60,465 nt of DNA, taken from Candidatus Dojkabacteria bacterium (GTDB lineage Bacteria > Patescibacteriota > Dojkabacteria > SC72). The translations under genes and the position numbers were made by a program. Each line of letters begins with the position of its first letter. The first letter of the stretch is position 1. The notes below the pieces were generated by a model, which saw only the letters and a program-made list of their open reading frames with translations, had not been told where the DNA came from and ran no database searches. Below are positions 1 to 60,465 of this stretch, in pieces. The stretch spans positions 1-60,465 of the forward strand of contig JBAYOB010000002.1 of NCBI GenBank assembly GCA_041678505.1, written 5' to 3'.

Positions 1-506
1 GCTATTTCCTTTAACAATCCATATATCTCCTCTTCTGTTTGCTGTTTAAATACAAAAACTTTTGCTCTTGAAAGTAAAGGAGAGTTGATACTAAAAGAAG
101 GATTCTCTGTAGTAGCCCCTATCAGAGTTATTATTCCTTTCTCGACATATGGTAAAAGGGCATCCTGTTGTGCTTTGTTCCATCTATGTATTTCATCTAA
201 AAAAAGTATTGTTTTTTTGCCGTACTGCTGATTAGAAGTAGCTATCTTTATTATTTCTTTAAGATCATTCTTTCCACTTGTAACTGCCTGTAGTTTGTAG
301 AAGTCATAGTAGAGATCTAATGATATGATATGTGCAAGGGTAGTTTTTCCTGTACCTGGAGGTCCCCAAAATATCATAGAAGGTATTTTCCCAGTGTCTA
401 GAAACTTTTTAATAGGTCCGTTTTCTCCTACAAGATGTTTCTGTCCTACAAAGTCTTGTAAATTCTTAGGTCTATATTTTGATGCAAGTGGTTCATAATT
501 ACTCAT
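1..506 (-). CDS. rarA: Replication-associated recombination protein A (AAA+ ATPase RarA/MgsA), N-terminal part; runs off the window start
   Basis: Own translation of the minus strand from the ATG at 506: MSNYEPLASKYRPKNLQDFVGQKHLVGENGPIKKF...IFWGPPGTGKTTLAHII (Walker A)...LFLDEIHRWNKAQQDALLPYVE (Walker B/sensor). Absent from the ORF track because it has no stop inside the window. Confidence 0.85.
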   Translation of the reverse strand, partial: MSNYEPLASKYRPKNLQDFVGQKHLVGENGPIKKFLDTGKIPSMIFWGPPGTGKTTLAHIISLDLYYDFYKLQAVTSGKNDLKEIIKIATSNQQYGKKTILFLDEIHRWNKAQQDALLPYVEKGIITLIGATTENPSFSINSPLLSRAKVFVFKQQTEEEIYGLLKEI

Positions 507-536
507 ATATCATTATATCTGTTTTTCAAGAGAGTT

Positions 537-545
537 TGGTATAAT
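537..545 (+). promoter_or_regulatory. Extended -10 box (TGgTATAAT) upstream of ORF 565..999
   Basis: tttGGTATAAT at 537-545, followed by AGAAGGA (SD-like) 6 nt before the ATG at 565. Such matches arise easily in AT-rich DNA. Confidence 0.3.
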
Positions 546-564
546 AAAAATAGAAGGACTACAT

Positions 565-999
565 ATGAACAGAATTCTTTTAGAAAGAGATGATATATAT
601 AAAAAAGAAACAGAGCTTTCCTCTTCCGAACGTGATATGCATATGTTTGAATTAGTAAATGCTCTTGTTACTTGTGTAGATGAAAATGTCGGCTGTGAAG
701 ATAATCCTTTTGAAATATATTTCATTCCCAGAGAGAGAAGTGAAAAACAGAGGAGTTTGATTTTTTCAAAAGAGAAGAACACATACAGTATTGGTTTAGA
801 GCATGACTTTTACATGGAGTATCTTGTTTTTCAAGAAAGATTAGAATTTCAAACAGTAAGTGTATGTATTTGCAAAGAGAAAAATAGTAATCTACAGAAA
901 ATTACTCATAGCTACACCTCAAACCCTGAAATAGTATTTAACAGAACGTTGGAAATTTTTTCTATACTTTGTAAATATACAGACTCTCTCCATTGCTAA
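565..999 (+). CDS. Hypothetical protein (144 aa)
   Basis: ORF with a plausible -10 and SD; no recognisable motifs. Its 3' end overlaps the convergent methyltransferase gene by 38 nt. Confidence 0.4.
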   Translation: MNRILLERDDIYKKETELSSSERDMHMFELVNALVTCVDENVGCEDNPFEIYFIPRERSEKQRSLIFSKEKNTYSIGLEHDFYMEYLVFQERLEFQTVSVCICKEKNSNLQKITHSYTSNPEIVFNRTLEIFSILCKYTDSLHC

Positions 1000-1498
1000 G
1001 TATCACTCTCTTTTCATTTTTAAGTTTCTCTACTGCATATCTGTAGGAATATACCTCTCCTTTTTTCCCAATAAAGTTTTTTAACTTAGGCTGTAAGATA
1101 TTTGTACTTTCTTTATCTAAGTAACAATATATTTTTGAAAAATCCTTTAACTCTGCCTTGAAAAGATCTTTTGCTTCAAAGTTGAAATCTTTGCTTAAGG
1201 GAAAATGTAAAATTCTTTTTGTCTTAGCAACTATTAACATAATGGGAGAAATATCATAACCTGTACATTTACATTTACTAACTCTGTGTGCTTCTAGAAG
1301 TATTCTGCCATCACCACTACCCAGGTCTGCAATGTGGTCTCCTCCTTTAAGGTTCATCATATCTATAATCTCAGAAAGCACATCTTTAGGTGTTCTAAAA
1401 AGAGGAACAAGAAGTAAATTTATTAAAAGAGTGAGCACAAACGAAGCGATTAGAAGAACTACTATCATCACTATCCCTAAAGTTATTCCGTTTAACAT
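962..1498 (-). CDS. Class I SAM-dependent methyltransferase with an N-terminal TM helix
   Basis: Motif I DLGSGDGRILLEA and a hydrophobic N-terminus (GITLGIVMIVVLLIASFVLTLLINLLLV). Confidence 0.6.
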   Translation of the reverse strand: MLNGITLGIVMIVVLLIASFVLTLLINLLLVPLFRTPKDVLSEIIDMMNLKGGDHIADLGSGDGRILLEAHRVSKCKCTGYDISPIMLIVAKTKRILHFPLSKDFNFEAKDLFKAELKDFSKIYCYLDKESTNILQPKLKNFIGKKGEVYSYRYAVEKLKNEKRVILSNGESLYIYKV

Positions 1499-1536
1499 AA
1501 TGTATAATGGTTTTAAATATATTGTATGTATGATAA

Positions 1537-2223
1537 ATGATAGAGGGAATTTTGTTAATAGACAAGGAAGAAGGTATTACATCGTATGATGTAATACGGA
1601 AATTAAAGAGAGTACTTCCAAAGGGACAAAAAATTGGTCATGCAGGGACATTAGATCCTTTTGCAACAGGATTGTTAATTATTCTCCTGGGGAAAAGTAC
1701 TAAATTGATGAATAACTTTCTGGAATTAAGAAAAGAATATGAAGTTAGGGTAGAATTTGGATATTCTACAGATACACAAGATATTACAGGAAGAAAAACT
1801 AATATATCTAAAGATTTTAAAAAAATATCAAAAGAAAAGATAGAGAGGATGATTGGAGAGAGATTTTTAGGCAGAATTTTACAACTTCCGCCTCAATACT
1901 CTGCAAAGAAAGTAAAAGGTAAGAAGGCATATGAATATGCAAGAGAGGGAGAAAAAGTAGATTTAAAACCAAAAGAGATAGAGATATATGAGTTTGACAT
2001 AATAAATTATGACTGGCCTGTTGTAGATTTTAATGTCATGTGTTCTAGTGGTACCTATGTAAGAACTTTGGCTAATGATTTAGGTCTAAATCTAGAAACT
2101 TTTGCAACTCCCATTAAGTTAAGGAGAATCAGAATTGGAGAGTTTAATGTCAGTGATTCTCTTAGTTCTGCTGATATTGTAAAGGGAGTTAAATTTAATT
2201 TTTTACAATGGGAAAATGATTAA
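1537..2223 (+). CDS. truB: tRNA pseudouridine(55) synthase TruB
   Basis: GILLIDKEEGITSYDV...GHAGTLDPFATGLLIILLG catalytic Asp motif and QLPPQYSAKKVKGKKAYEYAR. Confidence 0.9.
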   Translation: MIEGILLIDKEEGITSYDVIRKLKRVLPKGQKIGHAGTLDPFATGLLIILLGKSTKLMNNFLELRKEYEVRVEFGYSTDTQDITGRKTNISKDFKKISKEKIERMIGERFLGRILQLPPQYSAKKVKGKKAYEYAREGEKVDLKPKEIEIYEFDIINYDWPVVDFNVMCSSGTYVRTLANDLGLNLETFATPIKLRRIRIGEFNVSDSLSSADIVKGVKFNFLQWEND

Positions 2224-2911
2224 GGGAAAACTGTATGTAATAGCTACCCCTATTGGTAATTTAGCTGATATAACATTTAGGGCTGTAAGTGTACTAAAGA
2301 AAGTTCCTTTTGTTCTTGCAGAGGATACTAGAGAGAGCAAAAAACTTTTAGATAAGTATGAGATTGGCGGAAAGTTAATTTCATACAGAGATCAAAATCA
2401 TAGTAAGGTGATAGAGAAAATTTTAGAGAAATTAGACATGGGTTTAGACTTAGCATTAATATCTGATTCAGGGACACCCTTAATCTCTGATCCAGGATAC
2501 AGACTTGTAAAAGAGCTTAGAGAGAAGGGGTATGAAGTTATTTCTATCCCTGGTCCTTGTGCGCTAACATCAGCTCTTTCAGTTAGTGGTCTCCCAACAG
2601 ATAGGTTTGTATTTCTAGGTTTTCTCCCCAAAAGTGAAAGTAAGAGGAAAAAGATTATTGGTGAATACAAGCAGCTGCACAACAGTATTATAATTTATGA
2701 ATCTCCTAATAGATTATTAAAACTTCTTAATTTACTAAAAGAAGAGCTAGGAGAAGAAATCACACTGTCTCTTTCTAAGGATATATCTAAATTAAGAGAG
2801 AGATATTTTTTTGGGAAACTTCCTGAGATAGTAGAACTCTTAAAGGAGGAGGGTTTTGAAGATAATCCTCATGGAGAATTTGTATGTGTTGTGTATCCAA
2901 AGGAGGTTTGA
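2216..2911 (+). CDS. rsmI: 16S rRNA (cytidine1402-2'-O)-methyltransferase RsmI
   Basis: LYVIATPIGNLADITFRAV...LAEDTR...SDSGTPLISDPGYRLV, typical of the tetrapyrrole-methylase-fold RsmI; ends at TGA. Confidence 0.85.
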   Translation: MIKGKLYVIATPIGNLADITFRAVSVLKKVPFVLAEDTRESKKLLDKYEIGGKLISYRDQNHSKVIEKILEKLDMGLDLALISDSGTPLISDPGYRLVKELREKGYEVISIPGPCALTSALSVSGLPTDRFVFLGFLPKSESKRKKIIGEYKQLHNSIIIYESPNRLLKLLNLLKEELGEEITLSLSKDISKLRERYFFGKLPEIVELLKEEGFEDNPHGEFVCVVYPKEV

Positions 2912-3796
2912 TTATTTTTCTTTTAAGAAGACTCTTTCATAGTTCTCATCTGTAATCTTCTCTAATTTCTCAATATCGACCTCTTTAACCTCTGCTGCTA
3001 CCTCCATTATTTCTCTTACGTGCATGGGTTGTGCGTATTTTTCTTTAATCTTTTTGTTTTTTCTCAGAGATTGAGGAGGAAGAAAAGGACCGTCTGTTTC
3101 AAAAAGGATTCTTTCAAGAGGTGTTCTTTTTAGTATCTGTCTTACATCACTCCCACTTTTGTATGTGATGATTGCATTAAATCCTATGCAGAAACCTAAG
3201 TTTAATATGTCATCCATATATGATATATTTCCAGTATAGCTATGAAAGCATCCTTTTATCAATCCTTTTCCTTCCTGTGCTACTATTTCTAATACATCTT
3301 GAATACATCTTTGTTCTTCATTGATGTCTCTAGCGTGAATACTTAGTGCTAAGTCATGTTTTTGAGCTAGCTTAATATGTTTTTTAAACGATACTCTTTG
3401 TATCTCCTCTATTTCTTCTACTATTTCCCTATCTAGCTGTTTATCCATATTTATCTGATAGTAGTCAAGTCCTGTCTCCCCTATTGCAGTGATATCATTA
3501 ATATTTTTCTCTACAATATCTATATACTTCTCAATATTCTTGATACTTTTATCATAAATATTTTTATATATATTCTTGTGTATTGTAGTTTCCTGAAAGA
3601 ATGTAGGATGGAGTCCTAATGCACACTGTACTACATTAAAGTATCGTTTAGAGATATCTAATGTGTCGTGGAAATCAAGCATATCTGTACCCTGTGTTAA
3701 AATATATTTACCTCCAGCTGCAATAAAGTTATTAATAACTTCATCAATATTTGATTTTAATGGTTCCATACATAGATGTATGTGAGAATCATGCAT
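2912..3796 (-). CDS. tatD: TatD-family metal-dependent hydrolase/DNase
   Basis: N-terminal HDSHIHL, GETGLDYY, SIHARD and FETDGPFL motifs. Confidence 0.8.
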   Translation of the reverse strand: MHDSHIHLCMEPLKSNIDEVINNFIAAGGKYILTQGTDMLDFHDTLDISKRYFNVVQCALGLHPTFFQETTIHKNIYKNIYDKSIKNIEKYIDIVEKNINDITAIGETGLDYYQINMDKQLDREIVEEIEEIQRVSFKKHIKLAQKHDLALSIHARDINEEQRCIQDVLEIVAQEGKGLIKGCFHSYTGNISYMDDILNLGFCIGFNAIITYKSGSDVRQILKRTPLERILFETDGPFLPPQSLRKNKKIKEKYAQPMHVREIMEVAAEVKEVDIEKLEKITDENYERVFLKEK

Positions 3797-3826
3797 GGTA
3801 ACAGTTTATCATACTAAGGTAATAAT

Positions 3827-4561
3827 ATGATAAAATTGGAGGAGAAGATGAAAAAAGTAAGGCAGAAAAATTGGTTGTTGATAATAACGGGAATTCTTTT
3901 GATTACTACTGTTTTTGCACTAGTTTTAATCACAAGGAGAAAATTGGGTATAGGAGTATGTTATCACAACAATATTATGTATGAACTAAATCAACAGATA
4001 CCTGAATATGAGAAGGATAAAGATTGCTACTGTTCCTGGAATGGGGAAATTGTTTGTAAGGAAGAAGAGACCTCTGCTCTCTATGAAAACTTTTCTTCGG
4101 AGAATTTAAACTTCTCATACAATTTAAGAAATCTTTTGGAAAGACCTTCTTCTAGTCCTTTTAAGGTTACATTAGAAAATATTAATTATAGAGAGGATAC
4201 CATTGATATTATTTTAGAAAGAGAGACAAATTGTACAGAAGACGGTTTGGTACCAACACAGATAGGGATGTATGAGTGGAGAGATGACTCTGTAATATTA
4301 ACAACAGTTTCAAATTTAGATGAAACTATTTATACTCATAGCTGTGTTGTTATCAATACCTTCTCGCTGATTCCTAAAGATTTTAAAAAGAATATTTCTC
4401 CCACTATCTACTATCAAAATGAAGCTGGACAGCTTTCTAACCTTAACTCTTGTTTTTTTAATGAAAAGTTCTATGCTTCAGGAGATGTGTTTAAAGATAC
4501 AACTGGGGAAAAACTGTGTGTCTGCAAAGACTCTGAAATAGAGTGTGAGAGATTAAAGTAA
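3827..4561 (+). CDS. Hypothetical membrane-anchored Cys-rich protein
   Basis: TM helix WLLIITGILLITTVFALVLI followed by a Cys-rich extracytoplasmic region. GGAGGAG precedes the second Met at 3848, which is the more likely start. Confidence 0.45.
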   Translation: MIKLEEKMKKVRQKNWLLIITGILLITTVFALVLITRRKLGIGVCYHNNIMYELNQQIPEYEKDKDCYCSWNGEIVCKEEETSALYENFSSENLNFSYNLRNLLERPSSSPFKVTLENINYREDTIDIILERETNCTEDGLVPTQIGMYEWRDDSVILTTVSNLDETIYTHSCVVINTFSLIPKDFKKNISPTIYYQNEAGQLSNLNSCFFNEKFYASGDVFKDTTGEKLCVCKDSEIECERLK

Positions 4562-5581
4562 TCCTACATATATACCTAAAATACAGGTTGAAGCTGCAAA
4601 AAGCCAAAATCTCATAGTTACTTTGTATTGCGGCCATCCATTTGCTTGGAAATGATGATGTATGGGAGCTATCTTAAATATTCTTTTTTTGAAGAACTTC
4701 ATGCTAAACATTTGTAAGGCACTTGAAAACATAATTAACCAAGTTATTGAAGACATTAAGAAATATGGGACAAGATTGTCGGTAATTAATGCCATGTAAA
4801 ACATTGTAAAGCCCAAAGGCATTGCTCCTGGGCCACCATTCCAGAATCTTGCTGGAGGAATATTAAAGTAAAGATCTATTATCTGTACACCAAGAATAAT
4901 TGCTAATATTGGTATGTATTCATATTTCCCTTGTATTAGTAAGAGAAATATAAAGGCGATGTTAATGATGGAGAAAATACCTATCATTAAGCCATCTGCC
5001 CCATCAGTTAGTTCTGCTGAATATATTGCAAATTGTCCAATGGTACTAATTATAATTAATAGTAAAGGAGTAATATTTACTGTTAATATATTTAAGAAAG
5101 ATAGTGTAGCAAACTCCCCTGTTTTGTAAAGAAGATACATAACTCCAATATTTAAAAGAATGGAAAATGATAATTTTGCCATTCTCCACTCGAAAGTTTC
5201 TTGAAAAGTTCTAATCTTCTCATTATGTTTAAAACCATTTGTAAATACAGCGACATCTATAAAGCCCCAAAATCCGAAAAGGATAAAACCAATTAAGAAG
5301 ACTTTAATCAGTGGTGTGACTGGTACAAGCAGAAGTACAACTAAAGGAACAATAACCCAAATTAATATACCACCCATATTAGGAGTACCGTTTGTAAGAT
5401 TTGTTTTCATAATCTTCATAAAGAGGGTGTTATCGCCCTTCCCTCCTCCTATTTTGGATTTTTTAATTCCACTTACTTGATTAAATTTATAAAGGATTGA
5501 GATCATAATAGGTGCGAAAATAGCTGATAGAAGAGTAGCTAGAAAGAGAGCTTCTAAACTTTTTTTAAGTACTTCAATCAT
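4553..5581 (-). CDS. mraY: Phospho-N-acetylmuramoyl-pentapeptide transferase MraY
   Basis: GTPNMGGILIW, LTDGADGLMIG and APIHHHFQANGWPQYKVTMRFW motifs; polytopic membrane protein. Confidence 0.85.
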   Translation of the reverse strand: MIEVLKKSLEALFLATLLSAIFAPIMISILYKFNQVSGIKKSKIGGGKGDNTLFMKIMKTNLTNGTPNMGGILIWVIVPLVVLLLVPVTPLIKVFLIGFILFGFWGFIDVAVFTNGFKHNEKIRTFQETFEWRMAKLSFSILLNIGVMYLLYKTGEFATLSFLNILTVNITPLLLIIISTIGQFAIYSAELTDGADGLMIGIFSIINIAFIFLLLIQGKYEYIPILAIILGVQIIDLYFNIPPARFWNGGPGAMPLGFTMFYMALITDNLVPYFLMSSITWLIMFSSALQMFSMKFFKKRIFKIAPIHHHFQANGWPQYKVTMRFWLFAASTCILGIYVGLL

Positions 5582-5615
5582 TTGTTTTACTATTATAATT
5601 AATTTATAGATTATC

Positions 5616-7433
5616 TCAGTTTTGTCTCTTTATTTCCATATCATCAGCAATACTAAAGAATATGTCCCTCCATACAGGTACCGTAGTTATACTAGCAAAA
5701 GAATTGTTTTTAGGCTCCTGTAATTTAACAAGCATTATCATTTTAGGATCGCTTGCCGGTGCAAATCCTATCACAGTATCATTAGTGTATCTTTCTTGGT
5801 ATCCTCCTTCCTCTGCAGGTATTTGAGCAGTCCCTGTTTTTGCAACAACACCGTATGCTTTTAGTTCGTTCCCATAATATCCTAGAGAATCATTTTGGAC
5901 AGAGCGAGTCAATAATTCTTTGATAGTGTCAGCTGTCTCTTCAGAAGCAGTTCTTCTAAGAACTTGAGGCTCAATCTTTATAGTTTCTCTTTCGTCCTTT
6001 ATCTCTGAGATGATATACGGTCTCATCCTTACCCCTTTGTTTGCAAAAGTACTAAATGCTGATATTAGCTGTAATGGAGTTGCAGAGATAACCTGTCCGT
6101 ATGATGCGGTTATTGTATCTAGCTTAGTCCAGTATTTTTTGGGCATAAGATAGCTGGTTCCTTCTTCTTGTAAACCTATGCCTATAAATTCTCCAATACC
6201 ATAATCCTGAAGTGCTGAGTAAAACTCATCAAATTCTATAGCTAAGCCTATCCTAGCCGCACAAGGATTATTCGAGTGTTTGAATATATCTGATAGATCT
6301 AATAAACCTGCAGCACGTTTGTTCCAAGTGTAAATCCTCTGTCCTTTTAAATCGGGATAACCTGTAACTTCAAAGAGATCAAGATATCCAGTGGGGTCAT
6401 CACATGTGTAATCCTTATCTATCGCTCCACTTTCAAGTGCAATTGCAACAGTAATAGGTTTCTGCACAGAACCGTATTCATAAACATCGGATACAGCTCT
6501 GTTTTTCAATACCCAAGGCTCTGAAACTCTCCAATACTCATTAGGATTGTATGAAGGATAATTAGCCATTGCTAAAATAGCACCTGTTTTAGGATCCATC
6601 ACTATTACACTTCCACTCTTTGCTCTACTCTCTTTTACTTTTTCTTCAAGGATGGTTTCAACTTTGTTCTGAATATTAGGAATGATAGTTAATTTAAAGT
6701 CCTTTCCTTCTCTAGGTAAAATAGGTTCGTACTCTGCTGTCAGTATTACATTCCCTGAAGAATCTCTTTCTTCATAGGAATATCCCTGTCTGCCAGTAAT
6801 GTCTCCGTAATAGTAGCCCTGTATACCGTATTGACCAACTAATTCTCCATCCTCATTTTTGCCTATGAAGCCTAAAACATGTGAAGCAAGATGGTTATTC
6901 GGATATGTTCTCTTCTCATCATTTTCAAAATATAATCCAAAACCTTGAGTTCCTGCTCCAAATATTTCTAATTCTTCTAAAGCCTTTTTCTTCTCAGTAG
7001 AAACTCCTTTCATCAGGGGAGCATAAACGAAATCTTCAGTCAGTTTCTCCTCTATTTCTATCTGTTCCATATTTAATATAGAAGCAACCTCTGCTATAAA
7101 TCTTTCCTTTTCAGAGAAGAATAACTCTCTTTCCTTTTCATTTGTACTTAATGTTGCATATATATTCCAAACAGGTTCATCTACAGCAAGTACGGTATTA
7201 TCGGCAGCGGTAATTATTCCTCTTGTAGCAACCTGTATTCTGCTTGTCCTGTATTGGTCTTGTGCCATATTTTGAAATTTGTCTGCAAATATGATTTGCC
7301 ATCTAAATATTTGGAATATTAAAATGGCTGCAAACAGAGTAATTGCATAACCAATAATTTTGGAATTAAAAGGATTTGAAGATGTTTTCTTTTTTCTTTT
7401 TTGTGATGAGAAAAGAGTATTAAGATTGGACAT
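5616..7433 (-). CDS. ftsI: Penicillin-binding protein 2B/FtsI-type transpeptidase
   Basis: N-terminal TM anchor; SxxK (GSVQKP), SxN (HSNNP) and KTG (AKTGTA) motifs; lies in the dcw cluster between ftsL and mraY. Confidence 0.8.
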   Translation of the reverse strand: MSNLNTLFSSQKRKKKTSSNPFNSKIIGYAITLFAAILIFQIFRWQIIFADKFQNMAQDQYRTSRIQVATRGIITAADNTVLAVDEPVWNIYATLSTNEKERELFFSEKERFIAEVASILNMEQIEIEEKLTEDFVYAPLMKGVSTEKKKALEELEIFGAGTQGFGLYFENDEKRTYPNNHLASHVLGFIGKNEDGELVGQYGIQGYYYGDITGRQGYSYEERDSSGNVILTAEYEPILPREGKDFKLTIIPNIQNKVETILEEKVKESRAKSGSVIVMDPKTGAILAMANYPSYNPNEYWRVSEPWVLKNRAVSDVYEYGSVQKPITVAIALESGAIDKDYTCDDPTGYLDLFEVTGYPDLKGQRIYTWNKRAAGLLDLSDIFKHSNNPCAARIGLAIEFDEFYSALQDYGIGEFIGIGLQEEGTSYLMPKKYWTKLDTITASYGQVISATPLQLISAFSTFANKGVRMRPYIISEIKDERETIKIEPQVLRRTASEETADTIKELLTRSVQNDSLGYYGNELKAYGVVAKTGTAQIPAEEGGYQERYTNDTVIGFAPASDPKMIMLVKLQEPKNNSFASITTVPVWRDIFFSIADDMEIKRQN

Positions 7434-7435
7434 TA

Positions 7436-7738
7436 CTATCTTTCTGCTATGATACTACTATCTTCAATATATATGACAGTTTTTTCACTTGAGGAAGAAA
7501 TATTTAACTCCTTGTTTGCTAATTGTTTAATAACATGGATAGAGCCTGTTTTTGCAACTTGCTCTTCCATTAATCTGTTTTCTTCAATAAGGTAGTTTTT
7601 TTCACTATTTAAAGATTGTAACTGTATCCCTAAAGGACTAAGAATAGAATTAATCACCAATTGTGAAAGTATAAAAGTAAGCAAAGAAAAGAGGAATACT
7701 GTTAAAGCCATGTTTTGTTTTCTGTTATTTTCTCTCAT
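7436..7738 (-). CDS. ftsL: FtsL-like cell division protein (small bitopic coiled-coil protein)
   Basis: 100 aa with one TM helix followed by a coiled-coil-like segment; sits in the canonical position between rsmH and ftsI. Confidence 0.45.
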   Translation of the reverse strand: MRENNRKQNMALTVFLFSLLTFILSQLVINSILSPLGIQLQSLNSEKNYLIEENRLMEEQVAKTGSIHVIKQLANKELNISSSSEKTVIYIEDSSIIAER

Positions 7739-8636
7739 CTAATTGTTGTTTTTTAATAATAGTTCTTAACTTAGCGGAAGCGGATCTAGGGTTCTGCTTT
7801 TTTTCGTCGTCGGTTGGGGCAATATGACTTTTAAAAAGTATTTCCCCTTCTCCGCTTCCCTGTTTTTCTAAAAAATAGTTTTTAACGATGCGATCTTCAA
7901 GAGAATGAAAAGAGATTACAGATATTCTTCCATTTTCTTTTAAGATCTCAAACGACTCATCTAGAGCAATTTTCAAGCTGTTTAACTCATCATTTACCAC
8001 GATTCGCAGGGCCTGAAAGACCCTGCGAGAAGGGTTCTTGTTTGAGTTAACAGCCGGCATTACTTTGTAAATAAGCCGTGTAAGATCTCCTACTGTATTG
8101 ATATTAGAGATGTTTTCTTTAATATGTTTTGCTATTAAATTAGAATATCTTTCTTCTCCGTATTTATTGAAAATAAATGTTAATTCTTTTACTGAGAGGG
8201 CATTTAACAAATCTTTTGCTGTAACATTTAATTCACTGTCCATTCTCATATCTAAAGGTTCTTCTTCTTGCATATAACTAAAGCCTCGTTCTTTTGATTC
8301 TTCTATCTGTCTTGAAGAAATACCTAAATCAATTAATATGCCATTAGGTTTTCTGTTAATTTCTTTTACTAGTTCACGGATATTTCTAAAATTACCCTTT
8401 TTGATAATCCAGTTTTTTCTTTTAAGAAGATAATCTTTGTAATATTCCTCTACAAACTCAATAGCATTTAAGTCACAATCGATACTAAGGAGAGTTCCTG
8501 TATCTGAAAGTTTTTGTATGACTTCAAAACTGTGTCCTCCATCACCCAATGTACAATCTATGTAGAAACCGTTAGGTTTGATATTTAAGGAATCAATAGT
8601 CTGAGATAGTAGTACTGGAATATGAATCTTATTCAT
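7725..8636 (-). CDS. rsmH: 16S rRNA (cytosine1402-N4)-methyltransferase RsmH
   Basis: HIPVLL...YIDCTLGDGGHS...DLGISSRQI...RRVFQALRIVVNDEL...ISFHSLEDRIVK. Confidence 0.9.
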   Translation of the reverse strand: MNKIHIPVLLSQTIDSLNIKPNGFYIDCTLGDGGHSFEVIQKLSDTGTLLSIDCDLNAIEFVEEYYKDYLLKRKNWIIKKGNFRNIRELVKEINRKPNGILIDLGISSRQIEESKERGFSYMQEEEPLDMRMDSELNVTAKDLLNALSVKELTFIFNKYGEERYSNLIAKHIKENISNINTVGDLTRLIYKVMPAVNSNKNPSRRVFQALRIVVNDELNSLKIALDESFEILKENGRISVISFHSLEDRIVKNYFLEKQGSGEGEILFKSHIAPTDDEKKQNPRSASAKLRTIIKKQQLDERK

Positions 8637-9072
8637 TCTTACTGTTTTTCATTTTATCAATCTCCTGTGCAATCTCTTCACCGTGCTCTTGTAAATACTG
8701 TACTCTCTCTTGCCATCTATCTTTATCCCAGATCTCTACCCAATTTATTAATCCTATGAATACAATATCTTTTTTAATGTTTGCATATTCTAAAAGAGTA
8801 TCTGCTATAACAAATCTTCCCTGATCATCAAGATTTATTTCTTTAGCACCTCCAACTAAAAATCTACTTGTATCTCTAATATCTTTATTTATAAAAGAGC
8901 CATCTATTACTTCTGTTGCTACTTTTCTCCACAATTTCTCGTTTACAATTATCAACGCATTTTCATAACCTCTTGTTAGAATTAAGTTTTCACCTAACTC
9001 ATCTCTAAATTTTTTAGGAAGTGATACTCTTTTCTTCTCTCCTACTCTACTTTTATATTCTCCTATTAACAT
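8629..9072 (-). CDS. mraZ: Transcriptional regulator MraZ
   Basis: Two DxxxR-type repeats (GEKKRVSLPKKFRDEL and DDQGRFVIADTLLEYA); first gene of the dcw operon. Confidence 0.85.
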   Translation of the reverse strand: MLIGEYKSRVGEKKRVSLPKKFRDELGENLILTRGYENALIIVNEKLWRKVATEVIDGSFINKDIRDTSRFLVGGAKEINLDDQGRFVIADTLLEYANIKKDIVFIGLINWVEIWDKDRWQERVQYLQEHGEEIAQEIDKMKNSKNE

Positions 9073-9092
9073 GTTTTTAATATATCATCTTT

Positions 9093-9120
9093 CACCACTT
9101 TTTACCACTTCTTGCCACCA
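9093..9120 (-). promoter_or_regulatory. Candidate MraZ operator: three GTGG boxes at exact 10-bp spacing
   Basis: The minus strand reads GTGGCAAGAA GTGGTAAAAA GTGGTGAAAG. On the plus strand, CCAC lies at 9095-98, 9105-08 and 9115-18. The boxes sit 20-50 nt upstream of the mraZ ATG at 9072. Confidence 0.55.
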
Positions 9121-9320
9121 ATTTAGCATTGCTACTGTTAAGTGTCAAGTAAGAATTATTATGGGATTAAATATACTTATCTAGGATATGTAATTATGTG
9201 GCTTTAATAGTAGATTGTATTTTTTAGAGAAATATTTTTTGTTGCCGATAGCTAAAATTATTGAAACTATTTTAAATAGATAATATGTTAAAAAACAAAT
9301 AAAAATGGTAATATAAAGAT

Positions 9321-10706
9321 ATGGATATATCATTGAAAGATTTAGCTGAGAGATTCCCTGAATTTAGTGTTAAGAATTATGATGAGGATGCCTTTTTTGT
9401 AGGTTTTAGTCATGATTCAAGAACTATTAAAGAGAATGAATTATTTATCCCAATAGTAGGTGAGAAATTTGATGGTCATAATTATATTTTTGAGGCGTTT
9501 GAAAATGGTGCTTCAATAGCGATATGTGTTAAGGAGAAATATAATCCTGATTGGGATGGTTTAAATATGCCAATAGTTATAGTTAAGTCGATAGAGGATG
9601 GTCTACAAAAAATACTTAATTATGCTATTTCACACATTACTGCACCAGTTGTTGGGATAACAGGTAGTACAGGTAAGACAACTACTAAAGGTATGTTAGT
9701 AACTATTTTAAAAAGTCAAATGAAAGTACTTCATGCAGATAGATCTAATACTGTTTGGGGTAACGCGGTTATACTTAGTAAGTATAATGATCATGATGTT
9801 GTTGTTTTGGAATGTGGAATGGATAGGAAAGGTGAGATAGCTTGGCATGTTAATTCTATAGATCCTGACTTAGGCATTCTTCTAAATGTAGGACACGTTC
9901 ATGCTGAGAAGGTAGGTACTATTGAGGATGTGTACAAGGAGAAGAAAGACTTGGCTGATTATATGGAAAGAACAGGAAAACCTCTTGTATTAAATATAGA
10001 CGATGAGAGATTAAGTAGGATATATGAGAATTACAGAGAGGGTGCAGAATTAATAACGATTGGACAGAGAGAAGATGCTGATTTTGTAATATCAGATATT
10101 AAAACAGATAAATCAGGCACTCATTTTAAGTTTAGTTACTATGACAATGCTCTCTCAGTTAGCCTCAAAATCTTTGGAGAGGGATATGCTTACAACGCAA
10201 TGGCTGCGATAGCGACAGCAAATAGATTAGGAGTTTCTATTGATAATTGTATAAAAGGAGTGGAATTATTTGAAAACAATGAAGGGAGATTTGAAAAATT
10301 AGAATATAAGGATAGGATTACAATAGTAAACGATGCATATAATGCAAATCCAACATCAATGGATATGGCTTTGAAAACCTTTTATCAGATCTGTCCAAGT
10401 AATGACTATCATAGAATTGTTGTATTAGGAGATATGAAAGAGTTAGGAGAGGTTTCTTCTGAAGAGCACAAGAGATTGGGAGAAATTGTAAAATCATATA
10501 ATTTTGAAGAAGTGTACTATGTGGGTGAGATGTATGATGATTTTAATTATGGAGAATATCTAGAATCCTCCGATGAGGTGGCAGCAATGTTAAATATTAG
10601 ATTTGAAGAGCTTAAGGAAAAGAAAATAGCAGTGCTGTTAAAATCTAGTAATAGTATTGGCTTGTATCAGGTACCAGATTTCCTTAAAAAACTAGGAGTT
10701 ATTTAG
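9321..10706 (+). CDS. murF: UDP-N-acetylmuramoyl-tripeptide--D-alanyl-D-alanine ligase MurF
   Basis: DSRTIKENELFIPIVGEKFDGHNY, GITGSTGKTTTKGML, VLECGMDRKGEI and NDAYNANPTSM. Confidence 0.8.
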   Translation: MDISLKDLAERFPEFSVKNYDEDAFFVGFSHDSRTIKENELFIPIVGEKFDGHNYIFEAFENGASIAICVKEKYNPDWDGLNMPIVIVKSIEDGLQKILNYAISHITAPVVGITGSTGKTTTKGMLVTILKSQMKVLHADRSNTVWGNAVILSKYNDHDVVVLECGMDRKGEIAWHVNSIDPDLGILLNVGHVHAEKVGTIEDVYKEKKDLADYMERTGKPLVLNIDDERLSRIYENYREGAELITIGQREDADFVISDIKTDKSGTHFKFSYYDNALSVSLKIFGEGYAYNAMAAIATANRLGVSIDNCIKGVELFENNEGRFEKLEYKDRITIVNDAYNANPTSMDMALKTFYQICPSNDYHRIVVLGDMKELGEVSSEEHKRLGEIVKSYNFEEVYYVGEMYDDFNYGEYLESSDEVAAMLNIRFEELKEKKIAVLLKSSNSIGLYQVPDFLKKLGVI

Positions 10707-10726
10707 ATATAGATATTCCTTGAAAG

Positions 10727-12025
10727 TTAACATTCCTCTATCCATTTTAAGTCTGCGCCTAATCTGTTTAAGTTTTCCACAAAGTTTGGATGAGCTCTTT
10801 TTATAGAATCGGCATCCTCTATTATACTTTCTCCTTCTATTGTTAATGCAACCATCATTAAGGCTACTGTTGCTCTAATTATATTAGGGGCACTCACCTT
10901 AGTTGGATTTAAAGGTTTGTTACCATAGACTATTATTCTATGTGGATCACACATAACGACATGTGCTCCAAACTTAATTAGTTCTGGTATCCAAAAGAAA
11001 CCACCTTCATATAATTTATTCCAGAACATCATAGAACCTTCTGATTTTACAGCTAACGCTATCATTAATGGTAGTAAGTCTGCTGGGAAGTATGGCCAAG
11101 GAGCTGCCTCTAGTTTTTGCAAAAGATTTTTGGTGTATGGGTTTATTATTTTTAACTCCTGATTAGCCTTAACTATTGCAGTATCATCTTTGTATTCTAT
11201 CTCCACATTAAATTTCTTAAAGGCCTTGTTAATCAAAGGGAAATGTTCTGGTTCAGAATTATGAATTTTTATCTCTCCTCCTGTCATTGCCCCTAAAGCC
11301 AGTAAGGTTGTAATTTCATGGTGATCTGAACTTATTGTAAAATCAGTTCCTTTTAATTTTTCTACTCCTTTTATTGTAAGTTTAGAAGTCCCGATACCTT
11401 CTATTTTTGCCCCCATAGATTCTAGTAAGAAGCAAAGATCCTGTACATGAGGTTCAGAAGCGGCATTGACCATTGTTGATTCACCTTTGGCTTTTACAGC
11501 AGCCATTATGAAATTCTCAGTAGTAGTTACACTCATATAGTCTTGCCAGAGAAAACCTCCTCTTAATCCATCTGTGGTTTTTATCTTTAAATCATTATTG
11601 TATTCGACATCTGCTCCTAGACCTTCTAATACTTCTAAATGTGGATCTAGTTCCCTTATTCCTAGTGCACATCCACCAATTTCTTCCTTTGTTTCAATTA
11701 CTTTCATCCTAGATGTTAATGGTCCTAAAAGTAATACAGCTCCTCTCATACCAAGTGGAAATCCTTCTTCTCCAAAATCATCCTTAAAGTTTGAGTTATT
11801 AATTTTTATAATAGATTTCTTTTTATCCCAATCTATTTCTGACCCTAAAGAAACCATCAACTCTACAAGCTTATTCACATCAACCAAATCAGGAAAGTTT
11901 CTTAAGGTTACCGTTTCATCAGTTAACAGTGTTGCACAAAGAGCTGGTAATGCAGAATTCTTGTTTCCAGCAGGAGTAATCTCACCACTTAATCTGTTCC
12001 CTCCTTTTACAATTAAATTTGCCAT
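10727..12025 (-). CDS. murA: UDP-N-acetylglucosamine 1-carboxyvinyltransferase MurA
   Basis: IVKGGNRLSGEITPAGNKNSALP; catalytic-loop Cys context (EEIGGCALG); EPSP-synthase-fold length of 432 aa. Confidence 0.9.
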   Translation of the reverse strand: MANLIVKGGNRLSGEITPAGNKNSALPALCATLLTDETVTLRNFPDLVDVNKLVELMVSLGSEIDWDKKKSIIKINNSNFKDDFGEEGFPLGMRGAVLLLGPLTSRMKVIETKEEIGGCALGIRELDPHLEVLEGLGADVEYNNDLKIKTTDGLRGGFLWQDYMSVTTTENFIMAAVKAKGESTMVNAASEPHVQDLCFLLESMGAKIEGIGTSKLTIKGVEKLKGTDFTISSDHHEITTLLALGAMTGGEIKIHNSEPEHFPLINKAFKKFNVEIEYKDDTAIVKANQELKIINPYTKNLLQKLEAAPWPYFPADLLPLMIALAVKSEGSMMFWNKLYEGGFFWIPELIKFGAHVVMCDPHRIIVYGNKPLNPTKVSAPNIIRATVALMMVALTIEGESIIEDADSIKRAHPNFVENLNRLGADLKWIEEC

Positions 12026-12046
12026 TAAAGTAAATTTTAAACTTAT

Positions 12047-13216
12047 CTAAATTCCTATACTATCCATAATAGTATGAATAGCATCAGTAGGAAATGCTCT
12101 TGCAACTTTTTCCCCATCAAAAGCTTTCTCTTTTTTATAAAAGTTTTTCATTCTTAAAATTAAACACTCAGGAGTTAATTCTCCCTCTCTTATTATATCT
12201 GCTAGACCTAAATCTTGTAATATTTTGGCATTTTCATACTGTTCATTATGAGGAACCCATGGTATCGGTATGAAGATGGAGGGTATTTTTAGTACTCCCA
12301 TTTCATATACAGTATTTGCTCCTGCCCTGCCCACAAACATATCTATATTATTAAATAGAAACCCAATCTCATCTTTATCAACATATTTAGTTATAATTAA
12401 TCTATCTTTTAATTCTACAGGAAGTTTCTTTTTTTCTTTTTTAAGAAGATCATAATCTTGATATTTTTTGTTATCTCCAGTCTGTAAGACTATTTGGAAA
12501 CTTTCGAGTATAAAAGGAAGTGCATCTTGTATGGTAGTATTGATAATATGAGAACCAAGACTTCCTCCTGAAATATATACGATTGGGAACTCTTCCTGTT
12601 TCTCTATCATAGTTTTTAAAGGTTGAACTATTTCCCCTTTTCCACTCTTGTTAAATATTTCAGGTCTGACTAAGTTGCCAGTATGAATTGTTCTATCCTT
12701 TGGGAAATATTTAGAAGATACAGTAAAAGTAACAAAGATTTTTTTAGCTATCTTACTAACGATTCTGTTGGAAAGAATTATTGCAGCTACCTGCTCGTGT
12801 AGATAAACATCTGCTCTGTACAGTTTGGCTACAATACATACGGGTAGCGTAACAAAACCACCTGTGGAAATTACGATATCTGGTTTAAATTTTCTGATAA
12901 TTTTAAAAGAGTCAAAAAATGCAAGAAAAACTCTTAAGAGAAGATATATGGCTTTCAAAGATATTTTCCTTTGAAGCTTACCAGCTCTGATATATTCTTG
13001 ATTGAATTCTTCAGAAGCAAAGATTTTCTTTTCTAAAGACATCCCTGGCTTCTCATCTTCCATACCTAGATCTCCTCCAACATAGAGGAAGTTTCTGTTG
13101 TTTAACAAGTACTTTTTATTTATAGCGTTAATAATTGCTGATGCTGTTGATATATGGCCTCCCGATCCTCCTCCCGTTACGATTATTCTTTTTTCTAATT
13201 CTTTCCTATTGTCCAT
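12047..13216 (-). CDS. murG: Undecaprenyldiphospho-muramoylpentapeptide beta-N-acetylglucosaminyltransferase MurG
   Basis: VTGGGSGGHISTA N-terminal G-loop, GGSLGS, RAGANTVYE; adjacent to ftsW. Confidence 0.8.
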   Translation of the reverse strand: MDNRKELEKRIIVTGGGSGGHISTASAIINAINKKYLLNNRNFLYVGGDLGMEDEKPGMSLEKKIFASEEFNQEYIRAGKLQRKISLKAIYLLLRVFLAFFDSFKIIRKFKPDIVISTGGFVTLPVCIVAKLYRADVYLHEQVAAIILSNRIVSKIAKKIFVTFTVSSKYFPKDRTIHTGNLVRPEIFNKSGKGEIVQPLKTMIEKQEEFPIVYISGGSLGSHIINTTIQDALPFILESFQIVLQTGDNKKYQDYDLLKKEKKKLPVELKDRLIITKYVDKDEIGFLFNNIDMFVGRAGANTVYEMGVLKIPSIFIPIPWVPHNEQYENAKILQDLGLADIIREGELTPECLILRMKNFYKKEKAFDGEKVARAFPTDAIHTIMDSIGI

Positions 13217-14399
13217 TATTTGTGTTGTACCTACTTATATTTAATAGTATAGCAATACCTATGAGGGTTACAAGCGTATTTGAGCCACCATAACTTATAA
13301 AGGGAGAAGGTAATCCTGTAAGAGGCATTAATCCAACATTGGCAGCCATATTCATTAAAGCTTGTAGAACTAGCCAAATAGTAATTCCAGATGCTAAAAG
13401 TTTTCCCTGTTTATCCTGAGTATTTGTTGCTATTTTAAGCCCTCGCCAAAGGAAGAATAACCAACCTAAAATTAGTACTACTCCTCCTACCAAACCTAGC
13501 TCTTCTAAAATTATGGCAAAAGTTGAATCTGTAAATGCGGTGTTTTCCACTAAATACCCAAATCTTTGTCTTGATTGACCAAATCCTTTTCCTAAAAAAC
13601 CACCTGAACCTATCCCTATTAAAATCTGTTGCATTTGGTATCCGCTCCCTTGAGCATCTGCAACATCTCCTGTGAGGAGTAATGTTAAAAAGGTTTGTAT
13701 TCTTTTGAGACGATAAGGTTCTAGTATAGCGGCAAGTATACCAACAGGAATAACTAGTAAAATTATACCTATTGAACTTAGAGTATGCTTTTTATCCTCA
13801 CTTGCCATTAAGAACATTATGAAGGAAGTTATACATATTATTACTGCAGTACCAAGATCAGGTTGGAGTACTATAAGAGATGTGATAGTACCAAGAATTA
13901 CTAGCAGTTTAGTTGATTTGCTATTAATTATCTTATCAAAGGTACCCTTTATATTTTTCTGTGTAGTGTCTGTTTTTGATAACCATCCTGAAAGGAATAT
14001 TGTCAATATTATTTTCAGAAATTCAGCTGGCTGTATATCTACAGGTCCTATGGACAACCATCTTTTTGCTCCATTTATCTTTTCACCAAATATTAATACA
14101 GCTATTAAAAGAAAGATTGTTACTATCAGTAACAAAGTGGAGATTTTTATTAGTTTTTTATAATCCCAGAAGTATATGAGTAAAGCAGGAATAGAACCTA
14201 GGAGTAACCAGATTACTTGTAATTTCAGGAAATGAAATTGATCGTTAAATACTGCTGTAGCTTGATATACGCTGGCATCAAAGATCATAATAGCACCAAA
14301 TATAGCCATGAAAATAGCAAAATAGAGAACAAACTTATCAGGCTTGCCTTTACTTAAATTTCTTTCAGTCCTTCTTTTTTTTACTACTCTTCTCGACAT
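13206..14399 (-). CDS. ftsW: SEDS-family peptidoglycan glycosyltransferase FtsW/RodA
   Basis: About 10 TM segments; QPDLGTAVI, SGYQMQQILIGIGSGGFLGKGFG, TDSTFAIILEELG and PLTGLPSPFISYGGSN motifs. Confidence 0.8.
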   Translation of the reverse strand: MSRRVVKKRRTERNLSKGKPDKFVLYFAIFMAIFGAIMIFDASVYQATAVFNDQFHFLKLQVIWLLLGSIPALLIYFWDYKKLIKISTLLLIVTIFLLIAVLIFGEKINGAKRWLSIGPVDIQPAEFLKIILTIFLSGWLSKTDTTQKNIKGTFDKIINSKSTKLLVILGTITSLIVLQPDLGTAVIICITSFIMFLMASEDKKHTLSSIGIILLVIPVGILAAILEPYRLKRIQTFLTLLLTGDVADAQGSGYQMQQILIGIGSGGFLGKGFGQSRQRFGYLVENTAFTDSTFAIILEELGLVGGVVLILGWLFFLWRGLKIATNTQDKQGKLLASGITIWLVLQALMNMAANVGLMPLTGLPSPFISYGGSNTLVTLIGIAILLNISRYNTNNGQ

Positions 14400-14429
14400 A
14401 TAGTAATTATTAATATACTATATTAACGT

Positions 14430-15047
14430 ATGGAGAAGAAGAGACGAAGTAAAGGAGATGGTTATCTTTTTGTAGTTGGAGGTCCAGGATCTTCTGGGAG
14501 CACAGTAATTTCAGAGGAGTTAAGTAAATATTTCAACTTAAGAAGGATCTATGCGGGCTCTATATTTCGTACAATTATCCTAGAGAAAGGTTATGAGAAG
14601 GTAGAAGACTTTTATAAAGAGTCTAACAAAGAAGAACTACTAAAACTAGATATGCAGGTAGATAGATATCTTTTGGAGGAATCCAAAAAAAAGGATATCT
14701 TAATAGAATCAAAAATATTTGCAGGGATACTACATATAAAAGATATTCCTGCAACTGTCACCATATGGTTAGATGCATCTTTGCATGTTCGCACTTCAAG
14801 GTATTTAAATAAATTAAATTTAAGTAACTTTTGGACTAAACTACTGGAATATTTTAGAACTAGAAGAAATCTTAAAAAAAGATGGAGATTAGATAGTAAA
14901 AGATACAAAGATTTGTATGGAGTGGATTATAGTAAACCAAAGATGTACAATGATATTGTAATAGATTCTTCCAAGATGAATCAGGAAGAAACCTTTGATT
15001 TAATTTTAAAAAAAATAAAGGATGGACGATATCTTGAAAGTGAATGA
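14430..15047 (+). CDS. Archaeal-type cytidylate kinase-like P-loop NMP kinase
   Basis: P-loop VVGGPGSSGSTV; the layout IYAGSIFR...VTIWLDASLHVRTSRY...YGVDYS resembles short CMP kinases. Confidence 0.5.
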   Translation: MEKKRRSKGDGYLFVVGGPGSSGSTVISEELSKYFNLRRIYAGSIFRTIILEKGYEKVEDFYKESNKEELLKLDMQVDRYLLEESKKKDILIESKIFAGILHIKDIPATVTIWLDASLHVRTSRYLNKLNLSNFWTKLLEYFRTRRNLKKRWRLDSKRYKDLYGVDYSKPKMYNDIVIDSSKMNQEETFDLILKKIKDGRYLESE

Positions 15048-15240
15048 GCAAAGTAATACTAATTCTCTACAGGATCAAGAGAATTATAATCCTAATTATG
15101 TAACTCCTGATGATTTAGATAGTAGATGGCTACGTTGGAAATGTCTAGTATGTGGGTATATTTACGAAGGGGTTACACCAATTAAGGTTTGTCCAAAATG
15201 TGGGAATCAAGATCCTGATAAATTTGATGATGCTGAGTAG
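15022..15240 (+). CDS. Rubredoxin-like zinc-ribbon protein
   Basis: WKCLVCGYIYEG...CPKCG (CxxC...CxxC); the start is uncertain and the ORF overlaps the preceding gene by 26 nt. Confidence 0.5.
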   Translation: MDDILKVNEQSNTNSLQDQENYNPNYVTPDDLDSRWLRWKCLVCGYIYEGVTPIKVCPKCGNQDPDKFDDAE

Positions 15241-15250
15241 TTGTTTTCTA

Positions 15251-15334
15251 TGCCGGGAGAGGGAATCGAACCCTCACTCTATTGCTAGAACGGGATTTTA
15301 AGTCCCGCGCGTCTGCCTTTTCCGCCATCCCGGC
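15251..15334 (-). tRNA. tRNA-Leu (anticodon UAA), long variable arm, no encoded CCA
   Basis: The reverse complement GCCGGGATGGCGGAAAAGGCAGACGCGCGGGACTTAAAATCCCG...GGGTTCGATTCCCTCTCCCGGCA folds as a cloverleaf with anticodon loop CTTAAAA. Confidence 0.85.
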
Positions 15335-15384
15335 CAATATCTAGGTATTTTAATCTAAAAAGTAGCTATTTTCAATAATATGAG

Positions 15385-15457
15385 AGGTGACGACGGGAGT
15401 CGAACCCGTGATAGTGGTTTTGCAGACCACGGCCTTAACCAACTTGGCTACGTCACC
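15385..15457 (-). tRNA. tRNA-Cys (anticodon GCA)
   Basis: Reverse complement: GGTGACGTAGCCAAGTTGGTTAAGGCCGTGGTCTGCAAAACCACTATCACGGGTTCGACTCCCGTCGTCACCT. It has anticodon loop CTGCAAA, discriminator U73 and an A13:A22 mismatch, all typical of tRNA-Cys. Confidence 0.85.
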
Positions 15458-15464
15458 AAGGGAA

Positions 15465-16868
15465 TTAATAATCAAGTACATCCTTTATAGTAGCTATTTC
15501 AAAGATAAGGTCATTTTCTTTATTTTTTATTGAGCTACCAGTAATAATAGCAATTTTGTCTGTTAAATCCAACTCTCCGTAGGTATAAATGGTCTGTATT
15601 GCTCTTGTAATGCTCTCATCTCTATCATCGGAAAGACCTTTAACATAGAAAGACTTTACATTTCTAAAAATACAATCCTGCCTTACTCTTTCAAAGTTTG
15701 AACTAATAGACCATATTGGAACGGATGGTCTATGTCGAGAGATACTTGCAACAGTCCCTTTTTCATCTGAGAAAACAGCTATTCCTTTTAATGGGAGACT
15801 TTCACTAAGAAGTGCTACATTCCTAGATATTTCATCTACTTCTTCATTGGCAGAGGTAGTGCCGTATATAGGAGATAGCTGCATAATAGATTCTGTATTT
15901 AATGCAATTTTATTCATAACCTTTACGGCATCTATTGGATTTTTCCCAGTAGATGTCTCTGCAGAAAGCATTAAAGCATCAGCACCATCCATTATTGCAT
16001 TTGCAACATCAGAAACTTCGGCTCTAGTAGGTTTAATATTATCCTTCATTGATTCAAGCATTTGTGTTGCTACAATTACTGGCTTACCTTTAGCTCTACA
16101 TTTATATATCATCTGCTTCTGTAGTATAGGGATATTTTCTAATGGTGTTTCCACACCTAAATCTCCTCTTGCAATCATTACAACATCGGTAATTTCAAGT
16201 ATTTCATCAAAATTCTCAACTCCTTCTTTGTTTTCTATCTTCGCAATAATTTTAATATTGGAATCTCCTATTATTTCTTTTACATGGAGAATATCATTCT
16301 TACTCCTTACAAAAGAGATTGATAAAAAGTCTAGGTTTTGACTTACAGCAATCTGAATATCTTTTATATCTTTCTCTGTTACAGTTGGGAAGTTTAAATT
16401 AATACTAGGAATATTTACCGTTTTGTTTGGTTTAAGTAAGCCGGGTTGTATTACATCACAGATGAGTTCTGTACCTTTTATTTCTGTTACTTTTAATTCT
16501 ATTGAGCCATCATCTAAAAAGATACTTGTATCTTTTGCTAAAAGAAGATGTAAATCGGGATATGAAACTTTAATACTGTTTGGTGTGGAAGAATTAAAAG
16601 AAGAAAGGGAAACTCTGTTTTTTATCTCAATGGTTTTTTTTAAGTCTCTTACTCTTATTTTAGTTCCTTTTGTATCAAGCATTACTGCTATTCTCGGAGA
16701 GATTTCTCTTAATGTTTTTGTTACTCTAGTAATTTCTTCTAAATCAGCAAATGAAGCGTTTATCCTTGCTATTTCCATTCCATTCTTGAACATTTCTGTG
16801 AGAACACCTCTGTCCCAAGTAGATGGTCCTATTGTTGCTATTATTTTGGTTGCTGCTAAGTTTTTCAT
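15465..16868 (-). CDS. pyk: Pyruvate kinase
   Basis: TKIIATIGPS, ARINASF, MLDTKGTKIR, IIAKIENKEGVENFDEI, MIARGDLGVE and VATQMLESM motifs. Confidence 0.85.
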   Translation of the reverse strand: MKNLAATKIIATIGPSTWDRGVLTEMFKNGMEIARINASFADLEEITRVTKTLREISPRIAVMLDTKGTKIRVRDLKKTIEIKNRVSLSSFNSSTPNSIKVSYPDLHLLLAKDTSIFLDDGSIELKVTEIKGTELICDVIQPGLLKPNKTVNIPSINLNFPTVTEKDIKDIQIAVSQNLDFLSISFVRSKNDILHVKEIIGDSNIKIIAKIENKEGVENFDEILEITDVVMIARGDLGVETPLENIPILQKQMIYKCRAKGKPVIVATQMLESMKDNIKPTRAEVSDVANAIMDGADALMLSAETSTGKNPIDAVKVMNKIALNTESIMQLSPIYGTTSANEEVDEISRNVALLSESLPLKGIAVFSDEKGTVASISRHRPSVPIWSISSNFERVRQDCIFRNVKSFYVKGLSDDRDESITRAIQTIYTYGELDLTDKIAIITGSSIKNKENDLIFEIATIKDVLDY

Positions 16869-16955
16869 AAGGGCAGTACTGATGTAAAAAGTATAGCATA
16901 GGTAATGAATCTTAGTACAGAGAAGAAAAATGTTATGGGGCTATGAAAGAAAAGT

Positions 16956-17384
16956 TTGAATATGGTATATTTGTTCATGAAAAAATCTATAAAATCTCTG
17001 TTAGTATATCTTTTAATATCATATTTTGTATTTACTCTCTTTGAGCAAGCAGTTAAATTACCTCAGAAATTTATTTATCTTGTTTTAGTTTTGTTAATAC
17101 TTTCTTTTACTGTGATGATTGCATGCCCTTTGTTAAACTTTCTCACGATAAAATGTAAATTTCCTACATTTCTTCTTATGTCTACCCTGTTACTTGCAGG
17201 GGTTCTCTACGGTCTTAAATTATTTATGATTGATTTTTATATTGAAGAATTCCTCTTCGAAGGTTTTAACTTAGGCTTTGTACAAATAGAGAGTTTTGAT
17301 GTAATACCCATTTTTACTATCTTTATGCTTGCCTTTTTAGTTTCTCTTTTAAGTGCTTTTTTCAAAGAAATGGATACTGATTAA
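16956..17384 (+). CDS. Hypothetical integral membrane protein
   Basis: Four hydrophobic segments; the likely true start is the internal ATG (MKKSIKS) at 16977. Confidence 0.4.
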   Translation: MNMVYLFMKKSIKSLLVYLLISYFVFTLFEQAVKLPQKFIYLVLVLLILSFTVMIACPLLNFLTIKCKFPTFLLMSTLLLAGVLYGLKLFMIDFYIEEFLFEGFNLGFVQIESFDVIPIFTIFMLAFLVSLLSAFFKEMDTD

Positions 17385-17424
17385 AGATTTTCATTATTTT
17401 CCTCTTAGATGTTATAATTAAGGT

Positions 17425-17655
17425 ATGGACAATTTATTAAAAACTCTTTTAATATCACAGATAGTAGTTTGTATATTCTTAATATCCTCTATTCTTTTAC
17501 AAAACAGAGCTGAAGGATTAGGTAAGATGTTTGGTGGTGGAGGTGAGGTATTTAGGACAAAGAGAGGTTTTGAGAAATTTCTCTACTACTTTACTATTGT
17601 TTTAATAATACTCTTAGTGTTTCTTTCTTTAGCGATATTAAAGTATTCAGCATAG
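17425..17655 (+). CDS. secG: Preprotein translocase subunit SecG
   Basis: 76 aa with two TM helices flanking LLQNRAEGLGKMFGGGGEVF, the glycine-rich SecG signature. Confidence 0.6.
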   Translation: MDNLLKTLLISQIVVCIFLISSILLQNRAEGLGKMFGGGGEVFRTKRGFEKFLYYFTIVLIILLVFLSLAILKYSA

Positions 17656-17665
17656 TCCAATAAAT

Positions 17666-19441
17666 ATGGAATCAAAAAGAAGTAAAAATATCGAAAAACC
17701 AGAGAAATTCTCTATGAAGGAAGCTCTAACAGAGGTTCAGATAGAAGAAAGTAGGTTTGTTAAGAAAGAGAAATTTAGCATAAGAGATTTTTTGTGGAAT
17801 TATCCATCTTTGATTAAAAGGTTTTTTAATAGATTAATACCTTTTAGTTATATCTTTATCTTCTCGATAGTAGCAGTACTATTGCTGTTTTTACTAGAGT
17901 CTAATGTTATTGCAAGGATAGTAGATGACTCTAAGGTAAAAGATACTTTTGTAGAAGGATCTGTTGGAGCGATTTCTACATTCAACCCTCTGTTTGAATC
18001 GGGTAATTATGTGGATAGAGCTGTTCAAGAGTTGGTGTTTGATAGGTTTGTATATATAAATGGTGATGGAGAACTTGAAGAAGGGATTGCTAAGGAGTGG
18101 AGTATCTCTGATGATGGATTAACCTATGAGTTTAAAATTAAGGATGATATATATTGGCAAGATGGTACGAAGCTAAGTATAGAGGATGTTTTTTTTACCT
18201 TTGAAATTGCAAAAGTTTTAGCAGAGGAATACAGTTTTGATTCTGTTGGGATTTCTCTGATTGGTATAGAATTCCAAAAAAGTGGAAAAGATACGATACG
18301 TTTTAATCTAGAAGAGCCCAACCCTGCTTTTTTTGAAGCAATTTCTTTGTATATAGTACCCAAATCAAAATTAGAAGGAGAAGATTTAACTCAGTTACCT
18401 TTTAATATGTTCGCAAGATATCCTTTAGGTACAGGAAGATATATGGTTACTAGAACAGAACAGAATTCTGTGTATCTAACTGATAACAAGTATGACAAGT
18501 ATGATGCAGATGTTAAAAATATTGTATTAAAGGTTTTTCCTGATAAGGAGAGTTTAGAAATGTCTTTTAGAATAGGAGTTTTAGATGCTATTAGCGGTTG
18601 GGATTATGAATTAATGAGTTTTGTAGAAGAGTACAGTAATATTAAAGAATATTTAATGGTTGAGGAGAATAGGACTAAATTAATGTTCTTTAATATTAGA
18701 AAAGACTTTTTCAAAGAAAGAGATATTAGATTAGGTATCAATTACTTGATAGATAGAGAGAAACTATTAAAAGAATCAAATGTTGGTGCTATTGAGAGTA
18801 AAGGTCCTTTCTATGAGGAGTCATGGGCTTTTAATCAGGAGATGGAGTACTATGGTTATGATCCTGAAAAAGCCAAGACATATCTGTCAAATCTAGGCTA
18901 TGAAAAGAATGAGGATAGTGGATATTTTGAAAATAGTAATCAGGAAATTCTTTCTTTTACACTTAGTTACTTTGAAAGTGTTACTAATGAAAGGTTAGTA
19001 CGTATTTTACAGAACATGTTAAAGAAAGAAGGAGTAGTATTAAAATTAGAAAAGTTAAATTACAATCAAATAACACAAGAGATAATAGCTACACGAGATT
19101 TTGAAGTTTTACTTTATGAAGTAGAAACAACTATAGATCCTGACCAATATAATTTATGGCACTCTCTTAAAAGTAATTATCCTGATTTAAACATATCTGG
19201 TTACTCCTATGAAAGAGTTGATATACTACTTGAAGATGCTAGGAAAACTAAAGATAAAGCTTTGAGAAAGGAAAAATATGATCTATTTCAGAAATATCTT
19301 ATGGCAGATGCTCCTGTTGTCTTCCTATATAATCCAAGATTTTATTATTTTGTAAAAGACTCTATAACAGGTATCGATCTAGACAGTATAGATTACTCAT
19401 ATCAACGATTTTACAATATCCAAGATTGGAAAATAAGATAA
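17666..19441 (+). CDS. ABC transporter substrate-binding protein, family 5 (peptide/nickel type), membrane-anchored
   Basis: N-terminal TM anchor. The family-5 layout is present: NPLFESGNYVDRAVQELVFDRF, W.DG..L...DV.FTF, YPLGTGRYM and NRTKLMFFNI. Confidence 0.6.
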   Translation: MESKRSKNIEKPEKFSMKEALTEVQIEESRFVKKEKFSIRDFLWNYPSLIKRFFNRLIPFSYIFIFSIVAVLLLFLLESNVIARIVDDSKVKDTFVEGSVGAISTFNPLFESGNYVDRAVQELVFDRFVYINGDGELEEGIAKEWSISDDGLTYEFKIKDDIYWQDGTKLSIEDVFFTFEIAKVLAEEYSFDSVGISLIGIEFQKSGKDTIRFNLEEPNPAFFEAISLYIVPKSKLEGEDLTQLPFNMFARYPLGTGRYMVTRTEQNSVYLTDNKYDKYDADVKNIVLKVFPDKESLEMSFRIGVLDAISGWDYELMSFVEEYSNIKEYLMVEENRTKLMFFNIRKDFFKERDIRLGINYLIDREKLLKESNVGAIESKGPFYEESWAFNQEMEYYGYDPEKAKTYLSNLGYEKNEDSGYFENSNQEILSFTLSYFESVTNERLVRILQNMLKKEGVVLKLEKLNYNQITQEIIATRDFEVLLYEVETTIDPDQYNLWHSLKSNYPDLNISGYSYERVDILLEDARKTKDKALRKEKYDLFQKYLMADAPVVFLYNPRFYYFVKDSITGIDLDSIDYSYQRFYNIQDWKIR

Positions 19442-19452
19442 TATAATATCTC

Positions 19453-19536
19453 TGCCAAGAGGGGGAGTCGAACCCCCACCCTATTTCTAGGACTACGTCC
19501 TGAACGTAGCGTGTCTGCCTATTTCACCATCTTGGC
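19453..19536 (-). tRNA. tRNA-Leu (anticodon CAG), long variable arm
   Basis: The reverse complement GCCAAGATGGTGAAATAGGCAGACACGCTACGTTCAGGACGTAG...GGGGGTTCGACTCCCCCTCTTGGCA has anticodon loop TTCAGGA. Confidence 0.85.
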
Positions 19537-19547
19537 ATACACAGTAG

Positions 19548-20678
19548 TTATTTCTTTGAAGTTATCTTGATATCAATATTCTTCTCTTTACCTTCATCGT
19601 CATCGGGATCAAATTTCTTAAAGTCTTTTAGGAAATCTATTTTAGTAACAATTTTCTCATCCTTTTCCTTTGTTTTCTCCTTTCTGGCCTTTTTGGGCTT
19701 TACTTCTTTCTTTTCATCCTTACTCTCTTCTTTTGTCTCTTCTTCTTTTTTAGAAAGTATCTCTTTTAATGTCATATTCTTTGCCTCGGATTTGTTGTTC
19801 TCATTATTATTCATTTTCCCTTCTAACTCTTTTATCATTTTCTTCTCACTAGAGTTTCTAAAAGATACATTTAAAAGCCATGCTAATATGAAGCCTAGTG
19901 TGAAAGTAGTAATAATTAAAATAGTTAAATCAGAATTATTTGAGATTACTTGAGTTAGATTATCAAAACTAATAGCTCCAAAGGAGAAATAGATATCTTT
20001 CTTTCCATTTCTTTCTAGTAATAGACTGTTTTGAGACTCCCCTAGTTCAAAAGTGATAGAATTGGCTAAGTTACTAGCATACCCATAACGTCTTGTATAT
20101 CCGGTAAAAGTATACAGACCTTCGGAAAGATCACTTAAATCAATCTCTACTTTCCAAGAACCATCTTTATCAATCTTAGTCTCGGCAGTATCAATATCTT
20201 TACTTGATGAGAGAATTAGTATCAATTCAGAATCAGCAAGACCTGTCCCAGAGATTGTTAATAAATTATCAGTAAAGGATGGAGAGTTTATAATAGGGGG
20301 TCTAGGAATAACGATAATATCTCTTTCTAATATTTGAGTGGAATCAAATGTATCTATAAATTTGAATCTGAGAGTATGAGTCCCTATTCTTAAAGCTGGT
20401 AGATTGTAAGGACTCTCTATCTGTTCAAAACCAGTATCATTAATTTCTAGCTGAACTCCAGCAGAATTTTCAGATGGATCAACAAAGGTTATGATATGAC
20501 TAGGATTATCTGTTATAGAGGGAATATCAAGCAAGAGTTGTTTCAAGAAAGTCTCTTCCCTTTCTATCTCTATCTGATCTAGTTCTTCTTTGCTGTTTGC
20601 AAAAGTTTCTTTTTGAAAACTTAACAGAAGGAGAAACGATAATACTAACAGAAATATTGACCAAAGTTTTCTTCTCAT
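19548..20678 (-). CDS. Hypothetical surface protein: signal peptide, beta-rich ectodomain, TM helix and a Lys/Glu-rich cytoplasmic tail
   Basis: N-terminal LWSIFLLVLSFLLLLSF, late TM ILIITTFTLGFILAWLL, and the tail KEEETKEESKDEKKEVKPKKARKEKTKEKDEK. Confidence 0.45.
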   Translation of the reverse strand: MRRKLWSIFLLVLSFLLLLSFQKETFANSKEELDQIEIEREETFLKQLLLDIPSITDNPSHIITFVDPSENSAGVQLEINDTGFEQIESPYNLPALRIGTHTLRFKFIDTFDSTQILERDIIVIPRPPIINSPSFTDNLLTISGTGLADSELILILSSSKDIDTAETKIDKDGSWKVEIDLSDLSEGLYTFTGYTRRYGYASNLANSITFELGESQNSLLLERNGKKDIYFSFGAISFDNLTQVISNNSDLTILIITTFTLGFILAWLLNVSFRNSSEKKMIKELEGKMNNNENNKSEAKNMTLKEILSKKEEETKEESKDEKKEVKPKKARKEKTKEKDEKIVTKIDFLKDFKKFDPDDDEGKEKNIDIKITSKK

Positions 20679-20711
20679 TTTGAAGATTATAAATTTATTT
20701 TAAAAGAAATA

Positions 20712-21245
20712 CTACCCTATTCTATCAATGAAAAGTATTCCTTCCAAATGATCTAATTCATGTTGTACAGCAACAGCATCGTTATCATATAATTTTTCCT
20801 TTCTTAACATACCATCTATATCCTGATATTTGATCTCTATTCTTCTGTATCTCATGACATCTTCTTCAACGTTTGGAACACTAAGACATCCCTCTGTTGT
20901 TGTAATTTTACTAAAATTTAAAGGTTTAATTTCAGGATTAATATATACTTGCCATTTATTTGTACTTTCCTTTAGTATATAAAAAACTCTTTTATGCTCA
21001 CCAGTCTGAGGTGCTGCGATACCTCTAGCAGGAATCCCTATCTGTTCTTCACTGTTTTTTGCAGTATGAAGTAAGTCTTTTAAAAAGTTTCTGAATTTCT
21101 CACTTTCTATCTCATCATTAGAAATGGAGAGACTCTTTTCTCTAAGAAATTTTTCCTCTTTTTCGTCTTCTATTGTATATATCCTTAATTGTTTTGCCAT
21201 GCTAGAAAGTATATCATATTTATATTTGTAAAGATTTTGTAACAT
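20712..21245 (-). CDS. def: Peptide deformylase
   Basis: GIAAPQ, EGCLSVP and HELDHLEG metal-binding motifs; the true start is possibly the internal Met (MAKQLRIY) at 21200. Confidence 0.8.
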   Translation of the reverse strand: MLQNLYKYKYDILSSMAKQLRIYTIEDEKEEKFLREKSLSISNDEIESEKFRNFLKDLLHTAKNSEEQIGIPARGIAAPQTGEHKRVFYILKESTNKWQVYINPEIKPLNFSKITTTEGCLSVPNVEEDVMRYRRIEIKYQDIDGMLRKEKLYDNDAVAVQHELDHLEGILFIDRIG

Positions 21246-21285
21246 TATTCTTTTATTATATTAAAATGTGCATATATAAGTAGTA

Positions 21286-22536
21286 GTGTTTATGAATCTA
21301 GAAGAAGATCTAGATAGATACTTGGAAGAGTATATATACAAATTTCTAAGGAGTCTTTCTTTTATCCTTTTGATTTCTCTTTTTTTCTCAGTACTATATT
21401 TCTTTCTAGAAGGTAGTCAACATAAGGTATTAAGAGTCTCCACTCTATTTTGTGTAGTATATTTTTTGAAGAAATGTTTCTTAAAAAGAAATACTACTTT
21501 CTTCTCCTATATTTTAATTTTTATTTTCCTAATACTTTCTCTTTATTTTTCATTTTTGAATGGATTTCTTTTTCATTCACTTCTATTAGCAGCAATATCT
21601 TTTTTTCTTTACTTAATAGTAATAAATAATTTAGATTTTACTTTTTTTGTCTTTCTTTTTGTAATTACTACGGTTTTGGCATGCAATTTTTTAAGAATAG
21701 AATTAGGAATGCAAGGAAATATGATAGAGCATAACGGTAATAATCTCTTTATACAGTTGTTTCTCTATTGGCTAACTGTCTTCTTCCTATACACACTGTT
21801 TAAAGGCTGTTTCTTTCTTAAAGCTTTTCAACAAAAAGTTTTAAAAGATTCAAAGAATTATAGATATTTAGCAAATATGGAGTATAAAAACAGGCTTTTA
21901 GGAAGGATATCTAAGTGTATTTTACATGATATTTCTACTCCTATAAGTGTAGTATCAGGATATTTAAGAATTAATCCAGGAGAAGAAAAAAGGAAGTTAA
22001 TATATAAGGAATCAGTATTAGCCTCTTTGTTATATATTGAGAACATCTTAAATGATTCGTTAGATGTGGTTAGGCATCAATCTGATGAAGAATTCTTTGA
22101 ACCAGATTCTTGTATTTTAAATATGGTAAGAATTTTAAAAGGCAGATTATGTAAAAGTAAAATTATATTAAGACTTAAACTTTCTAAAAGTACAAAGTTG
22201 AAAGGGAATAGATGTGCTTTTTGTAGAATTTTTCTTAATCTCTTTATTAATTCTGTAGAAGAGTTAGAGCTGTCTAGAAAATCAATTAAGATAATTGAAG
22301 TAGATACATGTGTATTAGATAATACCTATATTCTAAGTATAAAAGATAATGGAAGAGGTTTTAAAAAAGAACTTCTTGAAAAAATAGATAAAAACGAATT
22401 AATTTTAGAAGAGGAAAATTTAGGCTTAGGTTTGTTTTTTGTTTTTAATTCGGTTAAGGAAAAGTTTAAAGGGAAAGTAGAGATCAAAAGCAATAGATGG
22501 AGATATACTAAGATTAAAGTTTTCTTTCCTTTATGA
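21286..22536 (+). CDS. Membrane sensor histidine kinase
   Basis: About 6 N-terminal TM segments; H-box ILHDISTPISVV, N-box NLFINSVEE, G1 IKDNGRGF and G2 GLGLGLF. Confidence 0.7.
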   Translation: MFMNLEEDLDRYLEEYIYKFLRSLSFILLISLFFSVLYFFLEGSQHKVLRVSTLFCVVYFLKKCFLKRNTTFFSYILIFIFLILSLYFSFLNGFLFHSLLLAAISFFLYLIVINNLDFTFFVFLFVITTVLACNFLRIELGMQGNMIEHNGNNLFIQLFLYWLTVFFLYTLFKGCFFLKAFQQKVLKDSKNYRYLANMEYKNRLLGRISKCILHDISTPISVVSGYLRINPGEEKRKLIYKESVLASLLYIENILNDSLDVVRHQSDEEFFEPDSCILNMVRILKGRLCKSKIILRLKLSKSTKLKGNRCAFCRIFLNLFINSVEELELSRKSIKIIEVDTCVLDNTYILSIKDNGRGFKKELLEKIDKNELILEEENLGLGLFFVFNSVKEKFKGKVEIKSNRWRYTKIKVFFPL

Positions 22537-23238
22537 ATATTCTCTTTTTATATCTTCAAAGTAGATAGGATTAATAGCATATCCTATCCCATTAATAGTT
22601 TTAATTAATGATTTTTCTAAAGGAACATTAAATTTCTTTCTGATTCTGCTAACCATAGTATCGACAGAATATATAGAAGGATTTTTGAAATTATTTAAAA
22701 TATTTGAAACTATTTGATTTCTAGTAAATACCTCTCCTTTTGATTCTATTAACATGATTAAGAAATCTGTTTCTGTTTTAGTCAAATCTAATATCTTCTC
22801 GTTACTTTTAACAATTCTTCTGTCTATATCAATATATATTCCTAGTGTTTTAACAATATTTCCTTTTAAATTTGGATTTATCAAAGATTTGATTTGAGCT
22901 TCTAATATTTCATAATTTAAGGGTTTATAATGGTATATATTTATATTGAGTTTGTATGCTTTAAGTTCATCGGTTTGTTCTTTTGATCCTGTTATTACAA
23001 TGATAGGCTTGTTATTTATCTCTCTAATTTTTCTTACTATCTCAAAACCCGTAATATCTGGTAGTCCTAGATCTATTATAGCTAATTGATACTTGTTCTC
23101 TAAAACTTTCTTGATTCCATCCTTTCCGTTGTATGCATAATCAACATTTAAGTGTAAAGTTTTAATAAACTCAGAAATAGTTAGTACTAAATTAGCACTA
23201 TCCTCTACTATTAGTACAGTAGGTCTTTTGTTAGGCAT
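22531..23238 (-). CDS. OmpR-family response regulator
   Basis: Receiver domain (VLIVEDS...AIIDLGLPDITG...VITGS) plus a winged-helix output domain (LTKTETDFLIMLIESKGEVFTRNQI...VDTMVSRIRKK...TINGIGY). Confidence 0.8.
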   Translation of the reverse strand: MPNKRPTVLIVEDSANLVLTISEFIKTLHLNVDYAYNGKDGIKKVLENKYQLAIIDLGLPDITGFEIVRKIREINNKPIIVITGSKEQTDELKAYKLNINIYHYKPLNYEILEAQIKSLINPNLKGNIVKTLGIYIDIDRRIVKSNEKILDLTKTETDFLIMLIESKGEVFTRNQIVSNILNNFKNPSIYSVDTMVSRIRKKFNVPLEKSLIKTINGIGYAINPIYFEDIKREYS

Positions 23239-23292
23239 ACGATAAGTATATATGAAAGATGTTACAGAGACATTACGGAATATATTACTACT

Positions 23293-23412
23293 CTACTCTT
23301 CATTATTCTCTTTCTCAGGAGACTCATCCTTTCTCTCTGGTAAAAGCAATCCAAGCAAAAAAAGTATTATGAATATGGATGTTAGTATGGCTACTATTGT
23401 TACTATTCCCAT
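23293..23412 (-). CDS. Candidate 39-aa small membrane protein (below the ORF-track size cut-off)
   Basis: Own translation: MGIVTIVAILTSIFIILFLLGLLLPERKDESPEKENNEE, one TM helix plus an acidic tail. It lies in the queH-to-response-regulator gap on the same strand, with no clear SD. Confidence 0.25.
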   Translation of the reverse strand: MGIVTIVAILTSIFIILFLLGLLLPERKDESPEKENNEE

Positions 23413-23443
23413 AACTTCACTATATCATATTCTTTAATTTTTG

Positions 23444-23986
23444 TTATCCTTTTGTCATTCTTTCTACTAAAGAAAAACAACACCCACAATAGTTCTGTTT
23501 GTAAAATCCTCTGTTTTTAATATTTTCCTCGGGAGTTATCTCTATAAATTTAATATTGTATTTGTTTTCATACTTTTTTCCTATGGCTAAGATCTCTCTT
23601 CTGTTTTGGAAATTACTGCTAAGTAAAGTTGTAGTGACAACCTCTATATTTTCTCTAACGGCGTAATTAAAAAGAAAATCTATTCTTAACTCCCAACAGA
23701 GAGAACATCGTTTGCCTTTTTTGTAAGTTTCTTTTAAAGTATTAAAATACTCTTTTGGTCTGTAATCGGGAATAACAAGTTTAGTGTTATTGGGGAGATT
23801 GTTTTTTATAGCTTTTAATCTCTCCAGATATTCACTTCGAGGGTGAATGTTTGGATTGTAGAAAAGAGATACTATTTGGGTATTATCATCTATATATTTC
23901 TTCTTCTTTAAAAAGTTAATGCTATTTAAAAGGCAATTAGCACAACAGGTATGTATAGCAATGGTGTTAATGTTTGGTCTTTTCAC
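23444..23986 (-). CDS. queH: Epoxyqueuosine reductase QueH (DUF208)
   Basis: Cys motifs HTCCANC, RCSLCWELR and NYCGCCFS characteristic of QueH. Confidence 0.7.
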   Translation of the reverse strand: MKRPNINTIAIHTCCANCLLNSINFLKKKKYIDDNTQIVSLFYNPNIHPRSEYLERLKAIKNNLPNNTKLVIPDYRPKEYFNTLKETYKKGKRCSLCWELRIDFLFNYAVRENIEVVTTTLLSSNFQNRREILAIGKKYENKYNIKFIEITPEENIKNRGFYKQNYCGCCFSLVERMTKG

Positions 23987-24081
23987 AAAATTTCTTAATA
24001 TATATCCTACTCTAGGGTTAAAATAAAGATTTGAATAATATATAGGAAAATTATATCATCTATTATTAATATTTTTCATAA

Positions 24082-25425
24082 TTGCTTATGACTTTTGATG
24101 TAATAGTAGTGGGTGCTGGTCCTGCGGGACTTTTTGCTTGTTATGAACTTTTAAAAGAGAAAAAGGGGATTAAGATAGCCCTCATAGATATGGGTAAGAG
24201 GATGGAGAAGAGATCTCCTGAGGAGGTTATGTCTGGTTTTGGAGGTGCTGGTACATTCTCTGATGGTAAGCTTCATTACACCGCTCTTCTCTCACATGAG
24301 AAAGCGTTCCATTTAACAACAAGAAGAAAATATCAAAAAATACTTGATTATGTTGATACAATCTTTACCTCTTTCGGAGTAGATTCAGAATACTATCCTA
24401 GTAATAACAAAGAATTAGAGGAGTTAGTAACTGAGGCTCATGTGAATGATGTAGAGTTAGTAGTAAGGAAAACTAGACATGTAGGTACAGATAAGTTAAA
24501 GGAAGTCATGAAGAGTTTTCAAAAACATCTTTTGGATAACAAAGTAGAGTTTATGGATGAGACTGAAGTAACAGATATTATAGTGGAAAAGGGAAGAATA
24601 AAAGGTGTTCAGGCAGGAGAAAAGAAGATTTTAGGGAAAAAAGTATTACTTGCTCCCGGTAGAGTTAGTGCAAGGTGGCTACAGAATCTAATGGATAAGC
24701 ATAAACTAAAATATATCTATGACAAGGTTGAAGTTGGTGTAAGAGTAGAATTTCCATCTCAGATAATGAAAAGACAGGCAGAAGTACTATATGAGATAGT
24801 ATATAGAGTGAGAACAGATACTTATCATGATATAGTCAGGACTTTCTGTAGCTGTCCTAACGGTATGGTTTCTATTGAAAAGTATGATGGATATGTTTGT
24901 GTTAATGGGTACTCTAATTCTGATCATGATTCTCCAAATTCTAACTTTGCTTTTCTTTGCGAAGTTAATTTAACAGAACCGGTTGAAAATTCAATTGCTT
25001 ATGCTAAATCTATTGCAGAGGTTGCATCTACTATTGGAGGTGGCAAACCGATTCTTCAGACACTTGAAGATTTAAGGTATGGTAGAAGGACAACAGAGAG
25101 TAGATTAGAGAAGTCTTTTGTAACACCATCCTTAGAGGAATTTACCACTGGAGATATATCAATGGCACTACCCTACAGAATAGTAGTTAATATTATAGAA
25201 GGGCTAAAAACATTAGATACTGTTATGCCAGGAATTAATGGAGGCTCTACTTTGCTGTATGCTCCTGAGGTTAAATTTAGATCCTCCAAGATAGAGACTA
25301 ACAAGCACTTGGAGACACAGGTAAAAGGATTGTATGTAGCAGGTGATGGTGCCGGACTATCTGGTTCCATTACAGGAGCTGCAGTAACAGGAATTATGGC
25401 TACAAGAGGTATGCTAGAGAAATAA
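24082..25425 (+). CDS. FAD-dependent protein (COG2509-like uncharacterised dehydrogenase)
   Basis: Dinucleotide-binding motif DVIVVGAGPAGLFA and C-terminal LYVAGDGAGLSGSITGAAVTG; the likely start is the ATG at 24088. Confidence 0.6.
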   Translation: MLMTFDVIVVGAGPAGLFACYELLKEKKGIKIALIDMGKRMEKRSPEEVMSGFGGAGTFSDGKLHYTALLSHEKAFHLTTRRKYQKILDYVDTIFTSFGVDSEYYPSNNKELEELVTEAHVNDVELVVRKTRHVGTDKLKEVMKSFQKHLLDNKVEFMDETEVTDIIVEKGRIKGVQAGEKKILGKKVLLAPGRVSARWLQNLMDKHKLKYIYDKVEVGVRVEFPSQIMKRQAEVLYEIVYRVRTDTYHDIVRTFCSCPNGMVSIEKYDGYVCVNGYSNSDHDSPNSNFAFLCEVNLTEPVENSIAYAKSIAEVASTIGGGKPILQTLEDLRYGRRTTESRLEKSFVTPSLEEFTTGDISMALPYRIVVNIIEGLKTLDTVMPGINGGSTLLYAPEVKFRSSKIETNKHLETQVKGLYVAGDGAGLSGSITGAAVTGIMATRGMLEK

Positions 25426-25447
25426 TTGTATTTTATTTCTGTTTTTA

Positions 25448-25456
25448 TGATATAAT
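25448..25456 (+). promoter_or_regulatory. Extended -10 box (TGaTATAAT) upstream of the RRM protein gene
   Basis: tttTGATATAAT at 25448-25456 would give a roughly 90-nt 5' UTR for the gene starting at 25553. Confidence 0.3.
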
Positions 25457-25552
25457 TACAGTAGCTATGGAAGCTTTCTTCATTTTGTAGACTGCTTAGA
25501 GTGTAATCTCCCAATTAATGGTGTAGCAAATTTAATTTTATTTTTATAAATA

Positions 25553-25843
25553 ATGGGTAAAAAATTATTTGTAGGAAACCTTAGCTGGGATGTTAGAGAC
25601 GAACAGTTAAAAGAGGTTTTTTCTCAGGTAGGTACTGTTGAAGAAGCAGTAGTTATCATAGACAGGATGAAAAACAGATCTAAAGGATTTGGATTTGTTA
25701 CAATGTCTACAGAAGAGGAAGCTCAAAAAGCAATGGAAGAACTCAACGGAAAAGAAGTTGATGGGAGACCAATAAATGTCTCAGAGGCTAGAGAAGAAAA
25801 AAGAGACTCTTTTAACGGAGGATCTGGAAGTTTCAATAGATAA
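25553..25843 (+). CDS. RRM-type RNA-binding protein
   Basis: RNP2 KLFVGNLSW and RNP1 KGFGFVTM motifs with a short Gly/Ser tail. Confidence 0.8.
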   Translation: MGKKLFVGNLSWDVRDEQLKEVFSQVGTVEEAVVIIDRMKNRSKGFGFVTMSTEEEAQKAMEELNGKEVDGRPINVSEAREEKRDSFNGGSGSFNR

Positions 25844-25862
25844 TAGAATTCTTACGCTTTAT

Positions 25863-25891
25863 AAGGGAGTATTTTATACTCCCTTTTTTTT
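25863..25891 (+). terminator. Rho-independent terminator
   Basis: A 9-bp stem, AAGGGAGTA / TACTCCCTT, with a 5-nt loop, running into a T8 tract. Confidence 0.65.
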
Positions 25892-25937
25892 ATATAGATA
25901 TGTTATATTAAAGAAGATAATTTTAAGGAAGAATAAA

Positions 25938-26321
25938 ATGACAGAACTAAATCAGATATATAAATGTGAAATATGTGGAAACATAGTAGAAGTTGTACAT
26001 ACGGGGGCTGGGACCTTAGTTTGTTGTAATCAACCTATGGTATTAATGAAAGAGTTTACAGAAGATGAAGGCTTTGAAAAACATGTTCCATCTCTTGCAT
26101 TTGAGAATAGTAAATTAATAGTAACTATTGGAGATGTAGAACATCCTATGGAGAAAGAACACTACATAGAGTGGATAGAATATATAGCTGATAATGAGGT
26201 ACAAAGAGTATATTTAACACCTGAAGATAGACCTACAGCAACCTTTAATTTTAAGGAAAACAGAAAGTATACTGTAAGAACATACTGTAATATTCATGGA
26301 CTTTGGGAATTAAGGATGTAA
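25938..26321 (+). CDS. dfx: Desulfoferrodoxin (2Fe superoxide reductase)
   Basis: From the ATG at 25938: MTELNQIYKCEICGNIVEVVHTGAGTLVCCNQPM (desulforedoxin-like CxxC...CC centre I), then EKHVP...H..E..HYIEW...CNIHGLW (centre II ligands). The track ORF start at 25776 overlaps the upstream gene and terminator. Confidence 0.8.
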   Translation: MTELNQIYKCEICGNIVEVVHTGAGTLVCCNQPMVLMKEFTEDEGFEKHVPSLAFENSKLIVTIGDVEHPMEKEHYIEWIEYIADNEVQRVYLTPEDRPTATFNFKENRKYTVRTYCNIHGLWELRM

Positions 26322-27983
26322 TTAATATGTTCCGGAGAGAATCCTTATAAATTGTTCCATTTCATTGTATACCTGTGTCCGAGATAGAGTGGTTTGATTA
26401 TCCAAGGAGTGATCTATAGCTCTACCACAAGAAAATCCTAGATTATATCCACTATCTAAAACTTTTTTAAAAACTATTTGATTACCAACACATCCAGGGT
26501 ATGCAAATGCATTAACAGGTTTTTCTGTTAGTTGCTCAAGTGTATTTTTACTTTCGACAATCTCTTTTTCTAGTATAGCTCTGTTTGAGACTCTTGAGAG
26601 TATTGGGTGTGTAGCACTATGTGATTGGATATCCATTCCATTATCAGAGATCTCCTTTACTTGCTCTTTAGATAATAATCCGACTTCAGAAGGAACAAAA
26701 AATACTCCTGTATGTCCATATCTTTTAAGAATAGGAAAAGCTACTGAATAGTGAGTAGGCAGTGAATCATCAAAAGATATAACAATACTTTTTTGTGAAG
26801 GATTAACACCTGAATTTAAAAGAGAGAAAAACTCACTAGTAGATATACTTCTATAATTCTTCCTAGTTAGATAGGCTATCTGCCTTTCAAACATTTCAGG
26901 ATCTACATAAAGTCCTTTTTTAAAATCACTATTATTTTGAGGTACATGTGCTATATGATGATACATCAAGACAGGGACTCTGACAGTTCCTACTTCTTGA
27001 TTTGAAGGGATAATGTCATAGTCAGTATCGAAGTTATTACTATCTACAACTTTTGAAATAATGTCTTTGTCATCAGTAATGTATGGAAATAGTACAAGAG
27101 AATTATTTGTATGTTTTAAAAGGTATCCTACTTTAAATTTATCTTTATTTTTTTGTTGTATAGGAGGAATTTTCTCTAAAATTTCTATAACAATTAATTT
27201 TTCATCTATACTATCTTCTTGATTAAAATACTCTATTACAGCATTAACTTCTTTTTGAAGATTCTCAAATTGAGGAAAAGATGAAGAAGTCTTCTCTATG
27301 TGTTTCTGTATGTTTATGTAATTCTCTATGTCATTTTCTATAATTATCTCTATATCACTGTATCTTGCAATGGTCTCTAACCTCTCTCTTTGAAAAAGAG
27401 GTAGTGAATATATACCTTTCCCTTCTATAAATGACCTGCCTCCAAGAAAGGCTATTTTAGTTTGTAAGCTAAAAACTTTTCTCTTTAGACTTTTTCTTAA
27501 GCTATCATATTCTAACGAAGAGTTTCTAATTTCCTTGAACCTGTCTATAAAGTAATGTGAAAGTACTTGGGAAGATATATATATTTGGTTATTACTATGA
27601 CTTAGTTCTTTGTATTTAGAGGATATATCTATGTAAGCATTTTCTTTTTTAATTTGTTCTTCATCATCTTCTTTTTCAGCTTTCTCCTCTAAAAAGACAT
27701 ATCCATTATTTAAGAGATATACAAGATCTTCATGTGTTAATATTAAATTGTTTTTCCTTACAACTTCTTCAAAATTTAATGGCAACGTATCTAAAATTCC
27801 TTTGTTTAAATCTTGAGCGTTACTTTCAAGAAGTTTTACATTTAAAATATCTTTTTGGTCTTTTAATCTAAAGTTTTTTACAAAGGGATTAAGAGTAGAG
27901 AGATATAAGAGAATCAACATAAAAAATAATATAGGTATAATTATTAGGTATATCTGTTTTTTATCTATCTTCTTCTTTTTCAA
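26322..27983 (-). CDS. Membrane-anchored polysaccharide deacetylase (NodB-domain) protein
   Basis: N-terminal TM; the C-terminal region has VLMYHHI, VISFDDSLPTHYS, GVFFVPS and IQSHSATHP, typical of NodB/CE4 deacetylases. Confidence 0.65.
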   Translation of the reverse strand: MKKKKIDKKQIYLIIIPILFFMLILLYLSTLNPFVKNFRLKDQKDILNVKLLESNAQDLNKGILDTLPLNFEEVVRKNNLILTHEDLVYLLNNGYVFLEEKAEKEDDEEQIKKENAYIDISSKYKELSHSNNQIYISSQVLSHYFIDRFKEIRNSSLEYDSLRKSLKRKVFSLQTKIAFLGGRSFIEGKGIYSLPLFQRERLETIARYSDIEIIIENDIENYINIQKHIEKTSSSFPQFENLQKEVNAVIEYFNQEDSIDEKLIVIEILEKIPPIQQKNKDKFKVGYLLKHTNNSLVLFPYITDDKDIISKVVDSNNFDTDYDIIPSNQEVGTVRVPVLMYHHIAHVPQNNSDFKKGLYVDPEMFERQIAYLTRKNYRSISTSEFFSLLNSGVNPSQKSIVISFDDSLPTHYSVAFPILKRYGHTGVFFVPSEVGLLSKEQVKEISDNGMDIQSHSATHPILSRVSNRAILEKEIVESKNTLEQLTEKPVNAFAYPGCVGNQIVFKKVLDSGYNLGFSCGRAIDHSLDNQTTLSRTQVYNEMEQFIRILSGTY

Positions 27984-28043
27984 TTAAAAAGCAATATAAT
28001 TAGAATTTCTACAGTATATTATACGATAATTTGAAGGAATGTG

Positions 28044-28084
28044 ATGTGGATCAATCATGTGACATAAGTCTAATTGATCCACAT
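28044..28084. repeat. Perfect 12-bp inverted repeat (hairpin) with a 17-nt loop
   Basis: ATGTGGATCAAT (28044-55) pairs with ATTGATCCACAT (28073-84). There is no flanking T tract on either strand, so it is not a canonical terminator. Confidence 0.6.
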
Positions 28085-28094
28085 CGGTGGAAGT

Positions 28095-28232
28095 TTATTT
28101 GTCTTGTCTTTTTATTTGAAGCTTGGCTTTCCAGCCAGTTTCAATATATTTTTGTAATTTCCCCCTACAGGTTTGGTCTTTTTTTGTGTTGTTTTCTTGT
28201 TGTTTTTTCTGTTTTTTTGTAGGCTGACCCAT
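28095..28232 (-). CDS. Candidate 45-aa basic small protein (below the ORF-track cut-off)
   Basis: Own translation: MGQPTKKQKKQQENNTKKDQTCRGKLQKYIETGWKAKLQIKRQDK. A perfect AGGAGG SD (28241-46 on the plus strand) lies 8 nt upstream of the ATG at 28232. It is co-directional with, and downstream of, mnmA. Confidence 0.35.
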   Translation of the reverse strand: MGQPTKKQKKQQENNTKKDQTCRGKLQKYIETGWKAKLQIKRQDK

Positions 28233-28310
28233 CAAATCTGCCTCCTTTCATTTTGGGTCGTAAAATTGTAAAAGACTACAGTTACATAGTAGCAGAAAAT
28301 TAAGATTTTG

Positions 28311-29351
28311 CTAAGACAGATTTTCCTCTTTAATTCTTCCTCCTCCTATAACGATATCTTTCTTGTAGAATACAACAGATTGACCAGGAGTAATTGCTCT
28401 TTGTTTTTCTTTAAACTTTACTGAAATATCACCATCTTCAAGAGGTGTAATTATTGCTTTAGTTTCTTTTGCTCCATATCTTATTTTTGCTTTTACTTTC
28501 ATAGGTTTGTTTAACTTCTTAAAGGAAACTAAATTAGTATCTGTAGCAACTAATTTGTCTTTGTATAAATCTTGCTCTTCACCTACAACCAGGATATTAT
28601 TTTTAAAATCAATATCAATAACATACAGAGGTTTTTTAGATGAGATTCTTATTCTTTTTCTCTGCCCTATTGTGTAATTAGATAATCCAGTATGTTTACC
28701 AAGTATGTCTCCTTCTTTATTCATAATATCTCCTTCTTTAATGCTACTATTGCTATTTCTGGATATGAAATCACTATAGTTACCGTTTTTAATGAAGCAA
28801 ATATCTTGACTATCAGGTTTTGATGCAACAGAAAGTCCTAAATCCTTTGCTATTTCTCTTATTCTCTTCTTACTAAATTCTCCTAGTGGAAAAAGGGTGT
28901 GAGAGAGCTGTTCTTGTGTAAGATTATAAAGAAAGTAAGATTGATCTTTCTCTTGGTCTTTTGATTTCTTTAATAGAAATCTATCTTTTTTCTGAACAAC
29001 CCTTGCATAGTGTCCTGTTGCTATATATGGAATATCCATCTCAAGGGCTTTTTCTAGTAGATGCTCAAACTTGATATGTCTGTTGCATACGACACATGGA
29101 TTAGGCGTTCTTCCCTCAAGGTATTCCTTTGTAAAGTATTCTATTACTTCTTTCTTAAATTCATCTTTTAAATTAAGGATATGGAGAGGAATTTTTAATC
29201 TAGAAGCAATCTCTTTGGCTTCGTTATCTATATCTGACCATATCTGAAAGGTAATACCAATCACTTCATATCCTTGTTTCTGAAGAAGTACAGCTGCTAC
29301 AGAGCTATCTACTCCACCACTCATACCTACTAAGACTTTTTTCTTTTTCAT
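28311..29351 (-). CDS. mnmA: tRNA-specific 2-thiouridylase MnmA
   Basis: PP-loop VLVGMSGGVDSSVAA; NPCVVCNRHIKF; DQSYFL; C-terminal GQSVVFY. Confidence 0.9.
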   Translation of the reverse strand: MKKKKVLVGMSGGVDSSVAAVLLQKQGYEVIGITFQIWSDIDNEAKEIASRLKIPLHILNLKDEFKKEVIEYFTKEYLEGRTPNPCVVCNRHIKFEHLLEKALEMDIPYIATGHYARVVQKKDRFLLKKSKDQEKDQSYFLYNLTQEQLSHTLFPLGEFSKKRIREIAKDLGLSVASKPDSQDICFIKNGNYSDFISRNSNSSIKEGDIMNKEGDILGKHTGLSNYTIGQRKRIRISSKKPLYVIDIDFKNNILVVGEEQDLYKDKLVATDTNLVSFKKLNKPMKVKAKIRYGAKETKAIITPLEDGDISVKFKEKQRAITPGQSVVFYKKDIVIGGGRIKEENLS

Positions 29352-29376
29352 AGAAATATTCTAACAAATATTACAA

Positions 29377-29757
29377 TTACTGTTTACTCTGTTTTGCTCT
29401 GTAATCCTCTATCGCAGCTTTAATAGCTTCTTCTGCTAAATTAGAGCAGTGCATTTTAATAGGAGGAAGTCCATCTAATGCATTTGCAACTTCCTTGTTC
29501 GTTATCTCAAGTGCTTGTTCTAAGGTTTTTCCTTTTACTAATTCAGTAACCATACTACTAGTAGCTACAGCAGCACCACATCCAAATGTAAGAAATTTGA
29601 TATCTGATATTTTATTATCTTTAACCTTAATAAACATTTTCATAATATCACCACATCTGGGATTTCCAACCTCCCCTATTCCATCTGCATTCTTTATCTC
29701 TCCTACATTCCTTGGGTTCATAAAGTGATCCATAACTTTTTCACTATATTTTTCCAT
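29377..29757 (-). CDS. iscU: Fe-S cluster assembly scaffold NifU/IscU
   Basis: NPRNVG, GNPRCGD, FGCGAAVATSS and HCSNLAEEAIKAA with the three conserved Cys. Confidence 0.85.
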   Translation of the reverse strand: MEKYSEKVMDHFMNPRNVGEIKNADGIGEVGNPRCGDIMKMFIKVKDNKISDIKFLTFGCGAAVATSSMVTELVKGKTLEQALEITNKEVANALDGLPPIKMHCSNLAEEAIKAAIEDYRAKQSKQ

Positions 29758-29769
29758 AACAGTAACTTA

Positions 29770-30945
29770 TTATTTTAATGGAGACATTCTCCTTAATTTT
29801 TCTACAATATCAGGTAATACCTTTAATAGGTACTCAATCTCTTCCTCTGTATTATCTTTTGAAAATGAAAGTCTTAATGAACCGTGAGCTATCTCATGAG
29901 GTAAACCAATTGCAAGTAAAACGTGTGATGGTTCTAAAGAGCCTGAGGTACACGCCGATCCACTTGAGGCTGCTATACCTAGTTGATTTAGCATAAGCAG
30001 TATTGATTCTCCTTCAATATATTTAAAACAAATATTAATATTGCCTGGAAGTCTTTGGACTGTATCTCCATTTAGCATTGTATCAGGGATACTTTCCATT
30101 ATTCCTTTTATGCATATTTCTCTTAAAATTTTTAAGTAGTTGCTCTTCTCTTTTATATCTTTAGTTGCTAATTCTGTAGCTTTACCTAATCCTACAATAC
30201 CAGCGACATTTTCAGTACCAGCTCTTTTACCTTTCTCTTGCTCACCACCGTGTAGAAGATTATTTATTTTTGTCCCTTGCTTTATGAAAAGAACCCCTAC
30301 TCCTTTGGGTCCATTTATTTTATGCCCAGAATAGGTTAAGAGATCAATATTTAATTTGTTCATATCTATATTAATATTTCCTACAGCCTGTACAGCATCT
30401 GTATGAAAATATATGTCTTTTTCTTTTGCTATATCTCCTATTTCTTTAATAGGTTGTATGCTCCCTATTTCATTGTTTGCATACATAATGGAAATTAAGA
30501 TAGTATCCTCCCTTATAGTTTCTCTTAGCGTATTTGTATCAATAATCCCATTTTTCTTTACAGGAAGATATGTAACTTCGAAACCTTGTTTCTCTAAATA
30601 TTTACATGTATTAAGTACAGCATGATGCTCTATACTTGTTGTAATAATGTGTTTCCCTTTCTTTTGATTTGCAAATGCTACTCCTTTGATAGCCCAATTA
30701 TTTGATTCTGTTCCCGAGCTGGTAAAAAAGATTTCATCAATATTGCAGTTTAAACTTTGAGCTACTTTTTCTCTTGCAAGATTTACAGCATCTTTTGCTT
30801 CCTGACCTAAAGAATATATACTAGATGGATTTCCATACATATCCGTTAAGTAAGGCATCATTTCATCTAAGACCTCTTTGCTAATTTTGGTGGTTGCAGC
30901 ATTGTCAAAATATATATTCATAAGTAAGGATAATACTACAGACAC
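29770..30945 (-). CDS. nifS: Cysteine desulfurase NifS/IscS
   Basis: IYFDNAATT, HTDAVQAVG, SGHKINGPKGVG (PLP Lys) and SSGSACTS (active-site Cys); the likely start is the Met at 30921 (MNIYFDN). Confidence 0.85.
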   Translation of the reverse strand: MSVVLSLLMNIYFDNAATTKISKEVLDEMMPYLTDMYGNPSSIYSLGQEAKDAVNLAREKVAQSLNCNIDEIFFTSSGTESNNWAIKGVAFANQKKGKHIITTSIEHHAVLNTCKYLEKQGFEVTYLPVKKNGIIDTNTLRETIREDTILISIMYANNEIGSIQPIKEIGDIAKEKDIYFHTDAVQAVGNINIDMNKLNIDLLTYSGHKINGPKGVGVLFIKQGTKINNLLHGGEQEKGKRAGTENVAGIVGLGKATELATKDIKEKSNYLKILREICIKGIMESIPDTMLNGDTVQRLPGNINICFKYIEGESILLMLNQLGIAASSGSACTSGSLEPSHVLLAIGLPHEIAHGSLRLSFSKDNTEEEIEYLLKVLPDIVEKLRRMSPLK

Positions 30946-30986
30946 AGTGCTTTTATGTCAAGGGTAATTGACAGTTCTCTTGGAGA

Positions 30987-31430
30987 TTATTCCATCTCTA
31001 TATGTTTTCTCTCCTCCTCTTTAACCTCAAATCGCACCTCTGCATTCTCACTAGCCACAAATTCTCCCTCTTCATGTACTTCTTGAACAGTATCAGTACA
31101 GATCTCATCTTCTTCAGGTTGGTAAATTGTAGAGATTACTACTACTTGTTCAGGATAGCTCTCCATTACTTCTGCAGATATACTTACTGTGTAACAGAAA
31201 TTAGGAAGAGTACCAACTACTGAGTATCTCCATAGGTTTTCATCAACATAGTCATATTCAAGCTTTAAAGAATCCTTATCAATTTCAGTTATTACGGAAG
31301 AATCATCTGTACTATTATCATCTTTAACATCTTTACTATTCATACTCTGATATATACTGTAACCAAAACCTCCTACTACTGTTAGTATCATTAAGAATAG
31401 TCCTAGTTTTAATATATTCTTCTTTTCCAT
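30987..31430 (-). CDS. Hypothetical membrane-anchored acidic protein
   Basis: N-terminal TM LGLFLMILTVVGGFGY; no recognisable domain. Confidence 0.4.
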   Translation of the reverse strand: MEKKNILKLGLFLMILTVVGGFGYSIYQSMNSKDVKDDNSTDDSSVITEIDKDSLKLEYDYVDENLWRYSVVGTLPNFCYTVSISAEVMESYPEQVVVISTIYQPEEDEICTDTVQEVHEEGEFVASENAEVRFEVKEEERKHIEME

Positions 31431-31450
31431 TTTTGAAATGATTAATTTAA

Positions 31451-32092
31451 TTATTTCGTTACTTTTTCTACAGCAATTGTCTCCTCGCCTCCATTACTTT
31501 TCCTGTCTTTAACTGAAAAGATAAGTAAACTCCAAATACCTGCTAACATCATCAATATCCCTACTACTCTCATAGTTAAATCAAAGTATATATCACCTAA
31601 GTTTGCAATATAGCCAATAGAGGCACTAAAGATAGCAGTAGAAATACTAAGTATAGTTTCATAGAATCCATATTGAAAGCCTTCATTTCCCTGTTTAAGA
31701 TTTAAAGCAAAAAGTTTCCTCCAGCTTGGAAGATTCATAGAAACGCCAAGACCAAGAACGAATTGAAGAATGAAGTAATGAAAAGGTTTTGTGATAGAGG
31801 GATAGAAAAGATAAGGCAAGCCCATTAGTACAATTCCTAAAGTTAAAAGTATAATTTCATCTTTATCATCTTTTAACTTATCCGTTATATATCCAATGGG
31901 CATCTGAAAAGCTGCTCTTGTAAAGAAGTATATTCCTGTTCCTATACCGATGAAACTAACAATATCTTGACCTAAATTTTCTGCCAGATACAGTCCTGCT
32001 AAGTTTGAAATTATAACTAAAGGACCCCATGTAAATGAATCGGAAAGAGTTAAACAGAGAATAACTTTGTTTAGTTTTTTAAACATATACAT
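31451..32092 (-). CDS. MFS-like membrane protein, half-size (about 6 TM)
   Basis: The hydrophobic profile and the loop PIGYITDKLKDDKD resemble one six-helix half of an MFS transporter. Confidence 0.35.
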   Translation of the reverse strand: MYMFKKLNKVILCLTLSDSFTWGPLVIISNLAGLYLAENLGQDIVSFIGIGTGIYFFTRAAFQMPIGYITDKLKDDKDEIILLTLGIVLMGLPYLFYPSITKPFHYFILQFVLGLGVSMNLPSWRKLFALNLKQGNEGFQYGFYETILSISTAIFSASIGYIANLGDIYFDLTMRVVGILMMLAGIWSLLIFSVKDRKSNGGEETIAVEKVTK

Positions 32093-32103
32093 GTAATCCT
32101 ACA

Positions 32104-33768
32104 TTGTTGGAATATATTTTTCAATATGGTACATTAGGAGGTATGAATGTACTGGATTTTACATACTTTCAGATATTTTTAGGGATCATTTCTGCTTTAG
32201 TTCTGTTTCTCTATGCTATTGATAATCTTAGTAATGAACTTCAAAGTTTAGCTTCTGAAAAGTTTAGAACAGTTATTTCCAGAGTAGTTAGGAACAGGTA
32301 TGTAGGAGCTCTTGTAGGTATTCTGACTACAGCTATTACACAATCATCTATGGTGGTAATTGTTACAGTTATGACGTTGGTAAACACAGGAGTAATATCG
32401 TTTACTAATAGTTTGGGAATAATGTTAGGTACTCATATTGGAACAACAGTTACAGCTCAATTAGCATTGGTTAATTCTGCAACTATTGCATCAATATTAA
32501 TAATAGTAGGGTTTGTTTTAGGATTGCTAGGTAAAAGATTCCGTTTGATAAGTAAACCAATTTTTTTCTTAGGTCTAGTTCTCTTCTCTCTTTATCTTGT
32601 TTCTCTTAGTATAGAGCCTTTGAGAGGAAGTCCAGAAATCATGCACCTATTCTCTTATCTTTCTAACCCCATATTAGCCTATGTGGTAAGTGCTATATTT
32701 ACTATTGTTGTTCAATCAAGCTCTGTTGTTACAGGGATGGTTGTCATATTAGCTTCAGGAGGTATGATTCCCATAGAGGTTGCTATCCCCATGGTCTTAG
32801 GAGCTAATATGGGTACTAGTTTTACAGCACTATTCTTATCTCTTAAGTTAAATCTCTATGCAAAGAGAGCTGGTATCGCAAATTTCCTTTTTAACCTTTT
32901 TGGTACTGTTCTCTTTATGATATTTCTTCCCTCATTTACTCTTTTCATAGTATCAATTACAGATACTGTAGGACAGCAGGCTGCCCTAGCCCATCTACTT
33001 TTTAATGTTTTTAATACCACTATTTTCTTACTTTTACTTAAGCCTTTTAAGAATCTAGTTGTAAAAATAGTGAAGGGTGAAGAAGAGGAGATTTTGTTTG
33101 AAACAAAATATATTGGTAAGGGTGAAAGTAAAAAACTTCAAACTAGAATAAGTGATATTAAAAAAGAATTAGCCTACTCTATAGAAGGTACAGTAAAGAT
33201 ATATCAAAAAGCACTATCTGTTTTTTACAATCCTAGTAAGCTTGTTTTAATGGAGATTCATAAACTAGAGACATTAAATGATTTTCTAGATGATGAAATA
33301 ACTAAGGCGATTGTTTCTCTTTCAAGTTCTAAGTTGTCAGAAAGAGATGCACAGGAAACAGTTACTCTGATTAAGATTTCCAACACTATAGAGCAGTTGG
33401 GAGATTTGGGTAAAGATTTTTCTAAAATATTTCAAAGAGTTCATGATTTTGGTATAGAAGAAAAAGATGTAAATATTGAGAAACTAAAAGGTATTCATGA
33501 TAGGTTAATAGAGTTATTTATAGTAATTAAAAAAGCCGTCTTGGGATGTACAAAGCAGGAGTTAGCAGATATAAAGGAGAAAGAGGAAGAGATATATGCT
33601 CAGATAAGAAAAGAGTATGATACTCATGTAGATAAGTTACAAGAAGATAGTAAATATAGTGGAGGTATATTTGTAGATGCTATTTCAATAATAGAATTAA
33701 GTGTTTCAAAGATAAGGGATATTAGGAAGTTACTTTTAAGAGAGATAAAGAGTTACTCAGAGGAATAG
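32104..33768 (+). CDS. Na/Pi cotransporter family protein with a C-terminal PhoU-like domain
   Basis: Duplicated membrane repeats (TAITQSSMVVIVTVMTLV and VVQSSSVVTGMVVILA) and a helical C-terminal half. The track start is TTG; an ATG at 32143 is an alternative. Confidence 0.7.
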   Translation: MLEYIFQYGTLGGMNVLDFTYFQIFLGIISALVLFLYAIDNLSNELQSLASEKFRTVISRVVRNRYVGALVGILTTAITQSSMVVIVTVMTLVNTGVISFTNSLGIMLGTHIGTTVTAQLALVNSATIASILIIVGFVLGLLGKRFRLISKPIFFLGLVLFSLYLVSLSIEPLRGSPEIMHLFSYLSNPILAYVVSAIFTIVVQSSSVVTGMVVILASGGMIPIEVAIPMVLGANMGTSFTALFLSLKLNLYAKRAGIANFLFNLFGTVLFMIFLPSFTLFIVSITDTVGQQAALAHLLFNVFNTTIFLLLLKPFKNLVVKIVKGEEEEILFETKYIGKGESKKLQTRISDIKKELAYSIEGTVKIYQKALSVFYNPSKLVLMEIHKLETLNDFLDDEITKAIVSLSSSKLSERDAQETVTLIKISNTIEQLGDLGKDFSKIFQRVHDFGIEEKDVNIEKLKGIHDRLIELFIVIKKAVLGCTKQELADIKEKEEEIYAQIRKEYDTHVDKLQEDSKYSGGIFVDAISIIELSVSKIRDIRKLLLREIKSYSEE

Positions 33769-33776
33769 TCTTCCTT

Positions 33777-34850
33777 CTATTTTATAATATTAATTTCTAA
33801 TTTGAGATCTATGCCGTATCTCTCCAGCACATCCTCTTTCATTTTCTCTATAAACTGATATATCTCTTTTCCTGAGGCTTCTCCTTTTGTGATTACACAA
33901 AGAGCATGCTTGTCAAATACACCTACATTACCTTCCCATTTCCCTTTCCACCCTAATTCATCTAAGAGTTTACCTGCAGATATTTTTACAGAATCATTGT
34001 TAGAAGGATAACTTGGAAGATTTGGTATTATTTTTTCTAGCTCATTATATTTCTCCTTACTAATAATTGGATTTTCAAAAATACAGCCACATGTTCCATA
34101 CTCCTCAATTAATGGTAACTTCTTTTCTCTCTGGTTAATTACAGCATTCATAATATCTTGAATACTGTAAGGCTCTTTTGCAAATGTTTTTAATTCTTCT
34201 TTCAAACCTTCATATGTCCTCATCTTTTCTAATTCTTTATGATATTGCTCATCTCCTTCTTTTCCTCTCTTGTATTTCTTTAACTTAAATATGGCAGATA
34301 CTATTATATATTCCTCTTTCCATTCATTTTTAAAGAATGTATTTCTGTATCTAAAACCACACTCTTTTGGAGAGAAAGTTTCTATTTTTAAAGTTTTTCT
34401 GTTTAAAGCCTCTATTGATTGTACTGTATCTATGATCTCTTGTCCGTATGCTCCGATGTTTTGAGCTACTGCGGCACCCACAGTACCTGGGATCATAACT
34501 AAATTTTCCACACCTGACCAATTATTCTCTACACAAAATCTAACAAAAGTATCCCATATCTCTCCGCTAAACACTTTTACTTCAACAAACTGAGTGTTTT
34601 CATCTACAATTTCTTTTCCTTCCAACCCTATTTTCAATGCTAAACCATTCCAATCATCTACCAACAGTGTATTACTTCCCTGTCCTAAGAGTAATATTCT
34701 TTCATTTGGATATGTTTGTAATACTTCTTTTAACTGCTTAACACTCTTTACCTCTGCAAAGTATTTTGCCTTAACATCTGTTCTAAATGTGTTGTATTTT
34801 TTAAGAGAGTAATTAGTTTTGATAGTAACTATAGTAGCAGAAAAAGAGAT
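33777..34850 (-). CDS. murB: UDP-N-acetylenolpyruvoylglucosamine reductase MurB (5' end extended beyond the track ORF; start codon non-canonical or unresolved)
   Basis: The track ORF 33777..34664 carries MIPGTVGAAVAQNIGAYGQE. The same frame stays open upstream to 34856, the in-frame TAG at 34857-59 being the limit. That stretch encodes the conserved MurB N-terminus IKTNYSLKKYNTFRTDVKAKYFAEV...ERILLLGQGSNTLLVDD with no ATG, GTG or TTG. Confidence 0.7.
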   Translation of the reverse strand: MSFSATIVTIKTNYSLKKYNTFRTDVKAKYFAEVKSVKQLKEVLQTYPNERILLLGQGSNTLLVDDWNGLALKIGLEGKEIVDENTQFVEVKVFSGEIWDTFVRFCVENNWSGVENLVMIPGTVGAAVAQNIGAYGQEIIDTVQSIEALNRKTLKIETFSPKECGFRYRNTFFKNEWKEEYIIVSAIFKLKKYKRGKEGDEQYHKELEKMRTYEGLKEELKTFAKEPYSIQDIMNAVINQREKKLPLIEEYGTCGCIFENPIISKEKYNELEKIIPNLPSYPSNNDSVKISAGKLLDELGWKGKWEGNVGVFDKHALCVITKGEASGKEIYQFIEKMKEDVLERYGIDLKLEINIIK

Positions 34851-34851
34851 A

Positions 34852-35865
34852 TTATTCTAATAGTTCACCAATAGATTTTCTCCTATTTATTCTGTATATT
34901 ACCTCTGCAAAGTAATCTGATATTGTTAATTCTTTGAACCATTCATTTTCTTTTAGAAATTCTTTTGTATGATAGGTAGCATCTGTCCCTATTACTTTCT
35001 CTAGGAGTCCTTTTTTGTAAAGTCTGTTAAAATTTTTAATAGCATCACCATTAAAAAGAGCTAATGTGCATAGTGCAACTGTTTTTCTAGGTTTCATTTT
35101 GTTTACTTTTTCAATCGTTTTTATCAAAGTACCACCAGTATCTATCATATCGTCAATGATATATACCTCTTTTCCTTTAACATCACCAAGTATTTGTATG
35201 TTTTCTACACAGTTTTTCTTCCTGTAATCTCTCTCTTTGTATGCAAATGCAATATCTGTGCATAACTGTTGTGCATAGTAGTTTGCTCTTTTAGAACCTC
35301 CTAAGTCAGTTGGCATAATTACACTTTTTTTAGGGTTCTTGATTAATTTATTTAGATAGGGTTTAAGTACATAGCCACCTTTTAAGTTATCTATTTTGGC
35401 TTTTCTAAAAAATCCTTGTATTGCACTATTATGTAAATCAATGGTAATAACATGGTCTACACCCATCTCTCCTTCAAGTTCCCATGCTACTCTGGCAGCT
35501 GTGATACCATCTCTTCCATCCTGTTTGTCCTGTCTAGAGTACGGGTATGATGGTAATACTGCCGTTATTCTCTCAGCATCACATCTCCTACATGCATCTA
35601 TAGTTGTATACAAAGCCCTTAGATTCTCATCTACACTCATTCCATCTGTGTGATTTTCTACATCCTGTATTATATATACCTCTCTTCCTCTAATACTCTC
35701 ACTTATTACTGTCTTAATCTCTGTATTAGCAAACTGTATTCGTACAGCCTCTATTAGATTAATTTTCCGGGTAGTTTTCTTTGAGAGACTTTTTACTATT
35801 TTTTTTGCTAATGGCATTCCTGATTGACATGCTATTATTGAGAACGGTGCTCTTGAATTTGTCAT
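34852..35865 (-). CDS. prs: Ribose-phosphate pyrophosphokinase
   Basis: PYSRQDKQDGRDGI, VITIDLHN and the PRPP loop VYIIDDMIDTGGTL. Confidence 0.85.
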   Translation of the reverse strand: MTNSRAPFSIIACQSGMPLAKKIVKSLSKKTTRKINLIEAVRIQFANTEIKTVISESIRGREVYIIQDVENHTDGMSVDENLRALYTTIDACRRCDAERITAVLPSYPYSRQDKQDGRDGITAARVAWELEGEMGVDHVITIDLHNSAIQGFFRKAKIDNLKGGYVLKPYLNKLIKNPKKSVIMPTDLGGSKRANYYAQQLCTDIAFAYKERDYRKKNCVENIQILGDVKGKEVYIIDDMIDTGGTLIKTIEKVNKMKPRKTVALCTLALFNGDAIKNFNRLYKKGLLEKVIGTDATYHTKEFLKENEWFKELTISDYFAEVIYRINRRKSIGELLE

Positions 35866-35939
35866 AATGGGTATTCCTTATCTTACATTATATATTACTC
35901 TATATTTTTTGTTTTGTAAAAGGATGTCGTCCGATAGTG

Positions 35940-35968
35940 TTGACTATGTACCTTATTATACCTATACT
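35940..35968 (+). promoter_or_regulatory. Sigma70-like promoter TTGACT-N17-TATACT
   Basis: TTGACT at 35940-45, a 17-nt spacer and TATACT at 35963-68, about 75 nt upstream of the ATG at 36043. Confidence 0.4.
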
Positions 35969-36042
35969 CTATTAATATCTTTAATTACATCTTTAATTTG
36001 TAAGATTAATGAGAGGTGCATTAAATTATTATTAATATAATT

Positions 36043-36810
36043 ATGAAGGGTAAATACATACCTTTTTTAATTCTGCCCTTATTTGTATTTTTATTTATCT
36101 CAATTAGTCCGTTAGGGATCAGAGGTCAACAGGCACCAAATCCAGAAACAACAGAAATAGTGGGTGAATGGAGAGATACTGGAGAATGTATAGCAACAGA
36201 GTGTGATTCTACAGAAGGAAAAATGGAACAGACATGGTATGACTGGGTTTGTGAGGATTGTCCAGTTGTAGAATTTGAAGCAGAGACAACTATTCCTGCT
36301 CACTGGGAAGATTGTCCGGAAGGATATGTTCCTAGTAAAATATTTAGAAACAAATGTATCAAAGTAACTCAAAAGGGGATAGTAACGGTAATAGTAGGAT
36401 ATTGGGATCGTTCATGGGTTGAGGAAAAGACAATAATAGGAAAATTTCAAGTTCGCTATGAATTAGATGAAGAATCTGGTCTATGTACAAAACCTGCTAA
36501 CATGCCTACTGATGATATTCCACCCTGGGCAGAATACGTCTATGTCGAATTGGAAGATTCAGAGCAACAGTGTAATTTTGTTGCTACTGACAAGACACAA
36601 TTTGTTGAGTGTGATAATGCAGAACCATTTACATGCGAGGTTGATGAAGGAGAAGTATTAGGTGAGAAAGATGAACCAAAGAAAGAAGTAGAAGTAGTAT
36701 TAACAGAAACAGGTGCAAATAGTAATACCTTTGTATATGTAATACAAACATTACTAACAGTATCTACCCTGTTAAGTGGAATATTCCTCTCAAAGAAATA
36801 TATAATGTAA
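36043..36810 (+). CDS. Secreted protein with a C-terminal cell-wall-sorting-signal-like tail (candidate sortase substrate)
   Basis: Signal peptide IPFLILPLFVFLFISISPLG. The C-terminus has LTETG, a hydrophobic stretch (FVYVIQTLLTVSTLLSGIFL) and a basic tail (SKKYIM). Confidence 0.45.
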   Translation: MKGKYIPFLILPLFVFLFISISPLGIRGQQAPNPETTEIVGEWRDTGECIATECDSTEGKMEQTWYDWVCEDCPVVEFEAETTIPAHWEDCPEGYVPSKIFRNKCIKVTQKGIVTVIVGYWDRSWVEEKTIIGKFQVRYELDEESGLCTKPANMPTDDIPPWAEYVYVELEDSEQQCNFVATDKTQFVECDNAEPFTCEVDEGEVLGEKDEPKKEVEVVLTETGANSNTFVYVIQTLLTVSTLLSGIFLSKKYIM

Positions 36811-36813
36811 TAT

Positions 36814-37494
36814 ATGTCTAAAAAATATTACATAGTAGCAATAGCAGTACTCCTTGTGAGTACTGCTTTGTTTACCTACTTTGTCTTCATTCCAGCTATC
36901 AAACCATATGAGATAGTAAATACAGAAGTAGAGCACATATCAGAGATAGAAGAAGATGAGGTTGAGGAAGAGCTACCTACTCTCTTTGAACTATTTGAAA
37001 TGAAACAGGGAGAGACAAAAATAATGGGAGCAGAAATATTAAATAGAGAATTGCCAAACAGTTGGTTAGGAAAAGAGATCTCTTTTAAGTATACATACAT
37101 TGGAGAATATACACCTGAAATACAGGAACAATTGGATGATCTACTCTTAGATGAATACAAATGGCAAAAGCAATTAGATGAGGAAGGAAATGTAGTAATG
37201 GGAGGGATAGTGCTATCTAAAGATGAGACATATCAGTTACATACACACAATACATTTACAAAAGGAGAGAGATTCTTTCTCTTGGGTGATCTCCTAGATC
37301 GCTTCTTTACAAATGAAGAATTAGAAGGGACACAGATTAAATTAGGAAATGTGACATTAGAATGTGTATGGGAGAAAGATATAAAGCTGTTAGAAGGTGC
37401 TACAGTCCCATATGCGGACTTAATAATATCTACCTGTTTAGAAAGATTTGGTGATAGAAGATTGGTAAGTGGTTGGAATATCCTGCGAGAGTAG
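36814..37494 (+). CDS. Sortase-like transpeptidase (divergent)
   Basis: N-terminal TM. His (YQLHTHNT) and Cys (DLIISTC, compare TLxTC) lie about 64 residues apart as in SrtA, with Arg shortly after (FGDRRLV). Confidence 0.4.
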   Translation: MSKKYYIVAIAVLLVSTALFTYFVFIPAIKPYEIVNTEVEHISEIEEDEVEEELPTLFELFEMKQGETKIMGAEILNRELPNSWLGKEISFKYTYIGEYTPEIQEQLDDLLLDEYKWQKQLDEEGNVVMGGIVLSKDETYQLHTHNTFTKGERFFLLGDLLDRFFTNEELEGTQIKLGNVTLECVWEKDIKLLEGATVPYADLIISTCLERFGDRRLVSGWNILRE

Positions 37495-37510
37495 ATATAA
37501 TCATTGAGAT

Positions 37511-38329
37511 ATGGACAGTACAGAGTTTGAAAAGGACTCTGCCCCATCCCTAATAGAATTTTTAGAAGAGAATGATATTAAAGCAGTAGCATTTGATATA
37601 GATAATACTGTTTTAGATACAAACTTACTCTTTCACGAAACACTGTATGAATTAGGAATAGAGATAGCCCTTGCCCTACCATTTGAAGTATCTCCTTCCT
37701 GCTATGAAGAAATAACAAGACAGTTGGAGAGTGCTGTTTATGATGTATATTATAGAGATAAGAAGAAACCCAAACTCATAGGAGAACAGATGAGAGAAGC
37801 ACTATCTTGCTTTTTAAAAGAATTACAAATTAAAGAAGTAACTCCCATGATGGATGAGATAATAGATTGGTATGAAGAGAGACACTATTCACTCTCACCT
37901 ATACCTTTTGAAGATGTAGGTCAACTTTTGGAACTAATACATAATTCTAAAAGAAATATTGTGTTTAATTCACATGCACAACAGGATTGGACAGAACAGA
38001 AGGTAGTTGTATTATCTAACCTGTTTGATAACTCTCCTACTTTCCAATATTTAGCTGTCCCTATTGAAGAAGAGAAAGATCCTGACAGTTGGAAAACCGC
38101 TTATGAAATGGTAAAGACAAATCCAGAGAATGTATTAACAGTTGGGGATAACTTCAATTCTGATATTCAATCTGCTATGAATGCAGGATGTAAACATCTT
38201 GTATGGATAGATAGGAGAGGGGAGAAAATTCCTGAAGATTTTGTATTAAAAGAAGATGCCCATCTTTATATAATTAAGAATATAACAGAATTAAAAGATA
38301 TAGCAGATGAGAAAAGATATATTATGTAA
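37511..38329 (+). CDS. HAD-superfamily hydrolase
   Basis: Motif I AFDIDNTVLDT and a late GDNFNSDIQ motif. Confidence 0.6.
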   Translation: MDSTEFEKDSAPSLIEFLEENDIKAVAFDIDNTVLDTNLLFHETLYELGIEIALALPFEVSPSCYEEITRQLESAVYDVYYRDKKKPKLIGEQMREALSCFLKELQIKEVTPMMDEIIDWYEERHYSLSPIPFEDVGQLLELIHNSKRNIVFNSHAQQDWTEQKVVVLSNLFDNSPTFQYLAVPIEEEKDPDSWKTAYEMVKTNPENVLTVGDNFNSDIQSAMNAGCKHLVWIDRRGEKIPEDFVLKEDAHLYIIKNITELKDIADEKRYIM

Positions 38330-38369
38330 ATAACCTGTTATTTAATGATATTTTTTAGTATATTAGAGT

Positions 38370-39752
38370 ATGTACTCTTTTAAGAATAGAAAAGTATTAA
38401 TATTTGGATTAGGGTTAAATGATGGTGGCCTAGGGATGACCGAGTATCTTGTTGAAAAAGGTGCAAAGGTAACTGTAACAGACGGGAAAAGTGAAGAAGA
38501 GTTAAGATCAACATTAAAACAGTTAGAAAAATACGAAGGAAGAATAACATTTCACCTAGGAGGACATAAGGAAGAAGATTTCTTAGAAAATGACATTATT
38601 ATCCGTAATCCAGCTATAAAGCCTGATAATAAATATCTTAAAATTGCCAAAGAAGCAGGAAAAAAGATTGAGATGGAAATGAGTCTTTTCCATAAATTAA
38701 CACCCTGCCCTACTATTGGTATTACTGGAACAAAAGGAAAATCAACAACAACGACATTAATATTTGAGATATTAAAAGAGGAATATGGAAACAAAATTAT
38801 TCTTGGAGGAAATATAGGTAAAAGTGCAGTTAGAGTTGTTGATAAATTGAATAAAGATAATCTTGCAGTTTTAGAACTATCTAGTTTCCAATTAGATACA
38901 ATGGGAAAGAATCAACTATCTCCACATATTGCTGTTGTTACAAATATTTATCAAGATCATATAGATTGGCACTCTACTATGGATGAATATATTGAAGCAA
39001 AGGAAAATATCTATAGATATCAAACGCCAAATGATTACCTGGTAGTTAATATTGATAACAGTATTACTAAAAATTTCAAAGATGATTGTCCTTCCAATGT
39101 AATCACCTTCTCTTTAAAAGACCCTAAAGCAACATACTTTCTTAATAGTGATCTTGAAGTCTTTCACAATGGAAAGAAAATATTTAAACTTGATAAGATC
39201 CAACTTAAAGGAGAGCATAATAAATATAATATACTTGCAGCTATAGCTGCTACAAGGACATACGGTGTAAAGGATGTAAGTATTTTAAAAACATTAGAAA
39301 GATTTAAAGGTGTACCTGGAAGACAGGAGTTTGTTCGAGAATTAAATGGGATTAAATTCTACAATGATACAACGGCTACTTCTGTAGAAGCAGTTCTTGC
39401 TATGCTTGAAAGTTTTGCCCCTGATTATGAAAAAAAAATAGTTATGATAACAGGTGGGATGGATAAGGGATTGGATTACTCGTTGCTTGAGAAAAAGATG
39501 CGAGAATCTCTTAAAGCTCTTGTTCTCTTGGAAGGTAGTGCTTCTGAAAAAATAGAGGTACAGATGAAGAATTTTGAAAATATACATGGATTGTACGGTG
39601 ATTTTAAAGAGGCAATAGTGCAAGCCTACCACTTAGCTGAAAAAGGAGATATTGTAATACTCTGTCCAGGGGCTACTAGCTTTAATATGTTTGCTAATGA
39701 GTTTGATAGAGGTGAACAGTTTGTAAATCATGTAAATTCTTTAGAAAAATAG
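38370..39752 (+). CDS. murD: UDP-N-acetylmuramoylalanine--D-glutamate ligase MurD
   Basis: N-terminal Rossmann VLIFGLGLNDGGLG, GITGTKGKSTTTTLI, ELSSFQL, VTNIYQDHIDWH and FYNDTTATS. Confidence 0.8.
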   Translation: MYSFKNRKVLIFGLGLNDGGLGMTEYLVEKGAKVTVTDGKSEEELRSTLKQLEKYEGRITFHLGGHKEEDFLENDIIIRNPAIKPDNKYLKIAKEAGKKIEMEMSLFHKLTPCPTIGITGTKGKSTTTTLIFEILKEEYGNKIILGGNIGKSAVRVVDKLNKDNLAVLELSSFQLDTMGKNQLSPHIAVVTNIYQDHIDWHSTMDEYIEAKENIYRYQTPNDYLVVNIDNSITKNFKDDCPSNVITFSLKDPKATYFLNSDLEVFHNGKKIFKLDKIQLKGEHNKYNILAAIAATRTYGVKDVSILKTLERFKGVPGRQEFVRELNGIKFYNDTTATSVEAVLAMLESFAPDYEKKIVMITGGMDKGLDYSLLEKKMRESLKALVLLEGSASEKIEVQMKNFENIHGLYGDFKEAIVQAYHLAEKGDIVILCPGATSFNMFANEFDRGEQFVNHVNSLEK

Positions 39753-41087
39753 ATGAAGGATTTATCAAATCTAAAAAAAGTCCATTTCATAGGTATAACC
39801 TCTTCTTTTAGTAGTTTTTGTGCCAACTATTTAATACAACAAGGTGTAGAGATAACTGCCTCTGAGATCTCTCAAGATTCTGAGGATGCAAAAAGATGGA
39901 TTAGGAAAGGTATATTGTACAAAGGAGGGCATAATGAGAAATACATAACAGATGATATTGATCTAGTGGTGTATCCTACAGGTCCAATACCAGGTAATCC
40001 TGAGTGTGAGGCTGCTGAAAAAAAAGGCATACCTACTATCCCCATTGCAGAGTTAACAGGTTTAATTAGTAAGAGTTTTAAGGTAATAGCGGTTGCTGGA
40101 ACACATGGGAAAACGACTACAAGTGCCCTAATTGTATGGATGCTTTTTAAGAGTTTTAATGCTCTTCCTAATTTCATAATAGGAGATAAAATTTTGGAGA
40201 TAGATAAATCTTGGAATTTTAATAAAGACAGTGAATACTTAGTAATAGAGGCATGTGAATACAAAGAACAGTTTCTAGAGAGAGCACCTACCCCTTACAT
40301 TACTGTTATTACAAATGTAGAGTTAGATCATACCGACTATTTCAAATCTCAAAAACAGTATAATCAAGCTTTTGTTAAATTCATATCTAATACTAAAAAT
40401 AAGGTAATTGTTGATACAGAAGGAACAAATATAATAGAGATATTAGGAGAAATAAAGGATAAGAACTTTGAAATATTTGATATAAACAGTATAAGGGAGA
40501 AGTGTGGGAATGTAACAGCAGGATTAAAGGGAGAGCATAATAGGCAGAATATACTTAGGGCATGCGCAGTAGCAGAGGTTTTAGAGAAAAAGGTTGATAT
40601 AGAAGATTTCCCAGGAATAGCTTCTAGATTTGAATATAAAGGTATTACTCCTAATGGTATGCCTATCTATCTAGATTATGCACATAATCCAGGAAAGGTA
40701 AGTGCATGTCTTAGATCTGCAAGAGAGAGTTTTCCCGATAAGAAAATTCTCTTTGTTTGGCAACCACACAGCTTTGAACGTAGCTTTACATTTAGAGAAG
40801 AGTTTGCAGAGAGCATTTTAGATGCTGACATAGTATATATTCCTAATATATTTGCTCCCAGAAGAGAGAAGCAGGAGTATAGGGAGTTGATATCAGAGGA
40901 AGAATTTGTTGAAACTTTAAAAAAGAGAAATCCTGGAAAAGAAATAGAATTTCTTGGTGATTCGGAGAGTTTTGAGAAGACATCTTCCTTGCTGCTAGAG
41001 GAAAAGTTTAATAGTGATTATGTAGCTATCCTAGCAAGTGCAGGTGATCTGTATAAAGTATTACCTAATTTAAGTTTAAAGAAGTAA
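39753..41087 (+). CDS. murC: UDP-N-acetylmuramate--L-alanine ligase MurC (N-terminal glycine loop degenerate)
   Basis: AVAGTHGKTTTSALI, IEACEYKEQF, ITNVELDHTDYF and DYAHNPGKV. The N-terminal HFIGITSSFSSF replaces the usual HFxGIGGxGM. Confidence 0.7.
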   Translation: MKDLSNLKKVHFIGITSSFSSFCANYLIQQGVEITASEISQDSEDAKRWIRKGILYKGGHNEKYITDDIDLVVYPTGPIPGNPECEAAEKKGIPTIPIAELTGLISKSFKVIAVAGTHGKTTTSALIVWMLFKSFNALPNFIIGDKILEIDKSWNFNKDSEYLVIEACEYKEQFLERAPTPYITVITNVELDHTDYFKSQKQYNQAFVKFISNTKNKVIVDTEGTNIIEILGEIKDKNFEIFDINSIREKCGNVTAGLKGEHNRQNILRACAVAEVLEKKVDIEDFPGIASRFEYKGITPNGMPIYLDYAHNPGKVSACLRSARESFPDKKILFVWQPHSFERSFTFREEFAESILDADIVYIPNIFAPRREKQEYRELISEEEFVETLKKRNPGKEIEFLGDSESFEKTSSLLLEEKFNSDYVAILASAGDLYKVLPNLSLKK

Positions 41088-41092
41088 CTCTT

Positions 41093-42688
41093 ATGAAATT
41101 TGGTAGTAATCTTAAAAAAGTAGTAATTTTAGGAATAGGAGGAAAAGCCTCTTTTTATGTTGCAAGATTTTTAAATTTGGCAGGAATTGAACTTGTTGGA
41201 TATGATTTACAAAAAAGTGAAAGGACAGAGGATTTAGAAAAATTAGGTGTGAAAATCATTTATCGGAATCCTGAGAAAGGAGAATCATTTGATAGCGATA
41301 TATTCCTCTACTCTAATGATCTCCCTCAGACGTTACAAAAACAGGTTAAAGAAGATAATAAGAATGTTGAAGCAGTTGAGATAGGAGCCTTTTACAGAGA
41401 TATAATAGAATCTTTTAAGCAAGGAAATATGGATAAGCAAGAGATAGAGGCTTTTCATAAATCAAATATTGGACCTCTGTTTAGTGTAGATCAAAGCAAG
41501 ATGAGATATATAGGTGTTACAGGGACTGATGGGAAAACTACTACATGTACGATGATTTATCATTTGTTAAAAGAAGCAGGATTTAAACCTGCATTAATTA
41601 CAACAGTAGCTGCATATATAGCAGATGAGCAGATAGATACAGGGCTGCATACTACTACTCCCTCCTCACAAGAGATGTACGATCTGGTTAAAAAAGCAGA
41701 AGAAAGAACCTGTACTCATATTATTATCGAAGCAACATCTCATGGACTGCAACAGGCAAGATTGGCAGGTCTAAAAATGGATAGTGTAGGTTACACTAAT
41801 ATTACATCAGAGCATTTAGATTATCATGGGAATTGGGATTCGTATCGTAATGCAAAAGCTCTGTTAATAAAAGACTATCTTAAACAAGATGGTAATGCAG
41901 TACTAAATCTAGATGATGAATCTTTTGAGTATCTATCACAATTTGTTTCTAAACCAATTACATACAGTTTAGAAAAGGAAGCAGATTTTCAGGCATCAGA
42001 GATAGATGAACAAGATAGTGGTGTGTCATTTAATCTCCTGTACAAAAACAAGGAATATAAAGGGAAAATTCCAATACTAGGGAAATGTAACGTAAGTAAT
42101 TTCTTGTGTGCTTTAGCTATATGCCATAAAGAAGGTTTAGGTTTAGAAGAAATATTGGATTCTATCAAATCATTTAAAACAATATCTGGAAGGATGGAGG
42201 TCTTTCAAAGAAAACCCTTCTATGTAATTATCGATCATGCTCATACCTCTAATTCCATTAAAATGGCTCTAGAATCTACAAGATCCTTACTACATAGTAA
42301 AGGTAAATTAATACATGTTTTTGGTTGTGCAGGTCATAGGGATTTTTATAAACGAGAGGAGATGGGAAAAATCTCAAATGAGCTGTCTGATGTCTCTATT
42401 CTAACAGCGGAAGATCCTCGCTTAGAAGATTTAAAATTAATAAATGATCAGATAGAGGATGGTTGGAGAAAAGGCAGTAACAAGAGTGGAGAATTATTTA
42501 GATTTGATTATACAGATAAGAATGTACAGGTAAGGCGTGACGCAATAGTGAAAGCATTTGAAATAGCAAAAGAGGGAGATGCTATCCTTATCACAGGTAA
42601 GGCTCATGAACAATCACTCTGTTTTGATCAGACAGAGTATCCCTGGAGCGATATTGAAGAAGTTAAAACACTCCTTGTAAAAGAATAA
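41093..42688 (+). CDS. murE: MurE-type UDP-MurNAc-L-Ala-D-Glu--diamino acid ligase
   Basis: GVTGTDGKTTT, IIEATSHGLQQARL, YTNITSEHLDYHG, IDHAHTSNS, VFGCAGHRD and TAEDPRLED (where DAP-type enzymes have DNPR). The N-terminal 120 aa look MurC/MurD-like (VVILGIGGKASFYVARFL). Confidence 0.7.
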   Translation: MKFGSNLKKVVILGIGGKASFYVARFLNLAGIELVGYDLQKSERTEDLEKLGVKIIYRNPEKGESFDSDIFLYSNDLPQTLQKQVKEDNKNVEAVEIGAFYRDIIESFKQGNMDKQEIEAFHKSNIGPLFSVDQSKMRYIGVTGTDGKTTTCTMIYHLLKEAGFKPALITTVAAYIADEQIDTGLHTTTPSSQEMYDLVKKAEERTCTHIIIEATSHGLQQARLAGLKMDSVGYTNITSEHLDYHGNWDSYRNAKALLIKDYLKQDGNAVLNLDDESFEYLSQFVSKPITYSLEKEADFQASEIDEQDSGVSFNLLYKNKEYKGKIPILGKCNVSNFLCALAICHKEGLGLEEILDSIKSFKTISGRMEVFQRKPFYVIIDHAHTSNSIKMALESTRSLLHSKGKLIHVFGCAGHRDFYKREEMGKISNELSDVSILTAEDPRLEDLKLINDQIEDGWRKGSNKSGELFRFDYTDKNVQVRRDAIVKAFEIAKEGDAILITGKAHEQSLCFDQTEYPWSDIEEVKTLLVKE

Positions 42689-42704
42689 TTTTAATAATTT
42701 AAAG

Positions 42705-43877
42705 ATGAGATATACAGGTACTGTAGTAAGAGGGATTAGAACTCCAATAATAAGCAGCGGTGATGATTTAGGAAGTATAGTTGTAAACTCCATAGTAAAA
42801 GCATCAAAGAAGGAGAAATTTGAATTAAAAGATAGTGATATTATTGGTATTACAGAGGCTGTATTATCGATATCTCAACAGAACTACATATCACTTGATG
42901 ATATAGGAAAGGAGGTTAAGAAGAAATTACCAGTAGATGATATAGCATTAGTTTTTCCCATACTTAGTAGAAATAGGTTCAGTATGATACTTGAAGCAAT
43001 TGCTAAAGAGTATAAAAAAGTCTTTGTATTACTAAGTTATCCTGCTGATGAAGTGGGGAATCATATTATGGATGAAGAGAAGATGTATAAGCTAGGATTA
43101 AACCCCTACTCTGATTCTTTTACAGAGAGAAGATACAGAAATCTTTTTGGTAAGAGCGTTAAACATAAATTTACAGGTATTGATTATGTAAAATATTATA
43201 AAAGCTTTGGAGATAATGTTAAGATATATTTTTCCAATAAGCCAGAATATATTTTAAAATACTGTAAGAATATTTTAGCCTGTGATATACATACTCGAAA
43301 AAGAACTAAAAGTGTTCTAAAAAGAAAAGGCGCAAATATGGTTTATGGATTAGATGATATATGTAATAGGAAAAATAGTAAAAAAGGTTACAACAAAGAG
43401 TATGGACTTTTAGGTTCAAATAGAGCTACAGATGATAAATTAAAACTTTTTCCTAGAGATTGTGATCTGTTTGTAAGAGAAGTACAAAAGCTTTTTAAAA
43501 AATATACAGGTAAAAATGTTGAAGTACTAATCTATGGAGATGGTGCATTTAAAGATCCTGTAGGTAAAATATGGGAATTAGCTGATCCTGTTGTATCACC
43601 AGGCTTTACAGAGGGTCTGAAAGGACAACCAAAAGAGGTTAAGTTGAAATATATATCGGAGAATTGGGATGGTGAGAATGATTTAGAGGAGTATGTAAAA
43701 AAGATCATATCTGAAAAGCACACAGAGAAATATGAATCTAAGAAATCTTTAGGGACGACTCCAAGACAGATAACAGATCTTTTAGGTACTCTTTGCGATT
43801 TAACTAGTGGGAGTGGTGATAAAGGGACTCCAGTTGTATATATACAAGGCTATTTTGATGACAGGAGTGTAGAGTGA
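42705..43877 (+). CDS. CofE-family (F420-0:gamma-glutamyl ligase-like) protein with a large insertion
   Basis: RTPIISSGDDLGSIV...LKDSDIIGITEAVLSISQ, LLGSNRATDDKLKLFPRD...GKNVEVLIYGDGAF and TSGSGDKGTPVVYIQG line up with CofE family hallmarks as I recall them. Confidence 0.5.
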   Translation: MRYTGTVVRGIRTPIISSGDDLGSIVVNSIVKASKKEKFELKDSDIIGITEAVLSISQQNYISLDDIGKEVKKKLPVDDIALVFPILSRNRFSMILEAIAKEYKKVFVLLSYPADEVGNHIMDEEKMYKLGLNPYSDSFTERRYRNLFGKSVKHKFTGIDYVKYYKSFGDNVKIYFSNKPEYILKYCKNILACDIHTRKRTKSVLKRKGANMVYGLDDICNRKNSKKGYNKEYGLLGSNRATDDKLKLFPRDCDLFVREVQKLFKKYTGKNVEVLIYGDGAFKDPVGKIWELADPVVSPGFTEGLKGQPKEVKLKYISENWDGENDLEEYVKKIISEKHTEKYESKKSLGTTPRQITDLLGTLCDLTSGSGDKGTPVVYIQGYFDDRSVE

Positions 43878-43884
43878 AGTTAGT

Positions 43885-44409
43885 TTAAATAATTGGAGGT
43901 GTTACTCCTTTCTGATTTTCGTACCTACTGTTCTTCTCCCCTACTATTGGTTCTGAGAGTTTTGCAAAAAGATATGTCCCTATCTTCTCTCCTTTATGTA
44001 AGACAATATCAAATTTACCTAAATTTTTAATTTCCAAGACAGATGACTCTGAACTAAAAGGCACTCCATCTAAGATAAGAGCAGTTAGATGGATAGTCAT
44101 CCCTGCCCTAGCATAAGTGGATCTACCATCAAGCATTGTTATTATATCTCTATCCGTACGTATACTTTGTTGTGTAGAGCCTAGTACAAAATCATTTGGT
44201 TTTAATATATACGGTTTTGTTTTAAGGTCATATTTATCATATTTTAAATCTGTAGGTTTTTTTGTATCAAATATCTGCTTAGGTTTAGGAATTAATAGTT
44301 CATTGCCTAAATTAACTGTTATCCCTTTTGTTTCAATATGAAGCTTACCTTTTACGATTATCTTTCCCTGATGTATGTACTTACTTATAGTTTTATCAGA
44401 AAGAAACAT
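43885..44409 (-). CDS. dcd: dCTP deaminase / dUTPase-superfamily protein
   Basis: MFLSDKTISKYIHQGKIIV N-terminus, GRSTYARAGM and VLEIKNLG motifs. Confidence 0.7.
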   Translation of the reverse strand: MFLSDKTISKYIHQGKIIVKGKLHIETKGITVNLGNELLIPKPKQIFDTKKPTDLKYDKYDLKTKPYILKPNDFVLGSTQQSIRTDRDIITMLDGRSTYARAGMTIHLTALILDGVPFSSESSVLEIKNLGKFDIVLHKGEKIGTYLFAKLSEPIVGEKNSRYENQKGVTPPII

Positions 44410-44529
44410 CTTAGTGGACAGTTAGATTAAGTACTACAATAATATATCATTTGTTATTTCTTTGTCTAGGTTGAAAGATATTTTTAATTATGTGATACTG
44501 ACTTATAATTAAATTTTTAGTACTTTACA

Positions 44530-44910
44530 ATGGGATATATAGATGATATTGAAGAGAAAACTTTAGCTAACAGTAATTTTAGAGAGGTACTTTATACAGG
44601 TAAACATCTCCAATTAGTTGTTATGTGTCTTAAACCAGGGGATGATATTGGTGAAGAGGTACATGATCATGTGGATCAGTTCTTTAGAGTAGAACAGGGA
44701 GAGGCAAAAGTATTAATTGATGGAGAGGAAAGTGTAATTAAAGAAGATATGGTAGCTATTGTACCTGCTGGTTCATTACATAATGTAATTAATATATCAG
44801 ATATTGATTTAAAGCTTTACACCATCTACTCTCCTCCTAATCATCCTGATGGAACAATTCATAGGGATAAGGCAGAGGCGGATAAATATGAAGAGGAACA
44901 CCATCATTAA
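44530..44910 (+). CDS. Cupin-domain protein
   Basis: GEEVHDHVDQFFRVEQGE ... VPAGSLHNV, the two-motif cupin signature. Confidence 0.65.
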   Translation: MGYIDDIEEKTLANSNFREVLYTGKHLQLVVMCLKPGDDIGEEVHDHVDQFFRVEQGEAKVLIDGEESVIKEDMVAIVPAGSLHNVINISDIDLKLYTIYSPPNHPDGTIHRDKAEADKYEEEHHH

Positions 44911-44970
44911 TTAATTACAGTATAAAAACCAAATATAGTATAATAATCAAATAATTGTTATACTACTGTT

Positions 44971-45459
44971 ATGGGAACAGGAGAGTTAAAAGAGCAACTG
45001 TCTTTACACTCTTTTTCGGACCAACTAATAGAAGAATCTTCTAAATGTCTTCATGACTTCATTGATGAGAATCGTTACAGAAAGTATGAATTAATTGATC
45101 TTGTTAATTGTATAGACACAGATACTCTAAATATGATGAGTAATCTTTTGGATGAAACAGTAGGAAAGTTAATATATGAGGATATTGATAATAAATCATT
45201 GGATATTATTAGTGAGACATTAAAGGAAAATACTTCTGAATGGAGAGATTCGTCACAAAGGATATTAAATATTACTTTGGTAAAAAAAATATTAGAAAAT
45301 CAAACATATTGGTATAGTAATATTGAAGAGAAGTTGATAATGAGAAATTTCCATGAAGAACATACTGAAGATCTTGCCTTTATATGGCTTTATACTCTGA
45401 GAGTTAAGAAGCAGAAGGAGAGAGATAAATATGAGAAGGAATATCATCATAAATTATAA
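44971..45459 (+). CDS. Hypothetical protein
   Basis: Intact 162-aa ORF with no recognisable motif. Confidence 0.35.
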   Translation: MGTGELKEQLSLHSFSDQLIEESSKCLHDFIDENRYRKYELIDLVNCIDTDTLNMMSNLLDETVGKLIYEDIDNKSLDIISETLKENTSEWRDSSQRILNITLVKKILENQTYWYSNIEEKLIMRNFHEEHTEDLAFIWLYTLRVKKQKERDKYEKEYHHKL

Positions 45460-45478
45460 GAGACCTTGATAGTATTCC

Positions 45479-45943
45479 TTATTCCATTGAGATTTTATCT
45501 GTCTCCAAAATTTCTATATTATTCTCTTTAAGTAGCTCTGTTAAGATTCCATTTCCTACAATTAAGTTGTTTTTAAAAGTCCCATCATATACTTTTGTAT
45601 AGCCACAGGAAGGACTCCTATCTTGTAAAATAGCATGAGTTATATTAAATTTTCTGCATATATCTAATACCTCTTTTGCTCCTTTTATAAATTGCTCAGT
45701 AACATCTCCTCCTTCTTTATTTACAATTTTAGCTTTTCCATCTAGTACATCTTTACTTGTATATCCTTCTTCTATTTCTGCAGGCAATCTAGGTGTAGGT
45801 AATCCTCCCAACTGTTCTGCACAAAGAGGTATGAAGAAGTGATTATTTTTTAATAGAAAGGTAATAATCTTGTTATTCCTATTATTACCACCACTATATT
45901 TTGTATTCATACCTAATAGGCATGCACTAACAATAATTCTCAT
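45479..45943 (-). CDS. DUF523-family protein (TudS-like thiouracil desulfidase family)
   Basis: MRIIVSACLLGMNTKYSGG...CAEQLGGLPTPR...LQDRSPSCG, the conserved Cys pattern of DUF523. Confidence 0.6.
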   Translation of the reverse strand: MRIIVSACLLGMNTKYSGGNNRNNKIITFLLKNNHFFIPLCAEQLGGLPTPRLPAEIEEGYTSKDVLDGKAKIVNKEGGDVTEQFIKGAKEVLDICRKFNITHAILQDRSPSCGYTKVYDGTFKNNLIVGNGILTELLKENNIEILETDKISME

Positions 45944-45945
45944 TT

Positions 45946-46586
45946 TTAAGTATTAAAACATCGATCTCCACAGTCCCCAGGTCCATTTTTAATGTAGAAA
46001 TCCTCATTTAATTTATTTGGACCAAATACAGAATAGATGCGTATTTCAGGGTACTCCTTGTGAATATTTTCTATACCCTCCTTTGCAGCATGTAGAGATA
46101 GTATTACAGTATTTTTAGTATCAATATATTTTTTACAGATATCAATACATGCTAAGAGTGAACATCCTGTTGCTAAGGCAGGATCTGCGATTATCACAAA
46201 CTTGTTCTTGAGAGCCTCCATTCCTCTTGTGTAATCAGTTAATGCAACAGTTTTACCTTTTATAGTTTTTCTCCAAGCACTAACAAATACTATAGAACAA
46301 TCAGGAAATGCATCCCCTACTCCCATGCTCATATTTGTACCAGCTCTTAATACGTTAATGATTCCTATTTTTGTATCATCTACAATAGTTTCGTTTAGTT
46401 CTCCTAAAGGAGTAATAGTTTTCACCTTTTTGTAGGTAAAATACCTCTATTTGCTAAATCTAAAGCCATGTATAGGCCGAGTTGTTGCAGATACTCTCTG
46501 TATGCATGAGATTTAGTATCAGTATCATGCAGATTTAATCCTATCTCTTTGATAATTAGATTGTTAACTATAGTGAAATTATTCAT
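45946..46586 (-). pseudogene. upp: Uracil phosphoribosyltransferase split by a 1-nt frameshift
   Basis: The track ORF 45946..46425 holds the C-terminal 159 aa with LRAG and IIADPALATGCS. My translation of 46586..46422 gives the missing N-terminus, MNNFTIVNNLIIKEIGLNLHDTDTKSHAYREYLQQLGLYMALDLANRGILPTKR*. The frames join if the A5 run (plus-strand T5 at 46427-31) is read as A6. Confidence 0.75.
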
Positions 46587-47637
46587 CTTTAGTAGCCTTT
46601 TCCCATATTGATAAAGTATATATCTTTTCGGTATCTATATCTTTTACTTCATCTATGTATTTTGTAGCTATATCCACAGTTTGCTGTAACTTATCTTTGT
46701 TGATATAAAAGAGACCTTTTGTACTACCATCATCAGCTTTGTAAAGTTTACCAGATTCTACACCCATTCTAATATGATGTTTTTTAGCAGTTTCATCTCC
46801 TTGAATAAAATCTAAATCTATCCTCTCAATTGCGTCTTCTGGGTTTTGTATAGCATATTCCCATCCTTTTATAGTTGCTTTAAGAAATCGTACCAGTAAG
46901 TCCTCATTTTCTTCGAGGTATTCTCTTTTAACAAAAAGAGCATCTTGTAGCATAGCTACACCTTCATCTTCCATATCAAAAACAGTAAATTCACTCTCAT
47001 CATACCCAGCCTCTATTGGTAACCAATATTCATTGTAAATAGTTGCAGATGCGATATCTATTTCTCCATTTAAGAGTTGATTCATATCAAAATTTTGATT
47101 AACTAAAACAACATCTCTATCTCTATCCAATCCTTGCTTCTCAATGAAAGCATAAGGTTCTAACTCATTACCGCCAGGCCATGTCCCTATAGATTTACCT
47201 GTGATATCTGCAGGAGATTCGACTCCATTCTCTTTGAAAGCCATCAATCTAATCCCTGATCTTTGCATCCCCTGTCCAATATTTACTAACTCTTCTCCAA
47301 GGGATATTGCAGGTAGAACATTACCTGTCCATGCAACTGCTATATCAGCATGTCCTGCTATTAATACATCAACAGGATTAATCCCTACTCCCCCAGGTAG
47401 TATATCAATATCAATATTCTCCTCTTCATAGTAGCCTAGTTTTTCTGCTACTAGGAATCCCATAAATTGACCCTGCTCTACCCATTTTAATTGTAAAGTT
47501 ATTCCATCCATATCACTCTTTTCTTCTCCCTTATCTATTACTTTTGTAAATAGGAAATAGATTCCTACTGCTGCTATTACTAAAAGTAAAAGCCAAATAA
47601 GAGGAGATTGGGAAGAACTTTGTTTTTCTTCTTCCAT
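46579..47637 (-). CDS. ABC transporter substrate-binding protein, NMT1/THI5-like (NitT/TauT family)
   Basis: TM or lipoprotein-like anchor; ITLQLKWVEQGQFMGFLVAEKLGYYEEENIDIDILPGG...GHADIAVAW layout. Confidence 0.7.
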   Translation of the reverse strand: MEEEKQSSSQSPLIWLLLLVIAAVGIYFLFTKVIDKGEEKSDMDGITLQLKWVEQGQFMGFLVAEKLGYYEEENIDIDILPGGVGINPVDVLIAGHADIAVAWTGNVLPAISLGEELVNIGQGMQRSGIRLMAFKENGVESPADITGKSIGTWPGGNELEPYAFIEKQGLDRDRDVVLVNQNFDMNQLLNGEIDIASATIYNEYWLPIEAGYDESEFTVFDMEDEGVAMLQDALFVKREYLEENEDLLVRFLKATIKGWEYAIQNPEDAIERIDLDFIQGDETAKKHHIRMGVESGKLYKADDGSTKGLFYINKDKLQQTVDIATKYIDEVKDIDTEKIYTLSIWEKATKDE

Positions 47638-47675
47638 AATAAAAATATAATTAATTTAAATAAATTTGTACTTAT

Positions 47676-48437
47676 TTAGGTTTTTTGCCACCTTACTGTT
47701 TTCTTCTGTATGAAATTAACAAAAGAATAAAAAATAGTACCAAAGATAGTAACAAATATGATAGCTGCCCATACTAACTTAAGATTGTAAAGGCCTCTCT
47801 TAGAAAGAATAAATACTCCTATACCAGCATATCCGCCAAAAAACTCAGATGTAACTGCAGTAAAAACAGCTAAAATAGTATTTACTTTAATAGTATTTAA
47901 AATAGTAGGAAGAGATTTAGGTAAAAGGACTTTATTTAATATCTGTCTTTGGGTTGCTGAGTAGGAAAGTAGTAAATCATGATGTTCCTGCTGTATTGTA
48001 GTAAGCTCGTGTAAAGATGAAATAAATGTAGGAAAAAAGATAACTAATGATACAATAACTACCTTCTGTATTTGATTATTACCTATTATTCCTCCTAATA
48101 TAGCTGTGAGAGCTATTAAAGGAATAGAGTTAATTAAAATAGAGGTGTTGATTAATGAGTTAGAAATCTTCTTTTTTCTGTACACAAGTAAAGCCAATAT
48201 TAATCCTAAAAGATTCCCTACTGCCCATCCAGGAATAATTTCCCCTATTGTATAGGTCATTTCCTTTGTTAATATGTCTAAATTGTTGGAAATAGTACTT
48301 ACAATATCAGAAGGTTTTACTAGTATAGTTTCAGATACATGAAAGATATGTAAAGGCAATTCCCAAAGTACAAAGAAGAGTATGATACTAAGTGCAGAGA
48401 TGATAGTATGTTTTTGTTGTTTAATTGCTTGCTTCAT
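47676..48437 (-). CDS. ABC transporter permease
   Basis: Six TM segments with an EAA-like loop (YSATQRQILNKVLLPKSLPTI). Confidence 0.7.
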   Translation of the reverse strand: MKQAIKQQKHTIISALSIILFFVLWELPLHIFHVSETILVKPSDIVSTISNNLDILTKEMTYTIGEIIPGWAVGNLLGLILALLVYRKKKISNSLINTSILINSIPLIALTAILGGIIGNNQIQKVVIVSLVIFFPTFISSLHELTTIQQEHHDLLLSYSATQRQILNKVLLPKSLPTILNTIKVNTILAVFTAVTSEFFGGYAGIGVFILSKRGLYNLKLVWAAIIFVTIFGTIFYSFVNFIQKKTVRWQKT

Positions 48438-49203
48438 TTAAATACTCTCGTATCTCCTTTATATAGTTAAAATATTTGCTACTCCCTTCATACTTTTTTC
48501 TAGGATAAGGTAGATCAATCCTGACTGTTTTGTGTATAGTAGAAGGCTTCTTTGTTAAAATTATTACTTCCTCAGATAGGAATACGGCCTCTTGAATACT
48601 GTGAGTTACAAAAAGAATTGTCTTTTTTAATCTAGTCCATATTTTGATGATTTCTTCATTCATCTTTCTTCTATTAATTTCATCTAAAGAGCCAAAAGGT
48701 TCGTCCATAAGGAGTAGTTCAGGGTTGTATGCAAGTGCTCTTCCAATAGATACTTTCTGTTGCATCCCTCCTGATAGTTCACTAGGTCTGTAGCTGGAGT
48801 AAGATGTTAGATCCAATATATCAAGTAGCTGTTTTATCTTTTTATCCCTTTCTCCTTGGTATCCCATTATTTCAAGAGGAAGAGATATATTCTCAACAAC
48901 ATTTCTCCATTCTAATAAAGTTGGTTTTTGAAATATCAATCCGATATTTCTATTTTTAGATGCAGTTTCAGGTTTTTCTCCATTAACTCTAATCTTTCCA
49001 GTTATCTTACAGGTATCTCTTGTAGGTAACCCACTAATTAATCTAAAAAGAGTTGATTTGCCACATCCTGAAGGTCCGATAATCGAAACAAAACTTCCTT
49101 TTTTAACAGTAAAATTCATATCTCTTAGTACATGTAAATATTTGTCATTACTATCAAACTGTACATTAAGATTTTTAATTGTTATCACATTGGAATTGTC
49201 CAT
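48421..49203 (-). CDS. ABC transporter ATP-binding protein
   Basis: Walker A GPSGCGKST, signature LSGGMQQKV and Walker B LLLMDEPFGSLD. Confidence 0.85.
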   Translation of the reverse strand: MDNSNVITIKNLNVQFDSNDKYLHVLRDMNFTVKKGSFVSIIGPSGCGKSTLFRLISGLPTRDTCKITGKIRVNGEKPETASKNRNIGLIFQKPTLLEWRNVVENISLPLEIMGYQGERDKKIKQLLDILDLTSYSSYRPSELSGGMQQKVSIGRALAYNPELLLMDEPFGSLDEINRRKMNEEIIKIWTRLKKTILFVTHSIQEAVFLSEEVIILTKKPSTIHKTVRIDLPYPRKKYEGSSKYFNYIKEIREYLNEASN

Positions 49204-50044
49204 ATCTGTATTTTTTGTTAATATAATTTCCGAATTTAGAGATAGCTATGAAGAAAAGTAAAGAAAGAATAGAGATGATAGCAATACTTACCCATACTCT
49301 TGCTATTAACAAGTTGTTAAAAGAATTATATATATCCTTTCCAATACCGTTTTTAACTGATAATGGAAGCTCAGTTACAATACTTGCTACAATACTTGCT
49401 GTAGTAAGGAGTTTCATATTGATTAATAGTGTAGGAACCAGAGATGGAAGAAGAAGATATTTGAAGATATATTTCTTTTCTTTTGTATATGAGTAAAGGA
49501 GTAAGAGATAATGCTCAGGTAGATTAATTATTGCCTTTCTAACAGCTACAGTAATGGGGAATATGTTAAAAAGAATAATGATAAATATCTTTGTTGTGGT
49601 ACTATAACCTAAATATACAGCTACTATGGGAGCTAGTGCAGGTACAGGGATTAGTTGTGTTAAGAAAAGGAAAGGGAATAGTATTGAATTAAGTAAGTTA
49701 TTTTGAGATACAAGTATTCCTAAGATTGAACCTAATATTAGAGATAAAAGGAAGCCAATCCCAGCATCTTTTAAGCTATATAGAGATTTCACTAGTACTG
49801 TTTGGTATCTATTAGAATGCTGTGTAAAAAATTCTTTGTGTATGAATTGATACAGAGTTGATGGCTTAGGAGCGATTCTAAGGGGAATATCAAAGTATAC
49901 AAAAGTTTTCTCCCATATGAGTAAGATTATAAAGAGACTTAATATTGTAATTACTATTTTCTTTATTGGGATATTTAAAAAAAAAGACCTTTTAGGTCCT
50001 TTTGAATCATTCTTTTCTTTTTTATCTTGTCTTAGAATTTGCAC
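49175..50044 (-). CDS. ABC transporter permease (second)
   Basis: Polytopic protein with the EAA-like loop YSYTKEKKYIFKYLLLPSLVPTL; overlaps the ATPase gene. Confidence 0.65.
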   Translation of the reverse strand: MQILRQDKKEKNDSKGPKRSFFLNIPIKKIVITILSLFIILLIWEKTFVYFDIPLRIAPKPSTLYQFIHKEFFTQHSNRYQTVLVKSLYSLKDAGIGFLLSLILGSILGILVSQNNLLNSILFPFLFLTQLIPVPALAPIVAVYLGYSTTTKIFIIILFNIFPITVAVRKAIINLPEHYLLLLYSYTKEKKYIFKYLLLPSLVPTLLINMKLLTTASIVASIVTELPLSVKNGIGKDIYNSFNNLLIARVWVSIAIISILSLLFFIAISKFGNYINKKYRYGQFQCDNN

Positions 50045-50089
50045 TCTAAGAATTCAGTATATCTTTGATAAAATAGTGTGTCAAGTTTT

Positions 50090-51211
50090 TTAATTATTTC
50101 TTGTATAAACTCTTGGAACTCTTTCACTAACTCCTGTTAAAATATTACCTATTGGAATCTTACTTAACTTAGATAAATTATGTAGAGATATATTATCTCC
50201 CCAAAGCTCTACCCTGTCTCCTACATATGCCTCCCCGTTTCTTTTTAAGTTAATCATTATTTGATCCATACATACATTACCAATAACAGAGTATGTTTTT
50301 CCATTAATATATACATGTCCCTTATTTGACAATGGAAATGGATATCCGTCAGCATAGCCTACAGGTAAGGTTACAATTCTGTTAAGGTCTTTGGTTGTAT
50401 AAGTTCTGTTATATCCTACCTGAGAATTTTCCTCTAACACTTTGAAATATGAGACTTCAGTATAAAACTTCATAACCGGTTTTAACAGTTTCTGTGTTTT
50501 AGAATTAAGACCATATCCATAGAGTGATAACCCGGGCCTAACCATGTCATAAAATGAGTCTTTATAATTATTAAAAATAGCCCCAGTATTTGCCAGATGG
50601 ATAATTGAGGGTAAGGTATAGTTTTTCTTTATATATCTTAAGACGGAATTAAATCTTTTAATTTGCGATTTTGTATACTCTTTATCACTAAAAGAGTTCG
50701 AAAAATGAGAAAATATCCCAACAATATTGATGTTTTTTAAATTGTAGGTTTTATCTATAAATTCCTTCTTTCTATCCCATTGCACTCCTATCCTACCCAT
50801 TCCCGTATCTATTTTGAGATGGACTCTTGCCGTTTTATTTAATTTAGTAGCTATCTTTGAAATATTTTCTATCTTATCAATAGAGGATCCTGTTATATCT
50901 ATATCATATTTTAAATATAAAGGTATTTGATTATCGTTAACAGCTCCTAAAACTAATATTGGTTTCTTAATGTTATGTTTACGTAAATAGATAGCCTCTT
51001 CAATGTATGCAGTACCTAAATAATCAACATTTAATTTTTCTAGCTCTTTAGATATTTCTACTAATCCATGTCCGTACGCATTAGCCTTTACAACTCCTAA
51101 TATTTTGGAGGGCTTTACAATGTTTTTAATTATATGATAGTTTTCTCTTAGATTACTTAGAGATATTTCGACATAAGTTGGTCTGTTCCTAAATGTTTTG
51201 TCATTGAACAT
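50090..51211 (-). CDS. alr: Alanine racemase
   Basis: VVKANAYGHG (PLP Lys), HLKIDTGMGRIG and VGYADGY. The start is taken at the ATG at 51211 (MFNDKTF), which has a GGAG SD; the track start at 51256 is a TTG upstream. Confidence 0.8.
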   Translation of the reverse strand: MFNDKTFRNRPTYVEISLSNLRENYHIIKNIVKPSKILGVVKANAYGHGLVEISKELEKLNVDYLGTAYIEEAIYLRKHNIKKPILVLGAVNDNQIPLYLKYDIDITGSSIDKIENISKIATKLNKTARVHLKIDTGMGRIGVQWDRKKEFIDKTYNLKNINIVGIFSHFSNSFSDKEYTKSQIKRFNSVLRYIKKNYTLPSIIHLANTGAIFNNYKDSFYDMVRPGLSLYGYGLNSKTQKLLKPVMKFYTEVSYFKVLEENSQVGYNRTYTTKDLNRIVTLPVGYADGYPFPLSNKGHVYINGKTYSVIGNVCMDQIMINLKRNGEAYVGDRVELWGDNISLHNLSKLSKIPIGNILTGVSERVPRVYTRNN

Positions 51212-51363
51212 ATTATGACTCCTCTCTAAAAATTCACACCCTACTCCTTTTAGCAATTAAGGTATCGTTATTTTAATAAGGTTCAATCCTGTTGTCAAAA
51301 TACTTCATTCTGTTTGATGATATAATTTTGATTGAAATAGGTAATTAAATGTAATAGCTAATT

Positions 51364-52002
51364 ATGAAGAGAAATATATATTGGAATATCTTTTTACTTG
51401 TTTTACTTTTTCATTTTGTAGTCCTTCTTCTTTGTGTTCTATCAGTTTTTGGTCTATTAGAATTAAGTTCATTAGGAACCTCTAATTACGTTTTAGCATA
51501 TGTACCTAGAATCTTTTTAATCTGTACTTTCTTACTTTCCTGTTTTTTTCTCTTTAAAAAGAGAAAATACCATAAGGATATGTATAGGACAGTAGCTCTC
51601 TCTCTTCTCTCCTTTGTTCCTTTTTTAGATACATTAGGTAATTTCTATGGTTGGTATGATATAAATAGTATTTTAAAAATCTTCTGGTATGATGATATTA
51701 TCCATTTTCTTAATCCTATCTTTGTTTCTTTAGGTTTGTATATATATATTTCTAAAATTAAAAAGATAGAGAGAAAAATGTCTCTCTTTCTCTCTGTAAT
51801 CCTATCTTTAACTCTATCTAGTCTATGGGAAATATATGAATACTGGAGTGATACTTTGATTGGTACCGATATGGTTAAGGGAGGGTTAGATGATACTATG
51901 CAAGACTTAACTTTTGGTTTGTTAGGGGTTGCTGTTTTTGCTTTGTTTGTGATTATCTGTCAAAAAAAGAAAAAAGGGGAATATCACCCACAAAGGTTTT
52001 AA
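51364..52002 (+). CDS. Hypothetical integral membrane protein
   Basis: Five or six hydrophobic segments; no motif recognised. Confidence 0.4.
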   Translation: MKRNIYWNIFLLVLLFHFVVLLLCVLSVFGLLELSSLGTSNYVLAYVPRIFLICTFLLSCFFLFKKRKYHKDMYRTVALSLLSFVPFLDTLGNFYGWYDINSILKIFWYDDIIHFLNPIFVSLGLYIYISKIKKIERKMSLFLSVILSLTLSSLWEIYEYWSDTLIGTDMVKGGLDDTMQDLTFGLLGVAVFALFVIICQKKKKGEYHPQRF

Positions 52003-52012
52003 TCATCGACAT

Positions 52013-52720
52013 ATGAACAAAACTATCAACAATTTAAGAAAAGAATTAAAAGAGAATGTTAATGACCATACTAAAAATACGACTCAAAGATTTTTTAAGG
52101 AAGAGATAAAAATCTATGGAGTTAAGATTCCAGTAGTAAATAGTATTGCAAAGAGATATTTTAGAGAGATTAAAGAGTTAGATAAAGGAGAGATATTCTT
52201 ACTGTGTGAAGAGCTGTTCTCATCAGGGTATATGGAAGAATCATTTGTAGCATGTGATTGGTCTTACAATTTAAGAGAGAGTTATGAAGAGAAAGATTTT
52301 TTAATATTTGAAGATTGGACTAAGCAATATATTAATAATTGGGCAGTATGTGATAGGTTCTGCAATCATACAATGGGTTCTTTTCTTAAGAAATATCCTA
52401 AATATGTAAAGAATTTAAAAGAATGGACAGGATCTAAAAATAGATGGGTTAGAAGAGCTTCTTCTGTTTCATTAATTATCCCAGCTAAGAAAGGAGAGTT
52501 TTTAAAAGATGTTTTTGAAATTGCAGATTTGCTTTTAAATGATGAAGATGATCTTGTACAAAAAGGTTACGGTTGGTTATTGAAAGTTGCAAGTGAAATT
52601 AATCAGAAGCAGGTATATGATTTTGTAGTAGCAAGAAAAGATACTATGCCAAGAACTGCATACAGGTATGCTATTGAGAAGATGCCTGTTAGTTTAAAGA
52701 AAGAAGCGATGAAGAAATAG
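52013..52720 (+). CDS. DNA alkylation repair protein (HEAT-repeat AlkC/AlkD-like family)
   Basis: RFFKEEIKIYGVKIPVV..., NNWAVCD, NRWVRRASSVSLI and QKGYGWLLK, typical of this family. Confidence 0.6.
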   Translation: MNKTINNLRKELKENVNDHTKNTTQRFFKEEIKIYGVKIPVVNSIAKRYFREIKELDKGEIFLLCEELFSSGYMEESFVACDWSYNLRESYEEKDFLIFEDWTKQYINNWAVCDRFCNHTMGSFLKKYPKYVKNLKEWTGSKNRWVRRASSVSLIIPAKKGEFLKDVFEIADLLLNDEDDLVQKGYGWLLKVASEINQKQVYDFVVARKDTMPRTAYRYAIEKMPVSLKKEAMKK

Positions 52721-52781
52721 TTTCTTAGCAAGAAAGGTTTGTCTTTTAAAATATTTAAATTAAATAATAGTGTTTTAAATT

Positions 52782-53120
52782 ATGAATATTAAAGATATAC
52801 AGAAATGGGAAAGAGATTTCTCTCGCAAGAAGGGTATTGCACAGGATGAGGAGAAAGCAATAAAGATAGGAATATTAAAATTAACAGAGGAGGTAGGTGA
52901 ATTATCAAAGGCTATTTTAGAGAAGAATTGGGAAGAGGTACCTGCAGAGGTTACTGATGTTATTGTGTTTGCTTGTAAGCTTGCTAATATAGCAGAGGAT
53001 TTTCATAATACAGAGAAGTTGGAAGAGGTTATGGAGGCTAAGTTAGAGTTTTGTGAGAAAAGGGTATATGACAAAGAGAAGAATAAATTTGATAAGCCAG
53101 CAGATAAGAAGTTTAAGTAG
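52782..53120 (+). CDS. MazG-like nucleotide pyrophosphohydrolase
   Basis: LKLTEEVGELSKAI ... EVTDVIVFACKLAN, the EExxE...D helical MazG signature. Confidence 0.5.
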   Translation: MNIKDIQKWERDFSRKKGIAQDEEKAIKIGILKLTEEVGELSKAILEKNWEEVPAEVTDVIVFACKLANIAEDFHNTEKLEEVMEAKLEFCEKRVYDKEKNKFDKPADKKFK

Positions 53121-53436
53121 AGAGATAATAATATTTCTTATACTAACCACTTATCTATTTTGGATCCAGATATTTTGCCACTTAAAAACCCATGTAGAGA
53201 GTTGTACTTGTTTTTCAGAATTAAGAGAGAAGACATTTTGAAAAGAAGAAAAAGCAAAAGAAGAACTAGGAAATGATAGCAAAAAAGAATCCTATGGAAC
53301 AGAGGTAGTTGTGGCCACATACAAATCCTGCTTTTGAGACCTTAAATAGTCAATGTTTACCATATTATTTAATAGGTATTTGAGACTTACCAAGCAAAAT
53401 TGTTTTCCTTTCTTTTGTATTCTAGAATGCACTACG

Positions 53437-53742
53437 ATGAAAAGAGATAATAAAAGCTGCATTGTTGTGATACTAGTAATAGTTGGTCTATACTTGCTTT
53501 TTAGAAATGTAATTACTTCTTCGAGAGCAACTGAAGGTATAGATGATTATAATGACTGCGTTGAAGAAGTACGACTTATATATAAAGAAATAATTCTAGA
53601 AGCTTGTGAGATGAATTCCTCAGTACATGAACCAGAAGTCATTAAGGATTGTGTGAATAGGTTAAATGCTGCTAAGGAACGTTATCTGATAAATATAATT
53701 ACAGAAGAGATATCTCAATGTGAATATTATTTGGGCAACTAA
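53437..53742 (+). CDS. Hypothetical small membrane-anchored protein
   Basis: MKRDNKSCIVVILVIVGLYLLF, then a soluble Cys-containing region. The track start at 53353 adds an unlikely leader. Confidence 0.35.
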   Translation: MKRDNKSCIVVILVIVGLYLLFRNVITSSRATEGIDDYNDCVEEVRLIYKEIILEACEMNSSVHEPEVIKDCVNRLNAAKERYLINIITEEISQCEYYLGN

Positions 53743-53924
53743 ATCTTAAAGAACTTCTCGGTAAAGAAACTCTAAAGCCATTTTTGTTATTAATTAAGTC
53801 TATCTTAATGCTATAACAGATAAGGAATAAGTTGTGGGAGTAAACGATTTTAGCCTCTTTAAACTTTTAATAAATGTTAAAAAGGGTTAGAAAAACTACC
53901 TTAGAAAGTATTTTTTCAAAATTT

Positions 53925-53933
53925 TGATATAAT
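53925..53933 (+). promoter_or_regulatory. Extended -10 box (TGaTATAAT) ending 7 nt before the ATG at 53940, implying a leaderless mRNA
   Basis: ttTGATATAATacattaATG; there is no SD between the box and the start codon. Confidence 0.3.
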
Positions 53934-53939
53934 ACATTA

Positions 53940-55367
53940 ATGATTAGAAGGTTGAATGACTATCTAAACATAAGTAACAAGGAGCTTGCAAGGTATGGAG
54001 CTTTTAATAGTTTTCTTGGTATTGATACAAAAGTTTTCTTAGACCCTCTACTTTTAGGAAATCTGAATACCCCTGAATTCTCTGCTTCCAGAGATCGTAT
54101 ACGTGAATATTATCGAAAGATTATTGTGTTATTAAATGCTTCAAAAGAAGAAGGTGATGTTGCTTGGATAGAAGCTTTTAAACGATTGAAAGTAAAGGAG
54201 ATTAAAGGCTTTTCTATCGGTTATGGGAATCATTCGGATGATGGCAATGGGATTGGATCTAAATTAGCGGAAGCTATTGTGAGGAGGGCAAAAGAAATAG
54301 TTGATATGGGAATTGAAGACCCTGAGATCTTTGAATTAATAGGCTTGTTTGAGGAAGGTATAGGAGCAGATAGATTAAGTGATCTCACAATAAAGATTGT
54401 TCACAAAGATCTCTTAGCATATTCGGCCAGAATAACACAAGAAATAGGCTTCTCTAATTTAATAGCAGTAAAATATAAAGAAAATAAATATTTTCTACCA
54501 AGGAATCCTTTAGGTACAAAGCCTATTTATTTTCTTCCTCAAAATGCCCTGAGAGACTTACCAATTGCTCTGGATTGGGATGAAATTGAAATTGTGACTA
54601 ATTTTAATATAGAATTGAGAAAAAAAGTAAATCAAGCAGTATCTGAAGTTTGGCAAAAATCTGTTAAAGAGAAGAAGAAAAAAATGATGCAAGTTATAAG
54701 ACAGGACCCAGAAATCCTTAAGAGTATGATTGAAGCCTACAAACATTCTAAAGGAAAAGGATATGATTTTGAAAATGATCCTAATGTTGAAATTAAATGG
54801 TTATCTATTGGTCAGAAAATTGCCAAAGAAAATCCTATTAAAATTTCTGCTTCTAAAAAATATACAAAGAAGAGTGTTTGTAAGATTTTGGATCAAATAA
54901 TAAAACAATATAAGAAATTGATAGAGTTTAATGGTCTAAATAACGAGTTATATAGAAAAGAAGGGTCAAAATTGATTCCTCATCATGAAAGAGTTGCTCA
55001 GCGTATATTTTTCGCTATCGCTGATACTTACTGTGCGGCAAATAATATAGGAATCAACAGAGAACCTAATGCTGGCTCTGGTTCTGTTGATTTTAAGTTT
55101 GGAATTGGTTATGAGGATAAAATTTTAGTTGAGATCAAACTTTCTAAGAACCCTGGGTTAAAGAATAAGTATCGTTCTCAAGTCGATATCTATATGAAAG
55201 CTGAAGGAACTGAAGAAAGTATATATCTTGTAATTAAAGTTACTGAGAAAAGTAAGCAATTGGAAGAATTAATTGAAATTGATGAGGAGGCTAAAAATTT
55301 GGGTCAAAAAGTGCCAAAACTCTATGTCATTGATGGAACAATAAAACCGTCGGCTAGTAAGAGATAA
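53940..55367 (+). CDS. Hypothetical protein: unknown ~340-aa N-terminal region fused to a C-terminal PD-(D/E)xK nuclease-like domain
   Basis: C-terminal signature HHERVAQRIFFAI (helix Glu) ... GSGSVDFKF (Asp) ... 14 aa ... ILVEIKLSKN (ExK) ... YRSQVDIYM. Confidence 0.5.
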   Translation: MIRRLNDYLNISNKELARYGAFNSFLGIDTKVFLDPLLLGNLNTPEFSASRDRIREYYRKIIVLLNASKEEGDVAWIEAFKRLKVKEIKGFSIGYGNHSDDGNGIGSKLAEAIVRRAKEIVDMGIEDPEIFELIGLFEEGIGADRLSDLTIKIVHKDLLAYSARITQEIGFSNLIAVKYKENKYFLPRNPLGTKPIYFLPQNALRDLPIALDWDEIEIVTNFNIELRKKVNQAVSEVWQKSVKEKKKKMMQVIRQDPEILKSMIEAYKHSKGKGYDFENDPNVEIKWLSIGQKIAKENPIKISASKKYTKKSVCKILDQIIKQYKKLIEFNGLNNELYRKEGSKLIPHHERVAQRIFFAIADTYCAANNIGINREPNAGSGSVDFKFGIGYEDKILVEIKLSKNPGLKNKYRSQVDIYMKAEGTEESIYLVIKVTEKSKQLEELIEIDEEAKNLGQKVPKLYVIDGTIKPSASKR

Positions 55368-55428
55368 AATCTTTTAATGTAGTATTTCTTGTTTTGTAGT
55401 TTTTTGGGTATAATTTCTTAAAGAAGGC

Positions 55429-56118
55429 ATGTATACATTATTTGTTTATATAGATGAAAGTGGAGATCTGATCTTTTCAAACAAAGGATCTAATTATTAT
55501 ATAATTACTTCGGTTATTACACATAATCCTCTTCCTGCAATTGAAAAGTTAGAAGAGCTAAGATTGGAAATTCTAAGTCAAAATAAGTTTCCAACTCTTT
55601 CAGATGACTATTTGCAAAAAAATACTGCTAATGGTTTTCATGCTACTTATGACAAGCAAGTTGTTCGAAATGAAGTTTTTGATATTATCCAATCTTTAGG
55701 TCATACAATTGCTGTCAATGCTGTAGTTATAGAAAAAAGAAAAGCTAATCCTTCAATTCGTGATACGAATAAGTTTTATTCTAAAATGTCTGCTTCTTTA
55801 TTGAAATATATTCAACAGAAGTATCGGTATAGTAACCTGTGTATAATGTTCAGCGGTACTCCAACAGAGAAAAAAAAGAATTTATTCAAATCAGCCATAA
55901 AAACAGAGATTAAAGCTCTTTCAATTACTAAGTCCTATAAGATTTATTTCCCTAATCCAAAATCTGATAGATTTTTAAATATTTCTGATTATGCATGCTG
56001 GGCAATTGCTAGAAAGTGGGAGAAAAATGATATAAGAAGTTATGATCTAATAAAAAGCCAGATAAATGTACCTGAGTTAGATATATTTCGCAGAGGGGAT
56101 GGTACTTTGTATTATTGA
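55429..56118 (+). CDS. DUF3800-family protein
   Basis: N-terminal LFVYIDESGDL motif and C-terminal NISDYACWAIARKW motif, characteristic of DUF3800 as I recall it. Confidence 0.55.
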   Translation: MYTLFVYIDESGDLIFSNKGSNYYIITSVITHNPLPAIEKLEELRLEILSQNKFPTLSDDYLQKNTANGFHATYDKQVVRNEVFDIIQSLGHTIAVNAVVIEKRKANPSIRDTNKFYSKMSASLLKYIQQKYRYSNLCIMFSGTPTEKKKNLFKSAIKTEIKALSITKSYKIYFPNPKSDRFLNISDYACWAIARKWEKNDIRSYDLIKSQINVPELDIFRRGDGTLYY

Positions 56119-56197
56119 CCTCTTCTCCTAGATAATTCAGCTTTCGCCGAGTTTCCTCCAACTATCAAAGCCAAAGGGGCTCTTTCAGAGAAGAGGT
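56118..56197. repeat. GC-enriched element closed by a perfect 10-bp inverted repeat
   Basis: ACCTCTTCTC (56118-27) pairs with GAGAAGAGGT (56188-97), enclosing 60 nt that contain an inner GCTTT/AAAGC pairing. It starts at the DUF3800 stop codon. Confidence 0.5.
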
Positions 56198-56378
56198 ACC
56201 TTTGAATAATAATAACAGTGTATGTATCTTTTGTAAATATTCCTCACAAGTAATTCAGAAAAATGCTGCTATGTCCCTCTTTTTTGATTCCTTGGTTTTT
56301 ATCAAGTCAAAATTAATTTAGACATTTTCTATGAGTTGTTTAATTGGTATTCTAGCATTTGAAAAATAATCAAACTTT

Positions 56379-56445
56379 ATGTTCTACTGAGAGTCTTCAG
56401 TAGAACATGGGGTCAGATAAGGGACATAGTAGAACACTTATCTGA
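56379..56445. repeat. Twin perfect hairpins sharing a thrice-repeated 9-mer (candidate origin/operator or structured RNA)
   Basis: Hairpin A is ATGTTCTACTGA-GAGTCT-TCAGTAGAACAT (12 bp, 56379-408). Hairpin B is TCAGATAAG-15 nt-CTTATCTGA (9 bp, 56413-45). AGTAGAACA occurs at 56399-407 and 56428-436, and inverted at 56380-88. Confidence 0.6.
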
Positions 56446-56535
56446 AGGTATAACAATTAATAGATTCCTTTTAGAAACAATTGAGAGTGTGTTGTATTCA
56501 AAAGTAACTATTCCCAATGTATAATCTTCTAATTT

Positions 56536-58044
56536 ATGAAAATATCAAAATCAGAATATCTTATGTATCTGGATGCTCCAATGCATCTGTGGGCATATGT
56601 ACACAAGAAGCTAGATTCTAATATCATAGATACTTTTACAAAACATCTATTTGAACAAGGATATGAAGTTCAAAAATATGCAAAAGAATACATTGAAAAA
56701 ATACTGATTCCAGATTCTTATCATAATACTAAGCAATTTAATCTTGAAGTAACAAAATCAGATGGGTTATTTGAAGCAAGGATAGATTTACTTGTTTTTA
56801 ATGAAAAGAAGGGAAATTGGGACTTAATTGAAATAAAGAGTACTAATGATATCAAACCTATTCATCAAAAAGATTTGACTTTTCAATATCTTATTTTTTC
56901 TAAGCACTATAAAATTGGTAAGTGTTATATTTTACATTTGGATAAAGATTATGAAAGGAAAGGTCAATTATCAATTAAAGAATTATTTACATTAACAGAT
57001 ATTACTGAAAAGGTTTTTGAATTAGTTGAAGCAGTGAATATTGAAAGATTCCTAGCTTTAGAAGTAGCTCAACTAGAAGAGTTCAAAGAAGTAGAAGCCT
57101 GTATTAAACCCAAGAAGTGTCCCTGCAAATCCCTTTGTCATCCAGTATTACCTTCTTACTCCTTATATGATGTTGCCCGTATTAGTAAGGAAAAAGTAAA
57201 TTTTATTAGGGATAATTATTCAAATGATATACAGGATTTACCAAATGATAATCAATTAGGTAAATATGCACTAACTGAAATCCAAAGAAAACAAGTAGAT
57301 GTGGCTCAAAGAAAAACATCATATATTGATATATTGGGGATAGAATCTTTCTTAAAAGAACTTAAATATCCTTTATACTTTATTGATTATGAAAGTTTTA
57401 TTCCTGCTATTCCTATGTATGACAATTATAAACCCTATGATCAAATGCCTTTCCAATATTCATTGCATATTAGAGAATCAAGTGATTCAGACTTTATACA
57501 TAAGGAATATCTAGAATGTTCAGCTGTTGATCCTTCTGTAGGTTTAATAAATTTTTTAAAAAGAGATATCCCTTTGGATGGTGGATCAATAATAATTTGG
57601 AGTAAGTTTGAAAGAACTCAAAACAATGCTATGAGCAGAAGATATCCAAAAGAGTCTGAATTTATTGAGAATATTAATTCTAGGCTTTGGGACTTGATGG
57701 AAATATTCCAGAAATCAATGCTTGTTCTTCCAGAATTTAAAGGTAGCTATTCTATTAAAAATATTTTGCCTGTTCTTGTACCTGAGCTTTCTTACAAAGG
57801 TATGCCTATTGCAGATGGGTCAGTTGCTATGACAAAGTGGGTGCAGATGGTCTATGGAGGTGGGATTACAGCCATGGATTATTCAGAATCTGAAGATGGT
57901 TTTTGTACAGAGGCTATAGATATTCCTAAAGAATCTGTGAATAAAGAAGAAGTCAAAAAGAATCTTTTAGAATATTGTAAGTTAGATACCTGGGCTATGG
58001 TAAAGATTTTGGAGAAAGTGGAATCCATTATAAAAGCTTCTTAA
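56536..58044 (+). CDS. DUF2779-type protein: N-terminal Cas4/RecB-like PD-(D/E)xK domain, Cys cluster and a C-terminal acidic-motif domain
   Basis: EARIDLLVF...WDLIEIKS (D...ExK), CIKPKKCPCKSLC (four Cys), then YPLYFIDYESF...MPFQYSLH...YCKLDTWAMV. Confidence 0.55.
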   Translation: MKISKSEYLMYLDAPMHLWAYVHKKLDSNIIDTFTKHLFEQGYEVQKYAKEYIEKILIPDSYHNTKQFNLEVTKSDGLFEARIDLLVFNEKKGNWDLIEIKSTNDIKPIHQKDLTFQYLIFSKHYKIGKCYILHLDKDYERKGQLSIKELFTLTDITEKVFELVEAVNIERFLALEVAQLEEFKEVEACIKPKKCPCKSLCHPVLPSYSLYDVARISKEKVNFIRDNYSNDIQDLPNDNQLGKYALTEIQRKQVDVAQRKTSYIDILGIESFLKELKYPLYFIDYESFIPAIPMYDNYKPYDQMPFQYSLHIRESSDSDFIHKEYLECSAVDPSVGLINFLKRDIPLDGGSIIIWSKFERTQNNAMSRRYPKESEFIENINSRLWDLMEIFQKSMLVLPEFKGSYSIKNILPVLVPELSYKGMPIADGSVAMTKWVQMVYGGGITAMDYSESEDGFCTEAIDIPKESVNKEEVKKNLLEYCKLDTWAMVKILEKVESIIKAS

Positions 58045-58054
58045 AATTATGGAC

Positions 58055-58083
58055 TAGACAGGATATCCCTAGCTTGTTATACT
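58055..58083 (+). promoter_or_regulatory. Sigma70-like promoter TAGACA-N17-TATACT
   Basis: TAGACA at 58055-60, an exact 17-nt spacer and TATACT at 58078-83, immediately after the DUF2779 stop. Confidence 0.4.
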
Positions 58084-58149
58084 ATTTCTAGAAGTACTTG
58101 GGTGGTGCTTCGCTTTATCTCAATAAGGCAAAAAAACAAGAAGGAATGT

Positions 58150-58184
58150 AAGACACTAAGTTATTTAGAGTGTCTTTTTTGTTT
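58150..58184 (+). terminator. Rho-independent terminator/attenuator hairpin
   Basis: AAGACACT (58150-57) pairs with AGTGTCTT (58169-76), followed by TTTTGTTT. Confidence 0.55.
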
Positions 58185-58439
58185 AAAGATGTAATTGAAA
58201 ATAAAATTGAATCAGTTTTTGAAAGTAAGCACCCCTACTCTGGTAACAATTATCCAAAGCTTTTAAATCTCCTTGAAAAGACAGAAGGAGGACCTATTCA
58301 AAATGGAGAATATTATGTTAACTCTTTAATCAAATTTATCAGTATTTTAAATGAGGCAGAAGAGGAATCTCAAAGAAAGGAGGTAATCCCTGAAGAAGTC
58401 AAAAAGAGTTCTTTCAGAGATAGACAGAATGGAGATTAG
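58170..58439 (+). CDS. Doubtful hypothetical ORF (GTG/TTG start inside the terminator stem)
   Basis: It has no ATG in frame and starts within the 3' arm of the hairpin. Its composition is protein-like, but nothing else supports it. Confidence 0.25.
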   Translation: MSFLFKDVIENKIESVFESKHPYSGNNYPKLLNLLEKTEGGPIQNGEYYVNSLIKFISILNEAEEESQRKEVIPEEVKKSSFRDRQNGD

Positions 58440-58725
58440 TGAGATTCAGTTTGTTCCTGTTAAACCTCAAGGTGGTCTTGTTGCTTTTGCAAGTTTTGTA
58501 TTAAACAATTGCTTGTATCTAGGGTCTATTGGTATAGTAACAAGGCCAAGTGGAGGATACCGTTTATTATATCCCAGTAAGAAGGTTCTTAATCAAAATT
58601 TTTCAATCTTCCACCCTATTACTCAGCAATTTGGTATAGATATTGAAAGAAGAATACTCTTAGAATATGAAAAGGTAATGAAAATGAATGATAGACACGG
58701 TTGTTTTAACAATACCAGTACTTAG
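58429..58725 (+). CDS. SpoVG-like nucleic-acid-binding protein
   Basis: MEISEIQFVPVKPQGGLVAFASFVLNNCLYLGSIGIVTRPSGGYRLLYPSKK...FHPITQQFGIDIERRIL follows the SpoVG pattern (MEITDVR...KAFVSIT...PSRK...HPI). Confidence 0.55.
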   Translation: MEISEIQFVPVKPQGGLVAFASFVLNNCLYLGSIGIVTRPSGGYRLLYPSKKVLNQNFSIFHPITQQFGIDIERRILLEYEKVMKMNDRHGCFNNTST

Positions 58726-59791
58726 AGAAAATATTCTTGCTCCTGAGAGATTTTCACCATCTGCTAATGGATTATTTAAAGAACCCTTTTACAAGGGATA
58801 TACTCCATGTAAATTAAACCCATCAAAAGAGCAAAAAGATGAAGGGAGATATCTTCCAAGATTAACATTGTCTTCTAGACCTAAGAAGGGAAATTGGGAG
58901 GTTTCCCTAAGGATAGAGTTCTCTGCCCCAAAGATTCTATTTGGAAATAATCTAAAAGAAGTTGATGATAAGGATTATAAAGAGTTAATATCTGAACTTT
59001 GCTTCAAACTCTTTACAATGGGCATTAAATTAGATCAAGAACAGATAGAAAAGGCTTCTGTATCTTCTATACACTTCTGTAAGAATATACTCCTAGAACC
59101 CTACCAGAGCTGCTCTATGGTCATCAATGAGCTAGAAAGGTATGGGAACTATAATGAATGGTTGGATTTAGATAAAACAAGCTTTAGAAATGGAGGACAT
59201 ATTCTTCATCTTCACACTGATAGGTGGGAATTTGTGGTATATGATAAGTTAAGAGATCTTCAAAGAGCAAAATTAGGTGAAAGAAGATCTGTTGATAAAG
59301 ATAATTACTCCCAATTAGACATTTTTAATGATGATAAGAGCAAACAAGAAATTTTAAGATTGGAGTTAAGAATTAATAGTAAAATAAAGATTGCTACACT
59401 ATTGTCAAGTGTTGGCTGTGGTATGGCTCTAAAAAACATTACATTCAGAAATATCTTTAAGAAAGTTATATCAAGGAGATTATTAATAGCATTTTTAAGA
59501 AAGATAAAAATAATGAGGAGTATTTCAAATCAGAATACAAGTAATAGCAATATTCTTTCAATCTGTGAGAGCATAAAGAAGTCTCTTCCTCTAATAACAG
59601 ATAGTGAAATAATGAAACTAACTTTTGGTTTTATTTTTATCAATGAATATGGAATTAAAGCTTTTAAAAGGTATATGCAGTGGAATACCAAAAAAGCATA
59701 TAAATGGAACAGATTCTATAAAAAATTAGAGAAAATTTATACAGTGTGTAATAATAGAGACACTTTGGAAATAATTGAATCAAAAATATGA
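58688..59791 (+). CDS. Rolling-circle replication initiator of the filamentous-phage gene II/X (CRI) family
   Basis: MIDTVVLTIPV matches f1/M13 gpII MIDMLVLRLPF. LRIEFSAPKILFGNNL matches VEIKASPAKVLQGHNV. VSSIHF matches ISRIDATF, and ILRLELRINSK matches LVRFEARIKTR. The gpII sequence is from memory. Confidence 0.6.
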   Translation: MIDTVVLTIPVLRENILAPERFSPSANGLFKEPFYKGYTPCKLNPSKEQKDEGRYLPRLTLSSRPKKGNWEVSLRIEFSAPKILFGNNLKEVDDKDYKELISELCFKLFTMGIKLDQEQIEKASVSSIHFCKNILLEPYQSCSMVINELERYGNYNEWLDLDKTSFRNGGHILHLHTDRWEFVVYDKLRDLQRAKLGERRSVDKDNYSQLDIFNDDKSKQEILRLELRINSKIKIATLLSSVGCGMALKNITFRNIFKKVISRRLLIAFLRKIKIMRSISNQNTSNSNILSICESIKKSLPLITDSEIMKLTFGFIFINEYGIKAFKRYMQWNTKKAYKWNRFYKKLEKIYTVCNNRDTLEIIESKI

Positions 59792-60465
59792 GTACTAAAA
59801 AAGAATTAAAATTTATTGATCTTTTTGCAGGTATTGGGGGAACAAGAATTGGGTTTGAACAAGCAACTAAAGAGTTAGGTTTTATTCCTAAATGTGTGTT
59901 TACATCAGAGATAAAGACTGATGCTATTAATGTTTATTCTCAAAACTTTCAAGATAAAAAAATTGCAGGTGATATAACCCAAATTGAAGCAAAAGAAATT
60001 CCGGACTTTAATTTCCTTCTTGCAGGTTTTCCTTGCCAACCTTTTAGCTCTGCAGGAAGCAGAAAGGGATTTTTAGATACAAGAGGAACTCTATTTTTTG
60101 ATATAGAAAGAATATTAAAAGAGAAAGAGCCTGAAGGTTTCCTACTTGAAAATGTTGAAGGTTTGGTTAATCATGACAGGGGTAGAACTCTGTCTACTAT
60201 TCTCCAATCCCTTGAGAATCTTGGGTACAAGGTTGCTTGGAAAGTTATTAATGCAGCTAATCATGGAATCCCTCAAAATAGAAAAAGAATCTATATTGTT
60301 GGAAGAAGAGATAAGTTTGTTTCTTTGGAGAATTTAGTACAACAAGAATCAAAATTAGAAGATCTTTTAGAGAAGGATTTGCCTGCTTACAAATCTAAAT
60401 TTACTAAAAGACTTTTAGAGCATTATAAGTTAGATGAACTTGTAGGGAAATCTATAAAGGATAAA
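59788..60465 (+). CDS. dcm: DNA (cytosine-5)-methyltransferase, N-terminal 226 aa; runs off the window end
   Basis: Own translation: MSTKKELKFIDLFAGIGGTRIGF (motif I), GFPCQPFSSAG (motif IV), LLENVEGL (motif VI) and QNRKRIYIVG (motif VIII). The ATG overlaps the Rep TGA (ATGA). Confidence 0.85.
   Translation, partial: MSTKKELKFIDLFAGIGGTRIGFEQATKELGFIPKCVFTSEIKTDAINVYSQNFQDKKIAGDITQIEAKEIPDFNFLLAGFPCQPFSSAGSRKGFLDTRGTLFFDIERILKEKEPEGFLLENVEGLVNHDRGRTLSTILQSLENLGYKVAWKVINAANHGIPQNRKRIYIVGRRDKFVSLENLVQQESKLEDLLEKDLPAYKSKFTKRLLEHYKLDELVGKSIKDK

What the first reader, a model, noticed from the sequence alone, without database searches (positions are those of the whole stretch)
53743..60465. Right-hand 6.7 kb is an accessory island mixing nuclease-like genes, structured DNA, a rolling-circle Rep and an m5C methyltransferase
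Upstream of about 53.7 kb every gene is housekeeping. Downstream, none is. The run is a PD-(D/E)xK fusion protein, a DUF3800 protein, 417 nt of repeat-rich non-coding DNA and a DUF2779 Cas4-like protein. It continues with a promoter/terminator leader, a SpoVG-like gene, a gene II-like initiator and a dcm gene. This is what a defence island or an integrated plasmid/phage-like replicon looks like. I cannot assign the nuclease genes to any named defence system. If the host is a small-genome episymbiont, a resident rolling-circle element with its own defence cargo would be unusual.
Basis: partly seen in the sequence, partly recalled or inferred. Interest (0 to 1): 0.75.

Follow-up and report, generated by a model that had tools for sequence, protein, structure and literature searches.

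The report
tRNA-His island with integrated replicon
The right end of this contig is a variable hotspot beside a tRNA-His gene. It holds two stray nuclease-like genes and an intact 7.1-kb mobile element that carries a restriction-modification system and belongs to a widespread, apparently undescribed element family.

Summary

Extending the contig with an identical public contig shows the dcm gene is part of a complete type II restriction-modification cassette. A large serine recombinase (LSR) follows, and its stop codon lies inside a convergent tRNA-His gene.

Two related Dojkabacteria genomes carry different DNA at this locus:
- **Unit 1, window 53124-56413:** recombinase-less variable DNA with a small ORF, a DUF8370/DUF8371 protein with RecB-type nuclease motifs, and DUF3800.
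- **Unit 2, window 56414 to 63530 on the extended sequence:** a 7,117-bp element.

All six junctions across the three haplotypes switch exactly at ATGGGGT, the tRNA-His 3' end.

The element backbone is a small ORF, a SpoVG-like gene, a distant gene II-type Rep and the LSR. This backbone recurs in at least 160 species genomes, including CPR groups, Alphaproteobacteria and Omnitrophota. The LSR usually ends in a tRNA gene, and the cargo is mostly restriction-modification and HigBA genes.

I found no phage genes, and no circular form or empty site in public contigs. I rate it a new variant of a known kind, closest in concept to tycheposons and integrative mobilizable elements (IMEs).

The parts
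53124..56413 (.). Strain-variable island DNA with no recombinase of its own. It holds a small ORF, the DUF8370/8371 protein, DUF3800 and a spacer. A 95%-identical relative carries different genes here.
   Evidence: L118 matches the window at 95.1% up to 53123 and then diverges. There it carries SNase/Excalibur, a 247-aa gene, an APH-like gene and a 53-aa gene. L007/L116 keep this segment at 99.9%.
53437..53742 (+). Small predicted membrane-anchored protein. It is 101 aa from ATG 53437, or 129 aa from 53353. Function unknown.
   Evidence: ORF list. Called as 91, 101 or 129 aa in different assemblies. No family hit.
53940..55367 (+). 475-aa DUF8370/DUF8371 protein with RecB/Cas4-type nuclease motifs in its C-terminal domain. 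It is a stand-alone accessory gene and a candidate defence nuclease.
   Evidence: phrog_30194 at 1e-102. PDC-M36A at 2e-12, N-terminal part only. At least 503 homologues spread patchily across phyla. Invariant D384, E398, K400, Q414 and Y418. Homologues are solitary or sit in R-M/Abi islands, and in the five contexts examined none sits next to DUF3800. AF2 model pLDDT 83. No significant PDB fold match, but the weak hits are enriched in PD-(D/E)xK nucleases.
55429..56118 (+). DUF3800 protein (RNase H2-like, N-terminal IDESG 'DE' motif). No reverse transcriptase nearby.
   Evidence: PF12686 at 3.6e-10. PADLOC DUF3800_VII at 1.6e-14. DUF3800 is the accessory protein of type VII retrons (PMC7736814).
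56119..56378 (.). Non-coding spacer after DUF3800. It contains a branched stem-loop closed by 56118-56127 / 56188-56197. Function unknown.
   Evidence: Inverted repeats. RNA fold z-scores of -0.9 (+) and -1.9 (-), not significant. No Rfam hit.
56379..56408 (-). Perfect 12-bp hairpin directly outside the att core. Read on the minus strand it follows the old tRNA-His 3' end, so it is probably the original tRNA terminator.
   Evidence: Inverted repeat I2, 100% complementary, 6-nt loop. Its position relative to the core is seen. The terminator role is inferred.
56407..56413 (+). attL common core ATGGGGT. It is the reverse complement of the tRNA-His 3' end (last acceptor-stem bases, discriminator C, CCA, plus 1 nt).
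   Evidence: Window and sister genome are identical up to 56413 and unrelated after it. The same 7-mer sits at all six junctions of three haplotypes. It is the only ATGGGGTN7GGGAC site in the window. Logan contig L010 ends at 56413.
56414..60465 (+). Left 4,052 bp of a 7,117-bp integrated element. The rest is on L001 2878-5942, with the attR core at L001 5936-5942. It continues through the methyltransferase 3' part, the NgoBV-type endonuclease, the controller protein and the large serine recombinase up to tRNA-His.
   Evidence: L001 is 100% identical to window 57589-60465. Genes. tRNA-His at L001 5937-6013 on the minus strand. Sister-genome similarity resumes at composite coordinate 63523.
56413..56445 (+). 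Element-side att arm: TCAGATAAG-N15-CTTATCTGA hairpin containing GGGAC, which mimics the tRNA T-arm sequence.
   Evidence: Inverted repeat I5, 9 bp perfect. Comparing four element or tRNA arms gives the consensus GNNTNANNGGGAC(A/T).
56536..58044 (+). Cargo: 502-aa protein with a Cas4/RecB-like N-terminal motif (D..EIK, Cys cluster) and a DUF2779 domain.
   Evidence: PF11074 at 7.7e-34, residues 281-406. Weak TIGR03491 RecB-like hit at 9e-6. No homologue in the other 80 element loci, so it is cargo specific to this element.
58150..58185 (+). Hairpin AAGACACT-N11-AGTGTCTT followed by a T-run, ahead of the backbone operon. It could be a terminator/insulator or a replication origin. Undecided.
   Evidence: Inverted repeat I3. 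The stem and T-run are conserved in Dojkabacteria UBA2259 although the upstream cargo differs. A promoter-like site lies at 58055-58083.
58170..58439 (+). Small backbone ORF (89 aa as listed; start uncertain), function unknown. ORFs of 83-102 aa hold this position in the closest elements.
   Evidence: No family hit even at E 10. L023 has a stop codon in the frame of the GTG start.
58429..58725 (+). SpoVG-like DNA/RNA-binding protein. Its gene overlaps the Rep gene by 38 nt.
   Evidence: PF04026 at 38.8 bits, cutoff 29.6. Solved SpoVG structures match at E 0.03 over the full length. A SpoVG-like ORF overlaps the Rep start by 29-53 nt in 66 of 85 Rep copies, and lies 20-27 nt upstream without overlap in 2 more.
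58688..59791 (+). 367-aa replication initiator-like protein, a distant branch of the filamentous-phage gene II (G2P / Phage_CRI) family.
   Evidence: Family of 1,413 clusters at 50% identity. Invariant Y185-D186-K187, R224/E226/R228 and H129. PF05144 is hit by 8 of 43 members: 28 bits for P0019 and 21.7 bits for the sister-genome copy, cutoff 21.7. AF2 pLDDT 82.5. BFVD fold hits at E 2e-7 to 9e-6 include an Inoviridae protein. No PDB fold match.
59788..60465 (+). First 226 codons of a 432-aa m5C DNA methyltransferase, the M subunit of the cargo type II R-M system.
   Evidence: TIGR00675 at 3e-80. Full-length PF00145 at 2e-88. The adjacent RE_NgoBV scores 1e-49 and the controller protein 2.5e-20.

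Best explanation
The region is a hotspot for accessory DNA beside the tRNA-His gene of a Candidatus Dojkabacteria (CPR) genome. It has two parts.

**Part 1, window 53124-56413.** This is strain-variable DNA with no mobility genes. It carries two unrelated nuclease-like accessory genes: a stand-alone DUF8370/8371 protein with RecB-type nuclease motifs, and an orphan DUF3800 RNase H-like protein.

**Part 2, window 56414 to 63530 on the extended sequence.** This is an intact 7.1-kb integrative element.

How the element most likely works:
- Its large serine recombinase recombines an element site, which lies inside the last codons of the recombinase gene, with the 3' end of tRNA-His. The common core is ATGGGGT.
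- The element supplies a replacement tRNA 3' end, so the tRNA stays intact.
- After excision the circle is probably copied by rolling-circle replication. The gene II-type Rep would start this, helped by the translationally coupled SpoVG-like DNA-binding protein.
- The cargo is a controller-regulated type II restriction-modification system plus a DUF2779 nuclease. It would protect the host and penalise loss of the element.

Shown by sequence comparison: gene content, exact junctions, replacement and tandem stacking of different elements at the same core, and recurrence of the architecture across phyla.

Inferred only: recombinase activity, excision, rolling-circle replication, the role of the SpoVG-like protein, and how the element moves between cells.
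For: **Extension.** L001 is 100% identical over 2,877 nt. It adds the methylase 3' end, RE_NgoBV, a controller protein, the LSR (Resolvase + Recombinase + Zn ribbon) and a convergent tRNA-His that overlaps the LSR stop by 12 nt.

**Three haplotypes at one locus.**
- Window: MazG | p475, DUF3800 | this element | tRNA-His.
- GCA_050950225.1: the same left flank at 99.95%, then two different elements in tandem, then tRNA-His and pyrG, with the right flank at 97.9%.
- GCA_964534655.1: left flank at 95% up to 53123, then other genes, then one of those elements.

All six junctions switch exactly at ATGGGGT.

**Horizontal spread.** An element 88% identical to the sister genome's first element sits at the tRNA-His of another Dojkabacteria species with unrelated flanks.

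**Family-wide pattern.** The genome scan found 160 relatives, of which 80 loci were analysed.
- 85 Rep copies were counted in 82 sequences: those 80 loci, the sister-genome locus L017 and the extended window. 68 have an adjacent SpoVG-like ORF and 62 have an LSR downstream on the same strand.
- 34 of the 48 Rep-LSR pairs with enough downstream DNA end inside a convergent tRNA gene. The tRNAs are mostly Asn, Gln, Arg, His and Glu.
- Identity blocks of 12-20 nt between attL and attR give element sizes of 6.8-12.5 kb.
- Cargo between Rep and LSR is mainly type I, IIG, ISP, III and II R-M genes plus HigB/HTH pairs.
- The closest relatives share the backbone but carry different R-M cassettes.

**Rep identity.**
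Against: - No excised circle (attP) or empty site (attB) was found in JGI metagenome contigs. The only hit was the attR junction.
- The window's own Rep has no direct family hit. No solved structure matches its model. Its nick site and origin are not identified.
- Common cores of 7-20 nt are more usual for tyrosine integrases than for serine integrases.
- 14 of the 48 LSR cases do not end in a detectable tRNA. Some of these are inner members of tandem arrays.
- No transfer machinery is encoded.
Confidence: 0.8

Rival explanations
1. The element is an integrative mobilizable element. The gene II-like protein would act mainly as a relaxase, nicking an origin of transfer so that a helper's transfer apparatus exports single-stranded DNA. 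It would not be a vegetative replication initiator.
For: Streptococcal IMEs commonly encode relaxases related to rolling-circle initiators, including the phage gene II-like PHA00330 type, together with tyrosine or serine recombinases (PMC5704250). This element has no transfer genes of its own.
Against: - No coupling protein such as TcpA or VirD4, and no conjugation gene, was seen in the element or in the cargo survey's most frequent Pfam families.
- To my knowledge, conjugative systems are not described in many of the hosts, which are CPR bacteria.
- In the streptococcal survey reviewed, most such relaxases (83 of 118) came with a TcpA coupling protein.
Confidence: 0.12
2. It is a defective or satellite filamentous-phage-like prophage. 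Its single-stranded DNA, made by the gene II-like protein, would be packaged by its own or a helper phage's coat and assembly proteins.
For: The Rep family is related to PF05144. The Rep model resembles uncharacterised Inoviridae proteins. Filamentous phages are small and replicate by rolling circle.
Against: - No Zot-type assembly ATPase, coat or adsorption gene. The element's ORFs have no PHROG hits; in the region only the DUF8370/8371 protein and the methylase do.
- No relative of the Rep in 2.9 million IMG/VR viral contigs, in 50,697 phage records or in 72,556 plasmids.
- Minimal family members consist of little more than SpoVG, Rep and LSR.
Confidence: 0.05
3. The whole 53.7-60.5 kb stretch is one defence island acquired in a single event. 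The recombinase would be a remnant, so nothing here is mobile any longer.
For: Composition is uniform across the stretch. Almost all genes are on the same strand. Several are nuclease-like or R-M genes.
Against: - The two halves vary independently. p475 + DUF3800 are kept while the element is swapped, and in another genome they are replaced while an element is present.
- All backbone ORFs are intact. The same architecture recurs with intact genes in many phyla.
- An 88%-identical element occurs in a different species.
Confidence: 0.03

Closest known systems
Tycheposons (Prochlorococcus and other streamlined marine bacteria; bioRxiv 10.1101/2020.12.28.424599)
   Same: - Small integrative elements in streamlined genomes.
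- A site-specific integrase sits at one end and faces inward, next to a small replication module and exchangeable cargo.
- They insert at the 3' side of tRNA genes and stack in tandem.
- They build islands that also contain left-behind genes without mobility functions. The locus here shows all of these features.
   Different: - Tycheposons are defined by a lineage-specific tyrosine recombinase (910 of 937 elements; only 27 have an LSR) and by primase/helicase-type replication genes.
- This family has an LSR in all complete copies seen, a gene II-like rolling-circle Rep and, in most copies, a SpoVG-like gene.
- Its cargo is mostly R-M and toxin-antitoxin genes, not nutrient-uptake genes.
- Hosts are CPR bacteria, Alphaproteobacteria, Omnitrophota and others.
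Integrative mobilizable elements with rolling-circle-initiator-like relaxases (PHA00330 / Rep_trans types) in Firmicutes (PMC5704250)
   Same: - Small integrated elements combining a site-specific recombinase with a protein related to rolling-circle initiators, including the gene II-like PHA00330 type.
- Some carry R-M or toxin-antitoxin cargo.
   Different: - In that review, serine-recombinase IMEs insert inside and disrupt protein-coding genes, and tRNA or gene 3' ends are the targets of tyrosine recombinases. Here a serine recombinase targets tRNA 3' ends without disrupting them.
- No coupling protein and no known helper.
- The SpoVG partner is not reported there.
Gene II / gene X replication initiators of filamentous phages (Pfam PF05144 Phage_CRI)
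   Same: - N-terminal roughly 235 residues are homologous at family level.
- Same N-terminal signature (MIDTVVL...) and a conserved tyrosine-containing motif.
- Fold resemblance to Inoviridae proteins.
   Different: - The window's protein does not reach the Pfam threshold itself.
- It has a distinct helical C-terminal half.
- It is encoded in a chromosomal LSR element with no phage morphogenesis genes.
Large serine integrases of temperate phages and of Tn4451 / SCCmec-type elements
   Same: Resolvase catalytic domain with the N-terminal RVSS motif, plus recombinase domain and zinc ribbon. The gene sits at the element end next to the attachment site.
   Different: - The target is the 3' end of a tRNA gene.
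- The element's attachment site lies inside the recombinase's own last codons. Integration therefore changes the protein's C-terminus: 496 aa when integrated, 531 aa across the circular junction.
- Common cores of 7-20 nt.
Type II R-M systems with controller protein (NgoBV / NlaIV-like)
   Same: m5C methylase, RE_NgoBV-family endonuclease and a C-protein, with the endonuclease and C-protein genes convergent on the methylase gene.
   Different: None in kind. Here the system is cargo of the element. Sister elements carry NgoPII, ScaI, type IIG or type III systems in the same slot.

Membership tests
Large serine recombinase integrative element | Recombinase with resolvase catalytic domain, recombinase domain and zinc ribbon | tested here: met
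   PF00239 at 2e-12, PF07508 at 6e-12, PF13408 at 3e-6, all above their cutoffs. N-terminal IARVSSTEQ motif. The gene lies just beyond the window on L001, which is 100% identical in the overlap.
Large serine recombinase integrative element | Element bounded by attachment sites that share a short common core, with the target restored or defined | tested here: met
   ATGGGGT at attL (56407-56413) and at attR (L001 5936-5942). The same core sits at all six junctions in three haplotypes. tRNA-His is intact at attR.
Large serine recombinase integrative element | Demonstrated excision or integration (circular junction, empty site, or in vitro recombination) | tested here: inconclusive
   No attB or attP in JGI metagenome contigs. 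Replacement and tandem stacking of different elements at the same core is indirect evidence. Raw reads could not be searched.
Gene II / Phage_CRI (PF05144) rolling-circle initiators | Significant match to the family profile | tested here: inconclusive
   The window's protein has no hit even at E 10. Its homologues do hit: 8 of 43, with P0019 at 28 bits and the sister-genome copy at 21.7 bits, cutoff 21.7. The window protein matched those homologues at E-values down to about 1e-61.
Gene II / Phage_CRI (PF05144) rolling-circle initiators | Conserved catalytic tyrosine and metal-binding residues | tested here: inconclusive
   Y185-D186-K187, E226, H129 and D160 are invariant in 43 sequences. I could not align them to the experimentally defined catalytic tyrosine of gpII.
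Gene II / Phage_CRI (PF05144) rolling-circle initiators | Cognate double-strand origin with a nick site | tested here: inconclusive
   The only candidate is a conserved hairpin at 58150-58176. Its stem is conserved but its loop is not.
Filamentous (inovirus / plectrovirus-like) prophage | Zot-type assembly ATPase, major coat and adsorption proteins | tested here: not met
   No such Pfam, PHROG or NCBIfam hits in any element ORF. The Rep family is absent from IMG/VR and from phage records.
Tycheposon | Lineage-specific tyrosine recombinase as integrase | tested here: not met
   The integrase is a large serine recombinase. The definition is taken from the preprint.
Tycheposon | tRNA-gene target, tandem arrays, small replication module plus cargo | tested here: met
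   tRNA-His target. Tandem E1-E2 array in the sister genome. Rep module plus R-M cargo.
Integrative mobilizable element | Relaxase with origin of transfer, often with a coupling protein, and dependence on a conjugative helper | not testable with these tools
   The Rep-like protein could act as a relaxase by analogy with PHA00330-type IMEs. No coupling protein was found. No helper is known.
Type II restriction-modification system with controller | Methyltransferase, cognate endonuclease and C-protein in one cassette | tested here: met
   PF00145 at 2e-88, PF09564 RE_NgoBV at 1e-49, PADLOC Control_protein at 2.5e-20.
SpoVG family | Full-length match to the SpoVG domain | tested here: met
   PF04026 residues 1-82 of 82, 38.8 bits, cutoff 29.6. 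Weak full-length match to solved SpoVG structures, E 0.03. It is below NCBIfam's equivalog cutoff (35 against 108), so it is SpoVG-like and not the housekeeping orthologue.
Type VII retron (DUF3800 effector) | Reverse transcriptase and msr/msd RNA next to DUF3800 | tested here: not met
   DUF3800_VII hit at 1.6e-14. No reverse transcriptase in the neighbourhood and no Rfam retron or DUF3800 motif.
PADLOC candidate system PDC-M36 | Full-length match to PDC-M36A and presence of any partner genes | tested here: inconclusive
   The match covers only residues 3-298 of 475, E 2e-12. The composition of PDC-M36 was not available in the papers searched.
RecB/Cas4-type PD-(D/E)xK nuclease (for the 475-aa protein) | Motifs D, ExK and QxxxY on a restriction-endonuclease-like fold | tested here: inconclusive
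   The motifs are invariant. The fold search gives only weak hits (E at least 0.12), though these include Can2, DdmD, CdiA-CT, MUS81/XPF, PspGI and Cap4. No sequence-level PDB hit.

The most novel reading that the evidence does not exclude
The window holds a member of an undescribed family of small integrative replicons that spans phyla. The family has 1,413 Rep clusters at 50% identity and occurs in at least 160 species genomes.

- The backbone is a SpoVG-like gene, a gene II-type Rep and a large serine recombinase.
- The recombinase targets the 3' ends of tRNA genes, a niche classically held by tyrosine integrases.
- The element's attachment site lies inside the recombinase's own last codons. 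The conserved Trp codon TGG is the complement of the tRNA CCA end.
- Integration therefore rewrites the recombinase's C-terminus, which could act as a built-in directionality switch.
- The family may be a main vehicle that moves restriction-modification systems among CPR and other small-genome or predatory bacteria lacking conjugation.
Probability: 0.45. Interest if true: 0.72.

Novelty: new variant of a known kind. Interest (0 to 1): 0.6.

Why it matters
CPR bacteria have tiny genomes, no known conjugation and few described mobile elements. How they exchange defence genes is largely unknown.

This locus gives a concrete and repeatable answer. A compact element with exact, predictable junctions swaps and stacks at a tRNA gene and carries interchangeable restriction-modification cassettes.

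- The recombinases come with attachment sites that can be deduced from sequence. That makes them testable candidates for genetic tools in organisms that currently have almost none, and adds tRNA-specific enzymes to the serine integrase toolbox.
- The constant pairing of a SpoVG-like protein with a gene II-type initiator suggests a replication-related role for SpoVG-like proteins, one I did not find described.
- The junction rule also explains why assemblies of these genomes break at this spot.

Tried and rejected
- **Direct repeat of the tRNA-His 3' end by blastn-short.** Nothing stood out, because the repeat is only 7 nt exact. It appeared only after comparison with the sister genome.
- **Empty site and circular junction in JGI metagenome contigs.** The exact 34-mer and then a degenerate 26-mer returned only the attR junction.
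- **Rep relatives in IMG/VR, phage records and plasmids.** None found.
- **PDB fold and sequence searches for Rep and for the 475-aa protein.** No significant match.
- **Rfam on the whole region.** No hit, so none of the known DUF3800-associated RNA motifs is present.
- **Folding the 260-nt spacer.** Not more stable than shuffles.
- **DUF8370/8371 + DUF3800 as a two-gene system.** Rejected. In five other contexts examined, the 475-aa gene is not next to DUF3800.
- **A decayed older element upstream.** No second att-like site in the window.
- **Cluster look-ups to name the organism.** They returned no names. The name came from a protein on the sister contig.
- **Generic attL search in 32 loci.** Only about seven gave repeats clearly above shuffled controls.

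Full report
**1. What is in the window**

| Coordinates | Feature | Key evidence |
|---|---|---|
| 53940-55367 | 475-aa protein | Not in my Pfam copy. Precomputed DUF8370 + DUF8371. phrog_30194 at 1e-102. PADLOC PDC-M36A at 2e-12, N-terminal part only |
| 55429-56118 | DUF3800 | E 3.6e-10; PADLOC DUF3800_VII |
| 56119-56535 | 417 nt, no ORF | Inverted repeats |
| 56536-58044 | DUF2779 protein, 502 aa | E 7.7e-34 |
| 58170-58439 | 89-aa ORF | No family hit |
| 58429-58725 | SpoVG-like gene | 38.8 bits, cutoff 29.6 |
| 58688-59791 | 367-aa Rep-like protein | No hit in any library, even at E 10 |
| 59788-60465 | m5C methyltransferase, N-terminal part | TIGR00675 at 3e-80 |

GC content is about 31% throughout, with no shift at the boundary. 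Genes upstream are housekeeping: the dcw/Mur cluster, pyruvate kinase, alanine racemase, an ABC transporter and others. The window is the whole 60,465-bp contig.

**2. Extending the contig**

An exact-protein look-up of the Rep-like protein returned a 9,247-bp Logan contig, L001. It is 100% identical to window 57589-60465. Beyond the window it carries:
- the rest of the methylase (432 aa, PF00145 at 2e-88);
- a convergent RE_NgoBV endonuclease (1e-49);
- a controller protein (PADLOC Control_protein at 2.5e-20);
- a large serine recombinase, or LSR, of 496 aa with Resolvase, Recombinase and Zn-ribbon domains.

The LSR stop codon lies 12 nt inside a convergent tRNA-His gene. After the tRNA come two small genes and CTP synthase. 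The dcm gene is therefore part of a complete type II restriction-modification (R-M) cassette, and a recombinase marks the right edge.

**3. Mapping the boundaries with related genomes**

Look-ups of the MazG-like, DUF3800 and, later, a MerR-like protein retrieved the same locus from other assemblies. I write "composite" coordinates for the window extended by L001.

- **GCA_050950225.1.** This 696,677-bp contig is named Candidatus Dojkabacteria bacterium in NCBI. It is 99.95% identical to window 42783-56428. It is 97.9% identical again from composite coordinate 63523, through tRNA-His and pyrG.
- **What lies between.** That genome carries two other elements in tandem.
  - E1: SpoVG-like gene, Rep homologue, NgoPII R-M, LSR of 526 aa.
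  - E2: MerR-like gene, Rep homologue, N6/N4 methylase, type III-like Res subunit, LSR of 506 aa.
- **GCA_964534655.1.** It is 95.1% identical to the window only up to 53123, directly after the MazG-like stop. It then has a SNase/Excalibur nuclease, a 247-aa gene, an APH-like gene and a 53-aa gene in place of the 129-aa ORF, the 475-aa protein and DUF3800. E2 and tRNA-His follow.

At single-base resolution all six junctions switch exactly at ATGGGGT. This 7-mer is the reverse complement of the tRNA-His 3' end: the last two acceptor-stem bases, discriminator C, encoded CCA and one more base. On the far side of the core, every element's left arm mimics the tRNA sequence, with the consensus GNNTNANNGGGAC(A/T).

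- **53124-56413:** variable DNA with no mobility genes.
- **56414 to composite 63530:** a 7,117-bp element.

The "structured" 417-nt spacer resolves into four pieces:
- the DUF3800 downstream spacer;
- a perfect 12-bp hairpin at 56379-56408, probably the old tRNA terminator;
- the att core;
- the element's hairpin-containing arm, with a promoter-like site for the DUF2779 gene.

**4. The Rep-like protein**

- A word-indexed search found at least 256 homologues of about 380 aa. An exhaustive profile search found 1,413 clusters at 50% identity, 653 of them at E of 1e-30 or better.
- Forty-three aligned members share invariant Y185-D186-K187, R224/E226/R228, H129, the EFSxPK motif and others.
- Eight of the 43 hit PF05144, the N-terminal domain of filamentous-phage gene II protein. 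P0019 scores 28 bits and the sister genome's E1 copy 21.7 bits, against a gathering score of 21.7.
- The AlphaFold model (pLDDT 82.5) has no PDB neighbour. It does match predicted viral proteins at E 2e-7 to 9e-6, including one from Inoviridae.
- The family is absent from IMG/VR, from 50,697 phage records and from 72,556 plasmids.

I conclude that it is a distant branch of the gene II-type initiators. Catalysis and the origin are untested.

**5. The element family**

A scan of one genome per species found 160 relatives, and I analysed 80 loci. Hosts include:
- CPR groups: Dojkabacteria (best match 62%), Saccharibacteria, Peribacteria, Peregrinibacteria, Gracilibacteria and others;
- Alphaproteobacteria: Rickettsiales, Micavibrio;
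- Omnitrophota, Thermodesulfobacteriota, Babeliales and Dehalococcoidia.

The counts below use 85 Rep copies in 82 sequences: those 80 loci, the sister-genome locus L017 and the extended window.

| Feature | Count |
|---|---|
| SpoVG-like ORF overlapping the Rep start by 29-53 nt | 66 of 85 |
| SpoVG-like ORF 20-27 nt upstream, no overlap | 2 of 85 |
| LSR downstream on the same strand | 62 of 85 |
| Rep-LSR pairs with at least 150 nt of downstream DNA that end inside a convergent tRNA gene | 34 of 48 |

The target tRNAs are mainly Asn, Gln, Arg, His and Glu, with single cases of Asp, Pro and Gly. In several loci, attL and attR share exact blocks of 12-20 nt that start just outside the tRNA 3' end. 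These give element sizes of 6.8-12.5 kb.

Cargo between Rep and LSR was surveyed as 126 ORFs from 48 loci. It is dominated by R-M genes:
- N6_Mtase, 20;
- Eco57I, 14;
- MmeI methylase, 9;
- Methylase_S, 9;
- ResIII, 8;
- N6_N4 methylase, 6;
- type ISP specificity domain, 5.

HigB toxins (10) and HTH partners (10) make up most of the rest.

The closest relatives keep the backbone but carry ScaI-type or type IIG cassettes in the same slot. An element 88% identical to E1 sits at the tRNA-His of Dojkabacteria UBA5209, whose flanks are unrelated to the window. That indicates horizontal spread.

**6. The two left-hand genes**

- **The 475-aa protein** has at least 503 homologues of nearly constant length. 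They are scattered over CPR groups, Planctomycetota, Cyanobacteria, Bacteroidota, Acidobacteriota and others.
  - In five contexts it is solitary or sits among R-M, GmrSD and AbiE genes, and is not next to DUF3800.
  - Its C-terminal domain keeps invariant D384, E398-x-K400 and Q414xxxY418, the RecB/Cas4 nuclease signature.
  - The fold search was not significant, but its weak hits are mostly PD-(D/E)xK nucleases.
- **DUF3800** is RNase H2-like and serves as the accessory protein of type VII retrons (PMC7736814). There is no reverse transcriptase here.
  - DUF3800 genes are also known to lie beside eleven different structured RNA motifs (PMC5737381).
  - None of the Rfam models matches, and the spacer's fold is not significant.
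Neither can be assigned to a validated defence system.

**7. Mechanism**

Shown by sequence:
- the gene set;
- intact ORFs;
- exact common-core junctions;
- an intact tRNA at attR;
- independent replacement and tandem stacking at the same core;
- the same architecture across phyla.

Inferred:
- The LSR recombines attP with the tRNA 3' end.
- attP overlaps the LSR's last codons. The integrated gene therefore encodes 496 aa ending KWGE, and the circular form would encode 531 aa.
- The circle replicates by the rolling-circle route using Rep and the SpoVG-like protein.
- The R-M cargo stabilises the element and defends the host.
- Transfer between cells is unexplained. Natural transformation or a helper phage or other element are both possible.

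**8. Comparison with known systems and novelty**

- **Closest concept: tycheposons.** These are tRNA-targeting integrative elements with a replication module and cargo. They stack in tandem and leave island genes behind. They are defined by a tyrosine recombinase lineage and primase/helicase modules.
- **Streptococcal IMEs** combine recombinases with gene II-like (PHA00330) relaxases. In that review, serine-recombinase IMEs insert within genes.
- **Literature.** My full-text searches found no description of a SpoVG-Rep-LSR element or of serine recombinases that systematically target tRNA 3' ends. This is absence of evidence within an open-access library.
- **Rating.** I rate the finding a new variant of a known kind, with moderate to high interest.

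Noticed in passing
L001 5900-5950 (just right of the window) together with window 56414-56520: The recombinase's stop codon lies inside tRNA-His (..AAA TGG GGT GAA TGA). Across the circular junction the same frame would run on for 35 more codons, giving 531 aa instead of 496. In the sister genome's tandem array the first element's recombinase is 526 aa because it reads into the next element. The Trp codon TGG is the complement of the tRNA CCA end in all 32 loci compared.
   Followed up: partly
window 58150-58185; L023 about 9357-9430: The hairpin AAGACACT-N10/11-AGTGTCTT with a T-run is conserved between the window's element and the Dojkabacteria UBA2259 element, although their upstream cargo differs. 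In L023 the frame of the window's GTG-58170 start contains a stop, so the 89-aa ORF may start further downstream.
   Followed up: partly
window 56119-56378: The 260-nt spacer after DUF3800 starts with a branched structure closed by a 10-bp perfect stem. DUF3800 genes are known to neighbour eleven different structured RNA motifs. No Rfam model matches here and the fold is not significant. Homologous spacers for a covariation test were not available.
   Followed up: partly
L116 9100-18290 (sister genome); L117; L119; L120: A second element type (E2) has a MerR-like 220-aa gene and a Rep homologue but no detectable SpoVG-like ORF. It carries an N6/N4 methylase with a type III-like Res subunit. 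It occurs both behind another element and directly behind chromosomal DNA.
   Followed up: partly
L118 5466-9038 (GCA_964534655.1): In a 95%-identical relative, the slot of the 475-aa protein and DUF3800 is filled by a secreted-type SNase/Excalibur nuclease, a 247-aa gene, an APH-like kinase and a 53-aa gene. The stretch between the MazG-like gene and the att core is therefore a second replaceable slot with no visible recombination sites.
   Followed up: partly
L017 12332-12997 and about 18 of the 80 genome loci: A 221-aa gene of unknown function recurs just upstream of the SpoVG-like gene in many elements but is missing from the window's element. It may be an optional backbone gene.
   Followed up: no
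L027 (JAHLWS010000050.1): A contig binned as 'Promethearchaeota archaeon' carries a Rep-LSR pair (no SpoVG-like ORF detected) ending in a tRNA-Gln. This could be mis-binning or transfer across domains.
   Followed up: no
window 56413 and 60465: Assembly breaks coincide with the element. A Logan contig (L010) ends exactly at the att core, and the window's own contig ends inside the methylase gene. This suggests mixed haplotypes in the source samples.
   Followed up: no
L100 397-2174: In a Rickettsiales MAG, two adjacent ORFs homologous to the 475-aa protein (possibly one split gene) lie directly after a recombinase fragment, at the left end of another SpoVG-Rep-LSR element. This gene family can therefore also travel as element cargo.
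   Followed up: no

Follow-up and report, generated by a model that had tools for sequence, protein, structure and literature searches.

The gene and its surroundings

The window, by which we mean the whole 60,465-nucleotide stretch of Candidatus Dojkabacteria DNA that was analyzed, carries a complete gene for a 475-aa protein, found exactly where the preliminary description had placed it, on the same strand and with the same ATG start (Table 1). On the same strand, 61 bp farther downstream, begins a gene with a DUF3800 domain. We rejected it as an operon partner because it adjoins the 475-aa gene in the window's own species only and in none of the other loci. We also set aside the idea that the DUF3800 gene belongs to a type VII retron, given that there is no neighboring reverse transcriptase and no Rfam RNA (none at E ≤ 1 within 52700−60465). 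Upstream in the window are genes for an AlkD-like DNA alkylation repair enzyme and a MazG-like pyrophosphohydrolase. The RNA genes of the window are three tRNAs, with no rRNA, and a scan for promoters and terminators gave counts no different from those of shuffles.

Past the DUF3800 gene lies a hairpin, after which the window diverges completely from three sequences of the same species (L001, L002, and L003) in blastn comparisons. The divergence point is an insertion hot spot bordering the 475-aa/DUF3800 gene pair, and it holds different elements in different strains. The 475-aa gene itself sits on the conserved side of this variable junction and is identical across all assemblies of the window's species.

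Table 1. Features of the 475-aa gene and its downstream flank, in window coordinates
Feature	Position	Strand	Basis
Complete gene, 475 aa, DUF8370 + DUF8371 architecture	53940..55367	+	ORF list, ATG start
N-terminal module, aa 1-300 (homologous core aa ~6-265), DUF8370, mostly helical	53940..54839	+	PDC-M36A, hhalign
Superfamily-invariant N-terminal signature	54024..54383	+	188 sequences, all subfamilies
D29	54024-26	+	N-terminal signature
D35-P36	54042-47	+	N-terminal signature
E87	54198-200	+	N-terminal signature
G94	54219-21	+	N-terminal signature
Gly-rich loop G102/G104/G106	54243-57	+	N-terminal signature
D144-x2-S147-D148	54369-83	+	N-terminal signature
C-terminal module, aa 305-475, DUF8371, PD-(D/E)xK fold	54852..55364	+	Domain-only AF2, Foldseek
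Predicted active-site residues E350..Y418, Q354 included	54987..55193	+	Invariant in 120 sequences
E350	54987-89	+	Predicted active site
D384	55089-91	+	Predicted active site
E398	55131-33	+	Predicted active site
K400	55137-39	+	Predicted active site
Q414	55179-81	+	Predicted active site
Y418	55191-93	+	Predicted active site
DUF3800 gene, 229 aa	55429..56118	+	Pfam E=3.6e-10; PADLOC DUF3800_VII E=1.6e-14
Hairpin GTTCTACTGA-gagtct-TCAGTAGAAC	56381..56413	.	Sequence reading

A two-domain protein family

At least 503 homologues of the 475-aa protein were found at E ≤ 1e-3 in more than 20 phyla. The best 120 of these align over 96−100% of the query, and a typical full-length homologue is ∼472 aa. 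This count, when taken with the invariant residues described below, establishes the gene as genuine, far beyond chance. Precomputed Pfam matches place PF28123 (DUF8370) and PF28130 (DUF8371) in the window protein (P0001) and in all 120 listed homologues; against a Pfam set without these two entries, the window protein matched nothing at E ≤ 0.1. PHROG 30194 matches the protein along its full length (E = 1e-102). The initial impression that the first ∼340 aa resemble nothing recognizable therefore has to be revised, because PF28123, the PADLOC family PDC-M36A, and PHROG 30194 all match this region, although the function of all three is unassigned.

The whole-chain AF2 model has a pLDDT of 82.9 and a pTM of 0.81. 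PDB sequence searches, whether from the single sequence or from a profile, returned only noise (alpha-actinin and vinculin, E > 0.1). A tblastn search of 50,697 phage genome records gave no match to the window protein, which is neutral for function. Across 185,579 species, each represented by one genome, we recovered 175 tblastn-confirmed stretches in more than 20 phyla; the family is thus rare and patchy, occurring in ∼0.1% of species-representative genomes. The DUF8370 + DUF8371 family is horizontally mobile and uncharacterized.

The C-terminal module is a PD-(D/E)xK domain

The four elements from which a nuclease had been proposed (a helix Glu, a strand Asp, an ExK 14 residues later, and a polar helix) are all present in the sequence: E350 lies in HHERVAQRIFF, D384 in GSVDFKF, E398 and K400 in LVEIKLS, and Q414 and Y418 in YRSQVDIYM, with a spacing of 14 residues from D384 to E398. 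None of E350, Q354, D384, E398, K400, Q414, and Y418 is substituted in the alignments of 41 and 120 sequences. The motif order D...(D/E)xK...QxxxY is satisfied by GSVD384, E398-I-K400, and Q414-VDI-Y418, all of them invariant.

The confident domain-only AF2 model of the C-terminus (pLDDT 87.1) has the topology H350−367, E371−374, E385−389, E393−401, H407−422, E426−433, H439−453, and E460−465, in which the α-β-β-β-α-β core, whose absence the preliminary description had named as an argument against the fold, is present. D384 is located at the beginning of strand 385−389, E398 and K400 lie inside strand 393−401, and additional N-terminal helices and a β-hairpin (aa 310−347) precede the nuclease core. 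When this domain was compared to the PDB with Foldseek, 865 matches were obtained, with restriction-fold nucleases at the top. The best are PspGI (E = 1.5e-3, prob 0.95) and SfsA (E = 2.2e-3, prob 0.99), followed by the DdmD nuclease (prob 0.97), PaqCI (prob 0.89), and CdiA-CT (prob 0.87); Cdn1, Can2, XPF, Mus81, and Hef are also returned, as is NucS/EndoMS at prob ∼0.5. We note that these structural matches are weak (E ≥ 1.5e-3, TM ≤ 0.41, 10−16% identity) and hold at the superfamily level only. The recurrent sub-threshold Pfam matches listed for 41 family members fall in the PDDEXK clan only (PDDEXK_10 four times, NucS_C, PDDEXK_3, PDDEXK_9, and tRNA_int_endo), with NucS_C matched by a single member of the 41 (E = 0.0087). 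RecB, Cas4, and lambda exonuclease do not appear in the top 50 of the 865 Foldseek matches. A Cas4 reading was rejected because the 475-aa protein has only two cysteines (C314 and C365), which cannot supply the four-cysteine Fe−S cluster of the Cas4 type.

Invariant residues, modeled core, and restriction-fold matches all corroborate the C-terminal fold that had been claimed: judged from sequence and model, the C-terminal 170 aa are a PD-(D/E)xK domain with an intact predicted E-D-ExK-QxxxY site.

The N-terminal module is conserved and autonomous

The first part of the protein had been pictured as a variable, sensor-like N-terminus. Our results point in the other direction: the conservation of aa 1−210 comes close to that of the nuclease core (mean pairwise identity 45 vs 52%), and aa 126−150 form the best-conserved block of the whole protein. 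The residues of the N-terminal signature show a conservation of 0.84−1.0 in 188 sequences regardless of which C-terminal domain is attached, stand-alone proteins included. By hhalign, the window module matches the stand-alone DUF8370 family with 99.5% probability (E = 4e-22, columns 6−265), and PADLOC PDC-M36A matches aa 3−298 of the window protein (E = 2e-12). DUF8370 (∼265−300 aa) is, hence, an autonomous module whose strong conservation extends to invariant carboxylates and a Gly-rich loop. The four invariant carboxylates and the Ser would fit an enzyme active site just as well as a sensor pocket.

Foldseek, which the preliminary description had proposed for finding relatives of this region, was run with the whole chain and returned no match to the N-terminal module in PDB or BFVD, and the PDB sequence searches found none either. 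Similarity of DUF8370 to CARF or SAVED domains was found neither by Foldseek nor among the Pfam matches listed for 41 members at E ≤ 1.

A separate observation from reading the sequence is that the G-x-G-I-G-x-x-x-A loop and the helix after it superficially resemble a helix−hairpin−helix DNA-backbone clamp. No HhH or HhH-GPD family is among the Pfam matches listed for the 41 members, so the resemblance was rejected as an assignment and is kept as a lead only.

DUF8370 occurs with different C-terminal effectors

The DUF8370 superfamily comprises 1,830 representative clusters, whose lengths are bimodally distributed. Stand-alone PF28123 proteins of ∼300 aa exist, and 81 of 81 representatives of 441−510 aa carry an alternative C-terminal module without a DUF8371 HMM match. 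This alternative module is of the GRKRIDI..ECKNY type, is D..ExK-like, and corresponds to the PDC-M36A architecture. In P0314 and P0352, DUF8370 is fused to PNP_UDP_1, the PADLOC "PN-superfamily effector", and in P0393 to a CHAT protease, such that PNP and CHAT fusions account for 3 of the 150 DUF8370 representatives listed. DUF8371, for its part, is overwhelmingly paired with DUF8370, another N-terminus being seen only in a small Bacillales branch. In distant DUF8370 subfamilies, an XRE-HTH/ImmA (Peptidase_M78) gene is located immediately upstream.

The domain logic is opposite to that of Shedu, in that relatives share the N-terminal module and exchange the C-terminal effector. A wider reading, which we offer tentatively, is that DUF8370 may be an unrecognized sensor or catalytic domain that defines a group of single-chain prokaryotic immune proteins, numbering 1,800 clusters or more, with exchangeable effectors: two unrelated PD-(D/E)xK-type nucleases, a PNP nucleosidase, a CHAT protease, and stand-alone forms, with some DUF8370 proteins under XRE/ImmA control. 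The window protein might then be the DUF8371-armed version, a DNase of the abortive-infection type that infection sets off, with its trigger at the D29/E87/D144/S147/D148 pocket.

Neighborhoods of the homologues

All-vs-all clustering of the genes within ±4 positions at 83 loci revealed no conserved neighbor; the largest cluster, integrases, is present at 5 of the 83. The earlier proposal of a stand-alone, single-gene unit is in good agreement with this result. At least one of only eight marker families was detected at 22 of the 83 loci (a raw count), and a tyrosine integrase or serine recombinase lies within 6 kb at ∼15.

The suggestion of a defense-type setting is borne out by individual loci, where restriction−modification (R-M), GAPS4, Septu, AbiE, toxin−antitoxin (TA), and integrase genes are often adjacent. 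In Chryseobacterium, the homologue directly follows HsdR and lies 4 bp upstream of GmrSD, at a locus with type I R-M, GmrSD, and AbiEii. The Leptospirales homologue adjoins EcoRII R-M with Dcm and Vsr. Other loci place a homologue beside GAPS4 and RES-Xre, beside AGS_C and caspase-like genes, near Septu PtuA-B, or near AbiEi/Eii and an Eco57I MTase, and a small conjugative plasmid carries one with an integrase and RelE/ParE TA modules. The pooled neighbor scans contain defense-type genes together with housekeeping ones such as DHQ synthase and aconitase. A predominance of housekeeping settings had been named as evidence against a defense role; such settings do occur, since the Synechococcus elongatus and Phycisphaerae homologues lie among housekeeping genes with no defense gene nearby, which argues against the defense reading.

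Proposed function and alternatives

We propose that the window protein is probably a single-chain sensor−effector, that is, a stand-alone anti-phage or anti-plasmid defense nuclease that is gated by DUF8370 and degrades DNA (probability roughly 0.55). A single-gene defense nuclease is probable because the same N-terminal module is joined elsewhere to other immune effectors. Also in favor are the nuclease fold with its invariant site, the lack of a conserved neighbor, the defense and mobile-element neighborhoods, the patchy distribution, the kinship with the defense candidate PDC-M36A, and, in the window, the DUF3800 neighbor and the adjacent insertion site; the weak structural matches of the nuclease domain, the small number of PNP and CHAT fusions, and the degenerate nuclease motifs of several distant relatives count against it. 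In the proposed mechanism, DUF8370 would sense a cue linked to infection, which could be a feature of nucleic acids or a small ligand, bound in the D29/E87/D144/S147/D148 pocket. Binding would license the nuclease, whose activity would depend on Mg2+, probably by altering the conformation or the oligomeric state of the protein, and the licensed DUF8371 domain would then degrade DNA. Sister proteins bear effectors of the PNP and CHAT kinds that abortive infection typically employs, so the window protein may destroy DNA indiscriminately and arrest growth instead of restricting specific sequences.

The defense-type neighborhoods could also accommodate a modification-dependent (type IV-like) or other self/non-self restriction endonuclease, with DUF8370 reading foreign DNA, DUF8371 cutting it, and the cell surviving. 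MspJI-type enzymes have the same layout of an N-terminal module and a C-terminal nuclease. The single polypeptide with a C-terminal PD-(D/E)xK domain and no cognate methyltransferase is as this reading would have it, as are the HsdR/GmrSD and EcoRII−Dcm−Vsr neighbors in Chryseobacterium and Leptospirales and, superficially, the HhH-like loop and helix. We nevertheless regard it as unlikely: modified-base and DNA-binding families (SRA, EVE, YTH, HhH, etc.) are missing among the Pfam matches listed for 41 members at E ≤ 1, the N-terminus has no structural match, the PNP and CHAT fusions are ill-suited to a pure DNA-targeting reader, and DUF8370 also occurs as a stand-alone protein. Doubtful to a similar degree is a regulated toxic nuclease that serves integrative elements and plasmids, or stabilizes them, as an addiction or competition module. 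Plasmids, the small conjugative one included, do carry homologues next to integrase and TA genes; a recombinase is found no farther than 6 kb away at the ∼15 loci given above; the window gene abuts a hot spot of strain-specific elements; and the XRE-HTH/ImmA gene of the distant subfamilies is a typical mobile-element switch. The window gene, however, is invariant on the conserved side of its junction, and no antitoxin-like or regulator partner is conserved in its subfamily. The mobile-element setting also discriminates poorly, because defense systems themselves commonly ride such elements.

The structural matches to NucS/EndoMS, XPF, Mus81, and Hef would also be at home in a housekeeping or accessory DNA repair or recombination nuclease (structure-specific, NucS/XPF/Mus81-like) unrelated to immunity, and the AlkD-like and MazG-like genes upstream, as well as the homologues in housekeeping contexts, could be cited in its favor. 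A patchy presence in ∼0.1% of species-representative genomes is unlike a repair function, synteny is not conserved, defense-gene neighbors are frequent, and the N-terminal module is common to PNP- and CHAT-bearing proteins, all of which make this explanation improbable. About as improbable is that the main catalyst is DUF8370 itself, as a novel metal-dependent enzyme with nucleic acids or nucleotides as substrates, and that the PD-(D/E)xK domain supplies an accessory or second activity. D29, E87, D144, S147, D148, and three glycines are invariant in the 188 sequences of every architecture, and the block at aa 126−150 is the most conserved; moreover, several distant relatives, Calothrix and Legionella among them, keep DUF8370 intact while their nuclease motifs are degenerate, which suggests that the main activity may reside in the N-terminal module. 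Against this, the module resembles no known enzyme in fold or sequence in the PDB and BFVD searches, the nuclease site is also invariant within the window's family, and a domain found fused to diverse effectors would more typically be a sensor or regulator.

If the DUF8370-gated defense nuclease is correct, the gene represents a widespread single-gene candidate defense family. The main interest lies in the DUF8370 module, and less in the ordinary PD-(D/E)xK nuclease, as DUF8370 has no structural relative, bears an enzyme-like invariant signature, and is joined to several types of immune effector. Its cue or catalysis, once known, would yield a new sensing principle in prokaryotic immunity as well as a function for two Pfam DUFs and the PADLOC candidate PDC-M36. 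With only one compact gene and with clear point-mutant predictions for both modules, the proposal is directly testable.

Comparison with known systems

The C-terminal domain shares with PspGI, SfsA, NucS/EndoMS, CdiA-CT, and DdmD the α-β-β-β-α-β core and the order E, D, ExK, and then a Q..Y helix, although the likeness to each is at the superfamily level only. Shedu, to which the preliminary description had likened the protein, is similarly a single gene with a non-catalytic N-terminal region and a C-terminal PD-(D/E)xK nuclease, occurs in defense-island-type neighborhoods, and has a NucS/RecB-like QxxxY element in its nuclease. DUF4263 is linked to NucS-like nucleases. Shedu combines a constant nuclease with a varying N-terminus, whereas the window family combines a constant N-terminus with a varying effector. 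Membership in Shedu was rejected: the DUF4263 (PF14082) and SduA models are unmatched, and the N-terminus is conserved rather than variable. Specifically, DUF4263 is absent among the 25 listed of the 41 Pfam families matched by 41 members at E ≤ 1, SduA is not one of the six PADLOC families matched by these members, PDC-M36A is the sole PADLOC match of the window protein, and the top 50 of the 865 Foldseek matches to the C-terminal domain contain no Shedu entry.

PDC-M36 is listed by PADLOC as a phage-defense candidate (Payne et al. 2024, bioRxiv 10.1101/2024.01.29.577857). In that preprint, BREX, DISARM, and type I R-M loci were screened by "guilt-by-embedding", which yielded PDC-M36A, and Table S8 defines PDC-M36 as the three-gene cassette FAM_01399>>FAM_00303>>FAM_00303. 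The N-terminal modules are homologous, with 41 of 41 family members matching PDLC04597 (best E 8e-19); the lengths are similar (457 aa for PDC-M36A vs 475 aa); both proteins have a C-terminal D..ExK-type module; and both occur within or close to R-M-type loci. The window protein, however, matches only positions 6−290 of the 457 in the profile, whereas P0293, a true PDC-M36A member, aligns end to end (8−470 to 8−444), and the C-terminal module of PDC-M36A belongs to another family that the DUF8371 HMM misses. In place of the three-gene cassette, the window family has no conserved partner at 83 loci. Full PDC-M36 membership was rejected on the basis of the partial PDC-M36A match and the absent cassette.

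Finally, the CARF/SAVED-effector proteins (Can2, Cdn1, and Cap4) differ in their sensory part, as DUF8370 showed no CARF or SAVED similarity in Foldseek or among the listed Pfam matches and the window family has no conserved cyclase or other signal-generating neighbor. They are nonetheless alike in design, with one conserved non-effector domain joined to alternative effectors, and the C-terminus of the window protein finds some of its best structural matches in the nuclease domains of Can2 and Cdn1.

Gene, homologues and domain annotation

The 475-aa open reading frame is a genuine gene, and a search of 5.8 billion proteins with its product returned at least 503 homologues at E ≤ 1e-3, the best 120 of which cover 96–100% of the query at 38–83% identity and are ~472 aa long. 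Precomputed annotations place its N-terminal part in DUF8370 (PF28123) and its C-terminal part in DUF8371 (PF28130), both recent Pfam families, while our local Pfam and NCBIfam copies gave nothing for the protein. PHROG 30194, of unknown function, matches over the full length; the PADLOC model PDC-M36A aligns to aa 3–298 only. The distribution of the DUF8370–DUF8371 family is rare and patchy, with at least 175 tblastn-confirmed stretches (a lower bound, limited by the search pattern) from over 20 phyla, many CPR lineages among them, when one genome from each of 185,579 species was searched. No match to the family was found in 50,697 phage genomes, and 72,556 plasmids yielded 11.

C-Terminal Nuclease Domain

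The PD-(D/E)xK signature read from the C-terminus in the preliminary description is borne out. All four peptides on which it was based are present, namely HHERVAQRIFF (E350), GSVDFKF (D384), LVEIKLS (E398, K400) and YRSQVDIYM (Q414, Y418), and seven residues (E350, Q354, D384, E398, K400, Q414 and Y418) never vary in the 41-sequence or the 120-sequence alignment. An AlphaFold model of the whole chain reached a pLDDT of 82.9 but was uncertain around D384, and residues 296–475 were therefore predicted anew on their own from the 120-sequence alignment (pLDDT 87.1). In this model, two helices and a β-hairpin precede a predicted canonical α-β-β-β-α-β restriction-endonuclease core, whose elements are given in the table.

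A Foldseek search of the PDB with the C-terminal domain matched almost exclusively nucleases with the restriction-endonuclease fold (PspGI, E 1.5e-3, probability 0.95; SfsA, 0.99; the DdmD nuclease domain, 0.97; also Cdn1, Can2, CdiA-CT toxins, NucS/EndoMS, PaqCI, XPF/Mus81 and Hna), with none at E < 1e-3 and no TM-score above 0.41 among the matches listed. A Pfam scan of the 41 alignment members gave only sub-threshold matches, the recurrent ones belonging to the PDDEXK clan (PDDEXK_10 in four members, NucS_C, PDDEXK_3, PDDEXK_9 and tRNA_int_endo). As modelled, the fold assignment stands at the superfamily level, and no close solved relative was found. A QxxxY motif after the ExK strand is typical of RecB/Cas4/NucS-type nucleases, and this QxxxY is invariant in the family; the top Foldseek matches include no RecB/Cas4 structure. 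The Fe-S cysteines of Cas4 are absent, as the protein contains only two Cys.

The suggestion that the protein has a Shedu-like architecture did not survive. DUF4263 was matched neither by the window protein in Pfam nor by the 41 members (among the 25 of 41 Pfam families listed), the SduA models of PADLOC match neither the window protein nor the 41 members, and no Shedu structure is among the Foldseek top 50 for the C-terminal domain; membership was rejected on these grounds. Nor is the N-terminus variable, as had been described: mean pairwise identity is 45% over residues 1–210 against 52% in the nuclease core, and block 126–150 (DPEIFELIGLFEEGIGADRLSDLT) is the best-conserved run of 25 residues in the whole protein.

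DUF8370 as a Module with Interchangeable Effectors

By sequence comparison, DUF8370 is a discrete, widespread module. Plasmid tblastn recovered proteins of 304, 480, 489, 602 and 695 aa that match the N-terminal part only, all of which match the first ~200–290 positions of PDC-M36A, and a 392-aa Bacillus thuringiensis protein that matches the C-terminal part only and has no PDC-M36A match. In Acinetobacter, proteins of ~300 aa form a family with PF28123 as the sole domain; its profile aligns to that of the window's family at 99.5% probability (E = 4e-22, columns 6–265) and, searched against 1.84 billion representatives, matches 1,830 clusters at E ≤ 1e-3 with bimodal lengths (~290–320 and ~465–500 aa). 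Over 188 sequences covering all DUF8370 architectures, D29, D35-P36, E87, G94, G102, G106, D144, S147, D148 and P200 are conserved at 84–100%. Neither the module's sequence nor its fold matched anything in the PDB, and BFVD yielded no similar fold either.

DUF8371 is almost always paired with DUF8370, the exception being a small Bacillales branch of 370–392 aa. The DUF8371 HMM matches none of the 81 listed DUF8370 representatives of 441–510 aa, whose C-terminal module is another one, marked by a D..ExK-like signature of its own (GRKRIDI ... ECKNY ... NPELDQL). This architecture is PDC-M36A proper, since one library protein, P0293, aligns with that model along its entire length. Three longer proteins among the representatives listed carry other effectors: P0314 (1,144 aa) and P0352 (751 aa) fuse DUF8370 to PNP_UDP_1, the "PN-superfamily effector" of PADLOC, and P0393 (603 aa) joins a CHAT protease to it. 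PDC-M60C is also matched by the PNP_UDP_1-bearing fusion(s) (P0314/P0352).

Three distant relatives keep the DUF8370 signature while the nuclease motif has decayed to FIKLKLAKN (Calothrix, 695 aa, with an additional long coiled-coil-like tail) or ILHIKHANN (Legionella, 602 aa), or is degenerate at the ExK or D position (Janthinobacterium, 480 aa); judged from these motifs, they are possibly inactivated-nuclease variants. In distant subfamilies, the DUF8370 gene is directly preceded by, or lies divergently to, an XRE-HTH + ImmA/IrrE (Peptidase_M78) gene. The regulator from Roseomonas is homologous to that of L102 (E = 3e-26), and the arrangement points to a conserved unit of two genes, absent from the window's subfamily.

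Genomic Context

When the four genes on either side at 83 non-redundant loci were clustered all against all, no conserved partner emerged, and the largest neighbour cluster, integrases, occurs at 5 loci. The neighbourhoods are heterogeneous yet rich in defence and mobile-element genes. Examples are HsdR–gene–GmrSD–AbiEii in Chryseobacterium koreense, gene–Vsr–EcoRII–Dcm in a Leptospirales MAG, GAPS4a/b–gene with RES-Xre nearby in Niabella, and AGS_C with a caspase-like protease upstream of the gene on a metagenome contig. On plasmids, the gene adjoins a Septu PtuA-B fusion (Janthinobacterium), lies between an Eco57I-type methylase/helicase and AbiEi/Eii (Legionella), or adjoins an integrase and RelE/ParE TA modules (a conjugative Nitrosospira plasmid). 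The 129 pooled immediate neighbours include type I R-M R and S subunits, Mrr, DpnI-like and type IV REase proteins, DarT, RES, TIR, PD-Lambda-3 and several PDC-S candidates, as well as housekeeping enzymes. With a set of only eight marker families, 22 of the 83 loci were positive within ±6 kb, a raw count and not an enrichment; Synechococcus elongatus and a Phycisphaerae MAG are counter-examples to a defence context.

In the window, the gene follows those for alanine racemase, DUF2238, an AlkD-like enzyme (Pfam E = 7.5e-64), a MazG-like protein and a small membrane ORF. The AlkD-like and MazG-like genes are kept with the nuclease gene in all assemblies of the species; no functional link to it is evident. 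It is only in this species that the nuclease gene is accompanied by DUF3800. DUF3800_VII is the domain that serves type VII retrons as RNase H2-like effector (Mestre et al. 2020, PMC7736814); in the window, neither a reverse transcriptase nor an Rfam RNA lies near the DUF3800 gene, which is therefore stand-alone and possibly an independent defence gene.

Up to 56413, same-species assemblies agree at ~100% identity; beyond it they share nothing, so that the nuclease–DUF3800 pair borders what, from the sequence comparison, looks like an integration hot spot (56381–56413) with different elements in different strains. Such a border is a typical setting for defence genes. On its far side, the window has genes for a DUF2779/RecB-like protein, a SpoVG-like product and a replication-like protein of 367 aa. 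In L001, another assembly of the species, the corresponding stretch contains different small genes, a different SpoVG gene, one of 387 aa, an NgoPII R-M system and a large serine recombinase. The N-terminal part of the DUF2779 protein shows by eye a D..ExK..QxxxY signature (RIDLLV ... LIEIKS ... QKDLTFQY), and the protein weakly matches TM0106-family RecB-like nucleases and a Cas4-domain exonuclease PHROG. The 367-aa gene weakly matches a replication-protein PHROG. The SpoVG-containing set, seen also in L001 and on the Legionella plasmid, may be a recurring integrative-element module.

Features of the window, of related loci and of the C-terminal model
Feature	Position	Strand	Remarks
Window (nt)
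AlkD-like DNA alkylation repair enzyme and small MazG-like pyrophosphohydrolase	52013-53120	+	just upstream of nuclease gene, same strand
DUF8370-DUF8371 gene	53940..55367	+	ATG start, 475 aa
DUF3800 gene	55429-56118	+	61 bp downstream of nuclease gene; PADLOC DUF3800_VII
Perfect hairpin	56381-56406		10-bp stem, GTTCTACTGA-gagtct-TCAGTAGAAC; just before 56413 break
DUF2779 protein	56536-58044	+	502 aa; inside strain-variable segment
SpoVG-like gene overlapping start of 367-aa gene	58429-59791	+	
Related loci (nt)
Counterpart of window 56381-56413	L001 12442-12474		
SpoVG and ~387-aa pair	L001 14723-16145		unrelated in DNA; before NgoPII R-M and serine recombinase
XRE-HTH/ImmA and DUF8370 pair	L102 3800-5903		
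XRE-HTH/ImmA and DUF8370 pair	L103 410-2512		
XRE-HTH/ImmA and DUF8370 pair	L095 2826-5458		
XRE-HTH/ImmA and DUF8370 pair	L092 2587-4840		
Calothrix relative	L094 3941-6028		
Legionella relative	L097 3980-5788		
Legionella SpoVG-family gene, HTH and integrase	L097 7990-9293		after DUF8370 gene
Janthinobacterium relative	L093 3971-5413		
Model of residues 296-475 (aa)
Helix	350-367		carries E350, Q354
Strand	371-374		
Strand	385-389		D384 at start
Strand	393-401		carries E398-x-K400
Helix	407-422		carries Q414, Y418
Strand	426-433		
Helix	439-453		
Strand	460-465		

Proposed Function and Comparison with Known Systems

The invariant PD-(D/E)xK site, the confident restriction-fold model, the autonomous N-terminal module with its acidic and Gly-rich signature, the stand-alone gene and the defence and mobile-element neighbourhoods lead us to predict, with a probability of roughly 0.55, a single-gene defence nuclease in which DUF8370 is the sensor. 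DUF8370 would detect an infection cue, which could be a feature of nucleic acid or a small ligand, and thereby license the Mg2+-dependent nuclease. Given the PNP and CHAT effectors of its sister proteins, the output would more probably be non-specific DNase activity of the abortive-infection type than sequence-specific restriction. Set beside the same observations, a type IV-like restriction enzyme seems unlikely, and a toxin or competition module of a mobile element equally so; that the protein is a repair nuclease we regard as improbable, and that DUF8370 is itself the main catalytic domain as marginally more so.

Both domains are listed by Pfam as DUFs, DUF8370, on the sensor side, has no known relative, and the domain logic of the protein is unlike that of Shedu. 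Across DUF8370 proteins the N-terminal module is constant and the effectors vary, which is the Shedu arrangement in reverse; by analogy, a constant module with interchangeable effectors is the pattern of the sensor/regulatory domains in CARF and SAVED immune proteins. The closest catalogued entity is PDC-M36A, a PADLOC candidate found through "guilt by embedding" within loci of BREX, DISARM and type I R-M systems; PDC-M36 was defined as a three-gene cassette (Payne et al. 2024, 10.1101/2024.01.29.577857). The window protein has only the N-terminal module in common with PDC-M36A and is not a member. In its way of working it can be likened to single-chain defence nucleases already known.

Follow-up and report, generated by a model that had tools for sequence, protein, structure and literature searches.

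A SpoVG-like gene and the overlapping gene of an initiator-like protein, here called Rep, are the conserved core of widespread small chromosomal islands, a family that is apparently undescribed. A literature search found no paper on the islands or on the SpoVG–Rep pairing, in agreement with the sequence-only reading of this DNA, which knew of no SpoVG protein acting as accessory factor of gene II-type replicons. The pair was noticed in the window, the whole stretch of 60,465 nucleotides of Dojkabacteria DNA analysed here. The evidence comprises the homology and fold of both proteins, a conserved architecture, tRNA junctions, a patchy distribution and the restriction-modification (R-M) cargo of the window's own copy. 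It is likely, in our view, that 58.05–60.47 kb of the window is the truncated left part of an integrated island that would be excised by a recombinase and nicked by Rep, with SpoVG in an accessory role. We infer that the excised circle replicates and that SpoVG is an accessory factor in this.

More tentatively, we propose that these are undescribed, cross-phylum serine-recombinase islands of tRNA 3′ ends, dedicated to R-M and other defence cargo, and that they use a His-variant gpII/Rep_trans nickase which needs a SpoVG-fold partner. If true, this would be the first role of the SpoVG family in the replication or mobility of a genetic element, and the islands would rank among the first families of mobile elements to be defined in CPR bacteria. 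Little is known of mobile elements in these organisms, and the islands provide a concrete route for the movement of defence genes.

Organization of the island family

The comparison set consisted of 77 related loci from CPR bacteria, Alphaproteobacteria, Omnitrophota and other groups. These share a fixed gene order on one strand: a variable left-arm gene, the SpoVG-like gene, Rep (whose ATG lies within the SpoVG 3′ end), then often an HTH_17 gene (excisionase/AlpA-like), which follows Rep in 24 loci, defence cargo and, at the end, the gene of a large serine recombinase, the last codons of which run into an antisense tRNA gene at its 3′ end. In 66 of 75 loci the gene directly upstream of Rep is SpoVG, and in 67 of 68 it extends over the Rep ATG, with an overlap of 23–59 nt that is always 2 mod 3; the pairing seen in the window is real and conserved across phyla. 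The left-arm protein (c3) is heterogeneous, with 17% column identity; it has no Pfam match and in the Atlas falls only into unnamed, phage-rich clusters.

Eleven of the 77 loci have no SpoVG gene (two of these have less than 350 nt of upstream sequence), and the SpoVG-like gene of G059 has an unrelated HTH_36 protein as its coupled partner. SpoVG may thus serve the element in general, for instance in regulation, rather than Rep specifically.

The recombinase was found downstream in 47 of 50 loci and its 3′ end overlaps the antisense tRNA gene in 33 of 33, and on these grounds the relatives are integrative elements. Elements of 6.8–13 kb were seen to be bounded by 12–20-nt repeats of the tRNA end. 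Complete relatives include the G003 and L068 elements. It is unusual for large serine recombinases to target tRNA 3′ ends reproducibly and for their own stop codon to fall within the tRNA gene, and those of the islands represent a ready-made set of natural attB/attP pairs. The genes that recur around the pair in the 77 loci are R-M, HTH_17, HigBA and the serine recombinase. The cargo is almost always R-M, and its type varies (types I, IIG, ISP, III and II; also toxin-antitoxin and Abi) around a constant SpoVG–Rep and recombinase.

The copy in the window and its distribution

The window copy is cut by the contig end, so that its own recombinase and right end are unassembled. Its cargo is a type II R-M pair of the NgoBV type. 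The window itself encodes the first 226 residues of a C5 cytosine DNA methyltransferase that is 432 aa long (59788–60465, forward strand; PF00145, E 1e-73); the remainder of this methylase is on a metagenome contig (L129), 100% identical to the window over 2061 nt, along with the convergent gene of an NgoBV-type endonuclease (PF09564 RE_NgoBV, E 2e-45). The ssDNA-binding, coat and pI-like genes that the sequence-only reading had suggested looking for downstream are absent, and this R-M pair stands in their place.

The other contigs of the genome yielded neither a recombinase nor an endonuclease, and its assembly contains no tRNA-His; in genus-mates, tRNA-His lies 5–6 kb from sequence homologous to the window. 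Among 61 related genomes Rep occurs in 11, and one genome (G034) carries the island where its genus-mate G014 has only tRNA-His. The element occurs in samples from landfill and wastewater. Contigs aligned to the window stretch include no circular junction, since that stretch does not contain the right end of the element. One of them extends 3 kb past the window.

Rep, a distant homologue of filamentous-phage gpII

Rep is a protein of 367 aa (58688–59791, forward strand) which we assign, from profile alignment, fold and conserved residues, to the Rep_trans/Phage_CRI (gpII) superfamily of rolling-circle-type initiators or nickases. When the profile of its family was aligned with eight gpII sequences of Ff and other inoviruses using hhalign, a match with probability 85.7% and E 5.5e-6 was obtained over 252 columns, including the C-terminal part. 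This alignment pairs IEFSAPK with IKASPAK, LRLELRI with VRFEARI, and Y185 with gpII Y197, which Asano et al. are said to have identified in 1999 as the DNA-linked residue. These are exactly the short blocks from which a gene II-like initiator had been proposed, and at the level of sequence they are homologous and not due to chance.

The relationship holds at the superfamily level only, Rep being a distant homologue within Rep_trans/Phage_CRI. Significance was reached only with the eight-member gpII alignment: M13 gpII alone gave E 0.015 with hmmsearch and a probability of 3.7% with hhalign. PF05144 (Phage_CRI) has no match to the window Rep at E ≤ 1, and none in a six-frame search of the genome. 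It does match nine of 59 Rep relatives (best E 2.1e-6), and by these profile comparisons the Rep family is a sister of PF05144 rather than a member. PF02486 also fails to match Rep, as did single-sequence searches of Pfam, NCBIfam, PDB and PADLOC; the only PHROG hit was phrog_702, 'replication protein' (E 0.068), and the family profile produced chance-level matches only among PDB sequences. The family comprises about 900 clusters at 50% identity. As it is invisible to Pfam, the islands at present go unannotated, and a Rep-family profile would serve to flag R-M and defence islands among the CPR bacteria, Alphaproteobacteria, Omnitrophota and others.

The AlphaFold model (pLDDT 85.6) includes a catalytic core of approximately residues 1–275 followed by a helical C-terminal domain, and the core has the two large, TBP-like beta-sheets that characterize the catalytic domain of Rep_trans/Phage_CRI proteins. 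In a VIA-align comparison with 48,161 chains RepDE ranked first (Z 9.5 over 227 aligned residues) and RepSTK1 second (Z 8.5), and TBPs came next at Z 5.5–6.7, the same ranking pattern as that reported by Carr et al. (PMC4797284), who noted the resemblance of the Rep_trans fold to TBP. Foldseek matched the model to Inoviridae G2P with probability 1.00, bearing out the structural comparison with gpII that had been suggested, and gave weak matches in the PDB (E 8e-3), the top ones being Rep_trans proteins.

The Rep_trans motifs (listed in PMC5714925) N′, III (YxKxxD) and IV (xRxE) are present and conserved in the family. Invariant residues include H129, Y185, K187, R224 and E226, and 90% or more of the sequences keep D3. 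Motif III reads Y185-D-K187-L-R-D190, with D190 also conserved in at least 90%, and Y185 is located on a predicted strand (E181–186). At motif I, the R-I-D of gpII aligns with S127-I-H129. From these conserved positions, D3, H129 and R224-x-E226 may form a variant metal site; because an invariant His replaces the metal-binding Asp of motif I, the activity of Rep is an assumption.

Compared with the Rep_trans initiators and MobT relaxases (pT181 RepC/RepD, pSTK1 Rep, ICEBs1 NicK and Tn916 Orf20; PF02486), Rep has the same TBP-like double beta-sheet fold, the same catalytic Tyr in a Y-x-K-x-x-acidic motif, the N-terminal Asp and the x-R-x-E motif, and NicK and Orf20 likewise function within integrative elements. 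It differs in having His where these have Asp in motif I, in its C-terminal helical domain, in its SpoVG gene partner and in residing in elements with a large serine recombinase at tRNA genes. The gpII proteins of f1, M13 and IKe (PF05144) are its closest sequence family and share its MID..VL N-terminus; unlike gpII in the phages, Rep is not accompanied by gene X, gene V or genes for morphogenesis, and its context is chromosomal and integrative.

A divergent SpoVG-family partner

The protein encoded upstream (98 aa; 58429–58725, forward strand) is, as had been recognized from its sequence, SpoVG-like: PF04026 matches it with E 1e-9 and 38.8 bits (cut-off 29.6), positions 1–82 of the 82-position model covering residues 1–82. 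The profile of its family matches the solved SpoVG structures 2i9z, 2i9x and 2ia9 at E 1e-5; the single sequence gave no match to SpoVG in the PDB. The start had been left in doubt by AAAGGAGG at 58376–58383 and an in-frame CTG at 58390. The relatives, 97–99 aa in length and covering 94–99% of the query, favour ATG 58429 over the CTG.

Canonical SpoVG proteins (B. subtilis, S. aureus, Borrelia, Listeria) belong to the same Pfam family, have the same length and, in the solved structures, align with it end to end. In contrast to these, the window protein is element-borne and scores only 35 bits against the SpoVG equivalog NF009749 (NCBIfam; cut-off 108), which places it outside the SpoVG orthologues. 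Its gene is the only SpoVG of the genome, and only five of the 61 related genomes carry such a gene, in four cases beside Rep. Being element-borne and absent from the other 56 of these genomes, it is not a housekeeping regulator here. SpoVG proteins bind dsDNA, ssDNA and RNA (PMC3688583; PMC11086051). They are widespread and poorly understood, and their fixed position beside, and translational coupling with, a rolling-circle initiator in hundreds of islands provide a simple setting in which their molecular function can be tested.

Proposed mechanism and alternative explanations

In the mechanism we suggest, excision of the island as a circle and its renewed insertion, at a tRNA gene's 3′ end, would both be carried out by the serine recombinase; the tRNA gene is probably that of tRNA-His in the genus of the window. 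Rep would nick a specific site on the circle through Tyr185, with Asp3, His129 and Glu226 as the proposed metal site, and the nick would start rolling-circle replication, thus keeping or amplifying the excised copy; it may also yield a transferred strand. The SpoVG-like protein, kept at a fixed ratio to Rep by the coupling of their translation, would be a small DNA-binding accessory or regulator of the Rep step, in origin recognition or remodelling or in coating ssDNA. The R-M cargo would pay for the upkeep of the element and make its loss costly. There is a precedent in ICEBs1 and Tn916, whose Rep_trans proteins are both relaxase and replication initiator of the excised element (PMC5704250; PMC5714925).

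Rep might instead be mainly a relaxase like MobT, nicking an oriT for a helper conjugative system with SpoVG as the relaxosome accessory factor. This integrative mobilizable element, which we regard as rather unlikely, is compatible with the mechanism above, the only difference being what the nick mainly serves. A small gene overlapping that of the relaxase is the usual place of an accessory factor, and SpoVG holds this place next to a relaxase-like Rep. Against it, the genes that recur next to the pair in the 77 loci include neither a coupling protein (TcpA/VirD4-like) nor any other transfer gene, and many of the hosts are CPR bacteria with genomes of 0.6–1 Mb, in which, to our knowledge, conjugation systems are rarely reported. 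Streptococcal integrative mobilizable elements (IMEs) do pair integrases with relaxases of Rep_trans, Rep_2 or PHA00330 type in compact modules (PMC5357655; PMC5704250), and they share with the islands an initiator-like, excisionase-type HTH and integrase module, insertion at conserved genes including tRNA genes, and adaptive cargo (Coluzzi et al. 2017, PMC5357655). They mostly use tyrosine integrases, often encode a TcpA coupling protein and are described without mention of SpoVG (PMC5357655; PMC5704250), whereas the islands have a large serine recombinase, no coupling protein and an initiator of an apparently different family.

The islands could also be phage satellites whose Rep-generated rolling-circle concatemers are packaged by a helper phage, a mode of spread put forward for the marine VEIMEs. 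Among these integrase-bearing small islands, one module has many serine recombinases and plasmid-type replication genes, often includes AlpA-type regulators and was found as concatemers (bioRxiv 10.1101/2022.07.26.501625); the HTH_17 genes behind Rep would correspond to these regulators. We consider this improbable: a tblastn search of 50,697 phage records found no relative of the Rep family, nor did a search of the 2.9 million contigs of IMG/VR, and no terminase-, capsid- or packaging-related gene recurs near the pair.

It is more doubtful still that SpoVG and Rep are a domesticated nuclease and its regulator, which would work with or control the adjacent defence genes and would not be a replication module. 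The constant linkage to R-M and other defence cargo, the known regulatory activity of SpoVG proteins (PMC3688583) and the HTH partner of the SpoVG-like protein in G059 agree with such a role, but the cargo type changes freely while SpoVG–Rep and the recombinase stay, in some elements (L033, L034 and L036) Rep and the recombinase occur without any cargo, and PADLOC gave no match to the pair.

Finally, a filamentous (inovirus-like) prophage or autonomous ssDNA plasmid, which the sequence-only reading had envisaged and with which the homology of Rep to gpII would agree, can practically be set aside, given the R-M pair downstream, the serine recombinase and tRNA of the relatives, the location of the loci in chromosomal contigs of up to 4 Mb, the lack of any recurring gene V, coat or pI/Zot-like cluster in the 77 loci, and the absence from the phage and IMG/VR collections and, by tblastn, from 72,556 plasmid records.

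Leader and coupled genes of the window operon

The two reading frames, their overlap of 38 nt (58725 − 58688 + 1) and the landmarks upstream of the SpoVG-like start lie where the sequence-only reading had placed them. Two further contacts went unmentioned there. An 89-aa frame (ORF89; 58170–58439, forward strand, with TTG 58179 as a possible alternative start) shares 11 nt with the beginning of the SpoVG-like gene, and the stop codon of Rep and the start codon of the methylase overlap in the sequence ATGA. Taken together, the overlaps indicate a translationally coupled operon of four genes.

Of the promoter matches in the region the best, TAGACA-17-TATACT extended by TG (58055–58083, forward strand; 10/12), is probably the operon promoter; its -10 region and the sequence 3′ of it are kept in the related Dojkabacteria element L030. 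Just downstream, a 7-bp hairpin with the loop TTGGGTG (58091–58111, forward strand) is also conserved in L030, where direct reading of the two sequences reveals one compensatory change from G-C to A-T, one from G-U to A-U and an identical loop; this loop motif was seen solely in these two elements. The hairpin, judged from its sequence, is a candidate left junction (attL) or Rep nick or binding site. It includes TGGGTGG, similar to the reverse-complemented 3′ end of tRNA-His (TGGGGTGG); the candidate junction is a resemblance of 7 nt only, the sole such match within the last 10 kb, with about 0.3 expected by chance. In run X1, 58122 directly adjoins a tRNA-like fragment on a related contig, which would fit a junction in this area.

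A second hairpin, with an 8-bp stem (AAGACACT/AGTGTCTT; inverted repeat I8) followed by a T run (58150–58184, forward strand), overlaps the start of ORF89 and could, to judge by its form, be a terminator or attenuator or else a binding site. Its stem and T run are kept in L030 and its loop differs. An Rfam search of the leader gave no match. Across the related loci no shared sequence motif was found upstream of SpoVG, an excess of hairpins being the only signal seen there. ORF89, the first gene of the operon, has no match in Pfam, PHROG, NCBIfam or PADLOC; it is 40% identical to a 102-aa frame in the same position in L012 and L030 (tblastn E 2e-10), and a further relative (cluster c20) is present in L029.

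A gene II-like protein at the right end of the window

The window is the complete contig C2 of a 631-kb genome (G000; 39 contigs, 94% complete) whose closest named relative is a Candidatus Dojkabacteria MAG, which makes the host a CPR bacterium. At the right end of the window four ORFs on the forward strand overlap successively. The first, of 89 aa (58170-58439), shares 11 nt with the 98-aa SpoVG-like ORF (58429-58725), which overlaps by 38 nt the 367-aa ORF here called Rep (58688-59791). The stop codon of the latter and the ATG of a C5 methyltransferase gene, which runs from 59788 to the contig end, share the sequence ATGA.

Single-sequence searches of curated libraries with the 367-aa protein gave no identification. 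Its family is large and has no name: 894 representative clusters match at E <= 1e-3, of which 292 at E <= 1e-30, and 9 of 59 members match Pfam Phage_CRI, the N-terminal domain of gpII (best E 2e-6). The family profile aligns over 252 columns (probability 85.7%, E 5.5e-6) with gene II proteins of M13, IKe and six other inoviruses, pairing IEFSAPK with IKASPAK, VVYDK with VAYLK and LRLELRI with VRFEARI, among them the blocks picked out in the sequence-only reading. AlphaFold, run on an alignment of the family, gives a confident model (pLDDT 85.6). When this model was compared all-against-all with 48,161 chains, it came closest to two Rep_trans initiators, RepDE (Z 9.5 over 227 residues) and RepSTK1 (Z 8.5). 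TATA-binding proteins rank next, a resemblance of Rep_trans proteins reported earlier by Carr et al. (PMC4797284). Among viral models, Inoviridae G2P matches with a Foldseek probability of 1.00. The gpII likeness proposed in the sequence-only reading from short shared blocks is therefore borne out by alignment and fold, but the protein belongs to a sister family outside Pfam coverage.

Scored against the published Rep_trans motifs (PMC5714925), Rep has the N' Asp (D3), Y185-x-K187-x-x-D190 for YxKxxE and R224-x-E226 for xRxE. RxD is replaced by S-x-H129, whose His is invariant in the family, and the metal site may be altered. Rep can credibly be regarded as a tyrosine nickase within the gpII/Rep_trans superfamily.

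The SpoVG-like protein and its partners

The 98-aa ORF scores above the Pfam SpoVG threshold with the entire model covered. It falls far under the NCBI SpoVG equivalog cut-off and, searched as a single sequence, does not match solved SpoVG structures, but a profile of the protein and its relatives matches three of them end to end (E 1e-5); the protein is thus a divergent member of the SpoVG fold, in agreement with its first assignment. Doubt had been raised about its start because of AAAGGAGG ahead of an upstream CTG. This motif is present but lies within the 89-aa ORF, and the alignment of Pfam model position 1 with Met1, together with relatives of 97-99 aa, makes the ATG at 58429 the better candidate.

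This is the only SpoVG gene in G000. Such a gene occurs in only 5 of 61 related genomes, next to Rep in four of the five, and it travels with the element rather than being a housekeeping gene. Rep is not the only partner of SpoVG. Genome G059 (contig C31; L130:3905-10486) has an R-M island of this kind in which the SpoVG-like gene is coupled to a 233-aa HTH_36 protein unrelated to Rep; since, in addition, 11 of 77 Rep loci are without SpoVG, the protein may serve the element generally rather than Rep alone. In that island the HTH_36 gene overlaps the SpoVG-like gene and a resolvase fragment comes next; a 551-aa serine recombinase overlaps tRNA-Glu, and a 400-aa ORF (no annotation), HinP1I and Vsr lie on the left side. 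In the genus-mate G003, a 152-aa ORF found in this element only (L013:9472-9930) separates the SpoVG and Rep genes; its sole domain is 'Recombinase', which suggests that part of a recombinase gene has been inserted here.

Conserved gene order and cargo

The Rep family is patchy, occurring in 11 of 61 related genomes. A scan of species-representative genomes yielded 293 relatives, and 80 loci were analysed. Where the host is labelled, it is a CPR MAG in about 19 cases and an alphaproteobacterium in about 29 (many of them Rickettsiales or Micavibrio); Gammaproteobacteria, Omnitrophota and other groups also occur. Judged from record titles (L029-L108) in a sample biased towards relatives of the query, and so as a lead only, many are small-genome episymbionts, predators or intracellular bacteria (CPR, Micavibrio, Vampirovibrio, Pseudobdellovibrionaceae, Babeliales, Rickettsiales, Omnitrophota).

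Clustering of all neighbour ORFs and annotation of the recurrent clusters revealed a single gene order, all on one strand. The coupling of SpoVG and Rep read from the window proved general: the SpoVG-like gene lies immediately 5' of Rep in 66 of the 75 loci with room for one, and in 67 of 68 cases the Rep ATG falls within its 3' end, with an overlap of 23-59 nt and a constant relative frame. An HTH_17 gene follows Rep directly in 24 loci. The cargo (86 proteins) includes 17 N6_Mtase, 14 Eco57I, 9 MmeI_Mtase, 6 Type ISP, 6 N6_N4_Mtase, 5 HsdS and 3 C5 methylases; several type II endonucleases, Vsr, Abi_2 and Fic also occur, and small HigB/HigA-type genes recur next to cargo. A large serine recombinase (Resolvase + Recombinase + Zn_ribbon) is encoded on the same strand in 47 of the 50 loci whose downstream sequence reaches 7 kb or more.

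A highly variable protein of ~200-520 aa (cluster c3, e.g. L041:6447-7475) precedes SpoVG in 38-39 of 77 loci, 67 of which have at least 2 kb upstream. It matches no Pfam family, its closest Atlas clusters are unnamed and phage-rich, and in some loci a DUF6387 protein occupies its position. Three minimal elements (L033, L034, L036) carry neither SpoVG nor cargo; in these, the serine recombinase and then a tRNA-Gln or tRNA-Glu gene come right after Rep. L034 is binned in a Promethearchaeota (Asgard archaeal) MAG, which may reflect a binning error or real transfer.

Junctions with tRNA genes

In all 33 loci with a tRNA gene just past the recombinase, the recombinase ORF terminates 12-93 nt within that gene (mostly 15, 42, 57 or 63-66 nt), which places the codons for its C-terminus, with the stop codon, across or beside the att junction. 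The tRNA is antisense to the recombinase, its 3' end facing into the element (loci from L033 to L105, e.g. L036:9332-10881, L072:12484-14019 and L068:11969-13527). tRNA-Asn is the target in 16 loci; the tRNAs for His, Gln, Arg, Glu, Pro, Trp and Val are the others. Six loci have a left copy of the tRNA 3' end (12-20 nt), bounding elements of 6.8-13 kb; the 12.6-kb island of G003 is delimited by 16 nt of a tRNA-His end. At the site of the island in genome G034, its genus-mate G014 has nothing but tRNA-His and the conserved flank. Rep islands thus show the marks of site-specific integrative elements.

The suggestion of an inovirus or ssDNA plasmid does not survive these observations. Coat, assembly, packaging and conjugation genes do not recur among the clustered neighbours, restriction-modification genes, a serine recombinase and tRNA junctions being found instead, and the Rep family has no relatives in the cultured phage collection, the plasmid collection or IMG/VR. 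The Rep island is classed here as an integrative element with a rolling-circle-type initiator.

Proposed mechanism and related elements

The analysis establishes the homology and fold, the conserved residues, the order and coupling of the genes, the tRNA junctions, the patchy distribution and the cargo; beyond these, a mechanism can be proposed. The serine recombinase would excise and integrate the island and Rep would nick a site on the element, leading to rolling-circle replication of the excised circle, by analogy with Rep_trans proteins, which nick and initiate such replication in ICEBs1 and Tn916 (PMC5704250, PMC5714925). The SpoVG-like protein could be a stoichiometric DNA-binding accessory or a regulator. 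The 320 nt preceding SpoVG are enriched in hairpins of 8 bp or more (30 of 67 loci; shuffled sequences give 8.9 +/- 2.6, coding controls 13 of 67), which fits an origin or operator there, although terminators of upstream genes would produce an equal signal.

Among known systems, the closest are the ICE-borne Rep_trans/MobT proteins and the compact streptococcal IMEs with initiator-type relaxases (PMC5357655, PMC5704250); pipolins and marine VEIMEs, integrative islands with defence genes (VEIMEs: bioRxiv 10.1101/2022.07.26.501625), are a looser likeness. In the literature we found no description of the Rep family or of its fixed association with tRNA-targeting serine recombinases, and no mention of SpoVG in such an accessory role. 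What is new about these islands, and most amenable to testing, is the SpoVG partnership.

The element in the window

Homology with an element-less genus-mate ends at the stop codon of a DUF2779 gene (58044), homology with a related Dojkabacteria element (L030) begins at ~58077, and a related contig of sequencing run X1 fuses a tRNA-like fragment directly to position 58122; the left end therefore probably lies at ~58.05-58.12 kb. The window and L030 have a common leader with a promoter-like site, a hairpin whose loop (TTGGGTG) is identical and whose stem is kept by compensatory change, and a second hairpin with a T run. Just to the left, the DUF2779 nuclease gene (56536-58044) is 82% identical to a gene in the genus-mate G008 (C24:13776-15298), which has neither SpoVG nor Rep; the region 53.7-58.0 kb is a separate accessory patch. 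X1 contig depth is 28 over 56384-59301 against ~51 on either side, and an alternative branch joins at 59272, within the Rep gene, which suggests that a second variant with common flanks is present in the population.

To the right, L129, a contig from a JGI metagenome, matches 58405-60465 without a difference and extends 1.2 kb beyond. It carries the complete methylase (432 aa) and, opposite, a convergent NgoBV-type restriction endonuclease, so the cargo rule applies to this element too. The G000 assembly includes neither the recombinase end of the element nor, among its 36 tRNA genes, a tRNA-His. In genus-mates tRNA-His lies 5-6 kb from window-homologous sequence, and the G003 element is located at it; insertion at tRNA-His just past the contig end is likely. 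Elsewhere in G000, contig C5 begins within a tRNA-Asn gene and C18 ends near a tRNA-Glu gene, breaks that may mark further islands.
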